IMG/VR virus record: IMGVR_UViG_3300042540_001084
Reading direction: 5' to 3' (one strand)
From: an uncultured virus (IMG/VR IMGVR_UViG_3300042540_001084)
Lineage: Duplodnaviria; Heunggongvirae; Uroviricota; Caudoviricetes
DNA length: 64,000 nt
Shown: piece after piece, positions 1 through 64,000 of the stretch
How positions within the stretch are numbered: the first letter of the stretch is position 1
How the letters are laid out: the number at the start of each line of letters is the position of its first letter
Notes under the pieces: generated by a model
What the model was told of the DNA's origin: nothing
What the model saw: the letters and a program-made list of their open reading frames with translations, nothing else
Databases searched by the model: none
Position numbers and translations under genes: made by a program

Positions 1-81
1 ACCCAGGATAATGAAAAAGTAGTTAACAACGATTCTAAGACCACTTTTCACTTTTGTCCAAAATTCTTTTAATAGTTCCAT
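1..81 (-). CDS. Hypothetical protein, 5' part only (MELLKEFWTKVKSGLRIVVNYFFIILG...), runs off the window
   Basis: ATG at 81 on the minus strand, open to the window edge; Bacteroidota-type promoter just upstream; hydrophobic stretch begins. Confidence 0.6.
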   Translation of the reverse strand, partial: MELLKEFWTKVKSGLRIVVNYFFIILG

Positions 82-85
82 AGTT

Positions 86-117
86 CAAAGTTAAAGATTT
101 AAAATGGATTTGTCAAA
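86..117 (-). promoter_or_regulatory. Bacteroidota sigmaA-type promoter (TTTG-N20-TAACTTTG)
   Basis: Plus-strand caaagtta at 86-93 and caaa at 114-117; matches the -33/-7 consensus TTTG...TAnnTTTG. Confidence 0.6.
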
Positions 118-118
118 C

Positions 119-150
119 AAAAAAAAATCTTGGGATGATGTCCCAAGATT
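119..150 (-). terminator. Intrinsic terminator downstream of tRNA-Ser
   Basis: aatcttggga-tgatg-tcccaagatt inverted repeat preceded by an A-run (U-tract on the minus strand). Confidence 0.7.
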
Positions 151-156
151 TCTTAG

Positions 157-243
157 CGGAGGCTCAGGGATTCGAACCCCGGTTACAGTTTCCCGTAAAG
201 CAGTTTTCAAGACTGCCGCATTCGACCGCTCTGCCAAACCTCC
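157..243 (-). tRNA. tRNA-Ser(UGA), long variable arm, CCA not encoded
   Basis: GGAGGTT/AGCCTCC acceptor stem with G discriminator, GCAGT-CTTGAAA-ACTGC anticodon arm, GGTTCGAATCC T-loop. Confidence 0.95.
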
Positions 244-263
244 GATTATGATTACTAATATAA

Positions 264-665
264 TTATACTTCACCATTCATCAATAGTTCTCTTTCTAAA
301 TAATCACAAAAATAATTTACACAAGTTTCAGGTCTAATGTCATACACCATACAACTTCTTAAGTGTCTATTATAGTTGATACAATATTTGTTTTCTGTTG
401 AGAAATCTACTTTAAATGCTGGATAACTACGGAAATCTTGCCAAACAGGTCTATCAGGAAATACCTTAGACCCCGTTTCATAGTTATAAAAAACCTCATC
501 AAACTTTACTTCACGACCAAGTTTTTTAGAAAGGTTTTTTAGAAATGTTTGATAGTCTTCTATTGGACCCATAATGTAGTTCCTATCTTCCAAAGAACAA
601 CAACTGGCGTGATGGTCATCTCGACCCCAACATTTAAAACTACAAACTTGACAATGATTACCCAC
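264..665 (-). CDS. YkgJ-like cysteine-cluster (CxxCxxxC...CC / C..Y..RP..C..YFC) protein
   Basis: CQVCSFKC..SCC and C-terminal CMVYDIRPETCVNYFC; the track start (713) lies inside a terminator hairpin, so GTG at 665 is preferred. Confidence 0.7.
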   Translation of the reverse strand: MGNHCQVCSFKCWGRDDHHASCCSLEDRNYIMGPIEDYQTFLKNLSKKLGREVKFDEVFYNYETGSKVFPDRPVWQDFRSYPAFKVDFSTENKYCINYNRHLRSCMVYDIRPETCVNYFCDYLERELLMNGEV

Positions 666-676
666 AGGTAAAATAT

Positions 677-717
677 AAAAAAAAGAGATATGGGAGTCAA
701 CTAAAACTCCCACATCT
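677..717 (-). terminator. Intrinsic terminator downstream of tmRNA
   Basis: agatatgggagt...actcccacatct imperfect inverted repeat with adjacent A-run. Confidence 0.6.
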
Positions 718-721
718 AACT

Positions 722-1117
722 TGGTGGAGGTGGGGGGAGTCGAACCCCCGTCTTGCTCGCCCTAACCATTAGGGACTACACGTTTAGGTCAAGGTTTTTC
801 ATACCTTCCGAAATATCTGAGTTCTCACACCGCTCAGCGACGGTGACAGTTCTTACGGGGAACCATACCCGTTTTGTTCCTTTTTGGATAGAAACCACAC
901 CTTAAAGGACTTCTGTTGCTAGGTTAATGTCCATCGACCCCGTGTTGTGTATACCTCTTAGGCTACAGCAACTTTTTCTTCTCTCATAAGACCGAGAGCA
1001 GAAAGTTTAGCAAAAGTATTGCCAGTTAAAAATCGCCTCCGTAGATTATAGTGATAGGAAACTTCTCACTACGTGCCCCCGATGCCCAGCAACGCCAATC
1101 AATACCAAGGCACCCCC
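722..1117 (-). ncRNA. ssrA: tmRNA (transfer-messenger RNA)
   Basis: 5' GGGGGTG pairs with 3' CACCTCC-ACCA, giving the G3:U70 alanine identity; GGGTTCGACTCCC T-arm; internal tag frame 1023-958 GNTFAKLSALGLMREEKVAVA-stop after a TAACT resume context; 396 nt. Confidence 0.93.
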
Positions 1118-1135
1118 ATATTTCAAAGAACAATA

Positions 1136-1166
1136 CAAATATAAGTATTTATTAGTATATGCCAAA
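1136..1166 (-). promoter_or_regulatory. Bacteroidota-type promoter for tmRNA (TTTG-N19-TATATTTG)
   Basis: Plus-strand caaatata at 1136-1143 and caaa at 1163-1166. Confidence 0.55.
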
Positions 1167-2526
1167 GTTTGACAAGAAAATATTTGAATCTTTTAACGAT
1201 ACAATCGTTCTATATTACAATATGGAAGCACTATGTAATAACTTCCAAGATAACACAAATTGGTGTCAGAACGATGAAACTGTAGAAGATTTGGAAAAAT
1301 CTTTTTCCCTTGGAGGTGCTTATGTTATCAATGAAAGTGGGAAGTATTATTTATTAACTCGTACTGAGAGTGACTACAAAATTGTTGATTCTAAATCTTC
1401 AGAGGTTAATTTGAAAAATTTCACAACAAATGGTACATTGGAAGACTTTATTGAGACTCTTACAAAACCAGGTCCATTCTTCCCAATTGCGTTAAGAAAA
1501 TACATCTATGGTAGAGTCGATGCTGATTATTTAGATAGATTTCCAAAAGTTTCTGAAGTAATAGAAAGAGGTAGTAGAAAGGGTGAAACAAAAATTGTCT
1601 TCAAATTAAGCGAGAATGATTATGAAAATATGTTTAACTTGGTTGAGGATGACATTTATATTATTAATGCTGTTACATCAAGTTATGGTGGTTATGATGG
1701 TTTTCAGTTTGTTGATGAATGGAGTACACGAGAAAATTTTTCAGAGGGATATTGGTATCAAAGTCAATATAATGATGAAAACAAAGAAAAAATGAAGAAA
1801 ATATTTTCTTTGTTGCATCCTGATTGGAATGAGGAAGATATCAGTATTGATAACTCTAGTAACGAAGAAGTTTTGGCAAAACTGTATAGAGACTTCAATA
1901 AACTTGTTCCGGGTATTTTGGGTGATATGATGGATAGTGCCAATTATTATGCCAATGAGGAAGTAAGAGATGGTGTTAGAGAAAGTGTTTATAAAGAGTT
2001 AAACAATGTTTTCTCAAAAAATGGTTTTAGTTGGGACTCGAGAGATAACGAATTAACCGCAACAGTTGCCGTTCTTTATACTTGGGCAGTCCAACTTAAT
2101 ATGGAATCTGCAACACCAAAACAATTATTGGAAGGGATTTTTAATGAAGTTGGTGGTATAAATGGAGGTTGGTACGAAGAGTATTGGAACTACCAAGGAG
2201 ATTTTGATAGTCACGGTTTTAATGTTGATTTGGGACGAAACCTTGATAAGATACTTGAGAAGTTTGAGGAAGATTATCAAATTGAAGAATGGTCCAGAAT
2301 ATCCAAAGAAATTTTTAGTAAGTTTAAACAGGGGTATAGTCTTCCGTTCCCAAATTACCCTGATTTAAGATTGGTTGTTGATAGTGTCAACCCTGAAACT
2401 TTAAAAGTTGAGTTTAAAGTCCAAAAAGGATTACAACAGAGAAATTTTTCAATGGACTATGAAAAATTTAATGATTTTATTTACAATAAAAAGTTATTTA
2501 ACTTTGAAAATCTGTTAGGTTTTTAG
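1159..2526 (+). CDS. Hypothetical acidic protein (455 aa)
   Basis: Long ORF; TATTTAT motif 6 nt upstream; no family recognised. Confidence 0.8.
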   Translation: MPKFDKKIFESFNDTIVLYYNMEALCNNFQDNTNWCQNDETVEDLEKSFSLGGAYVINESGKYYLLTRTESDYKIVDSKSSEVNLKNFTTNGTLEDFIETLTKPGPFFPIALRKYIYGRVDADYLDRFPKVSEVIERGSRKGETKIVFKLSENDYENMFNLVEDDIYIINAVTSSYGGYDGFQFVDEWSTRENFSEGYWYQSQYNDENKEKMKKIFSLLHPDWNEEDISIDNSSNEEVLAKLYRDFNKLVPGILGDMMDSANYYANEEVRDGVRESVYKELNNVFSKNGFSWDSRDNELTATVAVLYTWAVQLNMESATPKQLLEGIFNEVGGINGGWYEEYWNYQGDFDSHGFNVDLGRNLDKILEKFEEDYQIEEWSRISKEIFSKFKQGYSLPFPNYPDLRLVVDSVNPETLKVEFKVQKGLQQRNFSMDYEKFNDFIYNKKLFNFENLLGF

Positions 2527-2534
2527 TATATTTG
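2503..2534 (+). promoter_or_regulatory. Bacteroidota-type promoter (TTTG-N20-TATATTTG)
   Basis: TTTG at 2503-2506 and TATATTTG at 2527-2534, upstream of the peptidase. Confidence 0.6.
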
Positions 2535-2551
2535 TATACAAATAATATACA

Positions 2552-3382
2552 ATGACAATCAACACAAACCTACTTAAGGAAGTTCTATCAGTTCCCACAG
2601 TATCAAGACACGAAGGTATTATGGTAGAATACCTCACAAACTACCTAACCAACAAAGGTTACAACTTTCAGGTTGATGAACATATGAACGTTTATGTTAC
2701 AAAACAGACTTCTGAAGTTGTTGAATATTTTCCTTGTGTTGTTGCTCATACGGACACGGTCCACTCATTGACAAATATTAATGTTCGTGAAGAAATGAAA
2801 GAAAATGCTCAAGGTGAAATGAAACTTTCCTTGAAAGCTTATGACGACCACGGAAATCCAACAGGTATTGGTGGTGATGACAAGGCGGGTGTTTTTGCCT
2901 GTTTGACTTTATTGGAAGAACTACCTGACTTGAAAGTTGCGTTTTTTGTTAGTGAGGAAATTGGTTGTATTGGTTCATCTCACGCTGACCCTGAGTTCTT
3001 CAAAAATGTCGGATATGCGATTCAGTTTGATGCACCTGAGAACTGGATGGTTACAGAATATTGTTTTGGTGAAAGATTGTTTGACCGAAACTCTGATTTC
3101 TTCAAGTCTTGTGATGTTGTATTGAAAGAGTCTATGACAGACGATATGAAGTACCAACGACACCCATTTACTGATGTATACGCTTTGAGAAAGAAATTTG
3201 ATTTCTCTTGTATTAACCTATCAATTGGTTATTATGACTACCACTCAAAATATGAATATGTTGTAATTGAAGATGTCGAGAACGGTATTAACATTGGTAA
3301 AAAAATTATCGAATCAATTGGTAACAATTATCACCACACTAACAGAGTAGATAAAAACTCACATCAGTTTTTACTTTTCTAA
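2552..3382 (+). CDS. M20/M28/M42-clan zinc metallopeptidase
   Basis: VAHTD, GGDDKAG, SEEIG and a C-terminal YH metal-ligand motif. Confidence 0.85.
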   Translation: MTINTNLLKEVLSVPTVSRHEGIMVEYLTNYLTNKGYNFQVDEHMNVYVTKQTSEVVEYFPCVVAHTDTVHSLTNINVREEMKENAQGEMKLSLKAYDDHGNPTGIGGDDKAGVFACLTLLEELPDLKVAFFVSEEIGCIGSSHADPEFFKNVGYAIQFDAPENWMVTEYCFGERLFDRNSDFFKSCDVVLKESMTDDMKYQRHPFTDVYALRKKFDFSCINLSIGYYDYHSKYEYVVIEDVENGINIGKKIIESIGNNYHHTNRVDKNSHQFLLF

Positions 3383-3385
3383 AAC

Positions 3386-3414
3386 AAAAAAGAGGACATT
3401 AGTCCTCTTTTTTT
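3386..3414. terminator. Bidirectional intrinsic terminator
   Basis: aaaaaagaggac-atta-gtcctctttttt between convergent genes. Confidence 0.75.
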
Positions 3415-4025
3415 ATTCCCTTTGGTTCAAGTGGTGGGTCTAATAAAAATCTTTTATTAACCCAATTTCTTAATTCGTTTTCTACAAAAAACTCTGGCAC
3501 TGGTTCATCGTCTGGCATTCTGTTAGCAATTTCTGCAATATGACGAGCAAATTTAACTTTACTCTCATCGTCCATTAAGCTCATTAAACCATCTGATATA
3601 AAAAATATTTTACTAAATGGGTCTGAAAGAGGAAGGTCACCCTCAACTGCATCCATAAGTCTTAAAATTGTTTTACCCCACCAAGTCTTGTAATTTTGGG
3701 TTTCAGTTAATGAAGGTTTAATAATTTTATTTGCAGCTCTCATAATTGCAGCACCAAATCCCGCAACCGCTAATTGTGGTAAAAACCAAGGTAATAATCT
3801 TAATGTTGCTTTAAACCCACCCTCGCCAATATGTTTACCCAATCGTTCCTTTATTGCCGATTCGATAATAGTTCTTAATTGACCAAATGTTATAGGTCCT
3901 TGAGCATCACAAAATTTCTTAGCATCACAAATACTACGTACAACTCTATCTGAAGGTTCAACTTCAATACCTATTTTTTTAAGGTCGATTTGTTCTTGTA
4001 AAATTTGTTTAATTCTATCACGCAT
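3399..4025 (-). CDS. Hypothetical protein, possibly head-internal
   Basis: ORF starting MRDRIKQILQEQ; TATTTAT 5 nt upstream; central hydrophobic segment. Confidence 0.75.
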   Translation of the reverse strand: MRDRIKQILQEQIDLKKIGIEVEPSDRVVRSICDAKKFCDAQGPITFGQLRTIIESAIKERLGKHIGEGGFKATLRLLPWFLPQLAVAGFGAAIMRAANKIIKPSLTETQNYKTWWGKTILRLMDAVEGDLPLSDPFSKIFFISDGLMSLMDDESKVKFARHIAEIANRMPDDEPVPEFFVENELRNWVNKRFLLDPPLEPKGIKKED

Positions 4026-4038
4026 ATAATATAAATAT

Positions 4039-4066
4039 AAAAGGGAGGACTTTCATCCCCCCTTTT
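4039..4066 (-). terminator. Probable terminator after clpC
   Basis: aaaaggg...cccctttt imperfect hairpin. Confidence 0.45.
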
Positions 4067-4067
4067 G

Positions 4068-6068
4068 TTACTTACCAATTTTTACTGTCTCATCTTGGAC
4101 GGTAAGATTGATTTTTTTACCTTCCTTGATTTTACCTGTCAGGACCATCTCAGAGATAAAATCTTCGACCTTATCTTGAATAGCCCTTTTGATAGGACGT
4201 GCTCCATATATTTCATCAAACCCAACTTTTGAGATAAATTCAATCAACGAAGGACTATATGTAATTTGATAATTCATATCAGTCAAACGAGTCACCAATT
4301 TATCCAATTCAAGTTTGGTGATTTTATCGATATTTTCTTTCGATAAAGTTTGGAACACGATGGTGTCATCTACACGGTTCAAAAACTCAGGTGAGAAGAA
4401 AGTTTTGAGTTCTTTCATCAACATCTGTTTTTTGGCTTCTTCGTTTGAGTATTTGTTTGATGAGAAACCAATACCTGAACCAAAATCAGACAATTTTTTA
4501 ACACCCAAGTTTGTGGTCATAATAATCAAGGTATTCTTGAAGTTAATCTTACGACCCAATGAATCAGTAACGTGACCATCATCAAGGATTTGAAGTAGGA
4601 TTGAGAAGATGTCTCGGTGAGCCTTTTCAACCTCATCAAATAGGATTACTGAGTATGGTTTGTTTTTGACTTGTTCTGTCAACATACCACCTTCATCATA
4701 ACCAACGTATCCTGGAGGTGCTCCGACCAATCGAGATACCGTGTGTTTTTCTTGATACTCGGACATATCCACACGAATCATCGAATCTTCTGAACCAAAC
4801 ATTTCTTTGGCGATTTGTTTAGCCAAGTGAGTTTTACCAACACCAGTAGAACCCAAGAAAATAAATGAACCAATTGGACGATTAGGGTCTTTGATACCAA
4901 TTCGGTTTCTACGGATTGATTTAACAATCTTTTCTACCGCCTCATCCTGACCGATTACCTTAGACTTAATAACACTATCCATATTGATAAGTGCGTTAGT
5001 GTCATCGATTGTCATTTTGTTTACAGGAATTTTTGTCATAGACGAAACCACATCATAAACATTATCAACAGTAATCGAGGTACGATTGGTTGATGACTCC
5101 TCTTCAAACTTTTTCTTTTCAGATTCAAGTTTTGCCAAGATTTTACGTTCCTTGTCACGTAATTCGGCTGCTTGTTCAAAGTTTTGACGTTTTACAACAT
5201 CAAGTTTTTGTTGTTTGATTTCAGCCGCTTTACGTTTCAGGTCCTCAATTGCTTCAGGTATTTTAACCTCAGTTTGAGCACGAGCCCCAACCTCATCCAG
5301 AATATCAAAGGCTTTGTCAGGGAATTGACGGTCTGTGATGTAACGGTCAGCCAACTTTACACACAATTCAATTACCTCATCTGAATAGGTTACCTTATGG
5401 TAAGACTCATACTTATCCTTGACATTGTTAAGGATAATTACAGTTTCTGCAGGTGTTGATGCGTCAACCATAATTTTTTGAAAACGACGTTCCAACGCCC
5501 CATCTTTCTCAAACGACTTACGATACTCATCCAAAGTAGTCGCTCCGATACATTGGAGTTCTCCACGAGCAAGAGCTGGTTTAAAGATGTTGGAACCATC
5601 AAGAGAACCTGATGAGTTACCTGAACCAATCAACGTATGAATCTCATCAATGAACACGATGATATTCGGGTTGTTTTGAAGTTCTTCCAAGATAACCTTT
5701 AGTCGTTCTTCAAACTGACCACGATACTTGGTTCCTGCAACCACAGATGTCAAATCCAAAGTAACAATTCGTTTATCCAACAAATTCTTTGGACACTCAC
5801 CTTTGTGAATCAACATTGCCAATCCTTCGACAATCGCGGTTTTACCACAACCAGGTTCCCCCAAGATAATTGGGTTGTTTTTCTTCCTACGTGATAAAAC
5901 TTGTGCAATTCGTAGAATCTCTTGTTCACGACCAACAACAGGGTCAAGTTTACCATCTTCAGCTAACTTAATAAGGTCTCTACTGAAATTGTCCAACACA
6001 GGTGTTGAAGAATCAGAAGATTTACGTTGGCTTAGAGGTTTTTCGTCATCATCCATTAATCCATTCAT
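4068..6068 (-). CDS. clpC: ClpC-type Hsp100 AAA+ ATPase lacking the N-terminal Clp-repeat domain
   Basis: Two AAA+ modules ([29 protein letters not shown]), GTKYRG and GYVG pore loops, short UVR-type M-domain ([11 protein letters not shown]), ClpP-docking IGF loop; begins just before [11 protein letters not shown]. Confidence 0.92.
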
Positions 6069-6085
6069 AGTTTTCTATTTTTTTA

Positions 6086-6117
6086 CAAAGGTATAACAAT
6101 TTTCATACAAATCCAAA
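6086..6117 (-). promoter_or_regulatory. Bacteroidota-type promoter for clpC (TTTG-N20-TACCTTTG)
   Basis: Plus-strand caaaggta at 6086-6093 and caaa at 6114-6117. Confidence 0.65.
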
Positions 6118-6118
6118 C

Positions 6119-6193
6119 AACTGAAAAATTGTCAGTTAAGTTTTTTGTGATACTGACAAAATGTCATATATTTCCATTTGGCATTCAAATTGA
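6119..6193 (+). promoter_or_regulatory. Two TGACA-N3-TGTCA-type palindromes plus a sigma54-like -24/-12 element
   Basis: AACTGAAAAATTGTCAGTT 6119-6137, TGACAAAATGTCA 6154-6166, TTGGCATTCAAATTGA 6178-6193. Confidence 0.5.
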
Positions 6194-6241
6194 CTATTGT
6201 CTCTACAAAAATAAACATTTATATTTAATAAAAAAAATACT

Positions 6242-6688
6242 ATGAGAAGATTTAATTTTGACGACCTAAACGAAATGTTTGAATCAATGTTCGGTGGAGA
6301 CCCTTTTAAAGACTTTAAAAAAGATTTTAAAACGGGTAAAGATGAAGAAGGTGAATGGACCAGTGAAAGTTACACATCACCAGATGGTACTTGGAAATCA
6401 ACCGTAATTTATAAGTCCTACTTTGGAAGTGACAAAGATGGTCTTAAATCTAAATTGAGAAAACCAAAACAATCTGAGAATAAAGTTGAAAGACTAAAAG
6501 CAGAACTCGAAAGAGCGGTTGAGACTGAAGATTTCTTATTGGCAATTAAACTTCGTGATATGATTAAATCAATTGAAGAGAATAAAGACAAGGTAGAAGA
6601 ACTACAGTCTAAATTGAAATCGGCAATCGAAACACAAGATTTTGAATCAGCGATTGAGATACGAAACGAGTTGAGAAAATATGAATAA
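6242..6688 (+). CDS. Protein with two tandem UVR (UvrB/UvrC-type) coiled-coil motifs
   Basis: LKAELERAVETEDFLLAIKLRD and LQSKLKSAIETQDFESAIEIRN. Confidence 0.8.
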   Translation: MRRFNFDDLNEMFESMFGGDPFKDFKKDFKTGKDEEGEWTSESYTSPDGTWKSTVIYKSYFGSDKDGLKSKLRKPKQSENKVERLKAELERAVETEDFLLAIKLRDMIKSIEENKDKVEELQSKLKSAIETQDFESAIEIRNELRKYE

Positions 6689-6691
6689 TTT

Positions 6692-6721
6692 GAAGACCCC
6701 CGACTAAGTTGGGGGTTTTTT
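6692..6721 (+). terminator. Intrinsic terminator
   Basis: aagacccccgac-taa-gttgggggtttt followed by a T-run. Confidence 0.75.
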
Positions 6722-6734
6722 ATATTTATCTTAT

Positions 6735-7034
6735 ATGGAAAAGATAGTGAACAAATATCTTGATGGTTCTTTTAACTATTCATCACTTTTTGATGCCTAT
6801 ATTAGAATTAGAAAAGAATTAAAAAGACTTGGTTATACAGAGGAAACCGCGGCTAAGGTTTCGAATATGACCGTAGAATTATTTAAAGCTCACGATGAGT
6901 TTAATTATTATTTACATATGTTAAAGAAGGAATTGTCTGATATGTTTAATTTGGAAGAAAATGATTTAAATTTAATTATCCACAAAAGATTGGAGAAGAT
7001 AAATGAGTTATTCCCTTTAAACGATGGCAATTAA
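6735..7034 (+). CDS. Hypothetical protein
   Basis: ORF with TATTTAT 5 nt upstream; overlaps the next gene. Confidence 0.7.
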   Translation: MEKIVNKYLDGSFNYSSLFDAYIRIRKELKRLGYTEETAAKVSNMTVELFKAHDEFNYYLHMLKKELSDMFNLEENDLNLIIHKRLEKINELFPLNDGN

Positions 7035-7269
7035 AAGAGAAATTATAGACGGAACAAAAATACTCAACGAGATTGAGTCAAGTAATATTACAAGAACAGA
7101 ATATGATACTGCAACCAAAAAAATGATTGCAGAGTTCAAAAATGGCGTGAGATACGAATATGAAGATGTACCACACGCAACATACACAAAATTCAGAATG
7201 TCCGAATCACAGGGTAAATTCTTCAATTCTGAGATATCAAAAAAATTCAAGTATAAGAAAGTAGAATAA
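7024..7269 (+). CDS. KTSC domain protein
   Basis: SSNI...YD.....L..EFKNG..YEY.DVP...Y......S.GKFFN..I pattern. Confidence 0.85.
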   Translation: MAIKREIIDGTKILNEIESSNITRTEYDTATKKMIAEFKNGVRYEYEDVPHATYTKFRMSESQGKFFNSEISKKFKYKKVE

Positions 7270-7286
7270 CTATCTATTTATTAATA

Positions 7287-8039
7287 ATGGAGAAAGTTAA
7301 CGACATTATTGATAGTTTTTCACTTAGAGAAACCTTAAACCCTAAAGTTTGGGAAAATCCTGAGGAAGCTAAAGATGCAAAAATGAAGTCAAAAGTAAAA
7401 AGGGCTTTATTAAAAATTGCGGATGCTTTTATCGATAGTCTTGGTGATGATATTAAAGTTGAAGATATTATATTAACAGGTTCGTTGGCAAATTATAACT
7501 GGTCAAAATTTTCAGACTTTGATTTACACGTTGTAATTGATTTCTCACAATTCAAAAAACAAGAAGATTTACACAAAGAATTGTTTAACCTTAAAAAACA
7601 ACTTTTTAATGAAAAACACGACATCGTAATTTTTGGTTACGAGGTTGAGTTGTACGCCCAAGATGCCAAAGAAGCTCATTATTCTTCAGGTGTTTATTCA
7701 ATTTCAGATGATAAATGGTTAAATGTTCCCGAAAGAGAAAATTCAAAAATAGATAGAGATTTATTGGAAACAAAAATTCTTTCTTGGAAACAGAAACTTC
7801 AAAATTTGATTCTCCAAATTAAAAAGGATGGTGTTGAAAAAACTGAATCTAAAATTTTGGCTCTTAAGGATAAATTGAAAGAATATAGAACTTCAGGTTT
7901 GGAGAAAGAAGGTGAATACTCGTATGAGAATTTGGTTTTCAAATATCTAAGAAGGTCAGGTCTTATTGAAAAATTGTATGATACTATCAACAATCAAATG
8001 GATAAAGAACTTTCCGTTGAAGTAAAAAATATCGACTAA
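7287..8039 (+). CDS. Pol-beta superfamily nucleotidyltransferase
   Basis: LTGSLANYNWSKFSDFDLHVVID (GS...DxD) plus a downstream acidic strand (EVELY). Confidence 0.75.
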   Translation: MEKVNDIIDSFSLRETLNPKVWENPEEAKDAKMKSKVKRALLKIADAFIDSLGDDIKVEDIILTGSLANYNWSKFSDFDLHVVIDFSQFKKQEDLHKELFNLKKQLFNEKHDIVIFGYEVELYAQDAKEAHYSSGVYSISDDKWLNVPERENSKIDRDLLETKILSWKQKLQNLILQIKKDGVEKTESKILALKDKLKEYRTSGLEKEGEYSYENLVFKYLRRSGLIEKLYDTINNQMDKELSVEVKNID

Positions 8040-8104
8040 TTATTGCAGGTCCAAGTATTTAGAAAATTATTCTACCCAAATGTATATTTATTAAGAAAAA
8101 TTAA

Positions 8105-9778
8105 ATGTCAATATTAATTACTATACTTGAAGTTGGAGCCGACGTTGTAATGTCTGGTGGAGGTACTGCTAACACTTCATCATTAACATCAGGTGTTACT
8201 TTAACTTTAGGGTCAACAATTTACCCATCTGAGGACAGGGTTTCTTTATTAAGCACCGGTATTACCCAAGTAAGAGCGTGGACTGGTTTGGCGTTACAAA
8301 ACTATGATATGGGTGCTGGTAGTTTTACAAATTCATTTAATAGGTCAGGTAGTGGTCTTAGTTTTGGTGTTGGTGAATGTTGTACGCCAAGAACAGCAAC
8401 CTTATATCTTGATGAATCATATGTTTCTGGAAATGAAATAGGACCAACAATTGCAACTTTTACTAATAAAAGTTTTGCAACTTTGGGAATAAATACTGGT
8501 TCATATACTTGGACTTGGGGTTCAGGACCAACCGCAGATTCAATTACTGTACAAGTTGGGCCTTTGCCAACCCCAACACCTACTGCAACACCAACACAAA
8601 CACCAACAAATACTTCTACAACAACACCAACTCCAACATCTACTGACCCATATACAGGTACGACCGCAACTCCAACATCAACCCCAACTAATACACCTAC
8701 AAATACAGCAACACAGACTAACACTCCTACAAATACTGCGACAGTAACTCCAACTAATACTGCGACAGTAACTCCAACTAATACTGCAACAGTAACTCCA
8801 ACTAACACACCTACCATAACATCAACTAATACTCCGACTGTCACATCAACTAACACACCAACTACTACCGCAACAAATACACCGACAGGAACACCAGCGG
8901 TCACACCAACTAATACACCAACAATAACTTCAACAAATACTCCTACGGTTACAAATACACCAACACCTTCAATTACACCTTCAATTACACCAAGTGAAAG
9001 TCCTGAAGCTTTAGTGAAATATTTTGTACAGGAATGTACGTCATCTAGTACGTATACATTAGCATTAAACGACTCAAGTTTAGCGACAGGAAAAATTTAT
9101 AAACTAAATGTTGTAGGTTCAGGTGAATTATGTTTAACAATTATTGGTGGTTCATCATCAAGTCTTTATAACTTGGCAACAGTTGTAACAGGTCCTTGGC
9201 AAAATTGTATCGAGTGTTTAACAAATGCCACTCCAACACCTACACCAACAAATACCAAAACTCCTACACCTACACCGTCTAACACTACAACAACAACTCC
9301 AACTCCAACTAAAACACCAACACAGACCGCAACTCAAACAGTAACACCTTCAAATACACCATCAACAACACCGGCACAAACTTCAACACCAACTCCAACA
9401 AAAACTCCAACTAACACACCTACTAAAACACCAACACCAACACCATCAATTACAGCATCTAACACACCTACACCAACTGTTACAAATAGTAACACACCCA
9501 CACCATCAACAACTGCTGACGTAACACCGTCACCAACAACAACAAACACCGCAACTCCAACACCAACTCCAACTCCATTTGGTTTTGGTTTAGATGTTAA
9601 CGACCAATATGCGTATACTGCGGATATTTTAGGAAGCTTTAGTGGTGGTACTTGGGAGTCACCGCCATTCCCCGACCAACCTCCTCACCCAGTTGATTGG
9701 AACCCACAAAATAAAAAGGGTGTTGTTATAGATTTAAGTGCTATTAGAATCGGAGGATTCGATGGAATTAACAGCTAA
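8105..9778 (+). CDS. Thr/Pro-rich mucin-like modular protein, probably virion-associated
   Basis: Beta-rich N-domain, two long TP linkers, and an internal Cys domain shared with 53884..55791. Confidence 0.8.
   Translation: MSILITILEVGADVVMSGGGTANTSSLTSGVTLTLGSTIYPSEDRVSLLSTGITQVRAWTGLALQNYDMGAGSFTNSFNRSGSGLSFGVGECCTPRTATLYLDESYVSGNEIGPTIATFTNKSFATLGINTGSYTWTWGSGPTADSITVQVGPLPTPTPTATPTQTPTNTSTTTPTPTSTDPYTGTTATPTSTPTNTPTNTATQTNTPTNTATVTPTNTATVTPTNTATVTPTNTPTITSTNTPTVTSTNTPTTTATNTPTGTPAVTPTNTPTITSTNTPTVTNTPTPSITPSITPSESPEALVKYFVQECTSSSTYTLALNDSSLATGKIYKLNVVGSGELCLTIIGGSSSSLYNLATVVTGPWQNCIECLTNATPTPTPTNTKTPTPTPSNTTTTTPTPTKTPTQTATQTVTPSNTPSTTPAQTSTPTPTKTPTNTPTKTPTPTPSITASNTPTPTVTNSNTPTPSTTADVTPSPTTTNTATPTPTPTPFGFGLDVNDQYAYTADILGSFSGGTWESPPFPDQPPHPVDWNPQNKKGVVIDLSAIRIGGFDGINS
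8732..8803 (+). repeat. 24-nt tandem repeat x3 (NTATVTPT)
   Basis: aatactgcgacagtaactccaact repeated near-perfectly. Confidence 0.8.
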
Positions 9779-9803
9779 AAATGAAAATTAAATAAATAAA
9801 ACT

Positions 9804-10994
9804 ATGTCAAAACTAAAACCTATCGGTAGTGAAAAGTTACAAGGAACTGATAAAATAAAAAGAATTATGGAGATTGCTAAATACAATACTCCTAACAGTA
9901 CCTTGACTGAATCAACACAAGATTATTCTATTAACTTAGTTGATGGAATGACTTATCACATTGTTAAAGAAAAACAAGGTTATATTATTAAAAAAGGACT
10001 AACTGAGTCTACGTCTGATTATATTGAGCCAATGAAGAATAGAAAATATTATTCTTCATATTCACAAGCTTTGAAAAGACTAAACTTAGTTATCAAAGAA
10101 GTTAACACTTTAAATGGTAATGATGAAGGTACTGAATTGTTTGGTGAACAAAAAAAGTTTGTTTTCAAAACTAAAAAGGCTGAGGTAGATGTACCGGCAG
10201 CTCCTTCAGTTCCTGCTGAACCACCTATGGTTCCTGAACCAGCTTTACCAGCAGCACCTGCTGACGATGTTCCAATGGATGATATGCCCGCAGATGATAT
10301 GGCGGGAGAAGATTTACCACCAATGGATGATGAAATGGAGGTTGACGCTGAGATGGATGTTGAAGAGCCTGCTGACGACGAGGAGGTTACATTCAAGACA
10401 ATCCAAAAATTAACTGGTAAGTTAACTCAAAAAATGAGAACTTTTGATAACGCTGAAGGTATGACTTCTGAAGACATCAAATACGTTATCAATATGGTTT
10501 TATCTGCAGTTGATTTAACAGAACTAAGTGAAGAAGACTTGGAAGACATTATGTCCAAACTTGAGGGTGCCGAAGAAGAAGGTGCTGATATGGGTATGGA
10601 AGATGAAATTGATGTTGAAGAACCTGCAATGGGGGATGATATGGAAGGTGAGGTAGAAATTGAAGAACCTACAGAATCATATTCATTTGAAAATGCGATG
10701 TCTGAATCTAAAATTGACAAAGTTTTAAGTAAGTATTTTGAAGTTTCTGACTCTGAAGTTAAACAATCTAAATTGATGTATGAGTCAAGAAAGAATGAGG
10801 TTAAGACTAACGCCAAAAAAAGTGTTACTCAAATCGAAAGATTGTCTGAAACTATCGAACAAGAACTTTCAGCTAAGAAATTTTTAGAAGAAAATAATTT
10901 TTATAATTTTATAGGAAAAACAAACAAGAATAACTTGGTGTTTGAATATAAAAATAAACAAGTTAGAATATCTGAAGAAGGTCTATTGTTATGA
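9804..10994 (+). CDS. Hypothetical acidic protein, head-module associated
   Basis: Long ORF with D/E/P low-complexity linkers and LxES/LxEQ motifs. Confidence 0.75.
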   Translation: MSKLKPIGSEKLQGTDKIKRIMEIAKYNTPNSTLTESTQDYSINLVDGMTYHIVKEKQGYIIKKGLTESTSDYIEPMKNRKYYSSYSQALKRLNLVIKEVNTLNGNDEGTELFGEQKKFVFKTKKAEVDVPAAPSVPAEPPMVPEPALPAAPADDVPMDDMPADDMAGEDLPPMDDEMEVDAEMDVEEPADDEEVTFKTIQKLTGKLTQKMRTFDNAEGMTSEDIKYVINMVLSAVDLTELSEEDLEDIMSKLEGAEEEGADMGMEDEIDVEEPAMGDDMEGEVEIEEPTESYSFENAMSESKIDKVLSKYFEVSDSEVKQSKLMYESRKNEVKTNAKKSVTQIERLSETIEQELSAKKFLEENNFYNFIGKTNKNNLVFEYKNKQVRISEEGLLL

Positions 10995-11383
10995 GTTATC
11001 TAATTTATGTGAATGGACTTGGTCCTGACTATAAAGGTGATAATTTATACGAGTTTATTTTTTCTGATACTTTAAACGTTGAGGGAGATTCTTGGGATAG
11101 TTCACCAGCAAATGGTTATCCCTCTCCACCAAACTTAGAGTTTATCAAAAAAGTAGGTGTTCTTAAAGGTACTGATACAAAATTTGAACTAATCCAAAAC
11201 TCAGATTATTTCTCAATGCACGATTCAGTTGACGGAGTAATTGCATTGGCTTGGGAAGTAGATTATTTGGGTGATACAAGATTAGTTTTTTCTTTTGGTG
11301 AAGAAGAGACTTCAGTAAAAGATAAACTTTATGAAAAAGATTTAATTCTTGCATTTGAAAAAGAATTTGTTTATGAAAACTAA
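10991..11383 (+). CDS. Hypothetical protein
   Basis: ATGA overlap with the upstream gene. Confidence 0.75.
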   Translation: MSYLIYVNGLGPDYKGDNLYEFIFSDTLNVEGDSWDSSPANGYPSPPNLEFIKKVGVLKGTDTKFELIQNSDYFSMHDSVDGVIALAWEVDYLGDTRLVFSFGEEETSVKDKLYEKDLILAFEKEFVYEN

Positions 11384-12170
11384 TAAAAAAGCTCTCAAGT
11401 TAATTGAAATGGGACTTAGTCCTAAAACAGTTCTTAATTTACAAGAATCTGAAATTACTACATTATTTAAAAAATTCGGGTTATCTGAACAGGGACTTGT
11501 TGTTGTTAAAAAGGGTACTGACCCTACAGAAATCAAAAAGATGACCTCGCAAGGAATCAATGTTAAAGTTGAAACTGAAATGACTGAAGACGAAGAGGAC
11601 CCTATGGATTTTGAAAAAGGTGCAAGGACTCAAGACCCACATCAAGTAGGGCCATCTACCGATGACGGATATAATGATTATGGCGACGGAATGCCAACCG
11701 AAAGTCAAATGACTGAAGGAAATAAAAAAACAAAAGATAACGCTTGGGCTATTTGTACATCACAATTAGGGAAACAATTTAAAACAACTGAAAGAAGTGA
11801 GTGGAGTGCAAAACAAAAGAACAAGTATGAAAGGTGTGTTAAAGATGTAAAACAATCTTTGAAAGAAGGAAAAGACCCTTACATTTCTTTAATTGAAAAA
11901 GAAATTGTATCTTTGGTGGAGAGAAATCTACAACCAAAAATGACAAAAGGAGATTTTATGAAAATGTTATCTGAACAACCAACAACCGCACCTACAAAAC
12001 CGGATGTTAAACCTGGTGTTAAACCTGGTACAAAACCAAGAACAAGACCTGCTCACCCAGGAAAAAACCCTAATCCGGGTGAAAATCCTGCACCTAAAGC
12101 ATCTGACAAAGAGAAAGCTAAAGAGGATGTTATCCAAGTAATTATGAAACTTTTGAAAAATGGCAAATAA
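11373..12170 (+). CDS. Hypothetical protein (NAWAICT...KYERCV motif, Pro/Lys-rich linker)
   Basis: ORF; ATG at 11373 preferred over the track's TTG at 11349. Confidence 0.75.
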   Translation: MKTNKKALKLIEMGLSPKTVLNLQESEITTLFKKFGLSEQGLVVVKKGTDPTEIKKMTSQGINVKVETEMTEDEEDPMDFEKGARTQDPHQVGPSTDDGYNDYGDGMPTESQMTEGNKKTKDNAWAICTSQLGKQFKTTERSEWSAKQKNKYERCVKDVKQSLKEGKDPYISLIEKEIVSLVERNLQPKMTKGDFMKMLSEQPTTAPTKPDVKPGVKPGTKPRTRPAHPGKNPNPGENPAPKASDKEKAKEDVIQVIMKLLKNGK

Positions 12171-13464
12171 GAGAATTAAAGAACAGATTGATTATGGGAA
12201 TTACCCTGAAAGAATGGACCCAAGTCTTGAAAGAAAACTTGGTGACCCTGAAAGTCCATATGCAAAAAATCCTGCATTAAGACGTTCTGAAAAAGACGTT
12301 CAAAAACTCGTTACTAACCGTTTTAAACAAGTTGTTGATAAATTACGTACAGTTACAGGTAAAGATACTTTGGTAACTCCACGTAACTTATTTCAAATGT
12401 TACAAGCAGAGTCATTTAGAATGGTTCCTCAAGTTTGGAGAATAGAACAACAACATATTGATGAGTTAAAAAACTTAGCCCTACAAGCGTGTCTTGAGGA
12501 GTCTGAAATGCCAATGGATTGGTTTAACTTCGATTTACACTTAGGTGAACAAATCAATGTGAATAACTTCCGTATGGAGGCCGAAGAAATTGATGATGAG
12601 GTTGAAGAAGAAATTGAGCAAAAATTAGAAATGTCTTCTTTCGATGCAGATGTAATGACTGATGAAGAATTACTTGAACTTGAAACTCACAAAAGAAACA
12701 TCATCAATGCTGTTATTCAAGGGGCGGCTAAAAAAGGTCACTATATTTTCCAAAAACCATCTGTAAGAAGAGCACTTAACGCTATCAACCCACAACTATA
12801 CGATGCATATTTGTTAATTATGTCTGTAAATGACTTTAACTACTTTACAGATGAAAGAGCTATCGAAATGATGAGTCAAACAGGACAAGGTGTTGGTGGA
12901 AAAGTTGAATTACAAGATAATAGTGATGATGATGGTGGTGGAGATGAAGGTGGTGAAGAAAAACCTGATACTACAATCTCGGCTTGGGGTATGTTATTCC
13001 CAATCCTTTGTCACGAAATTTTAAAAGGTCTTGAAGAAGCTAAAGGTCGTTATGGATTACCACAAGACCCTGTTATGAGAGAAAAAGTTTTGGGTCAAAC
13101 TGATACACTTCCTATGGAGGCGTGGTCATTAAGAATTGGTCCTCAAGTTATTGAAAAGATAAGATTTTCACTCCCTGATGAAGTATTTGAGGAGGAGAAT
13201 AAAGGTATCATAAACTGGTTCCAAATGGAACTTTACAAACTTCCTGCTGACGAATTCCTTAGACTTATTGGAGATGTAATTTCAGAGGATAAAGACAGAA
13301 ATAAGAAAGCCACTGATAAATTCCGTGATTTGATGAACACTGCCTTCAAAGTAAAAGAAGAATACGAAAGTTACGATGAAAATGAAGATGGTGGTTCAGA
13401 TGACAATGACGATGATGATTTTGATGATTTCTTAGCAGGACTTGGCTTAAGCCGTCCTAAATAA
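12160..13464 (+). CDS. Hypothetical protein upstream of terminase
   Basis: 434-aa ORF; TAATG coupling to terminase. Confidence 0.8.
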   Translation: MANKRIKEQIDYGNYPERMDPSLERKLGDPESPYAKNPALRRSEKDVQKLVTNRFKQVVDKLRTVTGKDTLVTPRNLFQMLQAESFRMVPQVWRIEQQHIDELKNLALQACLEESEMPMDWFNFDLHLGEQINVNNFRMEAEEIDDEVEEEIEQKLEMSSFDADVMTDEELLELETHKRNIINAVIQGAAKKGHYIFQKPSVRRALNAINPQLYDAYLLIMSVNDFNYFTDERAIEMMSQTGQGVGGKVELQDNSDDDGGGDEGGEEKPDTTISAWGMLFPILCHEILKGLEEAKGRYGLPQDPVMREKVLGQTDTLPMEAWSLRIGPQVIEKIRFSLPDEVFEEENKGIINWFQMELYKLPADEFLRLIGDVISEDKDRNKKATDKFRDLMNTAFKVKEEYESYDENEDGGSDDNDDDDFDDFLAGLGLSRPK

Positions 13465-15230
13465 TGAGTTTAACAAAAGAACAAGTTTTAATAGAGTATA
13501 AGAAGTGTATGAAAAGCACTCCTTATGCTCTTAAAACATATCTACAAACATACGATAACACAGTATCAAAGTATGTTCCCTTAGAATTATTTAAAGACCA
13601 AGTAACACTTGTTAACGATTACGAAATGTATAATGAAAACATTGCATTGAAGTATCGTCAGGCGGGTGTATCTACGGTTACTGCAGGTTGGGCAAGTAAA
13701 CGATTAGCGTTTGCTCGAAAAGAAAAACCTGAAAAGATTCTTATTATTGCCAATAAATTAGAAACATCTGTAGAATTTGCTAATAAAATTAGAGCTTTTA
13801 CGGAACAATGGCCGAACTGGGTTGGTATTGGGTTCTCAGGTGAAAAAAACTCTGCCAGACACTTTAAATTAACTAATGGATGTGAAGTTAAGGCGGTTGC
13901 CACATCTAAAGATGCCTTACGTGGTTATACCCCCACGATATTAATATTTGACGAGGCGGCGTTTATTGAAGCTGACAGTGATTTCTGGGCGGCTTGTATG
14001 GCCTCACTATCTACGGGTGGTAAAGTTGTTGTAATATCAACACCTAACGGATACGACCCGATTTACTACGAAATTTACGACCAAGCACAAAGAGGTATGA
14101 ACGACTTCAAAATCACGCCAATGTATTGGTTCCGTGACCCTCGTTATACCAAAGATTTGTATATGGTTAAATGTGAGGATATTGTTCATTATTTGTTAAA
14201 TAAGGAAGAATACCCCAAAGACGTTGTAAGACAATTACCCGATGAAAATCCATACGACAGAGATATTGAACTAATTCAAACATATATGGAACAAGGATAT
14301 AAACCTTGTTCAAGTTGGTTTGAGAGTATGGTTAAAAAACTCAAGTACGACAAACGAAAAGTTGCTCAGGAATTGGAATGTAATTTCTTGGGTTCAGGTG
14401 ATAACGTATTTGATTCTTTATTAACCCAAAAAATTTCTGAGAATGATGTAAAAGAACCAACAGCCAAATTAATGGGTAACCAACTTTGGATATGGAAAGA
14501 ACCTGAAAATAATCACAAATATGTGATGGGTGTTGATGTATCAAGGGGAGATTCAGAAGACTTCTCGTGTATTGAAATCATTGATTTTGACTCAAGAGAA
14601 CAGGTTTTAGAATTTGTTGGTAAAATACCACCCGATGTATTAGCAGAGATTGCGTACAAGTGGGGAACAATGTATAATGCTTTATGTATTGTTGACTTAA
14701 CGGGGGGTATGGGTGTTGCGACATCAAGAAGATTACAAGAATTAGGGTATAAAAATTTCTATTATGATGGTGTTGACTTAACCAACAAATGGAAATATGA
14801 CCCTAAACAAAATGAAAAAATACCTGGTATTAATTTTAATTCAAAAAGAGTTCAAATCATTGCATCATTTGAGGAGGCAATTAGACACGACTTTAAAGTC
14901 AGGTCAAGTAGATTATTAGGTGAAATGGGAACATTTGTATACATAAATGGTAGACCTGACCACCAAAGAGGACATCACGATGATTGTATTATGTCAATTT
15001 CAATGGCGTTGTATGCTGCTGAAGCGGCGTTCCCTTCATTGACTAAGGTGGTTAATCACACTAAAGCAATGATTGATTCTTGGTCCACAACTGTAAATGA
15101 ACATAAAGATAGTTCACAATATTTTAATCCGTCAATACCACAATTTCCGAATCAACAACAACATAGTAGGAATTATGAACCCTCTAAAAATGATTATGAG
15201 AAATATAAATGGCTGTTTGGTTCTCGATAG
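13464..15230 (+). CDS. Terminase large subunit (T4 gp17-like)
   Basis: KYRQAGVST Walker A variant, LIFDEAAF Walker B, STPNG motif III, QELECNF, RNase H GVDVSRG and HHDD. Confidence 0.93.
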   Translation: MSLTKEQVLIEYKKCMKSTPYALKTYLQTYDNTVSKYVPLELFKDQVTLVNDYEMYNENIALKYRQAGVSTVTAGWASKRLAFARKEKPEKILIIANKLETSVEFANKIRAFTEQWPNWVGIGFSGEKNSARHFKLTNGCEVKAVATSKDALRGYTPTILIFDEAAFIEADSDFWAACMASLSTGGKVVVISTPNGYDPIYYEIYDQAQRGMNDFKITPMYWFRDPRYTKDLYMVKCEDIVHYLLNKEEYPKDVVRQLPDENPYDRDIELIQTYMEQGYKPCSSWFESMVKKLKYDKRKVAQELECNFLGSGDNVFDSLLTQKISENDVKEPTAKLMGNQLWIWKEPENNHKYVMGVDVSRGDSEDFSCIEIIDFDSREQVLEFVGKIPPDVLAEIAYKWGTMYNALCIVDLTGGMGVATSRRLQELGYKNFYYDGVDLTNKWKYDPKQNEKIPGINFNSKRVQIIASFEEAIRHDFKVRSSRLLGEMGTFVYINGRPDHQRGHHDDCIMSISMALYAAEAAFPSLTKVVNHTKAMIDSWSTTVNEHKDSSQYFNPSIPQFPNQQQHSRNYEPSKNDYEKYKWLFGSR

Positions 15231-15268
15231 TATTTATATTCAGACTAGTTTGAATAATTTTATAGAGT

Positions 15269-17131
15269 ATGGCAGAAAATAAGCAATTTACAGTTTGGCA
15301 AAGATTAGGTAGAGCCTTAGGTCCTGACGCGTTAATGAATCAGGATTTTCCTGTATTTAAGTTTGATAAAAAAGAACTTTTAAGAACTACCGATAAAGCC
15401 GAATATGAAAAGGAAAAACTCCAAGCAAGACAAACCGCTTACTTGGCAGGACAATTTGCTAAGGTAGAGAATAATTTATACACTCAAGCAGTATACTACC
15501 AACCAAATAGATTATCATCTTATTATGACTATGAGTCTATGGAGTATACTCCAGAAATTTCTGCAGCCTTAGACATTTACGCTGAAGAATCTACAACACC
15601 TAATGAAGATGGTTTTGTATTACAGATTTATTCAGAATCAAAAAGGATTAAATCTGTATTAGCGGATTTATTCAATAATAACTTAGATATTAACACTAAC
15701 TTACCTATGTGGACTAGAAACACTTGTAAGTATGGTGACAATTTTGTTTATCTAAGATTGGACCCTGAAAAGGGTGTTGTTGGTTGTGTTCAGTTACCAA
15801 ACATTGAAGTTGAAAGGGTTGAAAGTGGACTTATGGATGGTTCAGTATCTCCAAACATAGGTAACGATTACACTAAAAATAAAGGATTGAAATTCTATTG
15901 GAAAGAAAAGAATATGGAATTCCAACCTTGGGAAATTGCTCACTTTAGATTATTGGGTGATGACCGTAAATTGCCGTATGGTACATCTATGTTGGAAAAG
16001 TCCCGTAGAATTTGGAAACAACTTCTATTATCGGAGGACGCGATGTTGATATACCGTACTTCAAGAGCCCCTGAACGTAGGGTCTTCAAAGTATATGTCG
16101 GAAATATGAACGACGATGATGTTGAGGCTTACGTACAACGTGTTGCCAACAAGTTTAAAAGAGAACAAATTGTTGATTCTAAAACAGGTAACGTAGATAT
16201 GAGATTTAACCAAATGGCGGTTGACCAAGATTATTTTATTCCTGTAAGAGACCCTGCAGCGCCAAGTCCAATTGACACATTACCTGGTGCACAGAACTTA
16301 TCTGAAATTGCAGATATTGAATATATTCAAAAGAAACTTGTTACAGCACTTCGTATACCAAAAGCATTTTTAGGATTTGAAGAAACCGTAGGTGATGGTA
16401 AAAGCTTGGCACTGATGGATATCAGATTTGCAAGAACCATTAATAGAATTCAAAAATCTATGGTTCAAGAAATGAATAAAATTGCAATTATTCACTTGTT
16501 CCTTTTAGGTTTTGAAGAAGAGATATCTAATTTTGAATTGGGATTAACAAACCCATCAACACAAGCAGACCTTCTTAAGATTGACATTTGGAAAGAAAAA
16601 ATGTTATTGTATAAAGATATGGTTACTGACCCAGGAAATGGTATTCAACCAACCTCATCAACTTGGGCCAAAAAACATATATTCCAATGGTCTGATGAAG
16701 AAATTAGAGTTGACCTACTACAACAAAGACTTGAAAAGGCTGTGGGTGAAGAGCTTAAAAATACACCAACAGTTATTTCTAAAACAGGTATCTTTGATAC
16801 AATTGATAAACTTTATGGTAACAAACAAGGTAATCTACCAGCAACAGGTCAAGAACCCGCAGGCGAGACTACAACGCCACCTCCAGGTGAAGATATATTC
16901 GCAGGTGGAGGCGGTGGTTTTGAGACCGCGCCAGAAGCGGGTGGAGAGGTTCCTCCACCACCGGCACCTGAAGCTGGCGCGCCAGAGTTAGCGCCAGAAT
17001 CCAAAATGGATAGAGATATGAATATCCTTTTAGAGAGTGATATGTATGGTAACAAATTTTTAGATTTAGGTGTTGGACAACAAAGTTTAGGAAAAATGGG
17101 TGAAGAACTTGATAAGTTGCTGAATTCGTAA
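15269..17131 (+). CDS. Portal protein (T4 gp20-like)
   Basis: QLLLSEDAMLIYRTSRAPERRVF, DYFIP..IDTLPGAQNL, DIEY.QKKL..AL.IPK. Confidence 0.93.
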   Translation: MAENKQFTVWQRLGRALGPDALMNQDFPVFKFDKKELLRTTDKAEYEKEKLQARQTAYLAGQFAKVENNLYTQAVYYQPNRLSSYYDYESMEYTPEISAALDIYAEESTTPNEDGFVLQIYSESKRIKSVLADLFNNNLDINTNLPMWTRNTCKYGDNFVYLRLDPEKGVVGCVQLPNIEVERVESGLMDGSVSPNIGNDYTKNKGLKFYWKEKNMEFQPWEIAHFRLLGDDRKLPYGTSMLEKSRRIWKQLLLSEDAMLIYRTSRAPERRVFKVYVGNMNDDDVEAYVQRVANKFKREQIVDSKTGNVDMRFNQMAVDQDYFIPVRDPAAPSPIDTLPGAQNLSEIADIEYIQKKLVTALRIPKAFLGFEETVGDGKSLALMDIRFARTINRIQKSMVQEMNKIAIIHLFLLGFEEEISNFELGLTNPSTQADLLKIDIWKEKMLLYKDMVTDPGNGIQPTSSTWAKKHIFQWSDEEIRVDLLQQRLEKAVGEELKNTPTVISKTGIFDTIDKLYGNKQGNLPATGQEPAGETTTPPPGEDIFAGGGGGFETAPEAGGEVPPPPAPEAGAPELAPESKMDRDMNILLESDMYGNKFLDLGVGQQSLGKMGEELDKLLNS

Positions 17132-17154
17132 TATTTATATGAAAACCCCTAAAA

Positions 17155-17862
17155 ATGACATTTGGACAAATAAAATCGGCAATTGAAAAGAGTCTTGTAG
17201 AATCCTACAAGAACCAATCAGACTTTAAAAAAACTTTAAGAGAATTCAAACACAATATTCTTGAAAATAAATCATTTTCAAAATTATATTCTATCTACGA
17301 TGACCTTTATAAACCACAAGGATTATCTAAAGAAGATGCTGAGTTATTCTTAAATGAAGGTATTGAGATTGTTAGACATTTGGTTACCAAAACTCAGTTA
17401 CCAAATGGGGTTGGGGTATCTGAAAACGTATATTCAGATTTGGATAATTTAGTTTATTTCAAAAACGTAAATCTATCTGAAAGAGTATTGTCCAAAAAAC
17501 GTATCATAGAAACTTTAATGAAGAACAAAACTAACGTGAGTGAAACTGTAAAAATTCCATTAAAGTCTATGGTCAATATTGCCAATCAAACAGTTCAATC
17601 ATATTTGGAAACATTAGACGAATCTACAAAAGTAGAAGTCTTTCATTTAATGGCAACATCTAAAGATGATTTAGAAAAAGAATTCCAAACAATTAAAGAA
17701 TCTACAATAGAGAGACTAGTTGTCATTTCAGAAAAAGAATCTGAAAAAGATATGAAGACTAAGTTAAATGAAACTATTGAAAAGATTAAATCTGAAAATT
17801 TTGATTTAATGAATTATATCAGATTAAAACAATTAAAGGATTCTATTCACCAAGAGTCCTAA
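17155..17862 (+). CDS. Hypothetical helical head-module protein
   Basis: ORF between portal and protease; TATTTAT upstream. Confidence 0.75.
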   Translation: MTFGQIKSAIEKSLVESYKNQSDFKKTLREFKHNILENKSFSKLYSIYDDLYKPQGLSKEDAELFLNEGIEIVRHLVTKTQLPNGVGVSENVYSDLDNLVYFKNVNLSERVLSKKRIIETLMKNKTNVSETVKIPLKSMVNIANQTVQSYLETLDESTKVEVFHLMATSKDDLEKEFQTIKESTIERLVVISEKESEKDMKTKLNETIEKIKSENFDLMNYIRLKQLKDSIHQES

Positions 17863-18028
17863 GATATTGTTTGTGTTTTGCAGATTCTTTCTGACTTCTC
17901 TTAACTACAGATTTCTTTTTAAATTCTTTCAATTCAACTAATCTTTGCATTTGTTTTGTTCTAATAACTTTGGATTTCAAAGTCTTTAGTGCCTTTTCAA
18001 TATTTGAGTCTACTTTTACTATTAACAT
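17843..18028 (-). CDS. rpsU: Ribosomal protein bS21 homolog
   Basis: MLIVKV..NIEKALK.LK.KV..T......L....F.K.SVVKR; 61 aa, basic; resembles Flavobacteria bS21; position in the head module matches known bS21 phages. Confidence 0.85.
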   Translation of the reverse strand: MLIVKVDSNIEKALKTLKSKVIRTKQMQRLVELKEFKKKSVVKRSQKESAKHKQYLRTLGE

Positions 18029-18109
18029 ACAATATTAAATATATTTGTTTTGTTGATAATTTTTTAGTATATTTTAAAAAAATAAACGAGACAATAATAG
18101 TTGACCTTA

Positions 18110-18562
18110 ATGAAGAAGGGCAAAACAATTACTCTAAATCAATACGACAGTATTAAAAGCTTTTACGGGACAGTTGACGCTAAAGAACTAAAATCAATTT
18201 ATTTGAATATTCAAACTTGGGTAACCCCAATAAATGAAGATGATAATTGGAATAGGATAGTGTCCATTATGTCAAGAGAGGTAAAACATTCAGTTTTACA
18301 TTCAATAAACACAGAATTATTCAAACAACATTTTATTGTAGATTTAGACTTACGAACAAGTGGTATTAGATACAATAAAAAATCATTTATGAATCTTGAA
18401 ATAAATCTTTTCACCAAACAAGACGGTGATTTCAAATGTAATGAAATTAAAGATTCAGTCAAAAAAATCCTTAAAAGAGTCTATAAGGATAACATTTTAA
18501 ACAACAATCATTTTAACTTTTCCTCCACCAAAAACTCAGATTTACTCCAAACAATCTATTAA
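18110..18562 (+). CDS. Hypothetical protein
   Basis: ORF; ATG at 18110 preferred over TTG at 18101. Confidence 0.75.
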   Translation: MKKGKTITLNQYDSIKSFYGTVDAKELKSIYLNIQTWVTPINEDDNWNRIVSIMSREVKHSVLHSINTELFKQHFIVDLDLRTSGIRYNKKSFMNLEINLFTKQDGDFKCNEIKDSVKKILKRVYKDNILNNNHFNFSSTKNSDLLQTIY

Positions 18563-18587
18563 TGTATATTTATTTGAAAAAGAATAG

Positions 18588-19301
18588 ATGAAAAATTATT
18601 CAGTACTTGGAGCAGGCCAAACAGGAAAAGGAATTCTTATTGAAATGGATGCGGGATATATCTCCCCAACTGACCGTCTCAATGAAGCTATAATGAGGGA
18701 ACAAAAAGAACTTGATTATAGAAATCCTTTTGAGTTTTACGCCGTTTTACAAAAATATGGTGTACCAAATAGAAATGGTAGAGTTTATCCTGAAAGGATT
18801 TTAAAAAGAGAAGCTGAGAGATATAAGACAGCAATTAAGAAAGGTTTATCAACATCTGAATTAAATCACCCTGAATCATCACTTATCGATTTAGATAGAG
18901 TTGCGCATATTATTACTGATATATGGTGGGACAATAATATTTTGATGGGTAAGCTAAAATTATTGACATCACCAGGTTTCCACGAAAGAGGTATCGTATC
19001 TACAAAAGGAGATATTGCTGCCAATCTAATGAGACAAGGTGTTACTATGGGTGTTTCATCTCGTGGTGTCGGCTCTCTTAAAAAAGTTGGTGAACAAAAT
19101 GAAGTTCAAGACGATTTTGAATTAATTTGTTTTGACTTGGTATCTTCACCATCTACACCAGGTGCTTACTTATTCAGTAATCCTGAAGATAGAAATAACT
19201 ACGAAGAAAACTTAGAAGAAGAAAGAAAGATGAAAGACTCAGATTCTTTGGGTAAGTCTGTTGACTTAATGAAAAAATTAAACGATTATTTAACAAGATA
19301 A
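18588..19301 (+). CDS. Prohead protease (T4 gp21-like)
   Basis: NRNGRVYP, ELNHP, GVSSRGVGS, DLVSSPSTPGA. Confidence 0.93.
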   Translation: MKNYSVLGAGQTGKGILIEMDAGYISPTDRLNEAIMREQKELDYRNPFEFYAVLQKYGVPNRNGRVYPERILKREAERYKTAIKKGLSTSELNHPESSLIDLDRVAHIITDIWWDNNILMGKLKLLTSPGFHERGIVSTKGDIAANLMRQGVTMGVSSRGVGSLKKVGEQNEVQDDFELICFDLVSSPSTPGAYLFSNPEDRNNYEENLEEERKMKDSDSLGKSVDLMKKLNDYLTR

Positions 19302-19314
19302 AAAACTTACAATT

Positions 19315-19524
19315 ATGGATGAAAAATATTTTGTTGCAAAAATCGTTTATGAACTCCCCGATGAAAACTCAGGAAGAATTAAAAAAATTAGAGAAGAGAA
19401 ATTAGTGAGGGGATTTTCAGTTACAGATGTCGAAGCTAAAGTAACAGGGAAATACCAAGGCTTTCAACACGATTGGAGAATCGTTTCAGTATCTGAAAGT
19501 AAAATAGACGAAGTAATAGATTAA
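19315..19524 (+). CDS. Small protein resembling Bacteroidota DUF4494
   Basis: YF.AKI.YE..DENSG.IKKIREE.LV...SVTDVEAKV pattern. Confidence 0.55.
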   Translation: MDEKYFVAKIVYELPDENSGRIKKIREEKLVRGFSVTDVEAKVTGKYQGFQHDWRIVSVSESKIDEVID

Positions 19525-19538
19525 AAACAAAAAAAAAT

Positions 19539-19567
19539 AAAGTGGTCAAATCGACCACTTTTTTTTT
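19539..19567 (+). terminator. Intrinsic terminator
   Basis: aagtggtc-aaatc-gaccactt followed by a T-run. Confidence 0.75.
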
Positions 19568-19637
19568 GCTTTAAATTCTTTAATGGGACAAAAATTAAAT
19601 TTTTTGTTTTATTGCAGTATTTATAGTAAAAAAATAT

Positions 19638-21146
19638 ATGTCCGAAAATAAAAATTTGGTTCAAGAGGCTTTAATTCAAATGAAAAACGTCGAAGACGTT
19701 ATAGCCGAAAACGCAAAAGGAATACTTGCTTCAACTATGAAGGAAGAAATCAGTCAGTTAGTAAAAGAATCTCTCAACGAGCAAGAAGATGAGGAGATTG
19801 AATTAGATGCGGAGTTTGACACTGATGAAGTGGAAGATGAAGCTGATAACCTTGAGGATATGGATTCTGAAGAATCTGAAGACGAAATGGAATTCGGTGA
19901 CGAAGACGAAATGGAGTTTGAAGATGACGAAGAAACTATTGACCTTACTAACGCTTCAGCAGAAGACATCTTAACAATCTTTAAACGTATGTCTGATGAG
20001 GATGGAATCATTGTTCAAAAAGACGGTGATGAAATCTCAATCAAAGACAGCGGTGATGACGTTGAGTATCTTGTTAAAATGAATGAACAAGAAGAAGACG
20101 AAGAACTTGACGAACAATACGATGAAGAAGAAGATTATTTCGGATTTGACGGAATTGGTGAAGAAGATGAAATGATGGAACAGGATGTTGAAGATTCTGA
20201 TTTGGATGCAGTTTTAGACGCACTTTATAACGAACAAGAAGAAGTAGATGAAGAAGATGAAGTAGTCTATGAAATTGTTATGGATGAAGAAGATATGGAT
20301 ATGTCTGAAATGGACGATATGGATATGTCTGAAATGTATGAAGAAGATGAAGACAATGAAGGTTACAACCTTGAGGAAGCTAAAATGACTGTTAAACCTA
20401 AAGGCGTTGGAATGGGAAATCCTAAATTTAAATACGGTAGTTCATTACCTAAAAAAGGATTCTCTGACGACAAGAAAGAAGGACCTAAAACTATGGGTAC
20501 TGGTAAAGCAAAATTTGAGTTTAAAGAGGGTCAAGGATACGATGACAAGGAAGACGAAAGAGAAGGTATGAAGCACGGTAAAATTGCTAAGAAAGACCTT
20601 AAGTCAACTAAGTCTCGTAGAGATGATGCTCACTTCGAAACTCGTAAGAAAAAAGAAGAAACCAAAGAAGCTGCTAGAACTTATGGTATGGGTTCAAAAG
20701 AAGGTAGAGGTTTAAGAAAAGGAATTACAAACAATCGTAACTATACTTATGAATCTGTTGAAACTGAAATGAATGTACTTAGAGAGAAAAACGAAGAGTA
20801 TAGAAAAGCATTGAATGTTTTCAGAGAAAAACTTAATGAAGTTGCGGTTTTTAATTCTAACCTAGCTTACGCTACAAGATTGTTCACGGAACATTCTACT
20901 ACCAAGAAAGAAAAAATAAATATCTTGAGAAGATTTGATTCTGTTGAATCACTAAAAGAATCAAAACAACTCTACAAGACTGTTAAAGATGAATTGAGTA
21001 AAGTTGAGGGTAAGAGTATCAACGAAAGTGTTGAAACTAAACTTAACAACCAAATGAGCTCAGGCTCTTCAACAAGTCTAATTGAATCTAAGACATACGA
21101 AAATCCACAATTCTTAAGAATTAAAGATTTGATGGCGAAGATGTAA
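19638..21146 (+). CDS. Prohead core/scaffolding protein
   Basis: Highly acidic, coiled-coil C-terminus, many LxE/MxEQ sites, directly upstream of the capsid gene. Confidence 0.7.
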   Translation: MSENKNLVQEALIQMKNVEDVIAENAKGILASTMKEEISQLVKESLNEQEDEEIELDAEFDTDEVEDEADNLEDMDSEESEDEMEFGDEDEMEFEDDEETIDLTNASAEDILTIFKRMSDEDGIIVQKDGDEISIKDSGDDVEYLVKMNEQEEDEELDEQYDEEEDYFGFDGIGEEDEMMEQDVEDSDLDAVLDALYNEQEEVDEEDEVVYEIVMDEEDMDMSEMDDMDMSEMYEEDEDNEGYNLEEAKMTVKPKGVGMGNPKFKYGSSLPKKGFSDDKKEGPKTMGTGKAKFEFKEGQGYDDKEDEREGMKHGKIAKKDLKSTKSRRDDAHFETRKKKEETKEAARTYGMGSKEGRGLRKGITNNRNYTYESVETEMNVLREKNEEYRKALNVFREKLNEVAVFNSNLAYATRLFTEHSTTKKEKINILRRFDSVESLKESKQLYKTVKDELSKVEGKSINESVETKLNNQMSSGSSTSLIESKTYENPQFLRIKDLMAKM

Positions 21147-21184
21147 AAATAAAAATAAACTAAAAACAAAATCCAAATACTAAA

Positions 21185-22990
21185 ATGGGAGCATTATTAG
21201 AATCAGGTCTTGTTGGTAACATTGGTCTTAAGCACCTTAAAGTTATCAAAGAAGATACAATCAACAAATGGGACAAATTAGGGTTCCTTGAAGGTCTTAA
21301 AGGCCACCTAAAAGAGAACGTTGCTCAGTTATATGAAAACCAAGCATCATATCTCATTAACGAAGCTGCATCAACTGCTGACTCAGGTTCATTTGAAACA
21401 GTTGTTTTCCCAATCGTAAGAAGAGTTTTCTCTAAACTTTTGGCTAACGACATCGTTTCAGTACAAGCTATGAACCTTCCTATCGGTAAATTGTTCTACT
21501 TCGTACCTAACATTCAGTCTTACGAAACTGAAACATCAACATTTGGTGAACACTGGGCACCTTATGGTTCACCTAACGCGGCTGCTAACCAACAACCAAA
21601 TAGTGGTTATGATTACAACGCAACTAAAGACCTTTACGATAGATTCTACGAAGGTAACGAACCAGCTCTTGACCCTCCAGGTCTTTACGACTACTCAAAA
21701 GGTAGCTTCTCGTCAATCACAGCTGGTAACTCTACTGTAGTATGGGTTGGTGATGAGTTAGTTGCTTCAGGTTATGGTTTAGATAACTACAGAAAAGTTC
21801 TTTTGGTTATGACAGGATTTGCTTCAGCAGGTGCTGGTCAATTAATCGGACCTAACGGTCAACCAATGGATACTGAAGAATTCTTATCTGACTTGACTAT
21901 TAGAGGTAAGGCTGGTAACTACACAACAGCTGCTAACGTAAACAATAACTACTTATTCAGAGTTGTTACTCAAAGATATGGTAAAGGTATTGTTGAGTAC
22001 GGTTCAGACGTAACTCTTGAGTTCCCTAACTCTAGAACTGACGGTGGTACATATTACAACGTATGTGACGCAGAAGGTAAAATCTACTTGGAAGTTGACC
22101 TTCAGGTTCCTGTTTGTATCTCTTGTGGAGATGCTAACTCAATCGATGGTTACACAGGTTCAACATTCTACTCTTCATTGTCAGCAGCTTCACAAGCATT
22201 CTCTACAACTTATAGAATCTACAAGAATCTTGAATTTGAAGATAGAATCGGTGAAGTTTCTTTCGACCTTCAGTCAGTGACTGTATCGGTTACAGAAAGA
22301 AAATTAAGAGCACAATGGTCACCTGAAATGGCTCAAGACGTAGCGGCATTCCACAACATCGACGCTGAAGCTGAATTAACAGCTTTATTGTCTGAGCAAG
22401 TTGCGGCTGAAATCGACCGTGAAATCTTAAGAGACCTTAGAAAAGGTGCGGCTTGGAACTTACGTTGGGACTACAACGGATGGAAGAGATTAGGTTCAAG
22501 TGCAGTTCCTTACACACAAAAGGACTGGAACCAAACTCTTATCACAGCAATCAACCAAATCTCAGCTCAAATCCACAAATCTACTTTAAGAGGTGGAGCT
22601 AACTGGATTGTAGTATCTTCTGAGGTATCTGCTATCTTTGATGACTTGGAATACTTCCACGTATCAAATGCGGCTCCTGAGCAAGACCAATACAATATGG
22701 GTATTGAGAGAGTTGGTACATTGGCTGGTAGATATCAAGTTTACCGTGACCCTTACTTCCCAGCAAACCAAGTGTTGTTAGGACATAAAGGAACATCGTT
22801 ACTTGACACAGGTTACATTTACGCACCGTATGTACCTCTACAATTAACACCAACAATGTATAACCCATTCAACTTCACACCAATCAAAGGTATTATGACA
22901 AGATACGCTAAGAAAATGGTGAACAACAGATTCTATGGTAGAATCACAGTTGATGGTGTTAGAACATTCGACTTGAGAGAATTGAGATAA
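21185..22990 (+). CDS. Major capsid protein (T4 gp23-like)
   Basis: DIVSVQAM, RKLRAQWSPEMAQD, AEIDREI, YAPYVPL, PIKGIMTRYA. Confidence 0.95.
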   Translation: MGALLESGLVGNIGLKHLKVIKEDTINKWDKLGFLEGLKGHLKENVAQLYENQASYLINEAASTADSGSFETVVFPIVRRVFSKLLANDIVSVQAMNLPIGKLFYFVPNIQSYETETSTFGEHWAPYGSPNAAANQQPNSGYDYNATKDLYDRFYEGNEPALDPPGLYDYSKGSFSSITAGNSTVVWVGDELVASGYGLDNYRKVLLVMTGFASAGAGQLIGPNGQPMDTEEFLSDLTIRGKAGNYTTAANVNNNYLFRVVTQRYGKGIVEYGSDVTLEFPNSRTDGGTYYNVCDAEGKIYLEVDLQVPVCISCGDANSIDGYTGSTFYSSLSAASQAFSTTYRIYKNLEFEDRIGEVSFDLQSVTVSVTERKLRAQWSPEMAQDVAAFHNIDAEAELTALLSEQVAAEIDREILRDLRKGAAWNLRWDYNGWKRLGSSAVPYTQKDWNQTLITAINQISAQIHKSTLRGGANWIVVSSEVSAIFDDLEYFHVSNAAPEQDQYNMGIERVGTLAGRYQVYRDPYFPANQVLLGHKGTSLLDTGYIYAPYVPLQLTPTMYNPFNFTPIKGIMTRYAKKMVNNRFYGRITVDGVRTFDLRELR

Positions 22991-23009
22991 TCAAACTCAA
23001 ATCTAACAG

Positions 23010-23039
23010 AAAGGGGACCAATGGTCCCCTTTTTTTTTT
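23010..23039 (+). terminator. Intrinsic terminator after the capsid gene
   Basis: aaaggggacca-a-tggtcccctttt followed by a T-run. Confidence 0.85.
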
Positions 23040-23262
23040 ATCCTAACTTATGTGTTTTCCGTAAAGATTTAAGTAGTATTTCGGTTTCGGGTAATGTAAA
23101 GATACCCGCGTATAACGCCTTTTCACAGGCAAACTTCATCATAATGTATGCCTGCTCTTCATCCAAATTATCAATTAAATCATTTAATTGTTCATTGGTT
23201 CTGTATAAAACATTACCAAACAATTCCCCAATAGGTTCTGTATTTTCGAAATTATCTTCCAT
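23038..23262 (-). CDS. Hypothetical protein
   Basis: 74-aa ORF with typical composition. Confidence 0.65.
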   Translation of the reverse strand: MEDNFENTEPIGELFGNVLYRTNEQLNDLIDNLDEEQAYIMMKFACEKALYAGIFTLPETEILLKSLRKTHKLG

Positions 23263-23292
23263 AGTGATATTTATAATAATAAGATATTTTTT

Positions 23293-23697
23293 ATGAAATT
23301 ACAAGCGGGAAGAGATTCTAATTACGAAAAAATGTTAAACGAAGATTTAGCGGTTTGGTTTGGTACTAAGAAAAAACCAAAAGGTTCTAAGCAACCTAAA
23401 GGTCCTTGGGTTAATATTTGTAGAAAAAAAGAAGGTGGAGGTCATCCACCTTGTGGTAGACCTGATGCTGACCCTAAAGGATATCCAAAATGTCGTGCGG
23501 CGGGAGTAGCGTCTAAAATGACAGATGCACAGAAAAAAGCTGCCTGTGCACAAAAAAGACGTGCGGAAAAAAAGGACCCAAAAGTTGGTAAGGGTAATAA
23601 ACCAACTATGGTGTCCTATAAGACTAAAAAAAATGAAAGTCTTAGAAATACTATTTTAAATGTTCTTAAGGAGTCTTTAAAGAATCGACAGGGTTAA
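23293..23697 (+). CDS. Small basic Cys-containing protein
   Basis: EDLAVWF...WVNIC...CGR...YPKC; TATTTAT upstream. Confidence 0.75.
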   Translation: MKLQAGRDSNYEKMLNEDLAVWFGTKKKPKGSKQPKGPWVNICRKKEGGGHPPCGRPDADPKGYPKCRAAGVASKMTDAQKKAACAQKRRAEKKDPKVGKGNKPTMVSYKTKKNESLRNTILNVLKESLKNRQG

Positions 23698-23986
23698 CAA
23701 TACTATCATTACTTTCTTTAAAGGAATCTTTGACTTGTGGGACAACTTGCGGAATAACTTTAGGTGTTTGTTTTTGAATTTTGACAGTATTATTACTATC
23801 ATTTTTTAATGGTTTTTTAGATTCATCATCAAAAACATAAGGTTTTTCCTCAATAGTTTTAGTGATAGGTTTTCTACCACCTTTACCAAAATAAAGTAAT
23901 ACGTTATACGTAAGTAGAATAACTATTGATGAGATAAATAGATATCCAATCAAACCATATACAAATAAACTTTTAAACTGTTTCAT
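23666..23986 (-). CDS. Hypothetical protein with an N-terminal membrane anchor
   Basis: Hydrophobic residues ~8-33. Confidence 0.65.
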   Translation of the reverse strand: MKQFKSLFVYGLIGYLFISSIVILLTYNVLLYFGKGGRKPITKTIEEKPYVFDDESKKPLKNDSNNTVKIQKQTPKVIPQVVPQVKDSFKESNDSIVNPVDSLKTP

Positions 23987-24387
23987 TTTATATTCTTATA
24001 AATTGTTTGGAGTGAATGACGAATATTTGCAGTTATCTCCTTTTCAAATTCCTCTCTACGGCTTTCAACTTCATTATCAAACAATGAAGTTAACTGATTC
24101 CAAGATTTGTCTTCTAAAAATACTACGTAAGAGTATACGTGATTTATTACTTTGATACTTCGACCTTCTAAAATTACAAAGATACCTGAGGCATCGTTTT
24201 TAATATATCTTTTAGACGATATTGGGGTTAGTAATAACAAACTTTCAGGTTTTGCTATTAGTCTTTTACAAATATTAATAGCATCTCTCTCATATTCAGA
24301 TTTCTCTTGTGGTGGTGTAGAAACCCGAATTGCTTTAATTGCACTCTTTTGGATGAAACGTTTTAGTTTGTGTAGTAATGTACTCAT
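23983..24387 (-). CDS. Hypothetical protein
   Basis: ORF; TATATTTG -7 element at 24406-24413 (minus). Confidence 0.75.
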   Translation of the reverse strand: MSTLLHKLKRFIQKSAIKAIRVSTPPQEKSEYERDAINICKRLIAKPESLLLLTPISSKRYIKNDASGIFVILEGRSIKVINHVYSYVVFLEDKSWNQLTSLFDNEVESRREEFEKEITANIRHSLQTIYKNIK

Positions 24388-24436
24388 AGTCTCGTTTATT
24401 GACTACAAATATAATGAAAGTTTTTGAATAAAAAAA

Positions 24437-24916
24437 TTAACAGTAGGTTCCTGAACATCTTTTTTTACCGTCAAGTCCAGGTTGTTTTCCCTTACAGACT
24501 TGGACCGCGTATCCATTAGCGTATGCTGAAGGGTAAACATCAAATTTTGATTTGGCAGCAGCTTTACCACGAGCACATAACTTAGTCCCTGTCTTTTTAC
24601 GACCTTCGTTAACATATTCATACTCGTCGTATTCCATATCTTCCCCCTCACCATTGATTTCATTCATCATAAAATCAAAAACTTGGTCTAAATTGTTTTT
24701 GGATTCTGTTATATGGTCATCAGCCCAGTCGTGTCCATTGTTAAGAATTTCTGTGATAGTGTCTTCGTCTAGCTCCAAAAGAAGCTCACATTGTCTTTTC
24801 ATTTGTTCTAAATTAGAAAAGAACATATATCTGTTACTTCTCATATCCTTATCTTCACCTAAAACTTTTTTTATTAGGTTAGTTAGTTCTGTTTCTGAAA
24901 GTCTTACTGTTTTCAT
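24437..24916 (-). CDS. Hypothetical protein with a basic C-terminal YPSAYANG module
   Basis: MKTVRLSETELTNLIKKVLGE start; C-terminal KAAAKSKFDVYPSAYANGYAVQVCKG. Confidence 0.75.
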   Translation of the reverse strand: MKTVRLSETELTNLIKKVLGEDKDMRSNRYMFFSNLEQMKRQCELLLELDEDTITEILNNGHDWADDHITESKNNLDQVFDFMMNEINGEGEDMEYDEYEYVNEGRKKTGTKLCARGKAAAKSKFDVYPSAYANGYAVQVCKGKQPGLDGKKRCSGTYC

Positions 24917-26421
24917 TTTTTGTTTACTATTTGGAATTGTAATGTGTCTTTATAAATATCTTTCTCACCACTTGTGTTTACCCTTATGTCCACAAAATAT
25001 TCATTTGGTATTTTGTCTCTCATATCAAAGATGAAATAATATTCGTTAGGGGTTCTATTTACAGGAGTCCAATCTTGGACGATAACCTCAGTGGTACCTT
25101 CTTTTACGTAAACTCTATAGTAAACATCAATGTCCATCAATAAAGTCTGTGACGACCAAAGTTTTTTGGCGATTACACCAATTTTTCTAATTTCAGTATT
25201 AAGTATTTTTTCATTTTGTAAAATACCATAATAACTAAACCCAAATTTTTCAGGTTCTTTGGATAGGGTTCCTATCTGAATTCCTGACGTATAAGGTCTT
25301 AAAACAAATTCATTGGTTATGTTTGGAATGGGTTGTCCATTAATTGTTAAGTTAGACCACACATCATAGAACATACAAGGTGTTGTGTATGCTGAAAAGG
25401 CGTTAGGAACCGTGACTTCATAAATACCCTTTGTAATCAAACAAGTTGACAATCCTGTAACAACTAAATCTCCTGCAGAGTCCTCAATAGATACTGTTGG
25501 TAAATTATCTAAGTTTACAAAATCACCGTTTTGATAAACATATAAGTATAACTTATTTGTCTGATTTTGTAAGAATAAATTTCTATCATCCTTAATCAAA
25601 TCATTATAGGTTGTTTGAAGATATGGTTGGTAGAATGTTTGTGTGTATTTTGAAAAGAACGCAACACTATAACTCTCAGTTAAACCTGTAATATTCTCAA
25701 TATCAGGGACATAAGCAATTCCCCATCCTGTGACACCTGTCAACGTACCATTTAAAATACTGTTGATTTCATTAGTCATATCAAAACTTGCATCTTCATT
25801 ACCCAATTCAAAGTGTTGTACGTCAACGATTGTTAACGCAGAGTAGTTACACCCCGTCAAACTTGTTAAAGTGTTTCTATTGTCATATAAACCAGGTACT
25901 GACCAATTCTTAAGTGTACTTCTTTGATACCAGTTTGTTGGTCTTGTTGAAAAGGCTGAGTTATTGTTTTGTTGGATGACAGATAATTGACCACTAACAC
26001 CATTCTTAGTTAATGCGTAATCATTATAATCAAACCCAACACCTTCATCCCATACTTGAGGTTCACCTGTACTTCCTGAGTATTTTGGTATTCTAAAAAG
26101 AATTAAATCAAATGATGTTGCTCTTTTTCTACCATTTGTCATATTGGTATTAATCAAGTCATCTTCAAACGATGAAGTATTAACCATATTTAAAACGTGA
26201 GTCATACCTGTGGTACAACCTGTTGATATAACACCTGAAGCAATTTGTTCTTCAAGATAAGTTAAATCAAGGTCAAATAAAAAACGTGTAAAACCAAAGT
26301 TGGGTACAATTAAATCCGAAGCACCAAAGTTTAATTCAGCAACTGGGTTACGAGCAGTATTGGTATAAAGATTTGATATTATAGTATCGTTCTTTGAGAA
26401 ATATGACCTTAAGATAGACAT
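24913..26421 (-). CDS. Probable virion structural protein (beta-rich)
   Basis: 502 aa; TATTTAT upstream; next to the baseplate-like gene. Confidence 0.6.
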   Translation of the reverse strand: MSILRSYFSKNDTIISNLYTNTARNPVAELNFGASDLIVPNFGFTRFLFDLDLTYLEEQIASGVISTGCTTGMTHVLNMVNTSSFEDDLINTNMTNGRKRATSFDLILFRIPKYSGSTGEPQVWDEGVGFDYNDYALTKNGVSGQLSVIQQNNNSAFSTRPTNWYQRSTLKNWSVPGLYDNRNTLTSLTGCNYSALTIVDVQHFELGNEDASFDMTNEINSILNGTLTGVTGWGIAYVPDIENITGLTESYSVAFFSKYTQTFYQPYLQTTYNDLIKDDRNLFLQNQTNKLYLYVYQNGDFVNLDNLPTVSIEDSAGDLVVTGLSTCLITKGIYEVTVPNAFSAYTTPCMFYDVWSNLTINGQPIPNITNEFVLRPYTSGIQIGTLSKEPEKFGFSYYGILQNEKILNTEIRKIGVIAKKLWSSQTLLMDIDVYYRVYVKEGTTEVIVQDWTPVNRTPNEYYFIFDMRDKIPNEYFVDIRVNTSGEKDIYKDTLQFQIVNKK

Positions 26422-26446
26422 TTAAATAAGTATTTTATTATAAATA

Positions 26447-27952
26447 TCAATTCAGTCGAATATTCTGGTTAAGAACTTTGGATGGAGCTTCATTATTTGC
26501 TGTAAGAACTGCAGAAACAGTAGAACCGTCTTCTGTAACAACACAAGGTGGTTCACCAGGATAAGCGTGAGTATGTGAAATTAAGAACCTAACAATTTGA
26601 TTCAAAAACTCTAATAACTCTTCACCCCTAACTAAACTTGAGGTATTTGGGTCAATCTCAGTAACAAACTTAGTTTCATCAATACCATAGAGACTATTAT
26701 CAAAATTGATTTTCTTTTTACCCGGTATTTGAGAGGTTTGAGACAATAGATAAATTTTGTTCCCCCCTAATGCCGCGAATGTTGATGGTAATCCTGTAGT
26801 TTTAAAACCTTCAACAACATTTTTGATTAATTTAATAGGAACACCAACTTTAGACTGTTCGTATATTAAACCATAACCACCAACTGAGTTGTTTTGATTC
26901 AACTTAATCTTTTGATATATGGTTGATAAAGTTCTTTGAGTCTGAAAATTACCGGCACTCATTTGAGTATAGAAAAATGGTGCGGGTCTAAAGTAGATTG
27001 GAAATCTTTGTTCTAAAACACCAAACAATTCAACACCACTTGCGGTTTTTCTTTTAGAGTTACAAGTTTGAATGAATAAGTTAATAAAATCAATCACTTG
27101 TTGTGTTCCTTCTAAATTGGTAAACTTTTCTTGGGCAACAAGAACCTTTAAATCCTCAATATTTGAATCAACCTTTAATGCCTTTGCTAACGTTCTTTCT
27201 GAAGGGACTAATTTGTAAAGTCGACAAACACCATTATAAATCGGGTTTGGTAATGAGTTTTCGGGGTTATTAATAATATACTCAATAAGATACTTAACTT
27301 GGGGGTTAGATTCCTTAATCTCGAAGAATGTTTTTTGAGCCTCTTTAATCTTTGATGTGTCAAATTTTGATAGTTGTAAAAAGGCTCTGTTTTTATTACC
27401 GACAGGGTCTTTATCACCAACTAATTCTCCTTTGTATTTCCCGGCTCTAAGTAATAATTCGTTTTCTTTTAAAACTAAATCTGTTGACCCTCTACCCATA
27501 ACTGCAACATCTCCTGGGTCGGGGAATACTCCATTTGGGTCAGGATTCTTAAAACTACCATCCGTGTTTCTAATAAACTTTGACCCATTTAATCTGATAC
27601 CTCTAATATCTCCATATCTTTCAGATTGAGCGTAATTTTCTAAAACAATATTTTGAATTCTTGAGAAAGGACCTTGTATGTAGTACGCGTTTAAAAACTG
27701 AGAGTCATCAGTATCGTGGTAGTAAATTTGTAGAAGTTCATCTACTTTTGGAACGGACCAAATGTATATTGGTAATAAACTGTTAAAAACAAATGGGTCT
27801 TTTTCTGACCAAGCATCCGTTACAACATTAAAATCTTCTACAGATTGTCTAATCGCTTCCGTATCATCTGTTAAAATTTGTGCACGTACACGACCAAGAT
27901 TTAAAGGGTCTTGATTGTCAACAACTTTAGCGTAATACCATAACCTTGCCAT
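26447..27952 (-). CDS. Baseplate hub/spike protein (gp5/VgrG OB-fold-like N-terminus)
   Basis: AKVVDNQDPLNLGRVRAQI...VPKVDE; HTH motif near the C-terminus as in spike tips. Confidence 0.65.
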   Translation of the reverse strand: MARLWYYAKVVDNQDPLNLGRVRAQILTDDTEAIRQSVEDFNVVTDAWSEKDPFVFNSLLPIYIWSVPKVDELLQIYYHDTDDSQFLNAYYIQGPFSRIQNIVLENYAQSERYGDIRGIRLNGSKFIRNTDGSFKNPDPNGVFPDPGDVAVMGRGSTDLVLKENELLLRAGKYKGELVGDKDPVGNKNRAFLQLSKFDTSKIKEAQKTFFEIKESNPQVKYLIEYIINNPENSLPNPIYNGVCRLYKLVPSERTLAKALKVDSNIEDLKVLVAQEKFTNLEGTQQVIDFINLFIQTCNSKRKTASGVELFGVLEQRFPIYFRPAPFFYTQMSAGNFQTQRTLSTIYQKIKLNQNNSVGGYGLIYEQSKVGVPIKLIKNVVEGFKTTGLPSTFAALGGNKIYLLSQTSQIPGKKKINFDNSLYGIDETKFVTEIDPNTSSLVRGEELLEFLNQIVRFLISHTHAYPGEPPCVVTEDGSTVSAVLTANNEAPSKVLNQNIRLN

Positions 27953-28158
27953 TATCCGTTTCTTTTCTTGTGTTCTTTTAACATAACGTCATAAAGTTGC
28001 TCAACTCTATCTAAGTAGTATGTCATATTAATAATGTTTTTTTTAGTATCTTCAAACTCTGTTGCAAGTTTGTCCATATTAGTTTCTAAAGACTTATTGG
28101 ATAATTTATCAACGTCTTTAGAACTTTCAATCATAATTTTAAATTCTTCTTCTGTCAT
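27952..28158 (-). CDS. Small coiled-coil hypothetical protein
   Basis: Translationally coupled on both sides. Confidence 0.7.
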   Translation of the reverse strand: MTEEEFKIMIESSKDVDKLSNKSLETNMDKLATEFEDTKKNIINMTYYLDRVEQLYDVMLKEHKKRNG

Positions 28159-30293
28159 CGAGATTTTCCAATTGGTAGTCCTGTTATTACACTAATACCA
28201 ATATCAACAACACCATTTTTAGCGTCCTCAACGCTTAAACCTTTTTGTGTTGCAATTTGGTAAAATGTCATTTTATTTGGTTGACCATCTGGTGTTGGTC
28301 CTGTTCGTAATCCATATCCCTGCATAGATTCTATAGCATTTATTGCCGCCCTTTCAGGTGAGAAACCTGGTAACGCATCCGCAAAAGCTAGAAGTGCTTT
28401 ATTAATTCCTGTACCTGGTAACTTTTTATTAATCAGTTTTAATATTTTTTGAATCGCACCAACTAATGATTTACATTCTCGGTAATTAACAACTGTTTGA
28501 ACAATAAATTCGCCCGCTTCTAACAATGATTGAATAATCAAAACTCTTTTATCTTTAGTTGTTCGATATATGTCTTTGAGTATTAACTTAACTATTCTAA
28601 GTAGATTCTTTTTTAGTTCCTCAAATAATATTTCTAAGAATTTTTCGGCAACTGCGGCAACAACTCCGAACACAAATTTTTTAAATTTTCTTGCAAAATC
28701 AACACCACTTGCAACTTGTGAACTTACAATATCATTGATTGTATTTGCAGACGCGATTGATGAGTTTCCTGAAATTACAATACTGTTTCCTGATTGAATA
28801 ATTTCATTTGCAAACCCTAAAATTTGATTTTCTAGTACAGATTTAAATGTAAAAAGAGGGAGTAAAACTTTTGGTGTAAAAATTGACGCTAATAACGCAA
28901 CAGGAAGTTTCTGTAAAATATTTTGTAACCAAGCCTCATTTAACCCTACTCCTGGAAAAGTATTTTCCCAATTGTCTACAATTGAATCTAAAATACCTTC
29001 AAGTAAATCAACTTGTTCATTAACACTTAAGTCATCATTTATTTGAGTTAATTGTTCTAAAATAACCTGATTGTTTACAGGAACATTGATATTATTACAT
29101 TCTACGAATGTCACGACACCATTTAAGGCGTCATTAACAAACTGATTAATATTGTTATTATCTACCTCATTAAATTCAAAAAACTCATCACCAATATTAT
29201 CGTATTCAGATATTTTTGATGTTCCTGCAACATCAATTTCTTTAGGACCCGACTCACATAAACCAAAAATCCTATTTAAAATTAATATAAATTTAGATTG
29301 CTCCTCAACCTGAGTTGATGTTAAATCTACGGAAAGAGAACCCGTTAATAAATTTATTAAGTTTGCAGCAAAAACCCTACTATCAAATACCTTGATAGAT
29401 TGGTAATAATCACCCAAAGAATCAACTATCGTATTTGCCGAGTATTTTAATGTACTTCCTGTTGTTGGAGGGGGAACATACTGTCCACTCTTATCAGGTC
29501 TCTGTAATAAAAACATCCTAAGATAATCTCCAGTTGCCCCAATATCATTTTGTTTAACGTATTCAAAATCCCAAAGATTTGTATTTGATTTACCGTAATA
29601 AGGTAAGTCATATTCATACTTAAAAGTTTGATTTAAATTTTGAGTTCTATTTTGTAGCTCAAAATTCATTGGGAACTTTTTAGCTCCACTATAGTTTATG
29701 TATGGTGATAGTTGTGTAAATCCTGTTGTTTCGTAATATATTCGACCAACTAATGAATTTGGTTTAACCTTCAAACTACCAAAAAAATCAATTTCTTCTA
29801 AGTTAACATAAATTGATTCGTTTGCCGGTAATGTAGATAAGCTTGGTAAGGAATCTAATACTGTCTGTGAAATAGATGGGTAAGTTTGTTGTTGTGCACA
29901 ACCTAAAGCTTTAAACGCTTCATCTGCAATAACTTTTGCAACATACGGTTCCATCTTGAATACCGCATCCAATAATATTTTTCTTAGTGCTCTAGTTGTT
30001 TCAAGACCACCCTGACCTTGTGAATTTGCGTTTGCCGAACTTTTAATTAATTTTAAGAGTTGGTCGTAACTTGTTGGTACGTTTCTTTGAAACGCTTTCT
30101 GTCCTTCAGTGACACTATTGAGTTGTTGTGCAATTGCATTAGTCCCTTGTGCATCTGAATTACCTTTCGTAGATGAAACTTCTTTTTGTGATGTAGTTGC
30201 TTGTGTATATGCCCCAAAAGCACCTATTTGTGATTGGATACTTTTGTACCCATCAGTTAAATCTGGTGATATATTTGAAACGTCATACGGCAT
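28155..30293 (-). CDS. Hypothetical protein (712 aa), probably structural
   Basis: Long ORF in the operon leading to the gp5-like gene. Confidence 0.7.
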   Translation of the reverse strand: MPYDVSNISPDLTDGYKSIQSQIGAFGAYTQATTSQKEVSSTKGNSDAQGTNAIAQQLNSVTEGQKAFQRNVPTSYDQLLKLIKSSANANSQGQGGLETTRALRKILLDAVFKMEPYVAKVIADEAFKALGCAQQQTYPSISQTVLDSLPSLSTLPANESIYVNLEEIDFFGSLKVKPNSLVGRIYYETTGFTQLSPYINYSGAKKFPMNFELQNRTQNLNQTFKYEYDLPYYGKSNTNLWDFEYVKQNDIGATGDYLRMFLLQRPDKSGQYVPPPTTGSTLKYSANTIVDSLGDYYQSIKVFDSRVFAANLINLLTGSLSVDLTSTQVEEQSKFILILNRIFGLCESGPKEIDVAGTSKISEYDNIGDEFFEFNEVDNNNINQFVNDALNGVVTFVECNNINVPVNNQVILEQLTQINDDLSVNEQVDLLEGILDSIVDNWENTFPGVGLNEAWLQNILQKLPVALLASIFTPKVLLPLFTFKSVLENQILGFANEIIQSGNSIVISGNSSIASANTINDIVSSQVASGVDFARKFKKFVFGVVAAVAEKFLEILFEELKKNLLRIVKLILKDIYRTTKDKRVLIIQSLLEAGEFIVQTVVNYRECKSLVGAIQKILKLINKKLPGTGINKALLAFADALPGFSPERAAINAIESMQGYGLRTGPTPDGQPNKMTFYQIATQKGLSVEDAKNGVVDIGISVITGLPIGKSR

Positions 30294-30294
30294 A

Positions 30295-30666
30295 TTATTT
30301 CATTTTGTATGTGGGTTCATCATCATCGATGTCAGAATCTCTATCAATAAGTGAACGCATCAATTCATCGTCCATATCAGATAAAGAAAATGATTCTTGA
30401 TTTGATGACGACTTCTCCCAAATTCCTGCTTGTAGTTTTGAAAGTGTTAACTTTTTTTCTACACAGTCGTTTATAATTTTTTGTTGTTTTTCAATGACAG
30501 GACCTAATTTTTGCATATCTGATGCTTCCTTCATCATTGATAACATTTTATTTTGTATCCTAATTGCTGTGTTACGTTGCTCAACAATTTCGTTATAAAT
30601 TTCTTGCATAAGAGACAACATTGACTCTTTTGTAAGATTAATCTCTTTTTTTTGTGGTCTTGGCAT
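30295..30666 (-). CDS. Hypothetical coiled-coil protein
   Basis: ORF; TATTTAT 4 nt upstream. Confidence 0.75.
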   Translation of the reverse strand: MPRPQKKEINLTKESMLSLMQEIYNEIVEQRNTAIRIQNKMLSMMKEASDMQKLGPVIEKQQKIINDCVEKKLTLSKLQAGIWEKSSSNQESFSLSDMDDELMRSLIDRDSDIDDDEPTYKMK

Positions 30667-30683
30667 ACCTATAAATATTTTTC

Positions 30684-31436
30684 TTAAGTTTTTATTCTAC
30701 CTTGCACCACAACATAAAGTTTTTTAAACTTTTTCATTGAGTTTCTAATCTCTTTTGTTGAAAGATTTGTCATCTCTCTTAAAGAGAGTAAAATAATGTT
30801 TTTATTGAATTTATTATTGTCTGTACCTGAAAATATCTCTTCATAGTTTTCAAATAAATCAATAAGGGCGTAACCTAGTTTAACCTCACTATGACTTAAA
30901 GAATCTTCTTCAATAAATCCTCTAAGTTCGTCCAAATATTTTTTTATCACAAAATCAGTTTCAACGACTTCGGTATCAATATGATATATCATATCAGCTC
31001 TTTCTTCTAATGAGGTTGATATGTCTTCATAAGAAACTTTACGATTAGTTTCTTTTTGGTCTTTAATTATTTGACCCATCAAATAATTCTTACAAATAGT
31101 CCCAAAATATGAATAAGCCTTCTTATTTTTAGAAGGCTTAAACTTATCAACTTTTGTCATTAAGAATGAATGAGTATCGTTATGGATTTCCCTGAAATCC
31201 ATATCTTTTCTATAAAGTTTGTATCTACGTATAATTGAGGATATCATTTTATCCAATGGCATACGTAGAAATTCGTTATAAATTCTATTTTTTTCTTCTT
31301 GCGTTTCCGCTAAAAGAAAACTTTTAACAGCCTCTTCTTCCCTTACGTCAAAATAATTCGTAGTTTGACCTGTAGATTTCCTACCGCGTTTTTTTGCGGT
31401 GGACTCTTCTGTTGTAGCTGATAGAACCTCTAGCAT
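30684..31436 (-). CDS. Phage sigma factor, T4 gp55 (late sigma)-like
   Basis: Sigma region 2-like KVDKFKPSKNKKAYSYFGTICKNYLMGQIIKDQK. Confidence 0.6.
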   Translation of the reverse strand: MLEVLSATTEESTAKKRGRKSTGQTTNYFDVREEEAVKSFLLAETQEEKNRIYNEFLRMPLDKMISSIIRRYKLYRKDMDFREIHNDTHSFLMTKVDKFKPSKNKKAYSYFGTICKNYLMGQIIKDQKETNRKVSYEDISTSLEERADMIYHIDTEVVETDFVIKKYLDELRGFIEEDSLSHSEVKLGYALIDLFENYEEIFSGTDNNKFNKNIILLSLREMTNLSTKEIRNSMKKFKKLYVVVQGRIKT

Positions 31437-32242
31437 TATCCATTTTGACTCTCATACTTTATGGTTCTATCATTTGAGAAGAAATATTCTTTTTTAGCTG
31501 TTTGGACCCAAAACTTAACCTCATCCTCAACCATTTTCTCATCACTAAACTTGTAGTTCCAAAACAATGAACCTGTTCTCATATTTGTATGTTTGTATCC
31601 TAATCTTGGGATTGTCATAATAGATACCGAATTGTATGTCATTCTAAGTAAAAATTCGTATACGAATGTAAGTTTGATTGAAGATTTAAAACCACCAAAC
31701 TCTTCGACAACGCTCTTTTTAATTACCATACCTGAGCTTTGGAAGTTTTGATAATCTTGTAGAATATCATTTGTCAAATATCCCATTTCTTGTGAGAAGT
31801 TTGCGGCAAATACCGCTTCATTTGTGAAACCAGCAAAAACTTCTTTATCATCAACATCAACAACTACAGGTAAGAAAGCTTGTACTTCAGGATATGATTT
31901 TGAATACTTTAAAACATTTTTAAACCAAATTGATGCGTATTCGTCATCAAATTCAAAAAATGAAATCCATTCACCCTTGGCTTGTGATACACCATAATTA
32001 ATTTGTGATGAATAATTTGGTTCACCATCGTAATTTAATTTTACAACATTCAAGTCACCAAAATCAAATGATTCTAAGTAAGACTTTAGTTGTTCTTCAT
32101 TTGAACTAACAATGATTAATTCTTCAAAACCAACCATTTGGTTTTTTAATGAAGTAATTGCTTTATTAAAATACTCATCAAAATTTAATGCTAATGATGA
32201 TTTGATGGGTAGGATTACTGATAAATTTAATTTTTCTTCCAT
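31436..32242 (-). CDS. Glycosyltransferase family 2
   Basis: LSVILP...NYGVSQAKGEWISFFEFDD. Confidence 0.8.
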   Translation of the reverse strand: MEEKLNLSVILPIKSSLALNFDEYFNKAITSLKNQMVGFEELIIVSSNEEQLKSYLESFDFGDLNVVKLNYDGEPNYSSQINYGVSQAKGEWISFFEFDDEYASIWFKNVLKYSKSYPEVQAFLPVVVDVDDKEVFAGFTNEAVFAANFSQEMGYLTNDILQDYQNFQSSGMVIKKSVVEEFGGFKSSIKLTFVYEFLLRMTYNSVSIMTIPRLGYKHTNMRTGSLFWNYKFSDEKMVEDEVKFWVQTAKKEYFFSNDRTIKYESQNG

Positions 32243-32243
32243 A

Positions 32244-33299
32244 TTATTCTGCGAATTTTGAGATTTGTTCTTCCATAGATTCTGCTCTGGTATTAAGGTA
32301 TCCCGAGAACACTTCTATCACTTTATTTTGAAACGACTCTTTATTTGGTAAAGGTTCGATTGTTATATCTAAATTTTTAAGGACATCTTCTGAAATGTCA
32401 TCTTCTAACCAATGTTGAGACCAATCGGCAATTAATTCAGGTAGTAAAGTTTCGTCCTTAATCCACACACCATTAGTTTCATTCATCCACTCAGGTTTCA
32501 AGTTTGGTTGGATACCAATTGTTGGAACACCACATTTCATACTCTCCAATGGGAAGGTACCGTAAGCACTGTTTCTATCAATCCAAACTGTTAAGAAACA
32601 TTCTGAGATTGCCTTAGCGAATTGTTCTTGACTCAATCCACGTAAATCTCTAAACGTAAACCATCTAAACTGAGGGAATCTCAAATAGAAAGTTTTGATT
32701 AGGTTAATTGTATCTTCTTGTTCTCTTGAGTGAACACCGATAATTGGCATCGGAAGTCTTTCAGACTTTTTGAAGTAATCCTCAATAAATGGTTCGATAA
32801 CATCAAAAGTTTGACCTCTCATAACTTTTTGAATGTAGTCTTTTTGAACTTCACTTGTGGTGATACATTTTAAGAAACCAAACTGATTCCAAGTTTGACC
32901 TGGTTGTAATGTTTCCAACATATATGAATAACCCTGAGTTAATACAATTTTACCACAAGGTAAGTTTTTAACTTGGTCCATCATAAACCCAAAGATTTCA
33001 GGGATTACCAAAAAGTCTTCAGGTGCAATTTCAATATTCTCACCTTCAATAACTTTATGAGGGATTTCATTCATATACTCCTCATTCAACCATCCTGAAA
33101 CTCCTGTGTAATCTTTCTTCTCGTGAAGAATGATTGCGTTGTAACCCCCTCTTTTAAGAGTCAACGCCATATCATAAATGTATTTTATTGATGCTTTCGC
33201 ATTTCCTTTTGTGTCGTGCACAAAGAAATAAATTTTAGACGACTTATCTCTAAGTTTGTCTATAGATTGTTTTACCTTGTCAATTTGTAATTGGTCCAT
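32244..33299 (-). CDS. GT-B fold glycosyltransferase
   Basis: FLVIPE; YGTFPLESMKCGVP nucleotide-sugar-binding motif. Confidence 0.7.
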   Translation of the reverse strand: MDQLQIDKVKQSIDKLRDKSSKIYFFVHDTKGNAKASIKYIYDMALTLKRGGYNAIILHEKKDYTGVSGWLNEEYMNEIPHKVIEGENIEIAPEDFLVIPEIFGFMMDQVKNLPCGKIVLTQGYSYMLETLQPGQTWNQFGFLKCITTSEVQKDYIQKVMRGQTFDVIEPFIEDYFKKSERLPMPIIGVHSREQEDTINLIKTFYLRFPQFRWFTFRDLRGLSQEQFAKAISECFLTVWIDRNSAYGTFPLESMKCGVPTIGIQPNLKPEWMNETNGVWIKDETLLPELIADWSQHWLEDDISEDVLKNLDITIEPLPNKESFQNKVIEVFSGYLNTRAESMEEQISKFAE

Positions 33300-33300
33300 A

Positions 33301-33576
33301 TTAATAATGATTTATTATATTTTTGTTTAATAATGAGTTAAATGCTAATCTAAATGGTATGGATATTTCTGAACTTTTAAGTCCTAATTTATTGTCTCCC
33401 ATATCCATTTCACTAAAAATAACATCTAACATTAATTTAATTAGCTCGTATTTTACAACATTAATTTTCATTTCCGTCCCACCTGAAAGATTTAAACTTT
33501 CGTCACCGATAGTATCAATGTATGATTCGATTTTATCGAAATCCACATAATAGTTTTGTCCAAATACTTCTATCAT
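33301..33576 (-). CDS. Hypothetical protein
   Basis: Coupled ORF in the operon. Confidence 0.7.
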   Translation of the reverse strand: MIEVFGQNYYVDFDKIESYIDTIGDESLNLSGGTEMKINVVKYELIKLMLDVIFSEMDMGDNKLGLKSSEISIPFRLAFNSLLNKNIINHY

Positions 33577-34163
33577 AATTTTTCTATAATTTCTTTAAGT
33601 TCTTTAATAGTATTAATATTGTGTGTTATATCAATATCTGTATTATAGACAGTGTTGAATTTTATCACAATTTTATCAGTAGGGTGATTTAATAATAAGT
33701 TAGGATTAGCCGTAAGTAAAACATCTATTTCATCCCACATAGAATTAGTGGTGATTTCTGAGTAGAATTTTATCTTTTCTACTAAACATCCAAACTTAGA
33801 TAAGAAGAATAATGTTGCGGGTTTTGATTTACCAATCTCATCAGATACAATAATAATTTCGTTATTATCTCTGTGGTCAGTATAAAACTCGTTGAAGTCG
33901 TTAAATGATGTCATTTCTACGGACGGAGCGTGACCAAATATTTCCATAGTATGTTCTCTATACAAGAAGTCATAAACCTCATCCTCATCTTTGAATTTCA
34001 GGTGTTTTGAAATATCTAAAGTTTCTACGGGTGATAACACTTCATAAGGTTCTTTTTCCTCATCAGTGATAAATGGATTATCAACATAGAACTTAGTATA
34101 GACCTGTTCAATTCTTAAAAGAGTGTCTCTAAGAACTCCGTTAACATCAATTGCGATTCTCAT
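33573..34163 (-). CDS. HAD-fold protein, 5'(3')-deoxyribonucleotidase-like (degenerate DxN motif)
   Basis: MRIAIDVNGVLRD; C-terminal ..YN. Confidence 0.6.
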   Translation of the reverse strand: MRIAIDVNGVLRDTLLRIEQVYTKFYVDNPFITDEEKEPYEVLSPVETLDISKHLKFKDEDEVYDFLYREHTMEIFGHAPSVEMTSFNDFNEFYTDHRDNNEIIIVSDEIGKSKPATLFFLSKFGCLVEKIKFYSEITTNSMWDEIDVLLTANPNLLLNHPTDKIVIKFNTVYNTDIDITHNINTIKELKEIIEKL

Positions 34164-34164
34164 T

Positions 34165-34899
34165 TTAATCTTCGTATCTTTTTAGTATTTTGGTAATCAA
34201 AGGATTTCTCACAACATCAGTATCTTTGAACTCGTGAGTTCCGATGTTATCTAAATCTGAGAATCTTTTCATCGCGTCCCACAAACCTGAGTGTGTTTTA
34301 TCTTTGTATCGGTCAGTTTGTTCTAAGTCACCTGAGATAAAGAATTTGGAGTTAAACCCAATTCTTGTCAAAAGCAATTTCATTTGATTGGGGGTTGCGT
34401 TCTGAGCTTCTTCAAAGATTAGAATTGAGTTGTCAATATTCATACCTCTCATATAAGCCAATGCGAATACTTCAATCGCTTCAATATCTTTTAATTTTTC
34501 ACGTGCGTCTTTACCGATAATTTTGTTTAAAAGGTAATAACTTGGGAAGATATATGGGTCAAGTTTCTCTTCAACATTACCCGGTAAAGAACCCAGTTTT
34601 TCTTCAGCTTCAACCGCTGGTCTAACAATGATTATCTTTTCGTAAGGTGTACTAGGGTCAGCTAATAGGTCAATAGCCGCTTTCATTGCTATGTAACTTT
34701 TACCCACACCTGCAGGACCCGAACAAATTGTGATTTCAGATGTTTTTAATTTTTCGTAATACAACTTCTGACTTTCACTTAGAAATTTTTCTTTTGTTTG
34801 TCTTTTTATGATTGTTGAAATCAGTTCCTTTTTAGTTCTTGGTGAACCACCATACTCAGGAGTTGGTGTTGGGTTGTTTGTTTTTTTCTTCATCCTCAT
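34165..34899 (-). CDS. phoH: PhoH-family ATPase
   Basis: GPAGVGKS, RPAVEAEEKLGSLPG, AYMRG, EEAQN, GDLEQTD, DVVRNPL. Confidence 0.93.
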   Translation of the reverse strand: MRMKKKTNNPTPTPEYGGSPRTKKELISTIIKRQTKEKFLSESQKLYYEKLKTSEITICSGPAGVGKSYIAMKAAIDLLADPSTPYEKIIIVRPAVEAEEKLGSLPGNVEEKLDPYIFPSYYLLNKIIGKDAREKLKDIEAIEVFALAYMRGMNIDNSILIFEEAQNATPNQMKLLLTRIGFNSKFFISGDLEQTDRYKDKTHSGLWDAMKRFSDLDNIGTHEFKDTDVVRNPLITKILKRYED

Positions 34900-35036
34900 T
34901 ATTTTATACGTTCTCGTTCAATCGGGTATTCACCTAATTTTCTTTTGTAGATAGTTTTTCCTTTATCAGGACTTTCATAAATGTATGGTTTGTCCTCGGT
35001 TTGTTTTTCCGGTTTTTTTGGTTTTTTTTCTGACAT
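34899..35036 (-). CDS. Small hypothetical protein (45 aa; ...PYIYESPDKGKTIYKRKLG...), missing from the ORF track
   Basis: Fills the gap exactly, with TAATG overlaps to gmd and phoH. Confidence 0.75.
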   Translation of the reverse strand: MSEKKPKKPEKQTEDKPYIYESPDKGKTIYKRKLGEYPIERERIK

Positions 35037-36016
35037 TATAGTTGTTTTGAAAAATGGTTATACCAATATTCAACCATTTCATCTAACATTGACTCAAATG
35101 TATATTCAGGTTTCCAACCAAGTATTGTTCTAGCCTTTGTAGAATCTCCCTTAAGATATTTTAATTCTTCAGGTCTGATGAAAATTGGATTTTGTGTTAC
35201 ATAGTCTTCATAGTTCATATTCATACTATCAAAAACATATTTTGTCATATCTCTTACAGAGTGGGTTTGCATTGTTGATACAACAAAGTCTTCAGGTGTT
35301 TCGTGATTCATAATTAAATGCATTGCTTTAACATAATCTTTTGAGTGACCCCAATCTCTGTATGAGTCTAAATTCCCTAATTCTAATTTTTTCTCAAGAC
35401 CAAGTTTAATTTGTACTGCGGTTTTAACAACTTTGTTAGTTACAAAATTTGAACCTCGTCTTGGTGACTCGTGATTAAATAATATTCCGTTAGTTGCGTG
35501 TAATCCGTATGCCTTTCTATAGTTTCTAACGATAGAATAACCAAACAATTTTGAACATCCATAAGGTGATACTGGATGCATCGGGGTGGTTTCTCTTTGA
35601 AACCCATCCTCATCAACACTATTACCAAACATTTCAGAAGATGACGCTTGATAAAATTTAGCGTTTGGTACAACTCTTCTGTATGACTCTAAAACATTCA
35701 ATACACCAAGAGCATTTGTTTTAACCGTAAATTGTGGCATATCAAAAGATATTCTTACGTGACTTTGTGCACCAATGTTATAAATTTCATCAGGTCTTAC
35801 TTTTTCTAAAATTCTATCAATAGAACTTTCATCCAATAAGTCTCCATAATGTGTTGTTATTTGGTCTGTTAAGTGATAAACTCTTGAATCTTGGTTCTCG
35901 GACATAGAATTTCTTCTAACCATACCGTGAACTTCATAACCCATAGTTAATAAGTGTTCCGCCAAGTAACTACCGTCTTGACCATTAATTCCTGTTATAA
36001 AAGCTACTTTACTCAT
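35036..36016 (-). CDS. gmd: GDP-mannose 4,6-dehydratase
   Basis: ITGINGQDGSYL, AQSHV, QASSSE, YGCSK, LFNHESPRRG, RDWGH. Confidence 0.95.
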   Translation of the reverse strand: MSKVAFITGINGQDGSYLAEHLLTMGYEVHGMVRRNSMSENQDSRVYHLTDQITTHYGDLLDESSIDRILEKVRPDEIYNIGAQSHVRISFDMPQFTVKTNALGVLNVLESYRRVVPNAKFYQASSSEMFGNSVDEDGFQRETTPMHPVSPYGCSKLFGYSIVRNYRKAYGLHATNGILFNHESPRRGSNFVTNKVVKTAVQIKLGLEKKLELGNLDSYRDWGHSKDYVKAMHLIMNHETPEDFVVSTMQTHSVRDMTKYVFDSMNMNYEDYVTQNPIFIRPEELKYLKGDSTKARTILGWKPEYTFESMLDEMVEYWYNHFSKQL

Positions 36017-36609
36017 TTTTTAAAAATATCCATTTCTGTTAAATCTGGCCAATCTGTAACCACCCATTTTTTTGGTTCTGTGTTGATTGCGTCCTCTAGT
36101 TTTGATAAACCCAATTTTGCGGTTTCTGGCGTCATATAATAGTGATAACCAAAAGTGTCGATGTTTTGGTCTCTCCAAGGTATCATAGGTAATCTACCGT
36201 CGTATGACATTTTTTTAATTTGATTTTTATCGTGTTCGTTATCTAATAATATAACCCCACCTCTACCTAAAGATAAGTGTTTTTGGTATTGAAAACTAAT
36301 TCCCATAAATGTATCTGGGATATAAGAATCTTTTTTCCATAAAACAGCGGCATCAATTACTCTGTCTGTAATGTAGTAGTAATCTTGCCAAGCTTCGATT
36401 CTCCATTCTAAACCAATGTTTAATTTATTAGCTAAAAATGGGATGGATAAGTATGTTCTTGTTGGCACTGAAATTTCTTTAGTTTCCAAATATCTAAGAA
36501 CAACTTCAATCCCGTGTGTGCAACTATCAAAAGCAACTGCGAACGGTGCTCCAAAAAACTCCGCAACTTTACTTTCAAATTCCTGAACAATTTCAAATGT
36601 TGGTGTCAT
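36013..36609 (-). CDS. Short DegT/DnrJ/EryC1/StrS PLP-dependent sugar aminotransferase
   Basis: DSCTHG, IDAA, SFQYQKHL..G.GG (PLP lysine), G..Y.MT; only 198 aa. Confidence 0.75.
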   Translation of the reverse strand: MTPTFEIVQEFESKVAEFFGAPFAVAFDSCTHGIEVVLRYLETKEISVPTRTYLSIPFLANKLNIGLEWRIEAWQDYYYITDRVIDAAVLWKKDSYIPDTFMGISFQYQKHLSLGRGGVILLDNEHDKNQIKKMSYDGRLPMIPWRDQNIDTFGYHYYMTPETAKLGLSKLEDAINTEPKKWVVTDWPDLTEMDIFKK

Positions 36610-36610
36610 A

Positions 36611-37147
36611 TTACTTTTTTTTACATTCTACGTTTAAACTAATTAAAGTTCCGTGTTCTTTATCCATATGTGGTAGATATGCTTGAGAATGGTCATCAAT
36701 GTGTGAATGTTCAGTCTCCCTCCAATCATACACTGATACATCCGTAAAACCATTGTTTTCTAACAAAGTCTTTAATGATTTAAAGTCATAACAAGTTCTA
36801 TGATATATTTTGGTGTCACCCATATCCATTCTACCGTATAGAGGGCCTAAAAATGATTCTAATTCACCACCAACAATATAGAGATGAACCATTGATTCAA
36901 AATCAGGAACCGCCAATCTTAAAACGCCATTTGGTTTTAAAACTCTTAACCATTCTTTCAATACCTCAATAACTTCAATTCTATCAAAGTATTCCAAAGT
37001 GTGTGATGAATAAATTAAATCAACTGTATTTTCTTCAAAATCTAATTTTGTAATATCGTGACTTTTAATGTGTGGGAAGTCCGCCCCATCGATGTGAATC
37101 CATTCAGGACCAAAATCTCTTTTACCGCAACCAAGATGTAATTTCAT
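36611..37147 (-). CDS. Class I SAM-dependent methyltransferase
   Basis: KLHLGCG, IYSSHTLEY, RVLKPNG.LRLAVPD; ATG at 37147. Confidence 0.85.
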   Translation of the reverse strand: MKLHLGCGKRDFGPEWIHIDGADFPHIKSHDITKLDFEENTVDLIYSSHTLEYFDRIEVIEVLKEWLRVLKPNGVLRLAVPDFESMVHLYIVGGELESFLGPLYGRMDMGDTKIYHRTCYDFKSLKTLLENNGFTDVSVYDWRETEHSHIDDHSQAYLPHMDKEHGTLISLNVECKKK

Positions 37148-37148
37148 A

Positions 37149-37562
37149 TTATTCAATAAATGTTTTATCTAATTTTTGACCTTCATATGGACCTGTTTTA
37201 TATTCATAAACCAAAGTGTTGTCTTCCAAAATATAGTAATTATGTCCACCTTCTAAAGTGAAACTGGCATCACCCACATTTAATATTGGTTCGGCAATTA
37301 TAGTGTCATCAATATCATAAAAAATACATTTTACAGAGCCTTGGATTACAATCCAACTTTCTTGGGCGATTACATTACGAGTTCTTTCTTTCCAAATGTG
37401 TTTATGTGGTTTAAATGTTTTACCTTCCTCCATATTCAAGATTGAACATTGGATAAAGTTTTCTTCAGAGATTACATCTTGTCTTCCTGGAGTGATGTCA
37501 TCTTTTCTAACAATTAAATGAAGAAGTTTAGATGGGTCTACTTTTGAATATATTTTTTCCAT
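37149..37562 (-). CDS. WbuC-like cupin protein
   Basis: PHKH...QE....QG...GGH...E.K.GPY. Confidence 0.7.
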   Translation of the reverse strand: MEKIYSKVDPSKLLHLIVRKDDITPGRQDVISEENFIQCSILNMEEGKTFKPHKHIWKERTRNVIAQESWIVIQGSVKCIFYDIDDTIIAEPILNVGDASFTLEGGHNYYILEDNTLVYEYKTGPYEGQKLDKTFIE

Positions 37563-38404
37563 TATAATACTTTTTTATTGTCAATCGCCATTTTTATTGT
37601 TGGCCAAATATTATATTTGTTTAGGACTAAGTGTCTTGCTTCTTTTAGATTTTCAATATTTTCTTCTCTATAGTTTGAATTTGCAATTTCAAGTATTTGA
37701 CTAATTGCATAATCGATACCTTTAGAATCATCAAATTCGATATAACTACCTTTTGGAAAAAACTTACTAATTTGTTTACAACCTGAATAAATTGGCATTG
37801 TAAGTAATAAAATTGGGTCAACAAATTTTTCACTGAAATAAAAATCAGTTTTACCGTTTTCAATAACTAAGTTGTAATTGTAATCAATTAAACCTTGTTT
37901 TTTATCTCTAGGAGGTAGGGCGTGACCTGGTCTGATATGTCCGTAAACATCAACATCTTGTGAATAATTCGTCATCAATTTTGTAACCAATTCTTTTCTA
38001 AAATGATGATATTCTGTCATAATTCTACCAGAATCTATTGCGGATAGTTTTTTAGTCTTTGTTGGGTTTAAATCAAACAACTCATTAAATGGGTGTTTAA
38101 CCCACCAAGTCGATGGTAACCAACAATTACCTGCTTCGTGATGATAGTTCCCATATGAATTTCTTTTCCATTCATAATACGCAACTGTTACGTGTTTAGG
38201 TTCTCTACCAAAATAAATTACTTTGGAGTCATCAACATCCTCAGGGGTCCCATCTTGCACGATAATAAAATCCGACTCTGATTTATTTAATGTGTATGTA
38301 ACATCTTCCCAAACACCTAAACTATTTGGGGTTTGGTCAATAATGTTTCTTACTAATGATTCTGAGTCTCCCCAAGAAGTATTTGCAAAATATATTTTTT
38401 TCAT
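37562..38404 (-). CDS. GT10-like (fucosyltransferase-type) glycosyltransferase
   Basis: K..GL.DYNYNLVIEN...YFSEKFVDP......PIYSG. Confidence 0.75.
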   Translation of the reverse strand: MKKIYFANTSWGDSESLVRNIIDQTPNSLGVWEDVTYTLNKSESDFIIVQDGTPEDVDDSKVIYFGREPKHVTVAYYEWKRNSYGNYHHEAGNCWLPSTWWVKHPFNELFDLNPTKTKKLSAIDSGRIMTEYHHFRKELVTKLMTNYSQDVDVYGHIRPGHALPPRDKKQGLIDYNYNLVIENGKTDFYFSEKFVDPILLLTMPIYSGCKQISKFFPKGSYIEFDDSKGIDYAISQILEIANSNYREENIENLKEARHLVLNKYNIWPTIKMAIDNKKVL

Positions 38405-38441
38405 TTTAAAAATATAAAAGGTTTTATTTTAAAAAAAAGAA

Positions 38442-39803
38442 TTACTTGTTCAAGTATGTTACTAAATCCTCCGGTGTCCCAAGACCCCACATTTTGTCTA
38501 TACGGTAATTTATCACTTTTTTACCGTCAGGTATTGCCTCATTAAAGACAGGACACACATAAAATTCATTATTAACTCTTACGTTCTTACTAATCATTTG
38601 TTCTGCATATTTTACATAATCAGAACCTTTCTTCCAGTAATATATTCCTACAGTTGCTATGTCAGAAATTGGATTCTTTTCGGCAACTTCACTAACAAAA
38701 CCAAATTCATTTAATTTTGCAAAAGACCATTTTGGGTGGGTAGATTCGAATGTTACAATACCTCCATCAACATCAGTTTCTTTCATTTTATACATAAACT
38801 CGTTAGAGTCCCACTCAATAAATTGGTCTGAGTTTGCAAGGATTAACGAATCGTCATTATTGATGAATTCTTTGGCTAAAAGGGTGGTACACGCAGCACC
38901 TTCCGTAACACCGTCAACTTCAACTATTTTACAGTTTGGACTGATTAAATTTAATAATGTGTCTAAATTGTATTTTTCTCTGTGTGATTTTTGAACTATG
39001 TAAATAAAGTTCGCATCAAGGTTTAAGTTTTCACTTACAACCTTAATCATTGGTTCACCCTTAACATCTATTAGGGGTTTTGGAAAACTATATCCGGCCT
39101 TTTCAAAACGAGAACCGGCACCCGCCATAGGTATAAGAACATTTAATTTTTTGTCTGACCACTTTGGGCTTTTCATTGTAATATGATTAATCTCACTTAA
39201 TTTATTGTATACATTTTTTGTATTAACTTCATCTGGTGATGACACTCTCATAATTTTTGAATGGGACCTTGATGCTGCTAATAACCCGTATGGAGAGTCC
39301 TCAATAATTAATGTTTGTTCCGGTAAGCATTTCATTTTCGAAATGCAAGTCCAATACATTTCAGGGTGTGGTTTACTATTAATCACATCTTCATTTGATA
39401 TGATAATATCGAAAAACTCAATTATTTGAAGTTTCGATAATACAGTTAAAACCGTCTTTCTAATTGAGTTACTGCAACAGGCGATTTTATACCCATCTTT
39501 AGATAAGTTTTTAAATAACTCGACAATATGTTTTGATGGAACCGTTTCAGTTAATTTCTCGATGGTTAATTTTTGTTTTTCTAACCATATTAAATTATGC
39601 AGGTTAGAATCAAGATTTTTTTCCTTAGTTAAAATATCCAACTTTTGATTTGTTTTTAACCCATCAAATTTACCCAAATGTTCTTCCCAAGGAATTACAC
39701 ATTCAGGTTGATATTTTACGATTGCGTCATTTAATGATTCAAAATGAATATTTTTTGTATCTATTAATACACCATCCAAATCAAAAATTATTAACTTTAT
39801 CAT
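38442..39803 (-). CDS. HAD phosphatase fused to a sugar-phosphate nucleotidyltransferase-like domain
   Basis: IFDLDGVL...KPHP...IEDS; IPMAGAGSRF..PKPLI, VAEK, LGTPEDL; ATG at 39803. Confidence 0.85.
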   Translation of the reverse strand: MIKLIIFDLDGVLIDTKNIHFESLNDAIVKYQPECVIPWEEHLGKFDGLKTNQKLDILTKEKNLDSNLHNLIWLEKQKLTIEKLTETVPSKHIVELFKNLSKDGYKIACCSNSIRKTVLTVLSKLQIIEFFDIIISNEDVINSKPHPEMYWTCISKMKCLPEQTLIIEDSPYGLLAASRSHSKIMRVSSPDEVNTKNVYNKLSEINHITMKSPKWSDKKLNVLIPMAGAGSRFEKAGYSFPKPLIDVKGEPMIKVVSENLNLDANFIYIVQKSHREKYNLDTLLNLISPNCKIVEVDGVTEGAACTTLLAKEFINNDDSLILANSDQFIEWDSNEFMYKMKETDVDGGIVTFESTHPKWSFAKLNEFGFVSEVAEKNPISDIATVGIYYWKKGSDYVKYAEQMISKNVRVNNEFYVCPVFNEAIPDGKKVINYRIDKMWGLGTPEDLVTYLNK

Positions 39804-40228
39804 TTGTATTGTTGAATATAATCTGAACAGACCCCATAACAATCTCCCATATCAAAAGAATTTAGTTCAGGTAAAACACAGATTGATTTTTTTGTTAATT
39901 CTTTATTTGGATAGGTCCAAATAAAACCTTTCGATGTTAAAGTAACATCATCATTTTGATGCCAAAAACAATGTATTTTTTTATTCTTTAACATCTTTTC
40001 GAGAGCTTGAATATTTTTAGCGTGACACCATAATAAATTGCTTTCTAAAAATGTCTCCTCAATTTTGTATTGAGCTTTGTCGTGACCTAAAAAATATTCA
40101 TCATTAACCACCCAAACATCAATCTCACAATTATAACCAAGAGATAAAGACTCAACAATATAATCAGGTGAGTTTTCTCTCTCAGGAATACGACCATTTA
40201 AATTACCTCTATGTGAAATTTTTTTCAT
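39800..40228 (-). CDS. Small PLC-like/GDPD-fold phosphodiesterase
   Basis: ISHRGN, EN.P, EIDVW, LGHD, GVCSD. Confidence 0.75.
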   Translation of the reverse strand: MKKISHRGNLNGRIPERENSPDYIVESLSLGYNCEIDVWVVNDEYFLGHDKAQYKIEETFLESNLLWCHAKNIQALEKMLKNKKIHCFWHQNDDVTLTSKGFIWTYPNKELTKKSICVLPELNSFDMGDCYGVCSDYIQQYK

Positions 40229-40230
40229 AA

Positions 40231-40791
40231 TTAAAATTTAACCATCCAAATGTTATTTGTACCGATGATTACATTAGGAAAAAGTTCATCAACTGCTTGT
40301 TTAACACCACAAGTATGATTCCAATAATCGTGACCTGACATAATTCCACCTTCTCTCATTTTTGGTAACCAAGAAAGAATGTCTTTTTTTACTGACTCAT
40401 AATTATGGTCTGCATCAATAAACACAAAATCCACACTACCATCTTCAAATTGAGCTGCGGCGTCCCAAGTATTACCTTTAATGTCTTTAACAACATCTCT
40501 AACACCGGCATCAATTAAATTTTGATTATAAACATCATAAATATATTTCATTTGTGGTGTTAAATATTCGTTTCCTTCTTTGGTGTGAATGTACGAATCA
40601 TCAAATAAATCAACTCCGTATAGTTCAAATTTGTAAGTTTGTTCTAATAATTTTTTTGCCAAATAAGATAGTGAGTGACCTTTCCAAGTACCTAACTCAA
40701 CTAAAGTTTCATATTTTTTACTAGCAATTTCATTGTAAAATTCTTGGTAATTAAACCAATTTTCAGAATGTTGTATATCTTTAATTTCCAT
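40231..40791 (-). CDS. Class I SAM methyltransferase (Methyltransf_24-like)
   Basis: VELGTWKG.S, VDFVFIDADHNYE, GG...GHDY. Confidence 0.85.
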   Translation of the reverse strand: MEIKDIQHSENWFNYQEFYNEIASKKYETLVELGTWKGHSLSYLAKKLLEQTYKFELYGVDLFDDSYIHTKEGNEYLTPQMKYIYDVYNQNLIDAGVRDVVKDIKGNTWDAAAQFEDGSVDFVFIDADHNYESVKKDILSWLPKMREGGIMSGHDYWNHTCGVKQAVDELFPNVIIGTNNIWMVKF

Positions 40792-41002
40792 CTTTTTTTT
40801 CTATCAACCCAAATTTTATGTATTTGTACCAAACTCTTTCGTGTAAAAAGTAGATTACTGGTTTAAATAATAATTCACCAACACCCATTAAGGAAGCTAA
40901 TTTTATATCCGCTCCAAAAGAATATGCTACTAACACTGTTGTAAGTGTCCCAATCAAACGGTAACTTATAGTTTTACCAATATGTCTTTTAACGTTTACC
41001 AT
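40781..41002 (-). CDS. DUF2061-like small membrane protein
   Basis: RH..KTISYR..GT..T...YFLHERVW..IKFG. Confidence 0.75.
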   Translation of the reverse strand: MVNVKRHIGKTISYRLIGTLTTVLVAYSFGADIKLASLMGVGELLFKPVIYFLHERVWYKYIKFGLIEKKDGN

Positions 41003-41235
41003 TACTTAACAATTACAACATCACCCTTCCAAATAACTTCAGATGCCATACAAGAGATATGGTGTTTTGTTACCATTTTTTCTCTTGATGGGTCATACAC
41101 CGTATCAATAGTTGTGTGCATGGGTGTTTCTATTAAGATATTTGAACAAGTATGTTCAACACCGTTTATTAAAATTCTCCAATACATGTGATTATCATCA
41201 CAAACCGTATTGTATCTAATTTTTACATCAATCAT
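41002..41235 (-). CDS. Hypothetical protein
   Basis: Coupled ORF in the operon. Confidence 0.7.
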   Translation of the reverse strand: MIDVKIRYNTVCDDNHMYWRILINGVEHTCSNILIETPMHTTIDTVYDPSREKMVTKHHISCMASEVIWKGDVVIVK

Positions 41236-41636
41236 AATTTACCTTCTTTTTTCATTTGTTCACGAATTTTAGTTGCTGAAATATCTGCAATTTGCTGTGG
41301 TGGTATACGCTCAATAATATCGTAACCAACTCCTCTTCCAAATTCTATTGAGCAGATATCTGGAATAACCATAACTTTTACCTTTCCTTCCTCACATTCA
41401 TTTGAGTAATGTTCCATAATATTTTGTCTAACCTCTTCGGCAGCAAATGGATTTTTTTCGTCAGGGGCAATGTCTCTAATACAAATTAAAACATTCTTAC
41501 CTTCATCCATTGCTTGTTTAAAAAGTTCTTGGTGTCCAGGATGGAGTGGTTGCCATCTACCAACAAACATTGCGTATTGTCCATCTTTAGCGGGTAAGGA
41601 CGACCCTACGTGAATTTTTTTAGTCCAATTTTCCAT
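41232..41636 (-). CDS. HIGH-superfamily nucleotidyltransferase; candidate minimal ATP sulfurylase
   Basis: GRWQPLHPGH, GRGVGY, ISATKIRE; located next to cysC. Confidence 0.65.
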   Translation of the reverse strand: MENWTKKIHVGSSLPAKDGQYAMFVGRWQPLHPGHQELFKQAMDEGKNVLICIRDIAPDEKNPFAAEEVRQNIMEHYSNECEEGKVKVMVIPDICSIEFGRGVGYDIIERIPPQQIADISATKIREQMKKEGKL

Positions 41637-41637
41637 T

Positions 41638-41979
41638 TTATTCAAATCCTTTATCTCTATTTAAGTTTATACCAATTGCTCTTTCACCTTCTTTATCAGG
41701 GTCCATATCATTTATTAGATATCTTGGACCTCTTTCGATACCCATAACCAATTGATTGTATTTTATATTATTATCTTTTAATTCAAATTCAGTGTGGCTT
41801 CTCAAATTTTCAGGTCTTGCGGTAGTTAAAACAATATGATGACCTTCATAAAACCATTCATTTAATTTTTCAGCAACTGATGTTATTACTTCAGGTTTTG
41901 TGACTGGTATATCAGTAAACTTTCTATACTTAAAAATTGTGCCATCTATGTCACAAAAATAGGTGTTAAATTTCTTCAT
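41638..41979 (-). CDS. Small capless HAD phosphatase
   Basis: FCDIDGTI, LTTAR, LIND. Confidence 0.7.
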   Translation of the reverse strand: MKKFNTYFCDIDGTIFKYRKFTDIPVTKPEVITSVAEKLNEWFYEGHHIVLTTARPENLRSHTEFELKDNNIKYNQLVMGIERGPRYLINDMDPDKEGERAIGINLNRDKGFE

Positions 41980-42425
41980 ATATCTAATTCATTAATAATG
42001 TAAACCAATGAACCTTCTGGTGATTCATCTGTTGTATCAACATCAACATAATTTTCAGTTGGTGCTTCGTAATCTGCGACGTGGTAATTTTCACGTCCTC
42101 TTTCCTCAGTTGTGTGTACATATAATTCTACCATATTTTCACCCATTCTTTCCTTAAAAGAATCTCGAACTTCTTTATATGGTGCAACAACACTAACAAC
42201 AACGTCAAATCCTTTGTGACTACAAAAATGTGCCAAGTTTTGTGCGAATGTTATGTTTTTAATTCTACCTTCCCTTGAATAGTCTTTATTCTGAAAGATT
42301 TCTCTAATGTCATCACCATCAATGTGAATGACATTTTTTTTGTAATTTGATTCTAAATAACCTTTTAAATGGTTAGATAAAACCGTTTTTCCGTGGCCTG
42401 GCTGGCCTGTAAACCAATAAATCAT
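41976..42425 (-). CDS. cysC: Adenylyl-sulfate kinase
   Basis: WFTGQPGHGKT, IDGDDIR, YSREGRIKNI, V.PY...R, YEAP. Confidence 0.85.
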   Translation of the reverse strand: MIYWFTGQPGHGKTVLSNHLKGYLESNYKKNVIHIDGDDIREIFQNKDYSREGRIKNITFAQNLAHFCSHKGFDVVVSVVAPYKEVRDSFKERMGENMVELYVHTTEERGRENYHVADYEAPTENYVDVDTTDESPEGSLVYIINELDI

Positions 42426-42428
42426 AAT

Positions 42429-43028
42429 TTAGTATTTGAATTTAAATAAATTTATATCATATTCATAAATCTCTGACACCTTACGTATCAAATCTTCAGT
42501 ATAATAATCTTTGTAATTGTTGCTTTTTCTATCACTAAAGTTTACCTTTTCTAAATCAGGAATTAACTTATTAAACTCCTCATCAGTTTCTAAAGTTTCG
42601 TGATAAAAAACTTTATCAACTAAAATATTTTTTTCATTATCAGATATCCACACATATTGAGGTGCCCAACCTTGATGTTTTAAAGACGACCTGTCTTCAT
42701 ACAACATATTAACACACTCCTCAAATGTTTTATCTTTCAATGTATGGTAATCGAAATGAGCCGCGCCAACATTCGTGTCACTTACGTGGTGCCAATAACT
42801 TTTTTCCATACGAGCATACTCATAATTGGAAACGACCCTATCCCAAGGATTTCTAATGACGGCAAATTTGAAATATTCGTCCCATTTTTTAGGTTCTTTA
42901 TTTTTAATTTCTTTTGCCGAATCGTGACCACCCATATAAAATCTTGCAATTTTACTATTAGTAATTGCAGTACCAGCGTTTTTTGGTATATGGACAAAAA
43001 TTGTTTTTAGGTTATCTGATATTGGCAT
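42429..43028 (-). CDS. Sulfotransferase family 2
   Basis: FVHIPKNAGT (5'-PSB) and RNPWDRVVS.Y (3'-PB). Confidence 0.85.
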   Translation of the reverse strand: MPISDNLKTIFVHIPKNAGTAITNSKIARFYMGGHDSAKEIKNKEPKKWDEYFKFAVIRNPWDRVVSNYEYARMEKSYWHHVSDTNVGAAHFDYHTLKDKTFEECVNMLYEDRSSLKHQGWAPQYVWISDNEKNILVDKVFYHETLETDEEFNKLIPDLEKVNFSDRKSNNYKDYYTEDLIRKVSEIYEYDINLFKFKY

Positions 43029-43031
43029 ATT

Positions 43032-45008
43032 TTACAATATACTATTTAATAGGTTTATATCGTTAATATCTTTCGGTTCGTTCCTCTTTTCTTTCATATC
43101 TTTTATTATTTTTGGGGAAACAAATTTGACCCCTCTCGAATAGAAATGATTAACTGGATTGTGAATTATTTCATCATAATTAAGTTCATATCTACCAATA
43201 CCATATGAATTATGAGATTGTATATCATCACTTACTTTAATTAACGGTGCTGATTTTGTGTGGATATAATCTAAGTCTTTACCTTCTCTAAGACCATAGA
43301 TTGATAGTATTGAACTTGCGGTTACCGCATATTCATCAATATCTAAATTATTATCCTCAATATATTTTTTAAAACTATTTAATAAACCATCAAATTTTCT
43401 GTAATCTGATGGGGTACTATCACACATAAATTTTATTGAGTTCTGATTAAATACACATTGTGAAAGTCTGATAGTTTGGTCGTGAGTGTCATTTATATGA
43501 ACAGAATGTTTTCCTATATTAAAACGATTCCTAATTTCTTCTTTAGCTCTTACAGACTGCTCAACACTATCAAATTCAACTAAGAAGATTGTTACAGGTG
43601 CGTTTTGTGTAAAACACAAACCTTCTTTCTGTCTATAACCAATGTAATTGTTTTGATGATTACCAGCCCATTGTTCACCGGCATATAACTCTCTCATAAA
43701 GTTTAGAGGACCGTTCTTTTCTAATTTTATTTGTTTGTAATAAAATACAGAACCGTATTTTTTTAGAATAGAAAGAGGTACTTCGATATTCCCTCCTGTT
43801 GATGGAAAAACGCTAACAATATAAGTGTTATTTTTTAATTTTGCGTATTCAAGAGCAACTCTATCACATAGAGTTTCACTTAAATTTAATTTTTTGAATT
43901 CACCCTCCCAAGAACAAATTAGTTGACCGTCTTTAATACTTGTAGATTCTTCAGTAAAAACATTCTTATTTAAAGCTAAACTCGCGGCCAATCTGTGAGC
44001 ACCATTAACAATATATTTATCATTCACCACAGGGATTTTTGATATTTGTGGGTCAAATCCATTCTCACTTATATTAGTGATAATATCTTTAAAAGTATTG
44101 TCAAATACCTCGAATGAATTTTTTGATGGGTTTGAAATTTCAAAACAATTATTCCATTTTATTAAATGTTCTTTGTATAAATTTTTGTACGTATCTGTCT
44201 GATAATTTTTAATTATAGATTGTGCGTAAAGATATTTAACAATCACATCAAATCTTTGATTTGTAATTAAATCGTGTGGGTTTGTTGATTCGGAACCTGA
44301 TAATCTTTTGTATGGTTTCTTATTCCTAATTATTGACGTTGTATTATTCACAACTGACATATTAACTTTATGGTCATTTAACGGGTTTGATTCGTTATAG
44401 ACGTATAAAATTTCAGGTATGAACTTAAAGTGTTTTTCGCCTGACATCTCAACCATTGGAAACATAAATGATAAATCCCCAGCAACCGACCAATATTCGC
44501 CATTAGAATCCATTAAATCAGACTGCTCAATTTTTTTCCATAACCAAGATTTCCAAGTTCTTAAATGCGTTAGGGTAAAAGTTTGTTTTCTAATGTCTAA
44601 TAAATTATGTGGTTTTTTTGCAAAACCAAGTCTACCATCGTGATACTTAAATGAACCACTTGTCATCCAAATATCAGGGTTTTTATAAACATCGTCAATA
44701 AACCCTAATACATTTGAATTAGGTAACCAATCATCACCATCTACTTCAACACAAACCTCATCATCAGGTATGTTTAAACCTCTGATTACTTGGTCGTAAT
44801 TTCCTGGTTGATACATCTTTTTTGTATTTTCAATCAATACAAATCTATCGTCACCCTTAATAGTCTCTTTGATTATTGACACTGTATTGTCGGTAGACAT
44901 ATCATCAGTAATATAACAAGTAAAGTTTTTAAAACGTTGACTCATTATACTCAGTAAAGACCTTTCTACAAAATTTTCACAATTATATGTTGTTGTAAGA
45001 ACTATCAT
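43032..45008 (-). CDS. GT2 fused to ParB/Srx-like and nucleotidyltransferase-like domains
   Basis: DDMSTD and VDGDD (GT2); IVNGAHRLAA; SSILSIYGLREGKDLDY. Confidence 0.7.
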   Translation of the reverse strand: MIVLTTTYNCENFVERSLLSIMSQRFKNFTCYITDDMSTDNTVSIIKETIKGDDRFVLIENTKKMYQPGNYDQVIRGLNIPDDEVCVEVDGDDWLPNSNVLGFIDDVYKNPDIWMTSGSFKYHDGRLGFAKKPHNLLDIRKQTFTLTHLRTWKSWLWKKIEQSDLMDSNGEYWSVAGDLSFMFPMVEMSGEKHFKFIPEILYVYNESNPLNDHKVNMSVVNNTTSIIRNKKPYKRLSGSESTNPHDLITNQRFDVIVKYLYAQSIIKNYQTDTYKNLYKEHLIKWNNCFEISNPSKNSFEVFDNTFKDIITNISENGFDPQISKIPVVNDKYIVNGAHRLAASLALNKNVFTEESTSIKDGQLICSWEGEFKKLNLSETLCDRVALEYAKLKNNTYIVSVFPSTGGNIEVPLSILKKYGSVFYYKQIKLEKNGPLNFMRELYAGEQWAGNHQNNYIGYRQKEGLCFTQNAPVTIFLVEFDSVEQSVRAKEEIRNRFNIGKHSVHINDTHDQTIRLSQCVFNQNSIKFMCDSTPSDYRKFDGLLNSFKKYIEDNNLDIDEYAVTASSILSIYGLREGKDLDYIHTKSAPLIKVSDDIQSHNSYGIGRYELNYDEIIHNPVNHFYSRGVKFVSPKIIKDMKEKRNEPKDINDINLLNSIL

Positions 45009-45059
45009 ATTAATTTTTATACTAAAATAATAATTTTTTAGTAAAAATAAATAAGGACT

Positions 45060-46679
45060 TTAAACTACCGAATAAAGATATTCATCAATTACTTGTTTAG
45101 TAACATTTTCCGAATAGTATTTATCCACATCAGTTGGGGGTTCGTGATACTCAATATCCATTATATTCCCTTGAGCATCGACTTTATAAATCCAACCTGG
45201 TTTACCTGAAATCCAACCTTCAATAGTTGTTCTCCCTAATTGAATACCTGCAGTTTCTTTACACTTTGAAACATATTTCTCAACCGACCAAGTCGCAGGA
45301 TAATATTCTACGTGAGAGTGACTTTTTAATTCGTTTAAATAAATTGATTTATCTTCACCAACAACCACTAATTTCAAACCCCTTTCTTTAGTTTTCTCAA
45401 CTAAATCAAAAATTGTATTTTTTCTCAAATAATCTAAAGTACCGACAAACAGAACATAATCCTCACTTGTTGTCGATGATTTAAATTTTGTATTATCAAT
45501 TGGGTTGTAAATTACTTTAATTTTTTCCTCGTCGATTGAGTGTTCAGTAATCAAATAATCTTTAATTTCAGGTCTGATTGCAATGTATTTTTTAATAGAT
45601 TCGTGAACATATGGAATTTCCAAATCAATTACTTCAGAATGTATTGTGGATATTTTTGGTATGTTTGGATAAAGTCTACAAATATGTTCTGTGATTGGTT
45701 TGTGTTGAGTGTGAATTAAATCTACCATCAATTCTCCAACAGGGTATAGGACATTTGGTTGTGAAATTTCACCATTTTGAAAACTCCACTTTCCATCTCC
45801 TAATTTATAGCCCAAAGGTTCTCTAATTGAATAAACTTTGATACCATCTTTTTTTGCCATATCAGTTAAAGGACCACCAATTTCTGACATAACAGAAACA
45901 TCGTGTCCCATTTTCTTAAGTGACTTGGCTAATTGGTATACATAAAGTTCAGAACCTGTCAATGTTTTAAATGATAAACAAGTAAACAAAATCTTTAATT
46001 TTGTCTTAGGGTCTAATGCCAATTTTTGTGGTAGATGTTGATTGTATTTTTCCTCGAATTTTTTTCGATTTATCTCCCATTGTTCGTTAGTCATACCAAC
46101 TGATTTGTGAGTAATTCTTACGTTATACATAACACCAAGTTTTACACCACTTAAAAAGTTCTCAAAACAAAATGGAATATCGTAGAAGTGAAATCCCTCA
46201 AATTCTTCGACAAAGTTATGATTAATTCTATTCTTATGAACCACTAAAAAAACACCGTCAAGAACAACAACATCATCGATACCGTTTCCTAATGATGTGG
46301 AGTATTTTGATTCCCATTTTTTACCCCCACTTTCGTGATTAACAACACCATACATCTTTCTTCTGTCGGACCACCAAGTACCATTTTCACTCATAAATTT
46401 GGTACCAGCAACACCTAAAATTCCGTAATCTGTTTTTTCAAAATGTTTTAGTATTTTATGATACCATCCAGTACTATCAAAATAGATATCATCGTGACAA
46501 AAGATTACAATATCAGTTTCACTTTCATTTAAAATTTCATTATAAACTTGTGATAGTGATTTTTCACCATTATTAACTTTCTCAATAACCCTAACATTTT
46601 TGGCATAACCTGATGAGGTTTTTAAGTATTCAATAAACTCAGGTTTACTTTCTCGGGTAGAATATCCAATAGTAATCAT
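45060..46679 (-). CDS. Two-domain glycosyltransferase (GT-A + GT-B)
   Basis: FCHDD, GFHFYD; second half TGSELY...GHDV...GRTTIEG. Confidence 0.75.
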   Translation of the reverse strand: MITIGYSTRESKPEFIEYLKTSSGYAKNVRVIEKVNNGEKSLSQVYNEILNESETDIVIFCHDDIYFDSTGWYHKILKHFEKTDYGILGVAGTKFMSENGTWWSDRRKMYGVVNHESGGKKWESKYSTSLGNGIDDVVVLDGVFLVVHKNRINHNFVEEFEGFHFYDIPFCFENFLSGVKLGVMYNVRITHKSVGMTNEQWEINRKKFEEKYNQHLPQKLALDPKTKLKILFTCLSFKTLTGSELYVYQLAKSLKKMGHDVSVMSEIGGPLTDMAKKDGIKVYSIREPLGYKLGDGKWSFQNGEISQPNVLYPVGELMVDLIHTQHKPITEHICRLYPNIPKISTIHSEVIDLEIPYVHESIKKYIAIRPEIKDYLITEHSIDEEKIKVIYNPIDNTKFKSSTTSEDYVLFVGTLDYLRKNTIFDLVEKTKERGLKLVVVGEDKSIYLNELKSHSHVEYYPATWSVEKYVSKCKETAGIQLGRTTIEGWISGKPGWIYKVDAQGNIMDIEYHEPPTDVDKYYSENVTKQVIDEYLYSVV

Positions 46680-46689
46680 ATCTTATTTT

Positions 46690-47298
46690 TTAAATTCCTG
46701 TTGAACCAAATCCATTTGAACCACGTTCTTTATCCTCAAATTCATCTTCCACCAAAGAAACTTTTTTACCTGATTCTACAGGACATAAAACGCCTTGAGC
46801 AACCTTCTGTCCTTTTTCAACGGTAACCGCCATATTATTCATATTCATTAGAATAACTTTGACCTCACCTGTGTATCCTTGGTCTACAGTTCCAGGACTA
46901 TTCAAAACCATAAGTCCTTGTTTAATTGCCAACCCACTTTTAGTTCTTACTTGAATTTCAAAACCTTCAGGAATATCAAATGATAATCCTGTTGGAACTA
47001 ACTTACGTTCAAATGGTAAGAAATGGATTTCTTCTACACTGTGTAAATCAAAACCTGAATCGGTTTCATATGCGTACTTTGGGTCTACAGCATCTTCGTG
47101 TAGTTTTTTATAGAACAATGGTTTTTTTGTTAAGGCGTCCCCTAATAACTTTTCAAATTCGTCAAAAGGTAAACCTAAACGGGATTCAATTTCGGACATC
47201 AAATCCTCATCATCATTCTCGTCTTTAAAATTTTTAATTTCGTCGAAGAGTCTTTTAATCTCATCGTTTAATTCTGGGTCTGATTCAAAATCAATCAT
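46690..47298 (-). CDS. dut: Trimeric dUTPase with an acidic N-terminal extension
   Basis: SGFDL, KSGLA, GTVDQGYTGE, RGSNGFGSTG. Confidence 0.93.
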   Translation of the reverse strand: MIDFESDPELNDEIKRLFDEIKNFKDENDDEDLMSEIESRLGLPFDEFEKLLGDALTKKPLFYKKLHEDAVDPKYAYETDSGFDLHSVEEIHFLPFERKLVPTGLSFDIPEGFEIQVRTKSGLAIKQGLMVLNSPGTVDQGYTGEVKVILMNMNNMAVTVEKGQKVAQGVLCPVESGKKVSLVEDEFEDKERGSNGFGSTGI

Positions 47299-48014
47299 AT
47301 AAGTGCTTTTAATTTTTGAACAACATCAATTAATACCTGAACATCTCTTTCACAATATTCGGCAATTTCTTTTAACATACCTTTATTCCAATACGCGTCG
47401 TGAACCTTAGCCCCTGTAACCTCACCTTCTTTAGGAGATGGAACGTCCATACAGGTACACATAAGGTCCAAAGAACCAATTGCTGTGTATGCACCGTATT
47501 GCCAAATTTCTTTGGTGTCAATCGCTCTAATCTCCCAAGGTTTTGTGTCATAAGACGGTAAGATTGATGGTGGCATTAATCCGTTGATAATCATTCTTTT
47601 TGCCATCATAGGAATATCAAAGTTCTTAAGGTTATGTCCACACAACCAAAATTCTAATCTACCACAACGGTCAAGTAACTTTTGACAATCCACCAACAAG
47701 TGTTGTTCATTATCGTTGTGGAATGTTTGTTTCTTAATATCACCATTTTCCATAACAAACGCAACACTGATACAAACAATCTTTGCAAATTCAGGAACCA
47801 AAGCTGCTCGTGAAGAAAACACAAGATTTTTTTGTTCATCTTCGTTTTTACCAATCAGTTGGTCTTCAGGGAACCTTTTCAAAAACCAATCAAAATACTT
47901 ATCAAATTGTTCGGCAATTTTTGGGTATTCCTTTTTGCAATGGTCATAGTCTTTTGTTAGTCCGACAGTCTCAATGTCAAGAAAAAGAATTTTAGGTAAT
48001 GGAATCTTAATCAT
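47295..48014 (-). CDS. DEDD 3'-5' exonuclease (PolB-exo related)
   Basis: FLDIET, GHNLKNFDIP, YCERDV. Confidence 0.85.
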   Translation of the reverse strand: MIKIPLPKILFLDIETVGLTKDYDHCKKEYPKIAEQFDKYFDWFLKRFPEDQLIGKNEDEQKNLVFSSRAALVPEFAKIVCISVAFVMENGDIKKQTFHNDNEQHLLVDCQKLLDRCGRLEFWLCGHNLKNFDIPMMAKRMIINGLMPPSILPSYDTKPWEIRAIDTKEIWQYGAYTAIGSLDLMCTCMDVPSPKEGEVTGAKVHDAYWNKGMLKEIAEYCERDVQVLIDVVQKLKALI

Positions 48015-48015
48015 A

Positions 48016-49233
48016 TTATTTAATTAAACTTTTGTACAATTCTGCTCGGTCTTTAGTGACATTTTTCAAATCATATTTGTCTTTAACAGACTCATACAAT
48101 CTCTCACCCAAGTCAGTAGCAAAATTACGGTTTTTGATTAATTTCTCCAAATATTTAGCCCAATCGTGAGCGTTTGAGTATTCACTAACTAGTAGCGCGT
48201 TACCATCTGTAAACTTACCGTGTTTGTCTAATGAGTGTGTCAAATCAAGTGTGTAGGGACCCAAATCAGACGCCACAACAGCTTTTTTATAGAATCCCGC
48301 CTCAATAACTTTAAGTTGAGACTTCATTCTGTTAAACATATGGTTTTTGATTGGGGCCAATGAAACGTCCATCTTAGAATAATTTTTAGCATATGATGTA
48401 ACAGGAAGTGTCCAAACACGACGGTAACCCTCCCCTAAAAACTCAGGTTTTTCACCTTGTTCAAACTTCATCAAATGATTTTTAAAATCTTCTGAAACAA
48501 CTTTATAGTTTTGTGTAAAGATTTCTTCGTATCTAGCCCACACAGTTTCGTGAGGAAGAATTTGTCTTTTCTTCTGTTCACCTGTTTGACCGTTAATTTC
48601 AGTAATCGTACCTCTTGTGTCAAACCCACAAAGAACATATTGAACTTTATCTTTGAATTGGAGTAATTTATTAAATGAGTTGTCTAACAACTTCAAATCA
48701 CCCATATGTGATGAACCACCTAACCAACCAATTCTGAGTCTATCAGATTCGGGTGTTACTTCTTTGAATTGTGGTTCTTCGGGATTAACTGCGTTTGGTA
48801 ATACAAACACATTTTTATTAATCTTTTTAATTTCATCTGCGAATAAAGTGGTGGTTGTTGTTACGTATTGTGCCCCTTTAAGACTTTCAACAATTCTTTC
48901 ATTGATTTTATTATACATAATAACATCGTGAATTGGGTGGTCTTTGCTTGGCATCCAATAGTCATCGATATCACAAATTGTGATAACACCCATTTTATTT
49001 AGTTCCTCAACTAACTTTTTAGATGCATCAAAGTCTCCTGTGATACTTCTATGGAAATGTACAATTTGGAATTTCTTATAGAAATTCAAATCATTCATAG
49101 GTGGATTGTAATCAATCTCAACAAAAAAATCCTCGGGATATTGATTTTGAAGAAAAATGTGGGGGTCTAACGACCTGAATTTGCCAACACCTGAACGGTC
49201 AGATGGGACACATAAAACATTAATTTTTGACAT
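48016..49233 (-). CDS. GT-B glycosyltransferase
   Basis: DIDDYW, VLPNA, IGWLGGSSH, KSQLKVIEAG...ASD.GPY. Confidence 0.8.
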   Translation of the reverse strand: MSKINVLCVPSDRSGVGKFRSLDPHIFLQNQYPEDFFVEIDYNPPMNDLNFYKKFQIVHFHRSITGDFDASKKLVEELNKMGVITICDIDDYWMPSKDHPIHDVIMYNKINERIVESLKGAQYVTTTTTLFADEIKKINKNVFVLPNAVNPEEPQFKEVTPESDRLRIGWLGGSSHMGDLKLLDNSFNKLLQFKDKVQYVLCGFDTRGTITEINGQTGEQKKRQILPHETVWARYEEIFTQNYKVVSEDFKNHLMKFEQGEKPEFLGEGYRRVWTLPVTSYAKNYSKMDVSLAPIKNHMFNRMKSQLKVIEAGFYKKAVVASDLGPYTLDLTHSLDKHGKFTDGNALLVSEYSNAHDWAKYLEKLIKNRNFATDLGERLYESVKDKYDLKNVTKDRAELYKSLIK

Positions 49234-49287
49234 AATATCGTATACTTTAAACTAAAATATACGAATTCAAATCATAATAAGAAAGGA

Positions 49288-49857
49288 CTATCTCATTTTT
49301 TTAATTTTGGTCAGCTTACCTTCAAAAAGGTGTTTACCAACTCTAAATGTAAAAACATCATTCGACTTTTCTGTAGATTCAGTAATTAAACCACTTTCAG
49401 ACAAAATTTCACGTACCGCTTCTTTTACCATTTTTTTAATATCTGAATTACTTGATACGGTTTGAGGTTGTGATTGTTCGTTAACTTGTGGTTTAGTGCC
49501 CATAAGTCTTGATGCCTTTTCAATTAAGTCATCAGATAATGTTGGACCCGACATTGTATTTGGATTGTCGATTGGGTGTTCAATCATTAATCTTTTAATC
49601 TCATCTGGTAACTTAGATTTCTTAATTGCATCTACCGATGGTTTACTAAAACCCATACCATTATTTTGTTTGGTAGGTATGTTCATTTGTGGTTGACCAA
49701 TACCTTCCATTAAATCACTTGGTAAATTGTATTTGGCTTGTGGAGCATCAAAATTTTCTAGTTGCATTCTTTGTTGTGGTTTAGCAACCTCTCCCGAGTC
49801 CATTTGTTTGGTTCTATCCATAATGGCCTTTGCCATCATTAACTTTTCTATGTCCAT
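49288..49857 (-). CDS. Hypothetical protein
   Basis: ORF containing VREILSESGLITES. Confidence 0.75.
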   Translation of the reverse strand: MDIEKLMMAKAIMDRTKQMDSGEVAKPQQRMQLENFDAPQAKYNLPSDLMEGIGQPQMNIPTKQNNGMGFSKPSVDAIKKSKLPDEIKRLMIEHPIDNPNTMSGPTLSDDLIEKASRLMGTKPQVNEQSQPQTVSSNSDIKKMVKEAVREILSESGLITESTEKSNDVFTFRVGKHLFEGKLTKIKKMR

Positions 49858-49859
49858 AA

Positions 49860-50240
49860 TTAAAATATTGCATTAATAATAATCGAAATCATACTTTTGT
49901 CACCATTTGGATTGTAATTTGGTCTTGCAGTTTCAAAATTTTCTCCTGTTGGTTTGAAAGATACGATTTTATCGACTTTAAATAGTCTCCATCCCGGCAT
50001 AGGTCTTGTACCTAAGTAACCTCTATGCGAAGCTCCTTCATCGTCCCAAGCCCTTAAAACTAAATTATTTCTTTTACTCCTACCTAAACATACGGGTTCG
50101 ATAACCCTCAAACCTTTACCACCTGGTTCGTCACCATCGTAGTAAATTACCACTTTTTGTTTATTGCGAATTGCATTTTGGATTGAGTCTAGTGACGCAA
50201 CCTCATTCAGCAATCCCTTAAAAGTGGACAATAATTTCAT
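49860..50240 (-). CDS. Stand-alone WYL-domain protein
   Basis: I.Y......G.R.IEP..LG......LRAW...GWRLFKVDKI. Confidence 0.75.
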   Translation of the reverse strand: MKLLSTFKGLLNEVASLDSIQNAIRNKQKVVIYYDGDEPGGKGLRVIEPVCLGRSKRNNLVLRAWDDEGASHRGYLGTRPMPGWRLFKVDKIVSFKPTGENFETARPNYNPNGDKSMISIIINAIF

Positions 50241-50539
50241 TAGAAATTAGGGTATGTTTTAAATTTATCGTATTTGTTAATTTTAATCTCGTTTTTTCTT
50301 TCAAAAATATCGGTGCTGGTACCCGCAGTATCATTGTACACATCTAAGAATACACCAGTACCACGACCCATTTCATCACCATCTGCAAGTGCTTGAGAAT
50401 TGGTCACACCATACTCATCAACACTTTGTGCAAAATCATTACGAGTTATTAATTTTTTTCTTTCAGCGTCTGCAATTGCTGTTAATTGATTTGATTCTGT
50501 TTGACTTAAATCAATGTTATATGGACTTGAGCTTGACAT
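50240..50539 (-). CDS. Hypothetical protein
   Basis: Coupled ORF. Confidence 0.7.
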   Translation of the reverse strand: MSSSSPYNIDLSQTESNQLTAIADAERKKLITRNDFAQSVDEYGVTNSQALADGDEMGRGTGVFLDVYNDTAGTSTDIFERKNEIKINKYDKFKTYPNF

Positions 50540-50542
50540 AAA

Positions 50543-51034
50543 TTATAATTTTGACATTATTTCGTTTATCCTTTTAAGGTTATCAACAACTTTAGATTCA
50601 AAAACAGATGTTGAGTGTTTTTTGGAAGTTGTTTTGTGTTGTTTAGATGGTCTCATATAGTCGGACATATTAGTTTTTAAATCACTATGTGTCACCTTTG
50701 AATCATCAGGTTTAGTATCTTCTTGATTTTTTTGATGTGAGTTGTTCCTCATTTGATTTAACGAGTTATCAACCCAAGATTTCATAACACCCTCACCATT
50801 TAAAATCCAAGATAAATCGGTGTCATTACCCTTAAAATTATCAAAAAAGTTTTTAATTCTTTTTAATTGTTTGTAAGTGATTTGTGTTTGGTTTTGAAGT
50901 TCTTTGTTTCTATTAAAACCTTCGGTATTTTCATCGGCACCTTTGGCTTTGGCAAAACAAATTCTAAGATGATTTTTTATTTCATCCGGCAAAATAACAA
51001 CACCTAAACTAGTATTATAAAGATTACTGTTCAC
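50543..51034 (-). CDS. Hypothetical protein
   Basis: Coupled ORF ending FES...LKRINEIM. Confidence 0.7.
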   Translation of the reverse strand: MNSNLYNTSLGVVILPDEIKNHLRICFAKAKGADENTEGFNRNKELQNQTQITYKQLKRIKNFFDNFKGNDTDLSWILNGEGVMKSWVDNSLNQMRNNSHQKNQEDTKPDDSKVTHSDLKTNMSDYMRPSKQHKTTSKKHSTSVFESKVVDNLKRINEIMSKL

Positions 51035-51815
51035 GAGATGAATTAATTATGTTGTTTTTTAATGTCTTACTAATTTTTTTTGTTAAAACATCCATTTTAT
51101 TTTTTTTGGACATATTTGTTTCTTTTGTCTTTTTAGTAAGGTCCTTATCATTTTTTTTCTTTGAGAGTAAAATTTCTTTTACAATTTTTTCCATTTCATC
51201 TTTTCTGAAACTATCAATTGCTTCTTTTTCTTGTAATCTAATTCTCATTTTACTACCACGAGCTTTTTTAGATTGCTTGATTTTTGGGTCTTTACCAAAT
51301 TCAATCGCTCTTTCAACAGGGTTATCAACACCCATATCCGCCAATTTTTTGATGGTTTGTTTTGGTGGTAAATCTTTAGTTTCTTCATACCCAAATGCTC
51401 CCGACATATCTTCTTCGGCTTGAACAGACCTACCCCATCCACCTCTTGATGTCCACCATAGGTTTCCTGAAGGTTGTGTTGCAGAAGCAACTGTTTGGTC
51501 CATAGTCTTTTTAGGAAACAATCTTGGGTCAAGGATAGGAACTCTTGATGAATTTAAGTTTCCGTCACCATCGACCAATTCTTCCAATTCACTCTTAACT
51601 TCTTTTTGAGTTTTTGACTTTTTATTTTTTGTTAACCTATCCAAATATTTTTGGACCTTGCTTAACATATCTTTTGGGAATTTAATATAATCATCTTGTT
51701 CTCTGGCTTCATTAATAGTCTTAGATACAGAGTACCACATATGTATCCCATCCTTCTTTTCTCTCAAAAGAAAGTAGTATCCTGATTCGAAATATTCCTC
51801 ATTAAGATTAATCAT
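51024..51815 (-). CDS. Hypothetical basic protein
   Basis: ORF; TATTTAT upstream on the minus strand. Confidence 0.7.
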   Translation of the reverse strand: MINLNEEYFESGYYFLLREKKDGIHMWYSVSKTINEAREQDDYIKFPKDMLSKVQKYLDRLTKNKKSKTQKEVKSELEELVDGDGNLNSSRVPILDPRLFPKKTMDQTVASATQPSGNLWWTSRGGWGRSVQAEEDMSGAFGYEETKDLPPKQTIKKLADMGVDNPVERAIEFGKDPKIKQSKKARGSKMRIRLQEKEAIDSFRKDEMEKIVKEILLSKKKNDKDLTKKTKETNMSKKNKMDVLTKKISKTLKNNIINSSREQ

Positions 51816-51866
51816 CAGTTTTTTTATCTATAAATACATCTAACCCGGGTATTTATCATATACACT

Positions 51867-53852
51867 ATGGCATATCAAAATATTAATCAATACAATTATC
51901 GTAGAATTGGATTACTACCGGTAAACCAAGTAACTGATTTTTGTTTAGCATCTGACGAAAAAGATTATAACCAAGAGGTTATCTTTTCACCATTTCTAAT
52001 CGCTGAAGATGATGGTAATAGAATGCCTTTGAAATTTGATTTCAATTCTACTGGAACAACAATTGCTCCTTTAAGAAACGAATTTTTATATGACACAATA
52101 GTTTCTGAAAATTATTACAACCCAAAAAACATTGACCCAAACTTTTGTGTTTGTGCGTCAACATTGTGTGACGTAGGACTTACAGGAATTGACAATGGTT
52201 TGACATTACAAATGTCAGGGGTTTCAATAGACATTACGACAGGACTGTACACAACAACCGCCGAAACATATAACAGATACAAGTACGATAGGAGATTTAA
52301 AATGCATCCAATTACTGGTAGTACAACTCCTTCAAACAGATTGTGGAATGACAACTCATATAACTATAATTTAAGTTGGTCTAATGCTGGCGGTCGTATC
52401 GGAACCGTGGCAACACTTAACGGAGGATTCTTCCAAGGGTTTTTTAAATTACAAGGATACGATTATGATACATTCCCTGTTAGAACTAATCAAGGTTGGA
52501 CCGCTGAGTTTTTATTAAAATACAGATGGACAGGTGATACAAGTGTCGGTATTAATAATAGATACCCAAATAACAAAGGTACCTTCTTCTATTTGGGGAC
52601 AAGAGCCGAAAATAAATTTTATCACTATCCTGACGGAAGTCCTGAAAGTGACACAGGATATACAAGAGTAACATCAGGTTTGACTTGTATGAAAACTTGT
52701 CTTTGTCACGAAACAGGTTACACAAATTCAAATCAGTGTATTCACGTTTATCAAATGTCAGGAGGAACATCCAAAAACTGTAGTTGTGGATGTGCTTGTC
52801 AGTGTGAGGTTAAAGCCGAATATCCTGAACTAGACCCGTTATATGACGGGGTTTCAAACGGTATGTCAGTTAGACTTAGCGGTGATACTGGTAACCCTAA
52901 AGTCTGTGTTAAAGAGTATCTAATAACGGGTTCTTGTGTTACAACGGGAACTTGTGAAACAGGAACAACATTTGTAACAGGAACCACGGTAATCGAGTGG
53001 TGTTCATCAAAAGGAATTTTTGATGGATGTACAGGAACAACATATCCAAATGTGGAACACTGGGTTCAAATTGATGTTGTGTTTAGAAGAAATGATTGGT
53101 TAGATTGTAAGGACCAATATTCTCTTGGTGGATTAGGACAATTGGTCACTGAGATTTATACCGCAACCACAGCAAACAATAGCGTCTCCCTAATTGAACC
53201 CCCAATTACACACAACCCTAAAGACGTTCCCGCAACAACGGATGTTGTTGAAATTAACGATTATTGGATTCAACAAAGAAAATACAGGTTAGGTAAACTT
53301 TATGTTTATGTTAACGGTAAACAATTTATGATTATCGATGATTTTGAAGAAATTGTTGCTCGACCATTAAACACATATAAAGAAAAACAAATTGGGGTTC
53401 CATACAACATTTCATTAGGTGGGGGAACTCAAGGATTAAAAGACAACTTAACTTTTTCGGGTGGATGTGCTCCGACATTGTCGGCAATTACATATCAACA
53501 AGACCCTGAGTGTTTGACTGATTATGATTTGGAACACACAATCTATTCAGGTTTAACAACTGAAATACATTTAGAAGAGATTTTTGGTGGTAGTTTCATT
53601 GGTGATATCAGTGCGTTTAGAATGTATACCGAACCTTTGGATGCGTCACAAATTAGACACAATTTTAGGTTACTAAAAAATAAGTATGATTTATTAGATA
53701 CTGATTGTATTGATTGTACTATTGTTATACCGGCAAATGACTTCTATTACATATCAATACCTGATAACGATTTAGGTTTCGTATTACTTCCGAATAATGA
53801 CCTGAATTATACATTATTACCAAATAACGATTTATCTTATGACATTTTATAA
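51867..53852 (+). CDS. Cys-rich probable virion protein with a LamG/concanavalin-like fold and C-terminal PxND repeats
   Basis: WT.EF..K, YVNGK, F.GDISAFRMY..PL.ASQI; four 10-aa repeats at the C-terminus. Confidence 0.6.
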   Translation: MAYQNINQYNYRRIGLLPVNQVTDFCLASDEKDYNQEVIFSPFLIAEDDGNRMPLKFDFNSTGTTIAPLRNEFLYDTIVSENYYNPKNIDPNFCVCASTLCDVGLTGIDNGLTLQMSGVSIDITTGLYTTTAETYNRYKYDRRFKMHPITGSTTPSNRLWNDNSYNYNLSWSNAGGRIGTVATLNGGFFQGFFKLQGYDYDTFPVRTNQGWTAEFLLKYRWTGDTSVGINNRYPNNKGTFFYLGTRAENKFYHYPDGSPESDTGYTRVTSGLTCMKTCLCHETGYTNSNQCIHVYQMSGGTSKNCSCGCACQCEVKAEYPELDPLYDGVSNGMSVRLSGDTGNPKVCVKEYLITGSCVTTGTCETGTTFVTGTTVIEWCSSKGIFDGCTGTTYPNVEHWVQIDVVFRRNDWLDCKDQYSLGGLGQLVTEIYTATTANNSVSLIEPPITHNPKDVPATTDVVEINDYWIQQRKYRLGKLYVYVNGKQFMIIDDFEEIVARPLNTYKEKQIGVPYNISLGGGTQGLKDNLTFSGGCAPTLSAITYQQDPECLTDYDLEHTIYSGLTTEIHLEEIFGGSFIGDISAFRMYTEPLDASQIRHNFRLLKNKYDLLDTDCIDCTIVIPANDFYYISIPDNDLGFVLLPNNDLNYTLLPNNDLSYDIL

Positions 53853-53883
53853 ATCTTATTTGGATTCAACTATTTATTAGAAT

Positions 53884-55791
53884 ATGGCAATTGGAATTAG
53901 AATTTTAAGTAATAATTTAAGTGGTCAAACCGCTGAAGTAACGTATCTACCTGCTTCGGGGGGTACAATAGATTTGGGTACGCAAGTAATACCATTTAAT
54001 TATATTTCATCATACTATTATGGTGTGTTTGAAATGTACATTCCAACATATGACTACACTTACACTTTAGAAGTTACGGTTCCACCAGTAAGCCCAACAC
54101 CTACGCCTACGGTAACTAGTACGAGTACGCCAACAATGACTGTTACACCAACAACAACACCTACTAATACAACAACTAATACGCCGACGCCAACAAATAC
54201 TGCAACTCAAACACCTACAAACACACAGACACCTACAAACACACAGACACCTACACCTACTCAAACACCAACGTCAACTTTAGGTTCAACCCCAACTCAA
54301 ACTCCAAGTAATACAAATACTCCGACACAAACTCCAACTAATACGGTAACAAATACGCCAACTAACACCGCAACAAATACGCCAACTAATACCGCAACAA
54401 ACACACCAACTAATACTGCGACAAATACGCCAACTAATACCGCAACAAACACACCAACTAATACTGCGACAAACACACCAACTAATACTGCGACAAACAC
54501 ACCAACATCTACACCAACTCAGACACCAACATCTACATTAGGTTCAACACCAACCCAAACACCAACTAATACAGAGACTCCAACACAAACTCCGACACAA
54601 ACACAAACTCCGACACAAACACAAACTCCGACACAAACACAAACACAAACTCCAACCCCAAGTGAACCACCAAGATATGCGTTCTCAGTTATCAAAGGTG
54701 GTACATATGATGAGGCTTGTGGTAATTATGGAACATCAACTACCATATATGGTATTGAAACTATATTCGACCAAAACAATTTCTTCTACAATTCTCCGTC
54801 AGGTCCAGTAACCGTTGATATGACAGGTTACTACCAACAATCTGCACAAGTTGTTGAGTTGGATTCATCAGGTAATGAAACAGGTGGGTATTCAATATGC
54901 GTAACACTTACACCTACACCTACCCAAACACCAACCCAAACTCAAACTCCAACTCAAACTCAGACTCCAACTAACACAGCAACAAATACACCTACCCAAA
55001 CTCAAACTCCGACTAATACCGCAACCAACACACCTACACCAACTCAAACTCCAACTCAGACTCAGACTCCAACAAACACAGCAACAAATACCCCAACTAA
55101 TACTGCAACAAATACACCAACTCAGACACCAACTAATACTGCAACTAACACTCCAACTAATACCGCAACAAATACACCTACTCAAACACCAACAAATACT
55201 CCAACAAATACCGCAACTCAAACACCAACAAACACTGCCACCAACACACCTACTCAGACACCAACTAATACTGCTAGTAATACGCCAACACCAACTCAAA
55301 CACCAACAAATACTGCAACAAATACACCAACCAATACCTCAACTCAAACTCCGACTCAAACTCCGACTAACACGGCAACACAAACACAGACACCAACTAA
55401 TACCGCAACACAGACACCAACAAACACGGCATCAAATACTCCAACACAAACCCCAACTAATACAACAACACAAACACAGACTCCAACACAAACACAGACT
55501 CCAACTAATACCGCAAGTCCAACACCAACAAATACAAATACACCGTCAGTAACACCTACTGACACACCTCAAGGGGCTAAAAAATATTTAGTACAAGATT
55601 GTTCTTCAGGATTTGTTGGTCAGTTTGGTATTTATGATACTTTACAGACGGGTAAAATCTATAAATTAGATGTAATTAATGATGGTGTTTCTTGTTACAC
55701 GATAATATCAACAACAACTGCAACAGTAACCACATTCGCAGACGTTATATCGGGTCCTTGGAATAATTGTATAACTTGTTTAAATAGTTAA
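53884..55791 (+). CDS. Thr/Pro-rich mucin-like modular protein
   Basis: Three small domains separated by long TPTNTATN/TPTQTQ linkers. Confidence 0.85.
   Translation: MAIGIRILSNNLSGQTAEVTYLPASGGTIDLGTQVIPFNYISSYYYGVFEMYIPTYDYTYTLEVTVPPVSPTPTPTVTSTSTPTMTVTPTTTPTNTTTNTPTPTNTATQTPTNTQTPTNTQTPTPTQTPTSTLGSTPTQTPSNTNTPTQTPTNTVTNTPTNTATNTPTNTATNTPTNTATNTPTNTATNTPTNTATNTPTNTATNTPTSTPTQTPTSTLGSTPTQTPTNTETPTQTPTQTQTPTQTQTPTQTQTQTPTPSEPPRYAFSVIKGGTYDEACGNYGTSTTIYGIETIFDQNNFFYNSPSGPVTVDMTGYYQQSAQVVELDSSGNETGGYSICVTLTPTPTQTPTQTQTPTQTQTPTNTATNTPTQTQTPTNTATNTPTPTQTPTQTQTPTNTATNTPTNTATNTPTQTPTNTATNTPTNTATNTPTQTPTNTPTNTATQTPTNTATNTPTQTPTNTASNTPTPTQTPTNTATNTPTNTSTQTPTQTPTNTATQTQTPTNTATQTPTNTASNTPTQTPTNTTTQTQTPTQTQTPTNTASPTPTNTNTPSVTPTDTPQGAKKYLVQDCSSGFVGQFGIYDTLQTGKIYKLDVINDGVSCYTIISTTTATVTTFADVISGPWNNCITCLNS
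54340..54660 (+). repeat. Coding tandem repeats (24-nt TPTNTATN units; 18-nt actccgacacaaacacaa x3)
   Basis: Visible direct repeats; plus strand strongly A/C-rich. Confidence 0.8.
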
Positions 55792-55800
55792 TAAAATATT

Positions 55801-56370
55801 ATGTCTTGTAAAAAATATACTTTAACAAACAACACCTCACAAGGTTTAACTTTTTCTTATCAAGAATGTTCCAACAATATGTGGGAATACGATATCTTAT
55901 TAACACCTGGTCAAGTTAGAAATATTTGGTTAGTTAACGGAACTTTTCAAGCGGCTTTAGAGGCACAATTCACAATCACTGAAGAAGTGTTTCCACCTAT
56001 TTCACCAACACCATCTCAGACTCCGACTAATACACCAACGCCATCAGTTACTCCAACGTTAACTCCTACTCCAACACAATCAGTAACACCAACACGTACA
56101 TCAACCCCGACTCCAACCCCAACACAAGTAGTGTTTGAATATTCTGATTTAGGGATTGATGATACTTTGTCGGTAAATGCTTGTAATAACTATCCACAGG
56201 GAAATGCACCAAGATATTCGACAAAACTATTTTCAAATTTGATTAATGGTGATATTGTTTATTTAAATTTTGCAATGACCTCAACAACTGAAGCATCATT
56301 CTATTCTGATGGGCATAATTATATCCAAACTAACGGGTCAGGAGTTATTATAGACACTGGCAGTTGTTAA
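55801..56370 (+). CDS. Short mucin-like modular protein
   Basis: N-domain nearly identical to that of 56410..57729, TP linker, Cys-bracketed C-domain. Confidence 0.85.
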   Translation: MSCKKYTLTNNTSQGLTFSYQECSNNMWEYDILLTPGQVRNIWLVNGTFQAALEAQFTITEEVFPPISPTPSQTPTNTPTPSVTPTLTPTPTQSVTPTRTSTPTPTPTQVVFEYSDLGIDDTLSVNACNNYPQGNAPRYSTKLFSNLINGDIVYLNFAMTSTTEASFYSDGHNYIQTNGSGVIIDTGSC

Positions 56371-56409
56371 TAACATATTGATGATATTTAATAATAAAGA
56401 ACTACTAAA

Positions 56410-57729
56410 ATGGCTTGTAAAAAATACATACTAACTAATAACACAGCTCAGGGATTAACTTTCTCTTATCAAGAGTGTTCCAACAATATGTGGGAATACG
56501 ATATCTTATTAACACCTGGTCAAGTACGAAATATTTGGTTGGTTAATGGTACGTTTCAAGCTGCTTTATCAGCACAATTTACTATTGTTGAGGAGACATT
56601 CCCTCCTATTTCACCAACACCATCTCAAACTGCGACTAATACTCCAACACCAACTAATACAAGAACCCCAACTCCAACACCGTCTATCACCGCAACTAAT
56701 ACTCAAACCCCAACTAATACTCAAACCAAAACGCCTACACCAACACCAACAAATACTGTAACTAATACACCAACAAATACTGTAACTAACACACCAAGTA
56801 ATACCCAAACACAAACACCAACTAATACCGCAACAAATACACCAACTCAGACACCGACTAATACTATAACAAATACATCAACTCAAACACAAACACCAAC
56901 AAATACTCAAACAGGTACACCAACGCAAACACCTACAAATACACAAACACCAACTAACACTCCGACTAGTACCCAAACTCAAACCCCGACTAATACTCCA
57001 ACCAACACATCATCTAACACACCAACACCAACTATTACTCAAACACCAACAAACACCGCAACTAATACTCAAACACCAACTCCAACACCATCAACAACTG
57101 AACCTGCTAGATTCCAATTTGCCGTGAATTTCGCAAATAATGCCCTTGATGCTTGTGGTAATTACGGTACGTCTATTGAGATATATGGTATAAATCAATT
57201 CTTTGACCAAAATATTTTCTTCTATGATTCTCCTTCAGGACCTGTAACAACTGATATGTCAGGTTTCTATCAGAATTCGGGTCAAGTTGTTGAGTTAGAT
57301 TCTGCAGGTTATGAATTAAATGGATTCTCAATATGTCCAACATTAACACCAACACCAACACAAACAGCAACTAACACACCAACACCAACTAATACTCAAA
57401 CACCAACTAATACCGCAACTAATACTCCAACTAATACTCAAACACCAACTAACACAGGAACAAGTACACCAACACCAACACCAACAAGAAATAATTATGT
57501 TTACTCGTTATCATCAGGCTCAACCGCTAACTTAGCTTGTGCGGCTAGTCCTATTACAGTTTATGGTTCGGTATCAGGTGGTGTAGGACCAAACTTAGGT
57601 GAGACATTATATCAAACAATTGACCCATTATCAAACCCTGTAGGAGTTGCATATTGGTCTAACGGTACCGCTTGGTACAGAACAGATTCTTCAGGAGTTA
57701 TTGTTCAGACAGACCCTAACGGATGTTAA
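56410..57729 (+). CDS. Thr/Pro-rich mucin-like modular protein
   Basis: Shared N-domain, two TP linkers, two Cys-bracketed domains. Confidence 0.85.
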   Translation: MACKKYILTNNTAQGLTFSYQECSNNMWEYDILLTPGQVRNIWLVNGTFQAALSAQFTIVEETFPPISPTPSQTATNTPTPTNTRTPTPTPSITATNTQTPTNTQTKTPTPTPTNTVTNTPTNTVTNTPSNTQTQTPTNTATNTPTQTPTNTITNTSTQTQTPTNTQTGTPTQTPTNTQTPTNTPTSTQTQTPTNTPTNTSSNTPTPTITQTPTNTATNTQTPTPTPSTTEPARFQFAVNFANNALDACGNYGTSIEIYGINQFFDQNIFFYDSPSGPVTTDMSGFYQNSGQVVELDSAGYELNGFSICPTLTPTPTQTATNTPTPTNTQTPTNTATNTPTNTQTPTNTGTSTPTPTPTRNNYVYSLSSGSTANLACAASPITVYGSVSGGVGPNLGETLYQTIDPLSNPVGVAYWSNGTAWYRTDSSGVIVQTDPNGC

Positions 57730-57757
57730 TTCAAATTATTTAAAACAACTTTCATAT

Positions 57758-57790
57758 AAACCCTCCACTTTATTGGAGGGTTTTTTATTT
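57758..57790 (+). terminator. Intrinsic terminator
   Basis: aaaccctcca-ctttat-tggagggttt followed by a T-run. Confidence 0.8.
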
Positions 57791-57806
57791 TTTAAAAAAA
57801 AGTGTA

Positions 57807-59054
57807 ATGAAAATTTTTGTTCAAATTGCGTCCTATAGAGACCCACAACTCGTTCCAACAATTAAGAATATGTTGGAAAATGCTAAAAAACCAAAAAATA
57901 TTAGATTTGGTATTGCAAGACAATTTCACCCCGATGATAAATTTGACAGTTTAGAAGAATTTGAAGGGGATAAAAGATTCAGAGTTTTAGATATTCCACA
58001 CGAAGAATCTAAAGGCGTTTGTTGGGCTAGAAACTTAACACAACAACTTTATGAGGGTGAAGAATATACCCTACAAATTGACTCACATATGAGGTTCGCA
58101 CCTAATTGGGATGACGAGATGATTAAGATGATTAAACAACTTCAAAAGAAAGGTCATAAAAAACCTTTATTAACAGGATATGTTTCATCATTTGACCCTG
58201 AAAACGACCCTGCAGGTAGAGTTCAAGACCCTTGGAGAATGGTTTTTGATAGATTTATTCCTGAAGGTGCGGTATTTTTCTTACCTGAAACAATTCCTGG
58301 TTGGCAAGATTTAAAAGAACCAATCCCCGCAAGATTCTATTCTGCACACTATTGTTTTACATTAGGTGAATTCTCAAACGAGGTACAACACAATCCCGAA
58401 TATTACTTCCACGGAGAAGAAATTTCAATCGCCGCAAGAGCATATACTTGGGGTTATGATTTGTTTCACCCACATAAAACATTAATTTGGCACGAGTATA
58501 CTCGTAAAGGAAGAACAAAACAATGGGATGATGACAAAGAATGGGTTAATAAAAATAATCACTCACACTTAACAAATAGAAAGTTGTTTGGTATGGACGG
58601 TGAAACTCAAGAAGGTCACGATGGTCCTTATGGCTTTGGTACCGTTAGAAGTTTAAGAGATTATGAAAAATATGCGGGTCTTTTATTTGAAAAAAGAGCT
58701 GTTCAGCAATACACAATTGATAAAAAATATCCGCCAAATCCATACAATTATGAGTCTGAAGATGATTGGAAAGCCGATTTCGCACAAGTATTCAAACACT
58801 GTATTGATATTGGTTATTCTTCAGTACCTGAAAAAGATTATGATTTTTGGGTGGTTGCGTTCCACAATGAAAATGATGAAACAATCTTTAGAAAAGACGC
58901 TGATAAAAATGAAATTACTTCAATGTTAAGAGACCCTGATGGATATTGTAAAGTATGGAGAGAATTCCAAACAGCAGAAAAACCTAAATATTGGGTTGTA
59001 TGGCCTCACTCAGAATCTAAGGGTTGGTGTGATAGATTAACAGGAAATCTTTAA
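57807..59054 (+). CDS. GT60-like polypeptide alpha-GlcNAc transferase (Gnt1/OGNT type)
   Basis: IFVQIASYRD, GVCWAR, Y.LQIDSHMRF...WD, FHGEEI..AAR.YT.GYD.F.P...WH.Y. Confidence 0.8.
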   Translation: MKIFVQIASYRDPQLVPTIKNMLENAKKPKNIRFGIARQFHPDDKFDSLEEFEGDKRFRVLDIPHEESKGVCWARNLTQQLYEGEEYTLQIDSHMRFAPNWDDEMIKMIKQLQKKGHKKPLLTGYVSSFDPENDPAGRVQDPWRMVFDRFIPEGAVFFLPETIPGWQDLKEPIPARFYSAHYCFTLGEFSNEVQHNPEYYFHGEEISIAARAYTWGYDLFHPHKTLIWHEYTRKGRTKQWDDDKEWVNKNNHSHLTNRKLFGMDGETQEGHDGPYGFGTVRSLRDYEKYAGLLFEKRAVQQYTIDKKYPPNPYNYESEDDWKADFAQVFKHCIDIGYSSVPEKDYDFWVVAFHNENDETIFRKDADKNEITSMLRDPDGYCKVWREFQTAEKPKYWVVWPHSESKGWCDRLTGNL

Positions 59055-59057
59055 AAA

Positions 59058-59795
59058 ATGAAGTTCAATACAATACCAAAATTTGTAGTAAATCTTGAAA
59101 GAAGACCTGATAGATTAGAATCCATTAAAAAAGAAATGGAATATCTTGAATGGGATTTTGAGTTATTCAAGGCGGTTGATACTAATAGCCACGTGGGTTG
59201 TACACTTTCCCACACGGCTATTTTAAAAATTGCGAAAGAAAGAGGATATAAAGAAGTTCTTATTATTGAAGATGATTGTGTTGTTATGCCGTATGCAAAA
59301 TCTTTATTAAAAGCAATCGAAGATGAGTGTCAAAGTCTTGAATACGCAGTTTTTAACTTGGCACCAACTTTAAATAGATATGTTAATAGGAGCGAAAAAC
59401 ACCCACTATTAAATGATATTACTAATCTACCACCAGCGTCTCCTGAACACAGAGGTATTTTTGCAACAAATATGATATTGTATCACGAATCATCATATGA
59501 TGATGTTATTTCCATAGAAGAAGATGAACGTAGAAGATTTTACGCAGTGGATGATTACATATATCAAAAAGTATATTTAAAAAAACAAAGTTATTGCCCA
59601 ATTCTACCCATAGCACCACAAATTACTAATGACTGGTCAGACGTTTCACAACAAATGTGTAATAATTTTTACGGTCAAACATACAATTGGAACCTTTATA
59701 GTGAGGTAAAAATACCTAATGAGTTTATGAATAACGTAAACAATAAAACAATGAAAAAAGAAAACATTCATAAAGAATATTATTATGTCAGTTAA
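59058..59795 (+). CDS. Glycosyltransferase family 25
   Basis: VNLERRPDR, F.AVD, GCTLSH, LIIEDD. Confidence 0.85.
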   Translation: MKFNTIPKFVVNLERRPDRLESIKKEMEYLEWDFELFKAVDTNSHVGCTLSHTAILKIAKERGYKEVLIIEDDCVVMPYAKSLLKAIEDECQSLEYAVFNLAPTLNRYVNRSEKHPLLNDITNLPPASPEHRGIFATNMILYHESSYDDVISIEEDERRRFYAVDDYIYQKVYLKKQSYCPILPIAPQITNDWSDVSQQMCNNFYGQTYNWNLYSEVKIPNEFMNNVNNKTMKKENIHKEYYYVS

Positions 59796-60666
59796 ATTTA
59801 TAACCTGTATTTACGGTGACCTATATGGGACTGAGTTAGGCGGTAGACCATCAAGATTTGGTCATTACTTAAATTCACTTCTCTCACTATTAAAAATGAC
59901 CGATGCTGATTTTGTGTGTTATACCTCAACAAGAGAAATTGATAGATTAAAAAATTTCTTTTATGTTGAAAATGGTATATCTGAAGATAAATTAAAATTT
60001 GAGTTGTCTAACTTAAGAACCACAAGATATGAAACACTACTTCAAAAGTATAAAAACTATGAAGACGCTAAAAAAAGTGATAGATGTTTTGAAATACAAT
60101 ATCAAAAGTTTAGTTGGTGGTGGAACGAAGATAAAACATACGATTATTATTATTGGATTGATGCTGGTTTATCACATAGCGGATTAATACCGAACAAATA
60201 CCTTACGGTAGAAAACGGTCCAAGAAAGTTTTATGAGTCATCGTTATTTAATAATGATTTTTTAAAAAATGTTGTAGAATTTTCAGGAGATAAATTCTTT
60301 TTGATTGGTAAAGATAATGATAGAAATTTTTGGTCTCAAACAGTTGACCCAAAATGGTATACCAATTATGATAGAACAATTCATATTATTGGTGGTATGT
60401 TCGGTGGTAAACGAGAATTATGGGAGACATTAGTACCTATGTTTGAGAATTACGCTGACAAGATTATTGAAGAGGATAAAAGACCTTTTCCTGAAGAATT
60501 GTTTATGACACTAATGTTTTACAACCATTCAGAATATTTTGTTAGAAAACATTTTGATACTTGGTGGTGTAGAGATAACGCTCCAAGAGAAACCCCTGAC
60601 AGTTACTTTGTTGAAAACAAAAGTTTCTATAAAATTTTAGAAGAATTAAATAAAATCGATGAGTAA
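59785..60666 (+). CDS. HtrL/WlaTC-like glycosyltransferase
   Basis: YYWIDAG, IIGGMFGG, EE.FM. Confidence 0.65.
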   Translation: MSVKFITCIYGDLYGTELGGRPSRFGHYLNSLLSLLKMTDADFVCYTSTREIDRLKNFFYVENGISEDKLKFELSNLRTTRYETLLQKYKNYEDAKKSDRCFEIQYQKFSWWWNEDKTYDYYYWIDAGLSHSGLIPNKYLTVENGPRKFYESSLFNNDFLKNVVEFSGDKFFLIGKDNDRNFWSQTVDPKWYTNYDRTIHIIGGMFGGKRELWETLVPMFENYADKIIEEDKRPFPEELFMTLMFYNHSEYFVRKHFDTWWCRDNAPRETPDSYFVENKSFYKILEELNKIDE

Positions 60667-62338
60667 AATTACATTTGTAACCGGACTTTGGAATATTAAA
60701 CGTGACTCTTTGACTGAAGGATGGTCAAGGTCGTTTGACCATTATCTACAAAAGTTCTCGGAACTTTTAAGACAAGACACTAACTTTATTATTTTTGGTG
60801 ATAAAGAACTTGAAGAATTCGTATTTTCACAACCAAATAGAAATAATGAAAATACCCAATTTATTGTAAGACCTCAAGAATGGTTTAAAAATGATTTTTA
60901 TGAAATCATTCAGTCTATAAGAACAAACCCTGAATGGTATAGTCAATCGGGATGGCTGCCAGAATCAACTCAAGCAAAACTTGATATGTATAACCCTCTT
61001 GTTATGTCAAAAATGTTTGTATTGCACGATGCAAAAATATTTGACAAATTTGACTCCACACATTTGTTTTGGATTGATGCAGGTATTACAAATACGGTTC
61101 ATCCTGGATATTTTACACACGATAAAATTCAAGAAAAATTCGATAAGGTATTTCCAAGATTTGGGTTTGTGGCGTTCCCATATGACGCTGAAAATGAAAT
61201 TCACGGATTCAAATACCCAACGATTAATGATTACGCAGGACAAGATGTAAAACTTGTTTGTAGAGGAGGTTTGTTTGGTGGATTAAAAAGTATGATAACA
61301 GACGTTAATAGTCTTTATTATAGTGTTTTAAGTGAGACTTTAGGTAGAGGTTTAATGGGCACTGAAGAATCTTTATTCAGTATTATGTTATACAGACACA
61401 ACGATATGTTTGATTACCACGAAATTGATGGTAACGGACTTATCTCTAAGTTTTGTGAAGATGTTAAAAATGATACCTATAAAGTTAAAAATATTTCAGG
61501 TAAACAGTCTTATAGTGATTTAGATTATGATAACACCTCACTCTATGTAATTACATTCAATAGTCCTAATCAATTTAAAACATTGATTAAGTCTATGGAG
61601 TTATATGATGAAAATTTCTTAACAAAACCTAAAAAGAAATATCTTTTAGATAATTCAAGTGACTTGTCAACTACCGAGGAATACTCGGAACTTTGTAAGT
61701 TATACGAGTTTGAACACATTAAAAAAGATAACTTAGGTATCTGTGGTGGTAGACAATTTATCGCTGAACACGCACAAGAAAATGGTTTTGATTTTTATTG
61801 GTTCTTTGAAGACGATATGTTCTTCTATGATGGTAAAGATACTGTTTGTAGAAATGGGTTCATTAGAAATATTCAGGACCTATACAATAAGTCTATGAAG
61901 ATTACCCGAGAAAACTCATTAGACTTTTTGAAACTAAATTATTCTGAGTTTTTTGGGGACAATGGAGTTCAATGGTCTTGGTATAATGTTCCTCAAACAG
62001 TTAGAGAAAAGTTTTGGCCTGAAAAACCAAACCTACCTGTTCAAGGATTAGACCCTAATGCGCCAAGAACTAAATTTGATGCAGTATATTCATATCAAGG
62101 ATTACCTTATGGTATTGGTGAAGTTTATTATTGTAACTGGCCACAAGTTGTTACAAGATATGGAAACGAGAAAATGTTCTTAACAACAAAGTGGGACCGT
62201 CCTTTTGAACAAACTTGGATGAGTTACATTTTCCAAGAAACTAAAAAGGGTAATATCAAGTCGGCATTGTTATTTGCAACCCCAACTGAGCACGATAGAT
62301 TTGAACATTATGACAGAAGCTTGAGAAAAGAGTCTTAA
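60659..62338 (+). CDS. HtrL/WlaTC-like domain fused to a GT-A domain
   Basis: TFVTGLW.I.R, FWIDAG, GGLFGG, GTEE; second domain LDNS, N.GICGGR, FFEDD. Confidence 0.65.
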   Translation: MSKITFVTGLWNIKRDSLTEGWSRSFDHYLQKFSELLRQDTNFIIFGDKELEEFVFSQPNRNNENTQFIVRPQEWFKNDFYEIIQSIRTNPEWYSQSGWLPESTQAKLDMYNPLVMSKMFVLHDAKIFDKFDSTHLFWIDAGITNTVHPGYFTHDKIQEKFDKVFPRFGFVAFPYDAENEIHGFKYPTINDYAGQDVKLVCRGGLFGGLKSMITDVNSLYYSVLSETLGRGLMGTEESLFSIMLYRHNDMFDYHEIDGNGLISKFCEDVKNDTYKVKNISGKQSYSDLDYDNTSLYVITFNSPNQFKTLIKSMELYDENFLTKPKKKYLLDNSSDLSTTEEYSELCKLYEFEHIKKDNLGICGGRQFIAEHAQENGFDFYWFFEDDMFFYDGKDTVCRNGFIRNIQDLYNKSMKITRENSLDFLKLNYSEFFGDNGVQWSWYNVPQTVREKFWPEKPNLPVQGLDPNAPRTKFDAVYSYQGLPYGIGEVYYCNWPQVVTRYGNEKMFLTTKWDRPFEQTWMSYIFQETKKGNIKSALLFATPTEHDRFEHYDRSLRKES

Positions 62339-62356
62339 CAAAGTATTTATCTTTGT

Positions 62357-62734
62357 ATGGAATTCTTTATCAGAAAAAATGCTACTTTACCTGTATTAAA
62401 AATGCAGGTCGTTCAAGACGGTAGGTCAGGTTATTTGGAGTTGATGGACCTTTTAGAGGTTTCAGCAATATACTTCTCAATGATTAATGAGGCAACGGGT
62501 ATTCCCAAGATTGTTTCAGCGCCCTGTTCTATTGTTAGTTTAATTTTGGCTGACGGAGCTCCAACAGAATATTATATCTACTATCAATTTACTGCAAGGG
62601 ACACAAATACTCCTGGTAGATACAAAGGACAATTCTTAATCAAGAACTTTGAGGGTGATTTAATTGTTCCTATTAGAGAAGAGTTGTATATTAATGTTGA
62701 AGACAGCTTTATTGCAAAAACTGCTTGTTGCTAA
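62357..62734 (+). CDS. Small beta protein resembling a BppU N-terminal (baseplate) domain
   Basis: F.I.K..T.P.L...YQF...DT..PG.Y.GQF.I; TATTTAT upstream. Confidence 0.5.
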   Translation: MEFFIRKNATLPVLKMQVVQDGRSGYLELMDLLEVSAIYFSMINEATGIPKIVSAPCSIVSLILADGAPTEYYIYYQFTARDTNTPGRYKGQFLIKNFEGDLIVPIREELYINVEDSFIAKTACC

Positions 62735-62766
62735 TTGACAGATTCACTTTTACAATCTATATTTAT
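62735..62766 (+). promoter_or_regulatory. Promoter for the DNA polymerase: TTGACA-N17-TATATT overlapping TATTTAT
   Basis: TTGACA 62735-62740, TATATT 62758-62763, TATTTAT 62760-62766. Confidence 0.5.
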
Positions 62767-62773
62767 AGTTGAA

Positions 62774-62819
62774 TGAGTAAGACAAACTCCACACGGTGTG
62801 GAAGAAAATAAGTCACTCG
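62774..62819 (+). promoter_or_regulatory. Structured 5' leader of the DNA polymerase gene
   Basis: GAGT(AA)GAC/GTCACTC outer stem enclosing a TCCACA-CGG-TGTGGA hairpin. Confidence 0.55.
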
Positions 62820-62833
62820 GTAAAACTTAAATT

Positions 62834-64000
62834 ATGATTGAACAACAAGAAATCAAAGAATTCTTGGAAGGGAACGACCCTGAAGAATTTATCGTGGCGG
62901 TAGAATTTGATTACGCCTCAGACTCCATTTATAAAATCAAAGAAATTCCTGGTAAGGGTAAAGAAATCCGAAAAGATACATTCATTCCATTTTGTTGGGT
63001 TGGTGATTTACGTGGATTAAATTTCTACGGAAACTCCAAAGGAGCTCAAAAAGAAGCAATGTCAAAACACGGGATTGTTATTGACAAATTAGATACTCAC
63101 GGTGATGAACGAATGGAAAAAGGTTTGACCTATATGGTTAAATCTTTGAAGGGGTATAGAAGTTTGATTCAGTTCTTCCGTGATGGTGGAGCAGACCCTT
63201 GGGGTGAAAAATTTAAAGATAAGATTTTGATTCTACCACCTGTAGAACAATATTTCGTTTCAAAACAAAAACGATTATTTAAGGGGTATGAAGACTATGA
63301 TGACGTGTCTCGATTGGTATTCGACTTAGAGACGACCTCACTCGAACCAAGAGACGGTCGTATCTTTATGATTGGTATTAGAACAAACAAAGGTTATAAT
63401 AGAATTATCGAATGTATTGATGAGACACAAGAGAAGAGCGGTATTATCGAGTTCTTCAAAGTAATTAATGAACTCAAACCAAGTATTATCGGTGGTTACA
63501 ACTCAGCAAACTTTGACTGGTATTGGATTTTTGAAAGATGTAAGGCGTTGGGAATTGACATCAAAAAAATATGTCACTCATTACATCCCGAACATTCCAT
63601 ATCACAAAAGAAAAACTTGTTGAAACTCGCAAACGAAGTTGAGGATTTTATGCAGACTTCTATTTGGGGTTACAATGTAATTGATATTATTCACGCGGTC
63701 CGTAGAGCTCAAGCAATTAACTCATCAATCAAATCTGCGGGTTTGAAGTATATTGCAGAATATGTAAACGCAAAAGAACCAGACCGAGTTTATATTGGTC
63801 ACGACTCTATTGGTAAGATGTATCAGGAAAAGAAAGAGTATTGGTTAAACATCAAAAATGGTGAGTATCGTAAAAAGGGTGACTATGTTGATTTGGATAA
63901 AAAGTTTCCTGACACTTATCTATTAACTGATGGTGCCGAATTGGTTGAACGATATCTCCAAGATGACTTGGAAGAAACCTTAAAAGTTGATAAAGAATTC
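62834..64000 (+). CDS. Family B DNA polymerase, N-terminal/exonuclease part (runs off the window)
   Basis: Open frame from ATG 62834 (MIEQQEIKEFLEG...); ExoI LVFDLETTSL, ExoII IIGGYNSANFDW, GLKYIA, ExoIII YLQDD. Confidence 0.85.
   Translation, partial: MIEQQEIKEFLEGNDPEEFIVAVEFDYASDSIYKIKEIPGKGKEIRKDTFIPFCWVGDLRGLNFYGNSKGAQKEAMSKHGIVIDKLDTHGDERMEKGLTYMVKSLKGYRSLIQFFRDGGADPWGEKFKDKILILPPVEQYFVSKQKRLFKGYEDYDDVSRLVFDLETTSLEPRDGRIFMIGIRTNKGYNRIIECIDETQEKSGIIEFFKVINELKPSIIGGYNSANFDWYWIFERCKALGIDIKKICHSLHPEHSISQKKNLLKLANEVEDFMQTSIWGYNVIDIIHAVRRAQAINSSIKSAGLKYIAEYVNAKEPDRVYIGHDSIGKMYQEKKEYWLNIKNGEYRKKGDYVDLDKKFPDTYLLTDGAELVERYLQDDLEETLKVDKEF

Follow-up and report, generated by a model that had tools for sequence, protein, structure and literature searches.

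What use a jumbo phage might make of a ClpC unfoldase without its N-terminal domain, and why this gene should stand head-to-head with one encoding a protein of which UVR hairpins make up half, is the question raised by the locus described here. The analysed window, a stretch of 64,000 nucleotides from IMG/VR record IMGVR_UViG_3300042540_001084, derives from a freshwater jumbo phage of approximately 300 kb belonging to the published "bS21 phage" lineage, whose predicted hosts are Flavobacteriia-like (Flavobacterium-like) Bacteroidota. The whole record comprises 141,693 bases and is approximately 47% complete, roughly half of the genome; both this record and three relatives contain bS21. Between 0.95 and 1.00 of the sampled words of the record were present in lake metagenomes. 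The comparison set consisted of 80 related viral loci and five larger relatives, three of which were at least 91% complete. A homologue look-up by shared words returned 8 relatives only.

The bS21 phages (PMC9723584) and the 'moraphages' (PMC12619734) are likewise large freshwater phages of Bacteroidota. In the available portions of these two sources, a 'Clp protease', a 'chaperone ATPase', and a family adjoining ClpC (fam584) are listed for bS21 phages (PMC9723584), and a ClpA-like ATPase and a putative peptidase are among the moraphage core genes (PMC12619734). The supplement of the former, as far as available, also gives non-zero transcript levels in a related phage for both ClpC and the adjoining UVR-family gene (fam584). 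Those portions do not mention the missing N-domain, the double-UVR protein as such, or its exchange for Hsp20; the protein is mostly unannotated there and was once auto-named UvrB. A literature search for a bacteriophage ClpC without an N-terminal domain found no report.

A phage ClpC without its N-domain

The gene at 4068..6068 (minus strand) encodes a ClpC-type double-ring AAA+ unfoldase of 666 aa that, according to Pfam, PHROG, and alignments, naturally lacks Clp_N. Pfam assigned AAA, AAA_lid_9, a weak UVR motif (residues 279-310), AAA_2, and ClpB_D2-small to the protein and did not find Clp_N (PF02861) in its 666 residues. It aligned in a single stretch to residues 153-794 of S. aureus ClpC (E 1.9e-223) and to residues 154-799 of B. 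subtilis ClpC, both alignments beginning downstream of the N-domain, and it matched PHROG 4871 from profile position 163 of 764 onward only. There is no room for an upstream extension of ClpC because the gap to the next gene measures 173 bp. Since the N-terminal double Clp_N repeat of a canonical ClpC is absent and the alignment starts at S. aureus residue 153, we regard the protein as a ΔN variant derived from ClpC and not as a canonical ClpC. The nearest cellular ClpCs found were those of Flavobacterium (57-58% identity), and the one checked has 848 aa and carries Clp_N; judged by sequence, the phage protein is a Flavobacterium-type ClpC after loss of the whole N-domain. The sequence-only reading had described just such a loss, with both rings, the UVR-type M-domain, and the IGF loop retained, and the loss proved real and lineage-wide, as all 80 related loci carry an N-less ClpC. 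An N-domain encoded elsewhere, which that reading had named as its counter-case, was looked for, and no separate Clp_N gene was found in the phage's own record or in the five larger relatives. The huge-phage records LR756502 and LR745206 likewise contain ClpC genes without the N-domain (707 and 701 aa, 57% identical), and inspection by eye of approximately 3 kb around these genes revealed no UVR- or Hsp20-like ORF of at least 80 aa.

The remainder of the protein is that of a ClpC. The Walker A/B motifs, the pore loops, and an F-G-x-G-(I/V)-G-F loop (residues 529-535) were kept in a 26-sequence family alignment, in which the motif residues of the two AAA+ modules (Pfam AAA and AAA_2) and F529, G530, G534, and F535 were invariant. 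The I-G-F tripeptide of the second module (residues 533-535; 4464..4472, minus strand) fits the (L/I/V)-G-(F/L) loop, which we take to be the ClpP-docking motif. This loop distinguishes the protein from ClpK/ClpG, as do its scores of 633.8 and 653.7 bits against the NCBIfam exception-model cut-off of 1900. Between the modules lies the short coiled-coil M-domain of the UVR type that is typical of ClpC (about residues 268-325; 5094..5267, minus strand), whose UVR-like motif was recognised by Pfam and in alignments, with the Pfam UVR stretch (residues 279-310) at 5139-5234 (hand-derived coordinates in both cases). The UVR score of the M-domain was 20.2 bits in the protein scan, just below the cut-off of 21.5, and 25 bits, above it, in the whole-record scan. 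The phage protein aligned to ClpC chains in one stretch and to ClpB chains split in two. Overall, it is like the ClpC of the S. aureus and B. subtilis ClpC-ClpP systems over both AAA+ modules, the M-domain, and the D2-small domain, and it also keeps the M-domain aromatic residue (F297 here, Y in relatives, aligned to F436 of S. aureus ClpC) and the ClpP loop of the Firmicutes proteins.

The same starting point has been produced in the laboratory. In the available part of PMC12583610, engineered S. aureus ΔN-ClpC bound ClpP, formed M-domain-dependent ring dimers and rods, and was proteolytically inactive, while ΔN-ClpC carrying F436A was active, including on GFP-SsrA. According to the accessible text of the 2025 study, ClpC deprived of its N-domain has a less stable resting state and stays locked by M-domain contacts, and N-domain removal together with release of the M-domain contacts renders ClpC promiscuous and toxic. 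Unlike the engineered truncation, the loss in the phage is natural and fixed in the whole lineage.

RNA-library contigs from all four of the lake metatranscriptome runs covered ClpC (about 4070-6061), and those from one of the four partly covered the UVR gene. Terminator-like hairpins lie directly 3' of the ClpC stop codon (4039..4066, minus strand) and of the UVR gene (6692..6720, plus strand). The intervals 3427-4061 and 6094-6347 were uncovered by RNA contigs of the four runs, a hole that proves nothing.

The divergent slot and its double-UVR protein

The divergently transcribed gene (6242..6688, plus strand) encodes a protein of 148 aa with a Phe-rich N-terminal segment, three predicted strands (residues 26-58), and two UVR hairpins (6476-6580 and 6584-6685, plus strand; hand-derived positions). 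Pfam found UVR (PF02151) above its gathering score in two stretches (E 6e-15, 54.9 bits), which scored 35.5 and 32.3 bits in the whole-record scan. The AF2 model placed helices at residues 77-94, 98-130, and 134-147 with pLDDT >90, and pLDDT was <50 at residues 1-5, 14-19, and 67-73 (N-terminus and linker). The second motif was 35% identical to the ClpC M-domain (residues 273-309; pairwise E 0.002), and this M-domain is the only other UVR motif in the whole record; the earlier description of two UVR motifs resembling the M-domain was thus accurate. Both hairpins were strongly conserved (216 clusters at E ≤ 1e-10), and the double-UVR family was viral only.

Several identities were considered for this protein. 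McsA, the protein-arginine kinase activator of the Firmicutes clpC operon, is likewise a UVR-motif protein beside clpC, and among NCBIfam models it was the one that best matched UVR motif 1 (E 7.4e-8). It was rejected as an identity, with 32.4 bits against a cut-off of 210 over profile positions 137-176 only and no cysteine in the sequence, for which reason zinc fingers are absent. Unlike in Firmicutes, a scan of the 15 neighbouring phage ORFs revealed neither MecA nor a McsB-like protein, and the pArg-binding N-domain is missing from the phage ClpC. Pfam detected no alpha-crystallin domain (PF00011), so that the protein is not an Hsp20 member, and descent from a small heat-shock protein (sHSP) was not established (hhalign comparison of the UVR and slot-sHSP families, probability 5.8%, E 0.0066 over 40 N-terminal columns; tblastn of the N-terminus against the slot sHSPs, E 0.27). 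A Foldseek search of the AF2 model against the PDB returned nothing at E ≤ 0.001, and a wide VIA-align search yielded generic helical hairpins only (Z 6-8), with the N-terminal sheet barely covered and the McsA chain of 8wtb as one of many tied helical fold matches (Z 6.8).

Across the 80 loci, the slot divergent from ClpC held a double-UVR gene in 20 (38-100% identity), an Hsp20 gene in 18, neither in 41, and was unknown in 1. Pfam analysis of 34 distinct slot proteins returned UVR for 14, HSP20 for 11, and nothing for 9. In the ClpC tree, Hsp20 occupied basal positions of all three clades, and the UVR type formed one 19-row clade plus a single locus (L019) nested among Hsp20 rows. The synteny check across related phages proposed earlier therefore places the UVR gene beside ClpC in one-quarter of the loci. 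Because UVR protein and Hsp20 are both missing from 41 loci, including those of two relatives with completeness ratings of 100% and 91%, the UVR partner is dispensable, and ClpC must therefore work without it in these phages. These counts weaken the earlier proposal that ClpC is gated by the UVR protein, as does the occupation of the slot by Hsp20 in 18 loci.

The 173-bp control region between the two genes (6069..6241) contains two TGACA-N3-TGTCA palindromes, one with a single mismatch (6122-6134) and one perfect (6154-6166). Such sites were present in 12 of 12 UVR-type and 8 of 9 Hsp20-type loci examined and in none of 10 empty-slot loci, indicating that UVR- and Hsp20-type slots share the same palindrome-bearing control region. 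A window-wide regulon of this palindrome was rejected, since 3 sites with at most one mismatch occurred in the window against 3.8 expected. As read from these patterns, the UVR protein is a dispensable, co-regulated proteostasis accessory. Pairs of sHSP and Hsp100 are known elsewhere, such as IbpA/B with ClpB, and sHSP genes lie beside ClpK/ClpG in heat-resistance loci. The 18 sister phage loci with Hsp20 head-to-head with an Hsp100-type gene resemble these pairs, from which the present window differs in having a UVR protein in place of the sHSP.

ClpP and the neighbouring genes

The sequence-only reading had noted that the window holds no clpP and had concluded that the unfoldase borrows host ClpP. 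ClpP was indeed found neither in the window nor in the whole 141,693-base record, an absence that says little about the phage because the record is only approximately 47% complete. ClpP was encoded in four of the five larger relatives, including the UVR-type relative G004 and all three of those at least 91% complete (E 1e-53 to 1e-59), with CLP_protease scores of 177.6-196 bits, above the cut-off. The 225-aa ClpP ORF scored 238.9 bits with the NCBIfam ClpP model, which does not reach the equivalog cut-off of 361, versus 70.7 bits for the ClpP-related head protease; the lineage proteins are thus ClpP members by domain and better described as ClpP than as head-maturation proteases. The tail of the record is colinear with G004, and the contig ends approximately 15 kb short of the ClpP position. 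The lineage has its own ClpP, in contrast to the Firmicutes systems a phage ClpP paired with a phage ClpC, and colinearity predicts that clpP of the present phage is placed beyond the contig end. Because the relatives encode ClpP and the contig stops before the colinear position, the borrowing of host ClpP is unsupported, which corrects the idea of a dependence on host ClpP for the present phage.

Convergent with ClpC lies the gene for an M20-family (PepT/PepD-like) peptidase of 276 aa (2552..3382, plus strand; Pfam, PHROG, NCBIfam, and synteny), and a phage tmRNA is encoded at 722..1117 (minus strand), whose 21-residue tag ends in V-A-V-A and is of a non-host type (the host tag has 9 residues). 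Of the tag-unfold-degrade-recycle module that had been suggested from these neighbours, the peptidase showed tight linkage to ClpC (74 of the 80 loci) and the tmRNA loose linkage. On the UVR side, the conserved neighbours (6735..8039, plus strand; Pfam, PHROG, and synteny) are a 99-aa ORF, a KTSC-domain protein (7024-7269), and a nucleotidyltransferase (7287-8039).

Possible roles of the UVR protein

The best explanation, to which as a whole we assign a probability of roughly 45%, is a proteostasis locus in which an N-less ClpC would act with a lineage ClpP and a UVR/Hsp20 slot, the UVR hairpins unlocking the M-domain. The N-less unfoldase would take no N-domain-dependent adaptors and, by analogy with the engineered ΔN-ClpC of S. 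aureus, would have a more open pore and tend to be kept inactive in head-to-head ring dimers joined by contacts between M-domains. The double-UVR protein could offer two M-domain-like hairpins, each with a conserved aromatic residue, which would dock on the ClpC M-domains and release the lock. Its sHSP-like, Phe-rich N-terminal part may hand over non-native clients, and the ClpCP products would be trimmed by the adjacent M20 peptidase.

Adaptors of the CLPS1/CLPF type use the ClpC N-domain, which the phage ClpC, unlike plastid CLPC1, does not have. Binding of the UVR protein to the M-domain is plausible because M-domain contacts lock engineered ΔN-ClpC. In the available part of PMC8889267, UVR-domain proteins were enriched on trapped plastid CLPC1, and these partners (the CLPF adaptor, EXE1/2, and UVR2-4) are small or modular and combine a UVR motif with association with a ClpC having a UVR-type M-domain, as here. 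The phage protein differs from them in its two tandem UVR motifs, in lacking YccV, DUF151, or any other Pfam domain, and in belonging to a viral-only family. A complex prediction with ClpC residues 20-350 and the full UVR protein (both as alignments), run without controls, gave scores of 0.07 and 0.08 where the mark was 0.32, values that speak neither for nor against binding. The resting-state behaviour assumed above is borrowed from Gram-positive ClpC and may not apply to the phage protein.

Beyond this, the locus might form a self-contained orthogonal pathway, in which the tmRNA tag (V-A-V-A) would be read directly at the open pore of N-less ClpC, the UVR protein would act as an M-domain mimic that unlocks ring dimers when needed, amino acids would be produced by phage ClpP and the M20 peptidase, and a putative regulator on the TGACA-N3-TGTCA sites would set the timing. 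The activity gain of ΔN-ClpC-F436A on SsrA-tagged GFP, as given in the part of PMC12583610 available, would be a model for such direct tag reading; we consider this full scheme quite unlikely.

Instead of contacting ClpC, the UVR protein may be an independent stress or holdase-type protein that is co-regulated with ClpC and functionally replaces Hsp20, an alternative we regard as somewhat unlikely. Its slot is dispensable and carries the same palindromes as the Hsp20 genes, its Phe-rich N-terminus is faintly like the slot sHSPs, and a chaperone role independent of ClpC would agree equally with its replacement by an sHSP, a holdase that lacks the UVR motif. Nor did a co-variation search between the M-domain and the UVR type find enrichment beyond one Hsp20-type sequence: 8 of the 22 private ClpC changes of L019 fell in residues 270-340, which hold 17% of the alignment entropy, compared with 6 of 15 for that Hsp20-type sequence, and conservation of the M-domain in the 26-sequence alignment did not differ between UVR-type, Hsp20-type, and empty-slot phages. 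The only convergent ClpC position, 312, gives a weak signal, being non-polar in the 19+1 UVR-type sequences and polar elsewhere except in L028 and L033. However, the protein has no alpha-crystallin domain, half of it consists of UVR hairpins whose only other counterpart in the record is the similar ClpC M-domain, and plastid UVR-domain proteins are known ClpC interactors (PMC8889267, in the part available).

The hairpins might also be aimed at UVR-motif proteins of the host, either the ClpC M-domain, with host proteolysis deregulated or blocked, or UvrB/UvrC, with excision repair blocked. A full-length ClpC homologue is present in host-type Flavobacterium, with 57-58% identity across an alignment that takes in the M-domain region, the next-best partial NCBIfam matches of the UVR protein were to the UvrB C-terminus, and UvrB-UvrC pairing is mediated by UVR motifs (PMC8889267, in the part available). 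We consider a host target distinctly unlikely, however, as the conserved placement, the control shared with phage ClpC, and the exchange with sHSPs point to a phage proteostasis module, and the neighbourhood contains no repair or anti-defence genes. A role mainly as a ClpCP substrate or timer, degraded via a disordered N-terminus, would have a parallel in M. tuberculosis, whose Hsp20 is degraded in vitro by ClpC1P1P2 (PMC12913811, in the part available), and would suit the low-confidence N-terminus and linker but appears very improbable given the strong conservation of both hairpins, which suggests a binding function. Equally improbable is the earlier version, in which an N-less ClpC without cognate peptidase would have host ClpP as its docking partner and the UVR protein as its gate, for although the docking loop is kept and no ClpP lies in the 141.7-kb record, this version is largely contradicted by the incompleteness of that record, the ClpP of the relatives including G004, the colinear position beyond the contig end, and the dispensability of the UVR protein.

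With the proteostasis locus as the preferred reading, the truncation of the 2025 ΔN study is fixed by nature in a widespread phage lineage, accompanied by a candidate M-domain-like partner whose slot is occupied by a small heat-shock protein in sister phages. The lineage thus provides a natural system for asking how an N-less ClpC is kept in check, whether UVR hairpins may serve as M-domain ligands, and why jumbo phages bring their own proteolysis machinery.

Phage lineage and loss of the ClpC N-domain

The viral record containing the window comprises 141,693 bases, with a completeness of approximately 47% (CheckV). It encodes a T4-type large terminase, a tmRNA, a tRNA-Ser, and a homologue of ribosomal protein bS21 (17867–18019, − strand), whose score of 24.8 bits was below the Pfam cut-off here; homologues in three relatives (172–321 kb) exceeded it. 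The bS21 homologues place the phage as a member or neighbour of the freshwater Bacteroidota-infecting 'bS21 phages' described in the available text of PMC9723584, where 'Clp protease' and 'chaperone ATPase' genes of this lineage are already in print. The cellular ClpCs nearest to the phage protein all belonged to Flavobacterium or Flavobacteriaceae (57–58% identity; pattern-seeded scan, 80 of 80 loci kept), and the closest cultured relatives of the terminase were Flavobacterium phages (27% identity).

In the 666-aa ClpC (4068–6068, − strand; ORF call and Pfam), Pfam detected AAA, AAA_lid_9, AAA_2, and ClpB_D2-small domains and a weak UVR motif (residues 279–310), with no Clp_N. Among solved structures, the protein aligned as a single stretch to residues 153–794 of S. 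aureus ClpC (E = 1.9e-223) and 154–799 of B. subtilis ClpC, whereas its alignment to ClpB chains was split into two stretches. The match to PHROG 4871 began only at profile position 163, and a Flavobacterium ClpC used for comparison had 848 aa including Clp_N. These comparisons indicate that the phage protein is a ClpC beginning at the linker behind the N-domain. A 26-sequence family alignment showed conserved Walker motifs, pore loops, and the loop F-G-x-G-(I/V)-G-F (529–535), and an aromatic residue was kept at the position aligned to F436 in the S. aureus M-domain (F297 here, Y elsewhere). The sequence-only reading of a ClpC without N-terminal Clp repeats, divergent from a double-UVR protein, was confirmed by Pfam and by the structure and family alignments.

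Relatives of this ClpC were encoded by 188 viral stretches, of which the best 80 were kept. Their open frames spanned 664–695 codons from stop to stop, except for a frame truncated at a contig end and another carrying an insertion, and the start lay just upstream of the conserved linker in all 80. Judged from sequence, the N-domain loss is lineage-wide; N-less ClpC genes were also present in two huge-phage GenBank records (57% identity). Neither the phage's record nor any of five larger relatives, of which three reached 91% completeness or more, encoded Clp_N, so a separately encoded N-domain does not stand against the sequence-only reading. At locus L068 (3782–6187, + strand), the ClpC open frame had 833 codons and the match covered 2,406 bases for 649 query residues, which points to roughly 150 inserted residues, possibly an intein or an extra domain.

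ClpP, peptidase, and tmRNA

No ClpP was found in the incomplete record itself. Four of the five larger relatives encoded one (E = 1e-53 to 1e-59), namely a 321-kb record with terminal repeats, a 318-kb and a 272-kb record, and the 172-kb relative G004, which has the UVR gene; the fifth was a near-identical 150-kb fragment of the same phage type as ours. The relatives' 225-aa ORF scored 238.9 bits as ClpP versus 70.7 bits as a ClpP-related head protease (NCBIfam). The last 25 kb of our record were colinear with G004 and stopped at a point equal to about 137–140 kb of G004, whose clpP lies beyond, at 154 kb. The missing gene is therefore best explained by contig truncation, and the phage itself probably carries clpP. 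The proposal that it borrows host ClpP was accordingly rejected.

An M20-family, PepT/PepD-like peptidase (276 aa; 2552–3382, + strand; family matches) lay just downstream of ClpC in 74 of the 80 loci, and all six misses were loci ending soon after ClpC. PepT has about 410 aa, so the phage enzyme probably lacks the lid/dimerisation domain. The tmRNA (722–1117, − strand; Rfam, 89 bits) carries a 21-residue tag ending V-A-V-A; of 35 loci scanned, 11 had a tmRNA no more than about 6 kb away. In seven of these 11, the tag called by ARAGORN had 21 residues and followed a single conserved pattern with V-x-x-A at its end, and in four the call was shorter; unlike the phage tag, those of two Flavobacterium genomes were the canonical 9-residue type ending A-L-A-A. 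The suggestion that ClpC, peptidase, and tmRNA form one module within 6 kb thus stood in part: the peptidase link is well supported by synteny, while that of the tmRNA is less firm, though intriguing because the S. aureus variant ΔN-ClpC-F436A degrades SsrA-tagged GFP (available text of PMC12583610).

Two further ORFs flank these genes. The ORF that follows ClpC directly (208 aa; 3399–4025, − strand) had no family matches; among the 80 related loci (L010–L089), it was found only at L010 and L016 (identical) and L011 (84%), and the query-level count was five, including loci among L007–L009. A 455-aa ORF beside the peptidase (1159–2526, + strand) showed a faint COMM-domain match (E = 0.0086) and was kept in that position, with 21–32% identity, in 58 of the 80 loci (61 of all 83 searched). 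A COMMD-like Flavobacteriaceae protein also appeared among the weak fold matches of a model unrelated to this ORF.

The gene slot divergent from ClpC

The UVR protein (148 aa; 6242–6688, + strand; two UVR stretches, Pfam E = 6e-15) and ClpC have starts 173 bp apart, and each gene ends at a terminator-like hairpin. Among the best 80 of 188 loci, 20 carried the UVR protein at the corresponding position and in the corresponding orientation (38–100% identity, tblastn), 18 had a protein of about 130 aa there instead, and in 41 ClpC was abutted by the conserved genes that follow (an ORF of roughly 113 aa and those for a KTSC protein and a nucleotidyltransferase) or by other unrelated ORFs; one locus began too near ClpC to be typed. 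The 34 distinct slot proteins were assigned by Pfam to UVR (14), HSP20 (11), or no family (9). The Hsp20 small heat-shock proteins, of about 130 aa with a C-terminal I/V-x-I/L motif, lie exactly in the slot of the UVR gene, for example at L013 (5397–5789), L026 (5404–5802), and L036 (5436–5831), all on the − strand, with 15 further loci of this type.

In a ClpC tree, built with FastTree from 82 rows that held 58 distinct sequences (L070 excluded) and rooted with three huge-phage sequences, Hsp20 occupied early-branching positions of all three clades. UVR-type loci formed one 19-row clade plus L019, nested among Hsp20 rows, and the third clade was mostly empty-slot. From this quick tree, we infer that Hsp20 is the older occupant, that the UVR gene replaced it at least once or was moved once by recombination, and that Hsp20 was lost in the third clade. 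Two empty-type relatives rated 100% and 91% complete contained neither Hsp20 nor a UVR motif outside ClpC; the slot gene is thus dispensable. Where the N-domain would be, ClpC residues 1–20 (6008–6068, − strand) form a short acidic tail of the M-x-x-x-M-D-D-D-D/E-K type, conserved in the UVR-type and main Hsp20-type clades and replaced by a Gly/Asn-rich tail in the third.

The occupied-slot loci share a control region. In UVR-type and Hsp20-type loci, the gap to ClpC was 163–202 bp and contained one to three TGACA-N3-TGTCA palindromes (12 of 12 and 8 of 9 loci examined, respectively), about 30–42 bp apart where there were two or more. In most of these loci, the gap sites were all or nearly all of those in the 8–14-kb locus. 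Here, the palindromes lie at 6122–6134 and 6154–6166 in the ClpC/UVR intergenic region (motif scan), with just one other one-mismatch site in 64 kb. Empty-type gaps were 70–113 bp (eight loci), and the palindromes were absent at that place in all 10 empty-type loci examined. This distribution points to a dimeric regulator of the divergent genes.

In the available supplement of PMC9723584, fam584 (18 genes, one auto-named UvrB) adjoins ClpC in one genome, and both genes have non-zero normalised transcript values. RNA-library contigs from four lake metatranscriptome runs (95–99% identity), which prove neither transcription nor levels, covered ClpC from about 4070 to 6061 and, in one run, the UVR gene (6417–6676).

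A candidate role for the UVR protein

A profile search placed 1,187 cluster representatives in the UVR protein family at E ≤ 0.001, of which 216 passed E ≤ 1e-10; most had 120–155 aa and full-length matches, and the nearest ESM Atlas clusters were 100% viral. Its conserved features are a Phe-rich N-terminal segment, a G-x-D-x-x-G-x-W ... S-x-D-G module, and both UVR motifs, the second of which matched the ClpC M-domain (35% identity over 37 residues, pairwise E = 0.002). AlphaFold2 (86 sequences, mean pLDDT 77) predicted a weak helix (7–16), three strands (26–58, pLDDT 72–80), and three helices (77–147, pLDDT above 90) forming two hairpins round a long central helix. The best NCBIfam match, far under the cut-off, was the UVR end of McsA; the protein has no cysteine.

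According to the available text of PMC12583610, the N-domain anchors the resting state of S. aureus ClpC. ΔN-ClpC forms planar, ClpP-binding hexamers that join head-to-head via their M-domains into rods and degrade no substrate, and ΔN-ClpC-F436A is highly active and more toxic. The phage ClpC is a natural N-less form with the F436-equivalent aromatic residue kept. UVR-motif proteins (CLPF, EXE1/2, and UVR2–4) enriched by a plastid CLPC1 trap (available text of PMC8889267) offer a precedent for association with ClpC. The UVR protein is a reasonable candidate for occupying the M-domains: its two M-domain-like hairpins, each with a conserved aromatic residue, would release the M-domain lock, and its sHSP-like N-terminus might tether clients. 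Three findings speak against such docking: the slot gene is dispensable, M-domain conservation is the same whether or not the partner is present (family alignment), and co-variation is restricted to one convergent position. At M-domain position 312 (5131–5133), all 19 UVR-clade sequences and the separately placed L019 have a non-polar residue (A/V/I/G), and sequences outside the UVR type have a polar one (D/N/T/S) except L028 and L033.

Alternatively, the UVR protein may be a ClpC-independent holdase, which we regard as somewhat unlikely yet deserving of weight because the Hsp20 exchange suits it about as well as M-domain docking. That it is aimed at host UVR-motif proteins appears improbable, and neither a role as substrate or timer nor the version with host ClpP, given the ClpP genes of the lineage, has more than a slight chance.

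The sequence-only interpretation is partly supported, its host-ClpP step excepted. Gene anatomy, synteny, the exchange of slot genes, the common control region, and a ClpP encoded by the lineage are shown; the action of the UVR protein on ClpC is a proposal. The literature searched contained no description of natural ClpC N-domain loss, of a partner with two UVR motifs, or of this partner and Hsp20 replacing each other under a shared operator; these features appear new, while the phage lineage and its Clp genes were known. The comparison of the divergent slot was the most informative result of the analysis.

Follow-up and report, generated by a model that had tools for sequence, protein, structure and literature searches.

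The analysed window, a stretch of 64,000 nucleotides, comes from an uncultured T4-like phage sampled from lake water and forms part of a record of 141,693 bp with an estimated completeness of 47%. Positions 40781-43028 of this window are filled by six packed ORFs on the minus strand, with spacings between neighbours that run from 3-nt gaps to 11-nt overlaps, and a glycan-synthesis island surrounds them. The features of the locus are the following:

35036-46679, minus strand: glycan-synthesis island around the cassette, recognised by Pfam matches and tightly packed on one strand
42429-43028, minus strand: carbohydrate-type sulfotransferase of the Sulfotransfer_2 family (PF03567), 199 aa, the presumed consumer of PAPS
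41976-42425, minus strand: short lidless APS kinase (CysC-like; PF01583), 149 aa
41638-41979, minus strand: candidate small cap-less HAD-type phosphatase, 113 aa, with a sub-threshold HAD_PNKP match
41232-41636 (ATG start, 134 aa) or 41232-41645 (TTG start, 137 aa), minus strand: mini HIGH nucleotidyltransferase (NTase; PF01467), a candidate ATP sulfurylase
41002-41235, minus strand: accessory protein of 77 aa, all-beta in its AF2 fold, without Pfam or PHROG family
40781-41002, minus strand: small DUF2061 membrane protein (PF09834), 73 aa, conserved third member of a phage trio

A preliminary description of this DNA had noted a contiguous set of sulfotransferase, cysC, HAD, NTase and DUF2061 genes, and all six ORFs were found at the coordinates given above. 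For the NTase, the ATG at 41636 is the start preferred by most relatives. According to Pfam, the island additionally contains a GDP-mannose dehydratase, a DegT-like protein, methyltransferases, GT10, a HAD-NTP transferase, GT2 and GT2/GT4. No match to deposited phages was obtained by megablast with positions 38000-46000, and a promoter and terminator scan of 34000-47500 returned 56 and 4 matches against shuffled expectations of 70.7 and 5.5, that is, at or below chance. Neither cysDN nor a full-length sat had initially been noticed in the window, and Pfam searches of the whole record yielded no Sat, CysD or CysH. A six-frame search of the 141,693 bp detected no Sat (PF01747) above the cut-off, the sole match being the NTase itself with 12.9 bits, and PF01507 (CysD/CysH) had no match in this record of an estimated 47% completeness. 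Two related phage records, 100% and 99% complete, likewise lack Sat and CysD/CysH.

The sulfotransferase matches PF03567 with 48.5 bits (cut-off 22; 1.7e-12), its residues 4-198 of 199 aligning to profile positions 6-252, and PHROG 3347, 'Galactose-3-O-sulfotransferase', at 1.4e-10. The kinase passes the PF01583 (APS_kinase) threshold with 64.3 bits (cut-off 21.1), and each of its 17 PDB sequence matches, the best at 8.3e-11, is an APS kinase or a domain of that type. It stays below the NCBIfam equivalog cut-offs (TIGR00455, 65.5 against 138.7; PRK05541, 78.6 against 127) and retains the P-loop, DGD, GR..N and P82/R87, with about 14 lid residues absent relative to canonical kinases. The HAD translation starts with a DxDGT motif and falls under the Pfam thresholds (HAD_PNKP, 21.7 against 27.6; Hydrolase_3, 17.3 against 20.9); it matches PHROG 1238 at 1.6e-9 and the polynucleotide-kinase PHROG 415 at 2.3e-8, has no significant PDB sequence match and recurs in 32 of 80 related viral loci. 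The 77-aa protein is present in 22 of these 80 loci, and its AF2 model (pLDDT 89.5) matches no known structure, the best Foldseek E being 0.38 and the best VIA Z 2.6. The DUF2061 protein matches PF09834 with 58.4 bits (cut-off 23.1) and accompanies the NTase in 69 of the 80 viral loci and only 2 of 80 cellular ones. DUF2061-NTase fusions were observed in two proteins (P0145 and P0312); the 58 longer DUF2061 forms include a single fusion to the NTase and no fusion to a transporter.

The NTase is a small, soluble-looking protein that passes the thresholds of PF01467 (CTP_transf_like; 35.9 bits, cut-off 21) and TIGR00125 (38.2 bits, cut-off 27.7). The HPGH and ISATKIRE motifs highlighted in the preliminary description are both present in its translation, and an alignment of 50 diverse relatives shows them at positions with at least 90% conservation (H35, G37, H38, S123, T125, I127 and R128). 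This family-wide conservation of the catalytic HxGH and ISxTxIR motifs argues for catalysis. The same 50 relatives reveal family-specific conserved residues, R57 and G103-R104. The idea that the protein is a minimal Sat was not borne out: it fails the Sat model PF01747 (17.4 bits, cut-off 24.3), and both its sequence and its fold lie nearest to NMN adenylyltransferases. For the AF2 model (pLDDT 93.1) the best fold match is the NMNAT 1f9a (Z 9.8, 111 residues aligned, rmsd 3.2), nearly equalled by PPAT (Z 9.6). In this comparison the best Sat structure, 1v47_B, ranks 11th with Z 7.5 (114 residues aligned, rmsd 3.7). Other Sat structures (1j70 and 2gks) reach Z 5.9, and no Sat appears among the best 50 Foldseek matches. 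The top PDB sequence match, Crov588, was rejected as spurious, being assembled from six weak alignments with a repeat protein.

Comparison with archaeal and NadM-type NMNATs (PDB 1f9a, 1ej2, 2qjo and 2qjt), the nearest known enzymes by sequence and fold, shows how far the likeness extends. The NTase family shares the GR(F/W)QPxHxGH, NP(F/Y/W) and IS(G/A)TxIR motifs, and its profile matches the 1f9a sequence at 9.6e-15. It differs in a conserved 'IRD' in place of the 'VGS' that follows strand 3, in a conserved G-R loop and in its genomic partner, which is an APS kinase and not a gene of NAD salvage. Moreover, a 25-residue segment after the IPDI strand is missing, profile positions 82-92 corresponding to 1f9a residues 75-110, and a 25-column gap also separates the mini-enzymes from a genuine NMNAT scoring 185 bits. 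The scores against the archaeal NMNAT model TIGR01527 (27.8 bits, cut-off 181.2) and the NadM-type model NF002243 (34.7 bits, cut-off 127) are below threshold. The NTase appears to be of NMNAT-like origin and not a cut-down Sat.

The genomic association of the NTase with APS kinases was analysed in viral and cellular loci. The preliminary description held that its proposal would fall if the protein preferred NMN, pantetheine-P or glycerol-P and were not linked to cysC in other genomes; by neighbourhood and fusion analysis this linkage is very strong. HMM searches place the kinase next to the NTase at 78 of 80 viral loci and tblastn at 77 of 80, and the two adjoin at 66 of 80 cellular loci. Relatedness inflates these counts: Pelagibacteraceae contribute 56 of the 80 cellular loci, and many of the viral ones come from closely related phages. 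In the two viral loci where HMM searches found no kinase, the sequence is cut less than 320 nt upstream. Among the cellular loci, 12 of the 14 without an adjacent kinase belong to SAR11, and outside SAR11 the linkage is seen in 22 of 24. The association also extends to gene fusion. PF01583 is fused in 30 of 50 longer NTase relatives, with full-scoring kinase domains (P0162, 230.7 bits; P0171, 207.2; P0200, 188.7), and further canonical kinases fused or adjacent to the family score 225.4 and 226.4 bits. In-frame kinase-NTase fusions account for 5 of the 80 cellular loci, and PHROG 10255 covers both proteins. Both domain orders occur, which implies at least two fusion events; a quick tree of 116 rows, too poorly resolved for a count of such events, gave 20 changes, with 34 of 150 representatives left out for poor domain coverage. 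In a divergent viral branch the kinase lies within 3 kb in only two of four loci. One of these divergent loci reads NTase, PRK-type kinase, an ORF of unknown function, a PHO4/PiT-family transporter and a canonical APS kinase. In Bacillus subtilis, the PiT-family protein CysP is a sulfate permease whose gene shares an operon with sat and cysC.

Sulfotransferases constitute the third element of this association. Across 80 sulfotransferase-anchored phage loci a nested pattern emerges, the sulfotransferase standing alone in 8, with the kinase in 11 and with both kinase and NTase in 61, and the NTase never occurring without the kinase. Four kinase-only loci and two with neither gene, from the 19 that lack the NTase, hold no canonical sulfurylase in its place. 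Three sulfotransferase families adjoin the kinase-NTase pair in different loci: Sulfotransfer_2 in the phage studied here, Sulfotransfer_3/1 in 44 of 80 viral loci and Sulfotransfer_5 in Marinimicrobia. In 33 of 80 viral loci no sulfotransferase is recognisable within 5 kb, and the records of such loci encode an above-cut-off sulfotransferase elsewhere in only 2 of 10 cases; a Sulfotransfer_2 search had no match in 10 phage records, but it had none in any control genome either.

Cellular genomes display a corresponding gap in the pathway. All eight NTase-bearing genomes (SAR11, Marinimicrobia, MGIII and a CPR bacterium) possess an APS kinase, and profile searches found no Sat, CysD or above-cut-off CysN in any of them, most of the cellular genomes searched being incomplete SAGs or MAGs. 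Sulfotransfer_1 and Sulfotransfer_3 are present in seven of the eight and Sulfotransfer_5 in six, and the eight include a complete Pelagibacter chromosome of 1.5 Mb, in which Sulfotransfer_1 has 8 matches. Among the Marinimicrobia genomes sampled, 56 of 151 carry Sat and none of the four with the NTase does, a difference that is not statistically decisive. The Pyrinomonadaceae genome G004 carries a canonical Sat (263.7 bits) together with a kinase-NTase fusion, indicating that the two are not strictly exclusive.

Taken as a whole, the cassette is best explained as a self-contained module for sulfate activation and sulfation, as predicted from its gene content and the company that its genes keep elsewhere. 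The NTase is probably an NMNAT-derived ATP sulfurylase that feeds PAPS synthesis for the phage sulfotransferase. Having lost the 25-residue segment, it would accept sulfate as the acceptor and convert ATP to APS. The adjacent lidless kinase, judged by its family membership, would phosphorylate APS to PAPS, thereby pulling the unfavourable first reaction, and the Sulfotransfer_2 enzyme would transfer the sulfate onto a sugar produced by the enzymes of the surrounding glycan island, which makes a sulfated phage glycan a plausible product. The remaining three proteins would be accessories. Speculatively, the HAD protein might remove the 3'-phosphate of PAP or hydrolyse pyrophosphate, and the DUF2061 protein might anchor the enzymes to the membrane or aid sulfate entry; a bolder speculation gives it the task of delivering sulfate to the NTase as a membrane component. 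The route from NTase to APS, from CysC to PAPS and on to the sulfotransferase, as put forward in the preliminary description, is in line with the cysC linkage and with the pathway-gap genomes. Its identification of the NTase as a minimal Sat had to be abandoned, and its removal of PAP by the HAD stays speculative. The sulfurylase assignment is weakened by the acceptors of the nearest known enzymes, which transfer the adenylyl group to NMN or phosphopantetheine and not to sulfate.

In the best placed of the alternatives, which nonetheless appears unlikely, the NTase would activate another small acceptor (phosphoramidate, phosphonate or a different anion) to an NDP-X, whose 3'-OH the CysC-like kinase would then phosphorylate. 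Its model is the O-methyl-phosphoramidate pathway of Campylobacter or, by analogy, the pair formed by PPAT and dephospho-CoA kinase. In Campylobacter jejuni, the nucleotidyltransferase and CysC-like 3'-kinase Cj1416/Cj1415 act on CDP-amidate, a non-sulfate nucleotide; that nucleotidyltransferase has a different fold, and the transferases of the system are not sulfotransferases. Both systems pair a nucleotidyltransferase with a CysC homologue, in the phage by prediction, to supply glycan decoration with an activated donor that carries a 3'-phosphate. The divergence of the lidless phage kinase with its sub-equivalog scores, the nearly equal fold similarity of the NTase to PPAT and the viral loci devoid of a nearby sulfotransferase are compatible with such a role. 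However, members of the NTase family also occur in fusion with, or next to, canonical APS kinases that reach full scores (the 230.7-, 225.4- and 226.4-bit examples), the recurrent neighbours of the family are classical PAPS-dependent sulfotransferases of three Pfam families, unlike the transferases in C. jejuni, and the genomes bearing the pair own sulfotransferases and no other source of APS.

Somewhat less weight is given to a role of the NTase as a partner or regulator of the APS kinase, or in another adenylyl-transfer step around PAPS, with APS supplied by the host. Fusion and adjacency indicate functional coupling and not the reaction catalysed, G004 encodes Sat as well, and some phages can evidently rely on APS from the host, given the 11 of 80 sulfotransferase-anchored loci with the kinase alone. 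Against this role stand the catalytic motifs conserved throughout the family and the eight genomes without another candidate source of APS. Finally, that the NTase is an NMN adenylyltransferase for NAD salvage is very improbable, despite its best sequence and fold matches and the automatic naming of its Atlas clusters as 'putative nicotinamide-nucleotide adenylyltransferase', in view of scores far under the cut-offs and neighbours devoted to sulfation and not to NAD metabolism; it is not the housekeeping NMNAT, since the MGIII genome holds a separate, true archaeal NMNAT elsewhere (185 bits, cut-off 181.2), the 25 residues of the true enzyme are missing and NAMPT/NAPRTase (PF04095) was found in none of five phage records.

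Returning to the interpretation of the NTase as an ATP sulfurylase, several known systems offer parallels. Canonical Sat enzymes (PF01747; 1v47, 1j70 and 2gks), about three times the size of the mini NTase, share with it the HIGH superfamily, the HxxH and ISxT-type motifs, adjacency or fusion to APS kinase and, as proposed here, the reaction; the NTase differs in having no extra domains. Bifunctional PAPS synthases and Sat-CysC proteins (human PAPSS1, 1x6v; Aquifex, 2gks), as well as CysN/CysC, likewise place a sulfurylase module in fusion with or next to an APS kinase. In the phage and plankton pair, by contrast, that module would be an NMNAT-like domain of 110-135 aa, both orders occur, and the phage kinase is a lidless short form. 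The rhizobial nodPQ and nodH genes provide a dedicated PAPS supply within a glycan-tailoring cluster, NodPQ being of the CysDN/CysC type. The phage cassette resembles them in its predicted private supply of PAPS beside a carbohydrate sulfotransferase and glycan-modifying genes, and differs in that its first enzyme belongs to another family and is located in a phage. Literature searches turned up no account of an enzyme or cassette of this kind.

The only enzyme types known to begin sulfate activation are Sat and CysDN, and metabolic predictions from genomes depend on them. On balance, we lean towards the view that the NMNAT-derived enzyme of 110-135 aa represents a third, so far unrecognised class of ATP sulfurylase, distributed in many aquatic phages and in streamlined plankton (SAR11, Marinimicrobia, marine archaea and some CPR bacteria) that have been scored as unable to activate sulfate. 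If so, the orphan APS kinases and sulfotransferases of abundant plankton, including those of a complete SAR11 chromosome, Marinimicrobia and an MGIII archaeon, would be explained, and the sulfur-metabolism annotations of SAR11, Marinimicrobia and MGIII would need revision. Such cells and phages would make PAPS and sulfated glycans after all, with phages encoding the whole route from sulfate to a sulfated product, and phage-encoded glycan sulfation, possibly on virion proteins, would become testable.

Six contiguous genes, all on the minus strand and spaced by anything from 3-nt gaps to 11-nt overlaps, make up the sulfation cassette at 40781-43028, as the preliminary description had it:

42429-43028, minus strand, sulfotransferase with a full-length Sulfotransfer_2 domain (48.5 bits)
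41976-42425, minus strand, APS kinase with an APS_kinase domain (64.3 bits)
41638-41979, minus strand, small HAD candidate, its HAD matches all below threshold
41232-41645, minus strand, nucleotidyltransferase (NTase) with CTP_transf_like at 35.9 bits and ATP-sulfurylase at 17.4 bits against a cut-off of 24.3 bits
41002-41235, minus strand, 77-aa protein, no family matched
40781-41002, minus strand, DUF2061 protein (58.4 bits)

The NTase frame opens with TTG, and an ATG three codons downstream (41636) gives a 134-aa form, as in most relatives. The cassette is surrounded by a same-strand island of glycan genes (~35.0-46.7 kb) in a T4-like phage with genes for the gp20 portal, gp23 capsid, T4-type terminase and prohead protease. 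Neither a Sat above cut-off nor a CysD/CysH-type gene was found in the 141,693-bp record, of estimated completeness 47%, and both Sat above cut-off and PF01507 genes are absent from two cassette-bearing phage records estimated as 100% and 99% complete. Nearly unchanged, the 2.2-kb cassette occurs in 22 lake/freshwater metagenome runs (2016-2024), of which 15 are marked as potential sources; the runs listed include none of RNA. Other genes of the window include the following:

4068-6068, minus strand, ClpB-like double AAA+ protein (AAA_2, 238 bits)
34165-34899, minus strand, PhoH
36013-36609, minus strand, DegT/DnrJ-family aminotransferase immediately downstream of a methyltransferase gene, 198 aa against a 360-position Pfam profile, perhaps a truncated copy or else an atypically short version
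46690-47298, minus strand, dUTPase with an acidic N-terminal extension

At the level of ancestry, the NTase appears from its sequence and predicted model to be NMNAT-like and not Sat-like. Its nearest solved relatives by sequence are NadM-type and archaeal NMN adenylyltransferases (single-sequence match 1.4e-4), a profile of 50 relatives matches 1f9a at 9.6e-15, and Sat is absent among the 60 matches listed of the 72 from this profile search. With the predicted model (pLDDT 93.1, pTM 0.85), Foldseek places NMNAT first and PPAT next, in alignments spanning only 76-80 columns and with Sat absent from the top 50, and a Foldseek-independent structure search is topped by NMNAT 1f9a (Z 9.8), followed by PPAT (9.6) and NadM (9.2 and 8.8), whereas Thermus Sat stands at rank 11 (Z 7.5) and yeast and Aquifex Sat both reach 5.9. 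Since sequence, profile and fold all place it nearest NMNAT, the NTase is not a truncated Sat, and the minimal ATP sulfurylase of Sat type proposed at first, already short of its family cut-off, is not supported.

The automatic family name 'putative NMN adenylyltransferase' proposes instead that the NTase acts on NMN, a function against which several observations argue. Curated NMNAT models are missed widely (27.8 vs 181.2; 34.7 vs 127). The MGIII archaeal genome encodes a separate, genuine NMNAT (185 bits), and every small enzyme aligned to it lacks a 25-residue block directly after the shared IPDI strand, a block presumably involved in holding the nicotinamide-ribose moiety of NMN; the same gap is seen in the profile alignment of NTase relatives with 1f9a. 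In place of the block only a conserved G-R-x-V/A-G-Y loop is retained, and 'IRD' occupies the NMNAT 'VGS' position. Furthermore, NAMPT/NAPRTase was not found in five phage records searched. The family itself is large: at E <= 1e-3 it counts 5,522 near-length proteins, and a 1.84-billion library yields 1,187 cluster representatives. In a set of 50 diverse relatives, HxGH, ISxTxIR, R30, Q32, R57, P66, P95, G103 and R104 are conserved in 90% or more.

The preliminary description had assigned APS formation to the NTase, PAPS formation to the kinase and PAPS use to the sulfotransferase, and neighbourhood and fusion analysis bears out the link between the first two. Among the best 80 of 269 confirmed loci on viral contigs, tblastn finds a CysC-like gene next to the NTase in 77 and an HMM search in 78; the two loci that the HMM misses are cut less than 320 nt upstream. 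Of the best 80 of at least 558 loci in cellular genomes, 66 have an APS-kinase-like gene on the same strand no more than 600 nt away (22/24 non-Pelagibacteraceae and 44/56 Pelagibacteraceae loci), and in five the two genes are fused in frame. PF01583 is carried by 30 of 50 longer NTase relatives, in both domain orders, with full-scoring canonical kinases in the fusions P0162 (230.7 bits), P0171 (207.2) and P0200 (188.7). After 34 of 150 representatives whose domain was not well covered were dropped, a local HMM count over the remaining 116 gave 22 kinase-NTase and eight NTase-kinase proteins; the existence of both orders implies at least two independent fusions. The fused form also occurs in phages, as positions 1-89 of PHROG 10255 match the window's kinase and positions 134-229 match the NTase. 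Two fusions are named merely 'adenylyl-sulfate kinase' by their sources. Because many loci are closely related, these linkage and fusion counts are not independent events.

Three families of PAPS-dependent sulfotransferases adjoin the NTase-kinase pair: Sulfotransfer_2 in the window, Sulfotransfer_3/1 immediately upstream of the kinase in 44/80 viral loci, and Sulfotransfer_5 in Marinimicrobia, where one locus sets Sulfotransfer_5 (164 bits), a canonical APS kinase (225 bits) and the NTase within a Wzy/polysaccharide locus. Three local models found no sulfotransferase within 5 kb in 33/80 viral loci, and in ten records from such loci, most of them fragments, Sulfotransfer_1 exceeded the cut-off elsewhere in only two. 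When a Sulfotransfer_3-type gene was taken as anchor (best 80 of at least 553 loci), 61 loci held kinase and NTase, 11 the kinase only, eight neither, and none the NTase without the kinase, a nested pattern expected from the order of the pathway if only the kinase can use what the NTase makes. In six of the loci without NTase that were annotated (four kinase-only, two with neither gene), no canonical sulfurylase stands in for it, so these six give no evidence of displacement; the phages concerned presumably use host APS or PAPS.

A matching gap in the pathway was found in eight NTase-bearing genomes (a complete 1.5-Mb Pelagibacter chromosome, five Marinimicrobia of ~1 Mb, one Nomurabacteria and the MGIII archaeon). 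None has Sat, CysD or CysN above cut-off, the CysN matches being translation-GTPase-like (at most 194.8 against 336.1 bits), and all have APS kinase, located ~100 nt or less from the NTase in the four with both coordinates (G002, G044, G072, G080). PAPS_reduct appears in one, as a weak match (30.6 bits), Sulfotransfer_5 in six, and Sulfotransfer_3 and Sulfotransfer_1 in seven each, with eight Sulfotransfer_1 matches in the Pelagibacter chromosome; only in the CPR genome was no sulfotransferase found. A ninth genome (Pyrinomonadaceae) carries canonical Sat (263.7 bits) together with a kinase-NTase fusion, so both can coexist. In a sample of 151 Marinimicrobia genomes the NTase is present in four and Sat in 56, without overlap, which is suggestive, not statistically strong. 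Kinase linkage, sulfotransferase neighbours and the lack of Sat, CysD and CysN in the eight genomes speak for the proposed route, stripped of its Sat-like ancestry, and comparative genomics lends good support, short of proof, to the NTase as putative APS-forming enzyme of the cassette. Full-text searches of the open literature found no description of the enzyme or cassette.

In a divergent branch of the NTase family, represented by four viral loci, one has sulfotransferase, kinase and NTase consecutively, another has a Sulfotransfer_1 domain immediately upstream, within a 794-aa protein, and a third has only a DegT aminotransferase and a portal gene as neighbours. In the fourth (L162, ~2962-6284), possibly a sulfate uptake-plus-activation operon in a phage, the NTase and a PRK-type kinase are separated by an unknown ORF from a PHO4/PiT-family transporter (126.9 bits), which is followed by a canonical APS kinase (197.4 bits). 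In SAR11, 12/56 loci lack an adjoining kinase, and on two Pelagibacter chromosomes (L159, L105; ~7560-8342) the NTase adjoins a truncated APS-kinase-like gene (136 aa, 42 bits) amid M24 peptidase, HalD-like, enoyl-CoA hydratase, GCV_T/DAO and sulfur-transport (Sulf_transp, DUF6691) genes, not within a polysaccharide locus. The MGIII pair (L096, 4954-9615) sits in a methyl-cycle context, among S-adenosylhomocysteine hydrolase, SAM synthetase and serine hydroxymethyltransferase genes. A further PF01467 gene, scoring above the small NTase, is present in two records of related phages (G159 C1:253544-253816, 40.5 bits, ~2 kb from the NTase; G161 C1:75460-75735, 54.7 bits).

Regarding the other cassette proteins, all 17 PDB matches of the phage kinase are APS kinases; its P-loop, DGD, GR..N motif and P82/R87 are intact, but ~14 lid residues are missing. 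In the kinase alignment the MGIII protein is of the same short form, and NTase partners include short as well as canonical kinases. The HAD begins with DxDGT and resembles polynucleotide-kinase-type phosphatases at PHROG level; a role as 3'-phosphatase on PAP, or as pyrophosphatase, is offered as an idea only. DUF2061 stands beside the pair in 69/80 viral against only 2/80 cellular loci, and fusions of it with the NTase are seen now and then (P0145, P0312); the small HAD and the 77-aa protein are present in 32 and 22 of the same 80 viral loci. The 77-aa protein, encoded between kinase and NTase in some phages, has a confident all-beta predicted fold, no relative detected by family and fold searches, and invariant R7, N9, D14, W19, R20, T41, H58 and H59.

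As for what might be sulfated, in many related phages (L005-L080) the cassette has Gly-rich repeat, fibre-like proteins (cluster 6, 28 loci) on one side and tail sheath/tube genes on the other, which points to virion-associated targets; a 291-aa protein without Pfam family is also found upstream (cluster 4, 36 loci). In the window itself, very long Thr/Pro-rich repeats of TPTNT/TPTQT type occur in three proteins, encoded at 8105-9778, 53884-55791 and 56410-57729 (all plus strand; 28%, 36% and 27% Thr). The second and third share PHROG 15511 and lie beside a second glycosyltransferase set:

57807-59054, PF11397 GlcNAc-transferase
59058-59795, GT25
60659-62338, HtrL_YibB

These repeat proteins are plausible mucin-like O-glycan carriers, and may possibly be the targets of the putative sulfated glycan.

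Follow-up and report, generated by a model that had tools for sequence, protein, structure and literature searches.

A GT60-family glycosyltransferase gene beside Thr/Pro-rich stalk protein genes points to a probable cytoplasmic mucin-type O-glycosylation system in a giant lake phage

The DNA analyzed here is a 64,000-nt window (the whole stretch under study) from the 141,693-bp record of an uncultured giant lake phage. Seven consecutive ORFs on the + strand span positions 53884-62338, in the order of three Thr/Pro-rich (TP-rich) genes, a terminator, and a tight block of four glycosyltransferase (GT) genes (57807-62338) that abut or overlap one another. A preliminary description had reported three consecutive genes with T/P/N/Q repeats followed by GT genes, and the ORF listing confirmed both the genes and their coordinates. 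The three genes encode the candidate substrates TP635 (635 aa, 53884..55791), TP189 (189 aa, 55801..56370) and TP439 (439 aa, 56410..57729). They are present as described, but they are not the only ones, as the record holds nine tract-bearing ORFs.

Linker analysis showed that the three proteins are built from small Cys-containing modules with (Thr-X)n linkers between them. The window encodes a fourth protein with TP linkers (557 aa, 8105..9778, + strand), upstream of the terminase/portal/head block. In the 1039 linker residues of these four proteins the composition was 43% T, 18% P, 10% N and 7% Q, with Thr in alternate positions in 74-93% of cases. TP635 is made of an N-terminal module, a 212-residue linker, a middle module, a 231-residue linker and a C-terminal module with four Cys; these two linkers are the longest, and the length of about 200 residues first claimed was borne out, with a maximum of 231. 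TP189 has a 60-residue TP linker between its N- and C-terminal modules, while TP439 has two linkers, of 178 and 68 residues, between its three modules. Module comparison showed 63% identity between the middle modules of TP635 and TP439, 91% between the N-terminal modules of TP189 and TP439, and 42% between the C-terminal module of TP635 and a module of the 557-aa protein. The maximal 19-residue Kyte-Doolittle mean was at most 1.16 in all three proteins; they lack a hydrophobic stretch and thus a signal peptide or membrane anchor, consistent with the earlier claim on signal peptides. With TP439 as query, no homologue of the three proteins was found among 50,697 phage records.

Upstream of the TP genes lies a gene for a 661-aa Cys-rich protein (51867..53852, + strand), which gave no Pfam or PHROG match and no homologue among the 50,697 phage records. 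Homologues with 45-77% identity were found upstream of GT60 in many of 80 related loci, some of them fused to TP linkers inside TP-rich ORFs. Its Atlas features pointed, with low shared counts (114-133), to clusters of Laminin_G_3, a weak lead toward a ConA/LamG-like lectin fold.

A promoter-like motif, TATTTAT, is located at 53871..53877 (+), 7 nt before the ATG of the TP635 gene. It was found within 40 nt upstream of 31 of the 122 ORFs of the record, versus 0.8 expected from the motif density. The genes it precedes include the portal, prohead protease, gp25-like baseplate and collagen-repeat genes, the 661-aa gene (51867) and the 557-aa, 737-aa and 525-aa TP genes, and also a DnaB-like helicase gene and a SOD-like gene. 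Such a late motif had been claimed before two of the three TP genes; it is exact at 53884, but the 56410 gene (TP439) has a variant with one mismatch and the 55801 gene (TP189) has none. The GT block carries no TATTTAT motif of its own. The terminator reported between TP and GT genes was found at 57758..57783 (+) as an intrinsic-terminator-like hairpin with a T run, composed of a 10-pair stem with five G-C pairs, a 6-nt loop and the tail TTTATTTTTT. The distribution of TATTTAT suggests late-type expression of the candidate TP substrates, which was counted in favor of their glycosylation. By the promoter-like motif common with the portal, protease and baseplate genes, and by analogy, TP635, TP189 and TP439 are putative virion proteins.

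The first gene of the GT block (57807..59054, +) encodes a 415-aa protein, the proposed initiating polypeptide O-glycosyltransferase. It matched Pfam PF11397 ('GlcNAc', which is GT60) with an E value of 1.5e-66 and 225.7 bits against a cut-off of 21, and phrog_24687 with 1e-166. All three motifs named in the preliminary description are there, IASYRD at residues 7-12, QIDSH at 90-94 and GEE at 203-205, and D92 and H94 (DxH) together with H229 were invariant in 57 sequences (relatives at 32-87% identity). The AF2 model (pLDDT 96.0, pTM 0.91) showed a GT-A catalytic domain (~1-325) and a small beta-rich C-terminal domain (~325-415). No sequence-level PDB match was obtained, and Foldseek with the model gave an E value of 3e-10. 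In VIA-align the top 29 PDB entries were all polypeptide GalNAc-transferases (ppGalNAc-Ts; Z 19.0-22.2, 260-305 residues aligned), with an rmsd of 3.2-3.8 in 28 of 29 entries and 7.5 for 5nqa_A at rank 29; the next class was generic GT2-type (Z <=17.9). Judged by its sequence the protein is a true GT60 member, in agreement with the identity first put forward, and among solved folds its model lies closest to the GT27 enzymes, the ppGalNAc-Ts with which animals and parasites initiate mucin O-glycosylation. The protein is soluble, with no membrane span.

The second gene (59058..59795, +) encodes a 245-aa proposed extension enzyme, and its GT25 assignment held, as PF01755 passed the cut-off (E 4.1e-15, 56.6 bits against 24). 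This enzyme is variable; by an approximate tally, tblastn matched it in roughly half of 80 related loci, and neither the XacN1 nor the RAS14 locus gave a match. The third and fourth genes, for a 293-aa HtrL/YibB-like proposed extension enzyme (59785..60666, +) and a 559-aa two-domain GT (60659..62338, +), had both been called HtrL-like. This stood for the N-terminal half of the 559-aa protein, which matched PF09612 (HtrL_YibB; E 7.4e-11, 42.6 bits against 24.1), but the 293-aa protein had no Pfam match, and its likeness came from language-model features (score 0.97; 23 of its 30 nearest Atlas feature clusters belonged to the HtrL_YibB set) and from BLASTP against the 559-aa protein, where the match was weak (E 0.002). 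The 559-aa protein has a GT-A-like C-terminal half, with E384-D385-D386 invariant in 29 sequences. Foldseek with its AF2 model (pLDDT 89.6) gave as best matches the two-domain GTs LH3, mimivirus R699, LARGE1, the chondroitin polymerase K4CP and COLGALT1 (E 7.5e-11 to 1e-8); TM values were low owing to the way the domains are oriented. Full-length homologues with 39% identity are present in XacN1, Xoo-sp13, CM1 and RAS14, and the 559-aa protein is the most constant GT60 partner. Homologues of the 293-aa protein adjoin GT60 in XacN1 (31% identity), RAS14 (26%) and Gemmatimonadota loci, and there the GT60, 293-aa and 559-aa homologues neighbor each other. GT60 travels with HtrL-type GTs both as neighbors and as gene fusions, the latter in 4 of 30 chosen long relatives.

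The TPTxTPT-coding pattern was counted 84 times in the source record, 51 in XacN1, 22 in RAS14 and 51 in Xoo-sp13, which all have GT60, and 0 times in each of four GT60-lacking phages (484, 190, 160 and 175 kb) picked as nearest capsid relatives. Tracts were thus present in 4/4 GT60 phages versus 0/4 relatives without it, and a reversed-pattern control gave 0 in all phage genomes. In XacN1, 12 of the 13 ORFs examined had TP tracts of at least 40 residues, and several adjoin the tail sheath gene. Of 53 related IMG/VR loci that extend 3 kb or more upstream (close kin, some duplicates), 52 have a same-strand TP-rich ORF whose end lies no more than 5 kb upstream of GT60, and the modules of these ORFs mostly differ. 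Phage lineages that pair GT60 with TP tracts are few, namely the source lineage, the XacN1 group and one record, G004. PF11397 was absent from 15 of 25 TP-pattern viral records of at least 40 kb, including four of the five with a completeness of 90% or more; a related capsid gene is absent from these four, and they indicate that the tracts do not depend on the GT60 enzyme.

Thirty-two GT60-bearing bacterial genomes were scanned whole for TPTxTPTxTPT, which matched in 13 and had no match at all in 19. In six of the 13 (genomes of 2.8-6 Mb), almost every match sits in the 17-kb GT60 locus: Ralstonia (52/53), Achromobacter (39/39), Paraherbaspirillum (12/12), Acidimicrobiaceae (2/2), Gemmatimonadaceae (1/1) and Luminiphilus (1/1). 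Since the locus makes up about 0.3-0.6% of each genome, the concentration of tracts in these six is far beyond chance. In the remaining seven, no match could be assigned to the GT60 locus: Cupriavidus OV096 (0/1), Acidobacteriaceae (0/8), Lewinellaceae (0/2), Sphingomonas (0/1), C. campinensis (0/4), P. tuberum (0/3) and Verrucomicrobium (0/1), whose contig number was not matchable to the GT60 contig. The neighbors of bacterial GT60 genes are genuine proteins. Among them are a VgrG that ends in a (TP)n tail, encoded in a T6SS cluster, a baseplate-like protein from an eCIS cluster, TP-tailed proteins with a PqqD domain, and small proteins in which TP repeats follow an N-terminus of twin-arginine type; one Gemmatimonadaceae GT60 locus has polysaccharide genes (Bac_transf, GT4) nearby. 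These results showed that GT60 genes and genes for Thr/Pro-repeat proteins are non-randomly associated, in three phage lineages as well as in several bacterial phyla.

Known GT60 members include Dictyostelium Gnt1, acting on Skp1 hydroxyproline, a Dictyostelium mucin-type enzyme and Trypanosoma cruzi OGNT. These protist members are polypeptide alpha-GlcNAc-transferases, and the phage enzyme has in common with them the Pfam family, far above cut-off, and a DxH in place of DxD with a conserved distal His (PMC7185993). It is also soluble, like cytoplasmic Gnt1, and its candidate acceptors are Thr/Pro-rich as protist mucins are. It differs in being phage-encoded, in its additional beta-rich C-terminal domain, in its HtrL-type and two-domain GT partners, and in candidate acceptors that are virion-type modular proteins. 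GT27, the mucin-type initiators of animals and Toxoplasma, provides the closest solved structures and a common metal-site motif (PMC7185993). However, sequence identity to GT27 is 10-14%, the phage enzyme is not a GT27 member, no ricin-type lectin domain was identified in it, and it would act in the cytoplasm whereas GT27 enzymes act in the Golgi. GtfA/GtfB of Gram-positive bacteria perform cytoplasmic O-glycosylation of serine-rich repeat adhesins, a soluble GT loading GlcNAc on long Ser/Thr repeats before export and other GTs extending it. They are GT4-type enzymes of GT-B fold with dedicated SecA2/Y2 export, and they act on bacterial adhesins, not phage proteins.

In the cultured Xanthomonas jumbo phage XacN1, at least two virion bands were Schiff-stained as glycoproteins, and the authors of that study suggested the phage GTs ORF328 and ORF334 as their makers (PMC5852040, Suppl. 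Fig. S4). ORF334 is the GT60 homologue, 48% identical to the phage enzyme. XacN1 likewise has the 293-aa and 559-aa homologues and many TP-linker ORFs, but it has a carbamoyltransferase inserted in the block, no GT25 and a proteobacterial host; its paper, as far as the accessible text goes, names neither the GT family, the acceptor tracts nor the stained proteins (PMC5852040). In mycobacteriophages, phage-encoded GTs decorate structural proteins of the phage itself, where the capsid and tail-tube subunits bear the glycans at their C-termini (as cited in PMC12619734 from Freeman et al. 2023, Cell Host Microbe). In contrast, neither the capsid gene (21185-22990) nor a tube gene of the source phage is TP-rich by scan, and its initiating enzyme family is GT60. 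In the literature searched, we found no paper linking GT60 to glycosylation of phage TP-stalk proteins, and no glycan, glycopeptide or enzyme assay for the source phage or any prokaryotic or viral GT60.

Starting from the observed enzyme family, fold, solubility, gene order and genomic association with TP tracts, we consider it probable that the phage encodes a cytoplasmic mucin-type O-glycosylation of its own stalk proteins; it most likely sugar-coats its own particle proteins, because other phages, and injection machines of bacteria, show the same pairing. The acceptor, sugar, order of action, virion location and benefit would be as follows. The soluble, retaining GT-A GT60 enzyme, with its DxH metal site, would take the first sugar from a UDP-HexNAc of the host, with UDP-GlcNAc as the likeliest donor, and attach it to hydroxyls in the (Thr-X)n linkers between small modules. 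Its substrates would be the three proteins encoded just upstream and at least six others in the genome. The constant 559-aa partner would lengthen the chains, as would the variable partners, i.e., the 293-aa HtrL-like protein, the GT25 and GTs elsewhere, yielding stiff, protease-resistant, glycan-covered stalks on virion fiber or decoration proteins. Sugar genes on the - strand (35036..49233) may feed or extend the proposed glycan; by PHROG/NCBIfam matches they are a nucleotide-sugar epimerase (35036-36016), HAD/cytidylyltransferase/kinase-like genes (38442-42425), a sulfotransferase-like gene (42429-43028), a GT2-like (43032-45008), a GT4-like (45060-46679) and a further GT gene (48016-49233). 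A dUTPase (46690-47298) and a 3'-5' exonuclease gene (47295-48014), also on the - strand, lie inside this span.

The same system and substrates could instead use hydroxyproline as acceptor, a prolyl 4-hydroxylase acting on T-P tracts and GT60 then adding GlcNAc in a Skp1-like manner. One characterized GT60 member does act on hydroxyproline, in 7 of the 30 chosen long GT60 relatives the same polypeptide includes 2OG-Fe(II) oxygenase domains (PF13640 or PF13661), and the 98%-complete relative G001 (capsid 82% identical) has two PF13640 genes, one a GT2-like fusion. However, the fusion partner of this G001 oxygenase is a GT2 domain rather than GT60, and its target may be the collagen-repeat protein. 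A PF13640 gene is absent from the 141-kb record, XacN1, RAS14 and Xoo-sp13, which all have the GT trio and the tracts, and no such gene was seen in the scanned T6SS, eCIS and Gemmatimonadaceae loci. Thr is, moreover, the constant alternate linker residue, Pro being just one of several at the other position, and we regard a hydroxyproline acceptor as unlikely.

It is also improbable that GT60 modifies another phage or host protein that is not TP-rich, with the TP linkers serving as plain flexible spacers. Although one characterized family member acts on a single target that is not a mucin, GT60 is absent from four complete TP-repeat viruses, and 19/32 GT60-bearing bacteria have no stringent tract anywhere, the only TP tracts of six bacterial genomes cluster at the GT60 locus, and the 4/4 versus 0/4 split among phages points the same way.

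Remodeling of a host envelope glycan (LPS, capsule or surface glycoprotein) during infection, for example against superinfection, would make the TP adjacency conserved synteny only. The Pfam descriptions trace the names of GT25 and HtrL/YibB to LPS loci, the block sits behind a terminator without a late-type motif, and the sugar genes of the window and the Bac_transf and GT4 genes near the Gemmatimonadaceae locus fit such a role. Yet all block enzymes are soluble, without a membrane span, polypeptide transferases are the nearest folds of GT60, the tract association also holds in bacteria, beyond the reach of phage synteny, and XacN1 virions stain for glycoprotein (PMC5852040); this explanation is unlikely.

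Glycosylation of phage DNA at hypermodified bases, as in T4, is very improbable. The block adjoins the DNA polymerase gene in the source phage and XacN1, and the C-terminal half of the 559-aa protein gave sub-threshold matches to phrog_842, a beta-glucosyl-HMC alpha-glucosyltransferase (E 1.4e-5), and to a TET-associated GT (20.6 bits, with the cut-off at 27.5), but no thymidylate-synthase/hydroxymethylase gene (PF00303) is present in the source record or G001, a search that had no positive control gave no TET/JBP match, and the GT60 family and fold indicate polypeptide targets.

The preliminary description had placed three Thr/Pro-rich genes immediately before a set of glycosyltransferase (GT) genes, and the ORFs were found exactly so: the TP-linker proteins TP635, TP189 and TP439 (53884-55791, 55801-56370 and 56410-57729) are followed by a GT block encoding a 415-aa GT60 protein (57807-59054), a GT25 protein (59058-59795), a 293-aa protein (59785-60666) and a 559-aa protein (60659-62338), all on the plus strand. 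The four GT-block genes abut or overlap, and a strong terminator-like hairpin (57758-57783) precedes them. The assignment of the 415-aa protein to GT60 was borne out by the profile search, in which it matched PF11397 at 225.7 bits against a cut-off of 21 (E 1.5e-66), in two stretches covering profile positions 2-44 and 97-351; it is also close to phrog_24687 (E 1e-166). An AlphaFold2 model, with 57 relatives of 32-87% identity as input, showed a GT-A fold (pLDDT 96.0, pTM 0.91) and a separate beta-rich domain at about residues 325-415. The structure search against GT27 was positive as well, with GalNAc-transferases heading both the Foldseek and the VIA-align lists. The best PDB matches by Foldseek were GalNAc-T4, -T2, -T1, -T10 and -T12, Drosophila PGANT9 and Toxoplasma GalNAc-T3 (E 3e-10 upward), and the top 29 VIA-align entries were polypeptide GalNAc-transferases (Z 19.0-22.2, 260-305 aligned residues, rmsd 3.2-3.8 for the top entries except rank 29 at 7.5), while generic GT2-type enzymes ranked below them with Z 17.9 or less. 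Searches of PDB sequences with phmmer and a profile returned nothing meaningful for this protein, and the GT60-GT27 link was seen only by structure comparison. In the 57-sequence alignment D92-S-H94 and H229 were invariant, which fits the DxH motif and distal His expected of GT60, and we infer that D92, H94 and H229 bind metal. PMC7185993 describes GT27 and GT60 as retaining families in which DxD is replaced by DxH and which share polypeptide Ser/Thr O-glycosylation, with GT60 confined to prokaryotes and protists, a polypeptide GlcNAc-transferase family in protists whose prokaryotic members are uncharacterised.

As for the partner enzymes, the GT25 gene product matched PF01755 at 56.6 bits (cut-off 24). 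Two HtrL-like GTs had been described, and this held for the 559-aa protein, which matched PF09612 over residues 3-253 at 42.6 bits (cut-off 24.1), but less so for the 293-aa protein, which had no Pfam match and is HtrL/YibB-like by weaker evidence (Atlas features; BLASTP E 0.002). The model of the 559-aa protein (pLDDT 89.6) resembles the two-domain GTs LH3, mimivirus R699, LARGE1, K4CP, COLGALT1 and heparosan synthase.

GT60 relatives were encoded on 554 IMG/VR stretches, the best 80 of the 554 having 77-100% identity, and at least 591 stretches with a relative were found in bacterial contigs (one genome per species). Of 7,999 candidates in a word-indexed protein search, 7,345 scored E 0.001 or better, and an exhaustive search of cluster representatives gave 4,563 at E 0.001 or better, 892 of them at 1e-30 or better. 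Among 50,697 deposited phage records there were only four carriers (45-48% identity), the Xanthomonas phages XacN1 and Xoo-sp13 and Stenotrophomonas phages CM1 and RAS14.

The window corresponds to bases 64791-128790, minus strand, of an IMG/VR virus record that has 141,693 bp and a completeness rating of 47%. It holds terminase, portal, prohead protease and major head protein genes of a T4-like myovirus, and the same record carries sheath, gp19-like tube, gp25-like and Baseplate_J genes outside the window. A relative whose capsid protein is 82% identical (G001) spans 294,914 bp and is rated 98% complete, so the phage belongs to the jumbo phages. An SprB-repeat protein encoded in the record, a Flavobacterium phage among the nearest cultured capsid relatives, and the closest GT60 homologues (among the matches listed) on Saprospiraceae-labelled contigs together suggest a Bacteroidota host. 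The major head protein (21185-22990, plus strand, 601 aa) carries a large insertion or extra domain, since its match to T4-type capsid genes is broken into two pieces and takes in only 53-62% of its length. When the 8.4-kb region was compared by megablast with the 50,697 phage records, there was no match. An aquatic lineage of large phages with core GTs, possibly the present one, is the subject of the 'moraphage' paper (PMC12619734).

The three TP-linker proteins, for which a Pfam search found no family, are mosaics of small Cys-containing modules. The N-terminal modules of TP189 and TP439 are 91% identical, the middle modules of TP439 and TP635 63% identical, and the C-terminal module of TP635 shares 42% identity with one in a fourth TP protein (8105-9778). 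Between the modules lie linkers of 60 to 231 residues in which Thr occupies every second position in 74-93%, the alternate position being P, N, Q or A. No hydrophobic segment was present in any of the three, in agreement with the earlier view that they have no obvious signal peptide. Tblastn of TP439 and of the 661-aa Cys-rich protein encoded before TP635 (51867-53852) found no match in the 50,697 phage records; the modules are orphans, and homology gave no pointer to a virion role. TP tracts occurred in 9 ORFs across the whole 141-kb record, among them an SprB-repeat TP protein beside a 1891-aa collagen-repeat protein, a 2194-aa tail-region protein and two proteins with LamG domains. In freshwater metatranscriptomes (three runs from three studies), pieces of the TP439, GT60, GT25 and HtrL-like genes of 150-417 bases were found, mostly 99% identical; such contigs may stem from DNA and bear neither on the ranking or expression of the genes nor on the terminator.

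Among 53 related loci in which 3 kb or more precede GT60, 52 had a TP-rich ORF on the same strand that ended no more than 5 kb upstream of it; the loci are close kin, include several duplicates and represent, by eye, about 35 distinct arrangements. By tblastn, the modules seen here were found in only a minority of loci, so the position upstream of GT60 is taken by a fast-changing set of TP-stalked proteins. The TPTxTPT-coding pattern occurred 84 times in this record, 51 in XacN1, 22 in RAS14 and 51 in Xoo-sp13, whereas it was absent from four GT60-lacking phages chosen as nearest capsid relatives (LR756508 of 484 kb, Microcystis phage Mel-JY01, a Flavobacterium phage and S-RIM2); the reversed pattern, used as control, gave 0 in all eight phages. 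In XacN1, 12 of 13 ORFs examined had TP tracts of at least 40 residues, and four of these adjoin tail sheath genes. XacN1 (AP018399, 203370-213311) and Xoo-sp13 (MN047793, 207672-217409) each have, in addition, a giant ORF of about 3300 aa at a distance of a few kb from the GT block, and the one in XacN1 includes a TPTPTPT stretch at 212811-212836.

The converse test was weaker. PF11397 was found in 10 of the 25 viral records (40 kb or longer) that contain TPTxTPTxTPT, and in only one of the five rated at least 90% complete. Four of the ten positive records had a capsid gene found that places them in this lineage (76-88% identical), and the capsid of a further GT60-bearing record (G004) is only 31% identical, indicating a third lineage; no related capsid gene was found in the four complete PF11397-negative TP-tract viruses. 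Since four of the five near-complete TP-tract records are without PF11397, TP stalks do occur without GT60. The proposed co-occurrence stood in one direction, the GT60 phages tested all having tracts, and was weaker in the other.

A crude ORF scan of 79 bacterial GT60 loci placed TP-rich ORFs next to GT60 in many of them, and on inspection these were real proteins. A stringent TPTxTPTxTPT scan of 32 whole GT60-bearing genomes gave at least one match in 13, and in six of these all or nearly all matches lay inside the 17-kb GT60 locus: Ralstonia sp. (52/53), Achromobacter (39/39), Paraherbaspirillum (12/12), an Acidimicrobiaceae MAG (2/2), a Gemmatimonadaceae MAG (1/1) and Luminiphilus (1/1). 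Because such a locus makes up 0.3-0.6% of these genomes, six cases of this kind are far more than chance would give. The three from Burkholderiales probably go back to one ancestral arrangement, so that about four are independent. In the other seven genomes no match was placed in the locus (0/1, 0/8, 0/2, 0/1, 0/4, 0/3 and 0/1, the last being Verrucomicrobium, where the contig number of the match could not be matched to the GT60 contig).

Five of the GT60 loci were annotated with Pfam. In Ralstonia, GT60 is inside a T6SS cluster (TssE/F/G/A, PAAR, TagF) and adjoins a VgrG with a long C-terminal (TP)n tail. Since this tail concentrates the tracts of the genome, T6SS spikes may be glycosylated. 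In Sphingomonas, GT60 belongs to an eCIS cluster and comes right behind the gene of a 1171-aa protein that has PT-rich linkers. In Gemmatimonadaceae, a TP-tailed protein with a PqqD domain comes first, then GT60 and then a 559-aa-type GT. The Luminiphilus locus encodes GT60 twice, together with a 559-aa-type GT, a PqqD protein and a small TP protein whose N-terminus is of the twin-arginine type.

Similar arrangements were observed at further loci. T6SS-embedded GT60 beside a (TP)n-tailed VgrG, the tail being nearly all of the genome's TP tracts, is common to Ralstonia (L318), Achromobacter (L312) and Paraherbaspirillum (L296). At four Sphingomonas/Novosphingobium loci (L307, L325, L328, L334) the GT60 start overlaps the gene of a preceding PT-linker protein of about 1200 aa with an Rv2525c-like glycoside-hydrolase-like domain, and an eCIS core domain is encoded in the same cluster, as is a CIS tape-measure protein. 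In Gemmatimonadota (L290, L292, L300) and Luminiphilus (L329), TP tails are joined to PqqD-type (RiPP recognition element-like) domains, or such domains are encoded beside GT60, with the GT60 relative P0146 listed among these cases, and one GT60 relative carries a SPASM domain; this co-occurrence hints that the transferase is recruited in leader-peptide style. Small proteins with a twin-arginine-type N-terminus and long TP/SP repeats lie beside GT60 at L336, L353, L329, L339, L280 and L281, and might receive their glycans in the cytoplasm before export in folded form.

Upstream motifs bear on whether the TP proteins may be virion proteins. Of the record's 122 ORFs, 31 have TATTTAT within 40 nt upstream, where 0.8 would be expected (58 copies in total, both strands counted). 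It precedes the portal, prohead protease, gp25-like and collagen-repeat genes, and also the TP635 gene (53871-53877), the 661-aa gene (51848-51854 region) and the 557-, 737- and 525-aa TP genes; in the window, sites lie upstream of 8105, 15269, 18588, 19638 and 62357. Because it is found before portal, protease, baseplate and fibre genes as well as before TP genes, TATTTAT is a candidate late-type promoter element of this lineage. Against a virion role for the TP proteins, a DnaB-like helicase gene and an SOD-like gene are likewise preceded by it, the GT block has none of its own, and cultured phages gave no homologue of the three proteins. A sigma-70-type promoter scan gave no more sites than in shuffles (44 vs 48.1), and the window has just 10 copies of the T4 late motif TATAAATA, including one at 51829. 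Further TP proteins of the record are encoded in its tail and fibre region, which together with TATTTAT speaks in favour of TP635, TP189 and TP439 as candidate virion proteins. In mycobacteriophages, whose virion glycosylation by a phage-encoded system is cited in PMC12619734, glycosylated C-terminal extensions are on the major capsid and tail-tube subunits; here, unlike in those phages, the 9 TP-rich ORFs include neither the capsid gene (21185-22990) nor the gp19-like tube gene. PMC5852040 reports at least two Schiff-stained glycoproteins in purified XacN1 virions and proposes the ORF328 and ORF334 GTs as their makers, and TP-tract ORF numbers are absent from its main text. The GT60 homologue is ORF334; a carbamoyltransferase gene comes next, and then the homologues of the 293-aa and 559-aa proteins.

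All these results strongly support two parts of the phage mucin-type glycosylation system that had been put forward, namely the identity of the enzyme and its association with TP tracts (PF11397, fold, tract counts and loci), but not the chemistry. The acceptor may be a protein and not a lipid, a sugar polymer or DNA, to which the polypeptide transferases among the nearest folds and the genomic link to TP-repeat proteins point indirectly. Mucin-type O-glycosylation is regarded as a eukaryotic trait, and phage particles are mostly treated as bare protein. We tentatively suggest, as a possibility we would not yet favour, that GT60 and the 559-aa-type GT form a widespread, undescribed cytoplasmic 'mucin' pathway of prokaryotes and viruses dedicated to Thr/Pro stalks in contractile-injection machinery and in exported stalk proteins (fibres and decorations of myoviruses, VgrG tails of T6SS, baseplate proteins of eCIS, and TP proteins of the Tat type), in which the 559-aa partner would be a LARGE1- or K4CP-like bifunctional polymerase building a repeating disaccharide on primed threonines. 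On that reading, phage particles and bacterial spikes would bear a true glycocalyx shaping adsorption, stability and recognition.

The acceptor may be hydroxyproline rather than Thr. Among 30 long GT60 relatives, picked by length and not a random sample, seven carry fused 2OG-Fe(II) oxygenase domains (HtrL_YibB was fused in four and a SPASM domain in one), and G001 has two PF13640 genes, one of which encodes a 620-aa oxygenase-GT2 fusion; against this, no PF13640 gene was found in the XacN1 group, and Thr, not Pro, is the constant linker residue. Glycosylation of DNA by the phage GTs is unlikely, because no PF00303 gene was found in this record or in G001 (98% complete) and a match to PF20691 (TET-associated GT), at 20.6 bits, is below the cut-off of 27.5; a TET/JBP search gave no match but, run without a positive control, is uninformative. 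Remodelling of a host glycan by the GT block is a possible but rather unlikely reading, as it leaves both the bacterial GT60-TP associations and the XacN1 virion staining unexplained.

If TP stalks are indeed glycosylated as proposed, an abundant group of freshwater jumbo phages (554 IMG/VR stretches and more than 7,000 protein clusters) would build glycan-covered stalks on their own proteins with their own enzymes in the bacterial cytoplasm, with consequences for grazing and immune recognition as well as for how hosts are recognised and how stable the particles are. Such a system would also give a function to the large uncharacterised prokaryotic branch of GT60 (4,563 representative clusters, at least 591 bacterial matches) and raise the idea of glycosylated T6SS spikes and eCIS baseplates, and the enzymes could serve for mucin-like glycoprotein production in bacteria. 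Protist GT60 function, mycobacteriophage virion glycosylation and XacN1 glycoprotein staining are already known; in open-access papers and bioRxiv we found nothing assigning a phage enzyme to GT60, naming TP linkers as acceptors, or tying GT60 to T6SS or eCIS proteins.

Other sugar-related genes were also observed. A sugar-gene island on the minus strand (35036-49233) holds a nucleotide-sugar epimerase gene, HAD/cytidylyltransferase/kinase-like genes, a sulfotransferase-like gene and three more GTs, with dUTPase and exonuclease genes inside the same span, and the phage may make an unusual, possibly sulfated glycan. Giant GT60 relatives of 1300-2500 aa (P0123, P0124, P0126, P0134, P0141, P0153 and P0178) combine two to four GT60 domains with AhpC/TSA and 2OG-oxygenase domains. 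The oxygenase of the G001 fusion (L107, 280-2142, minus strand) is prolyl-hydroxylase-like, and its gene adjoins another GT2. Mimivirus is the comparison case for virus-encoded collagen hydroxylation and glycosylation, which this fusion and the 1891-aa collagen-repeat protein of the present record (G000:C1:3-5675, minus strand) may evoke by analogy.
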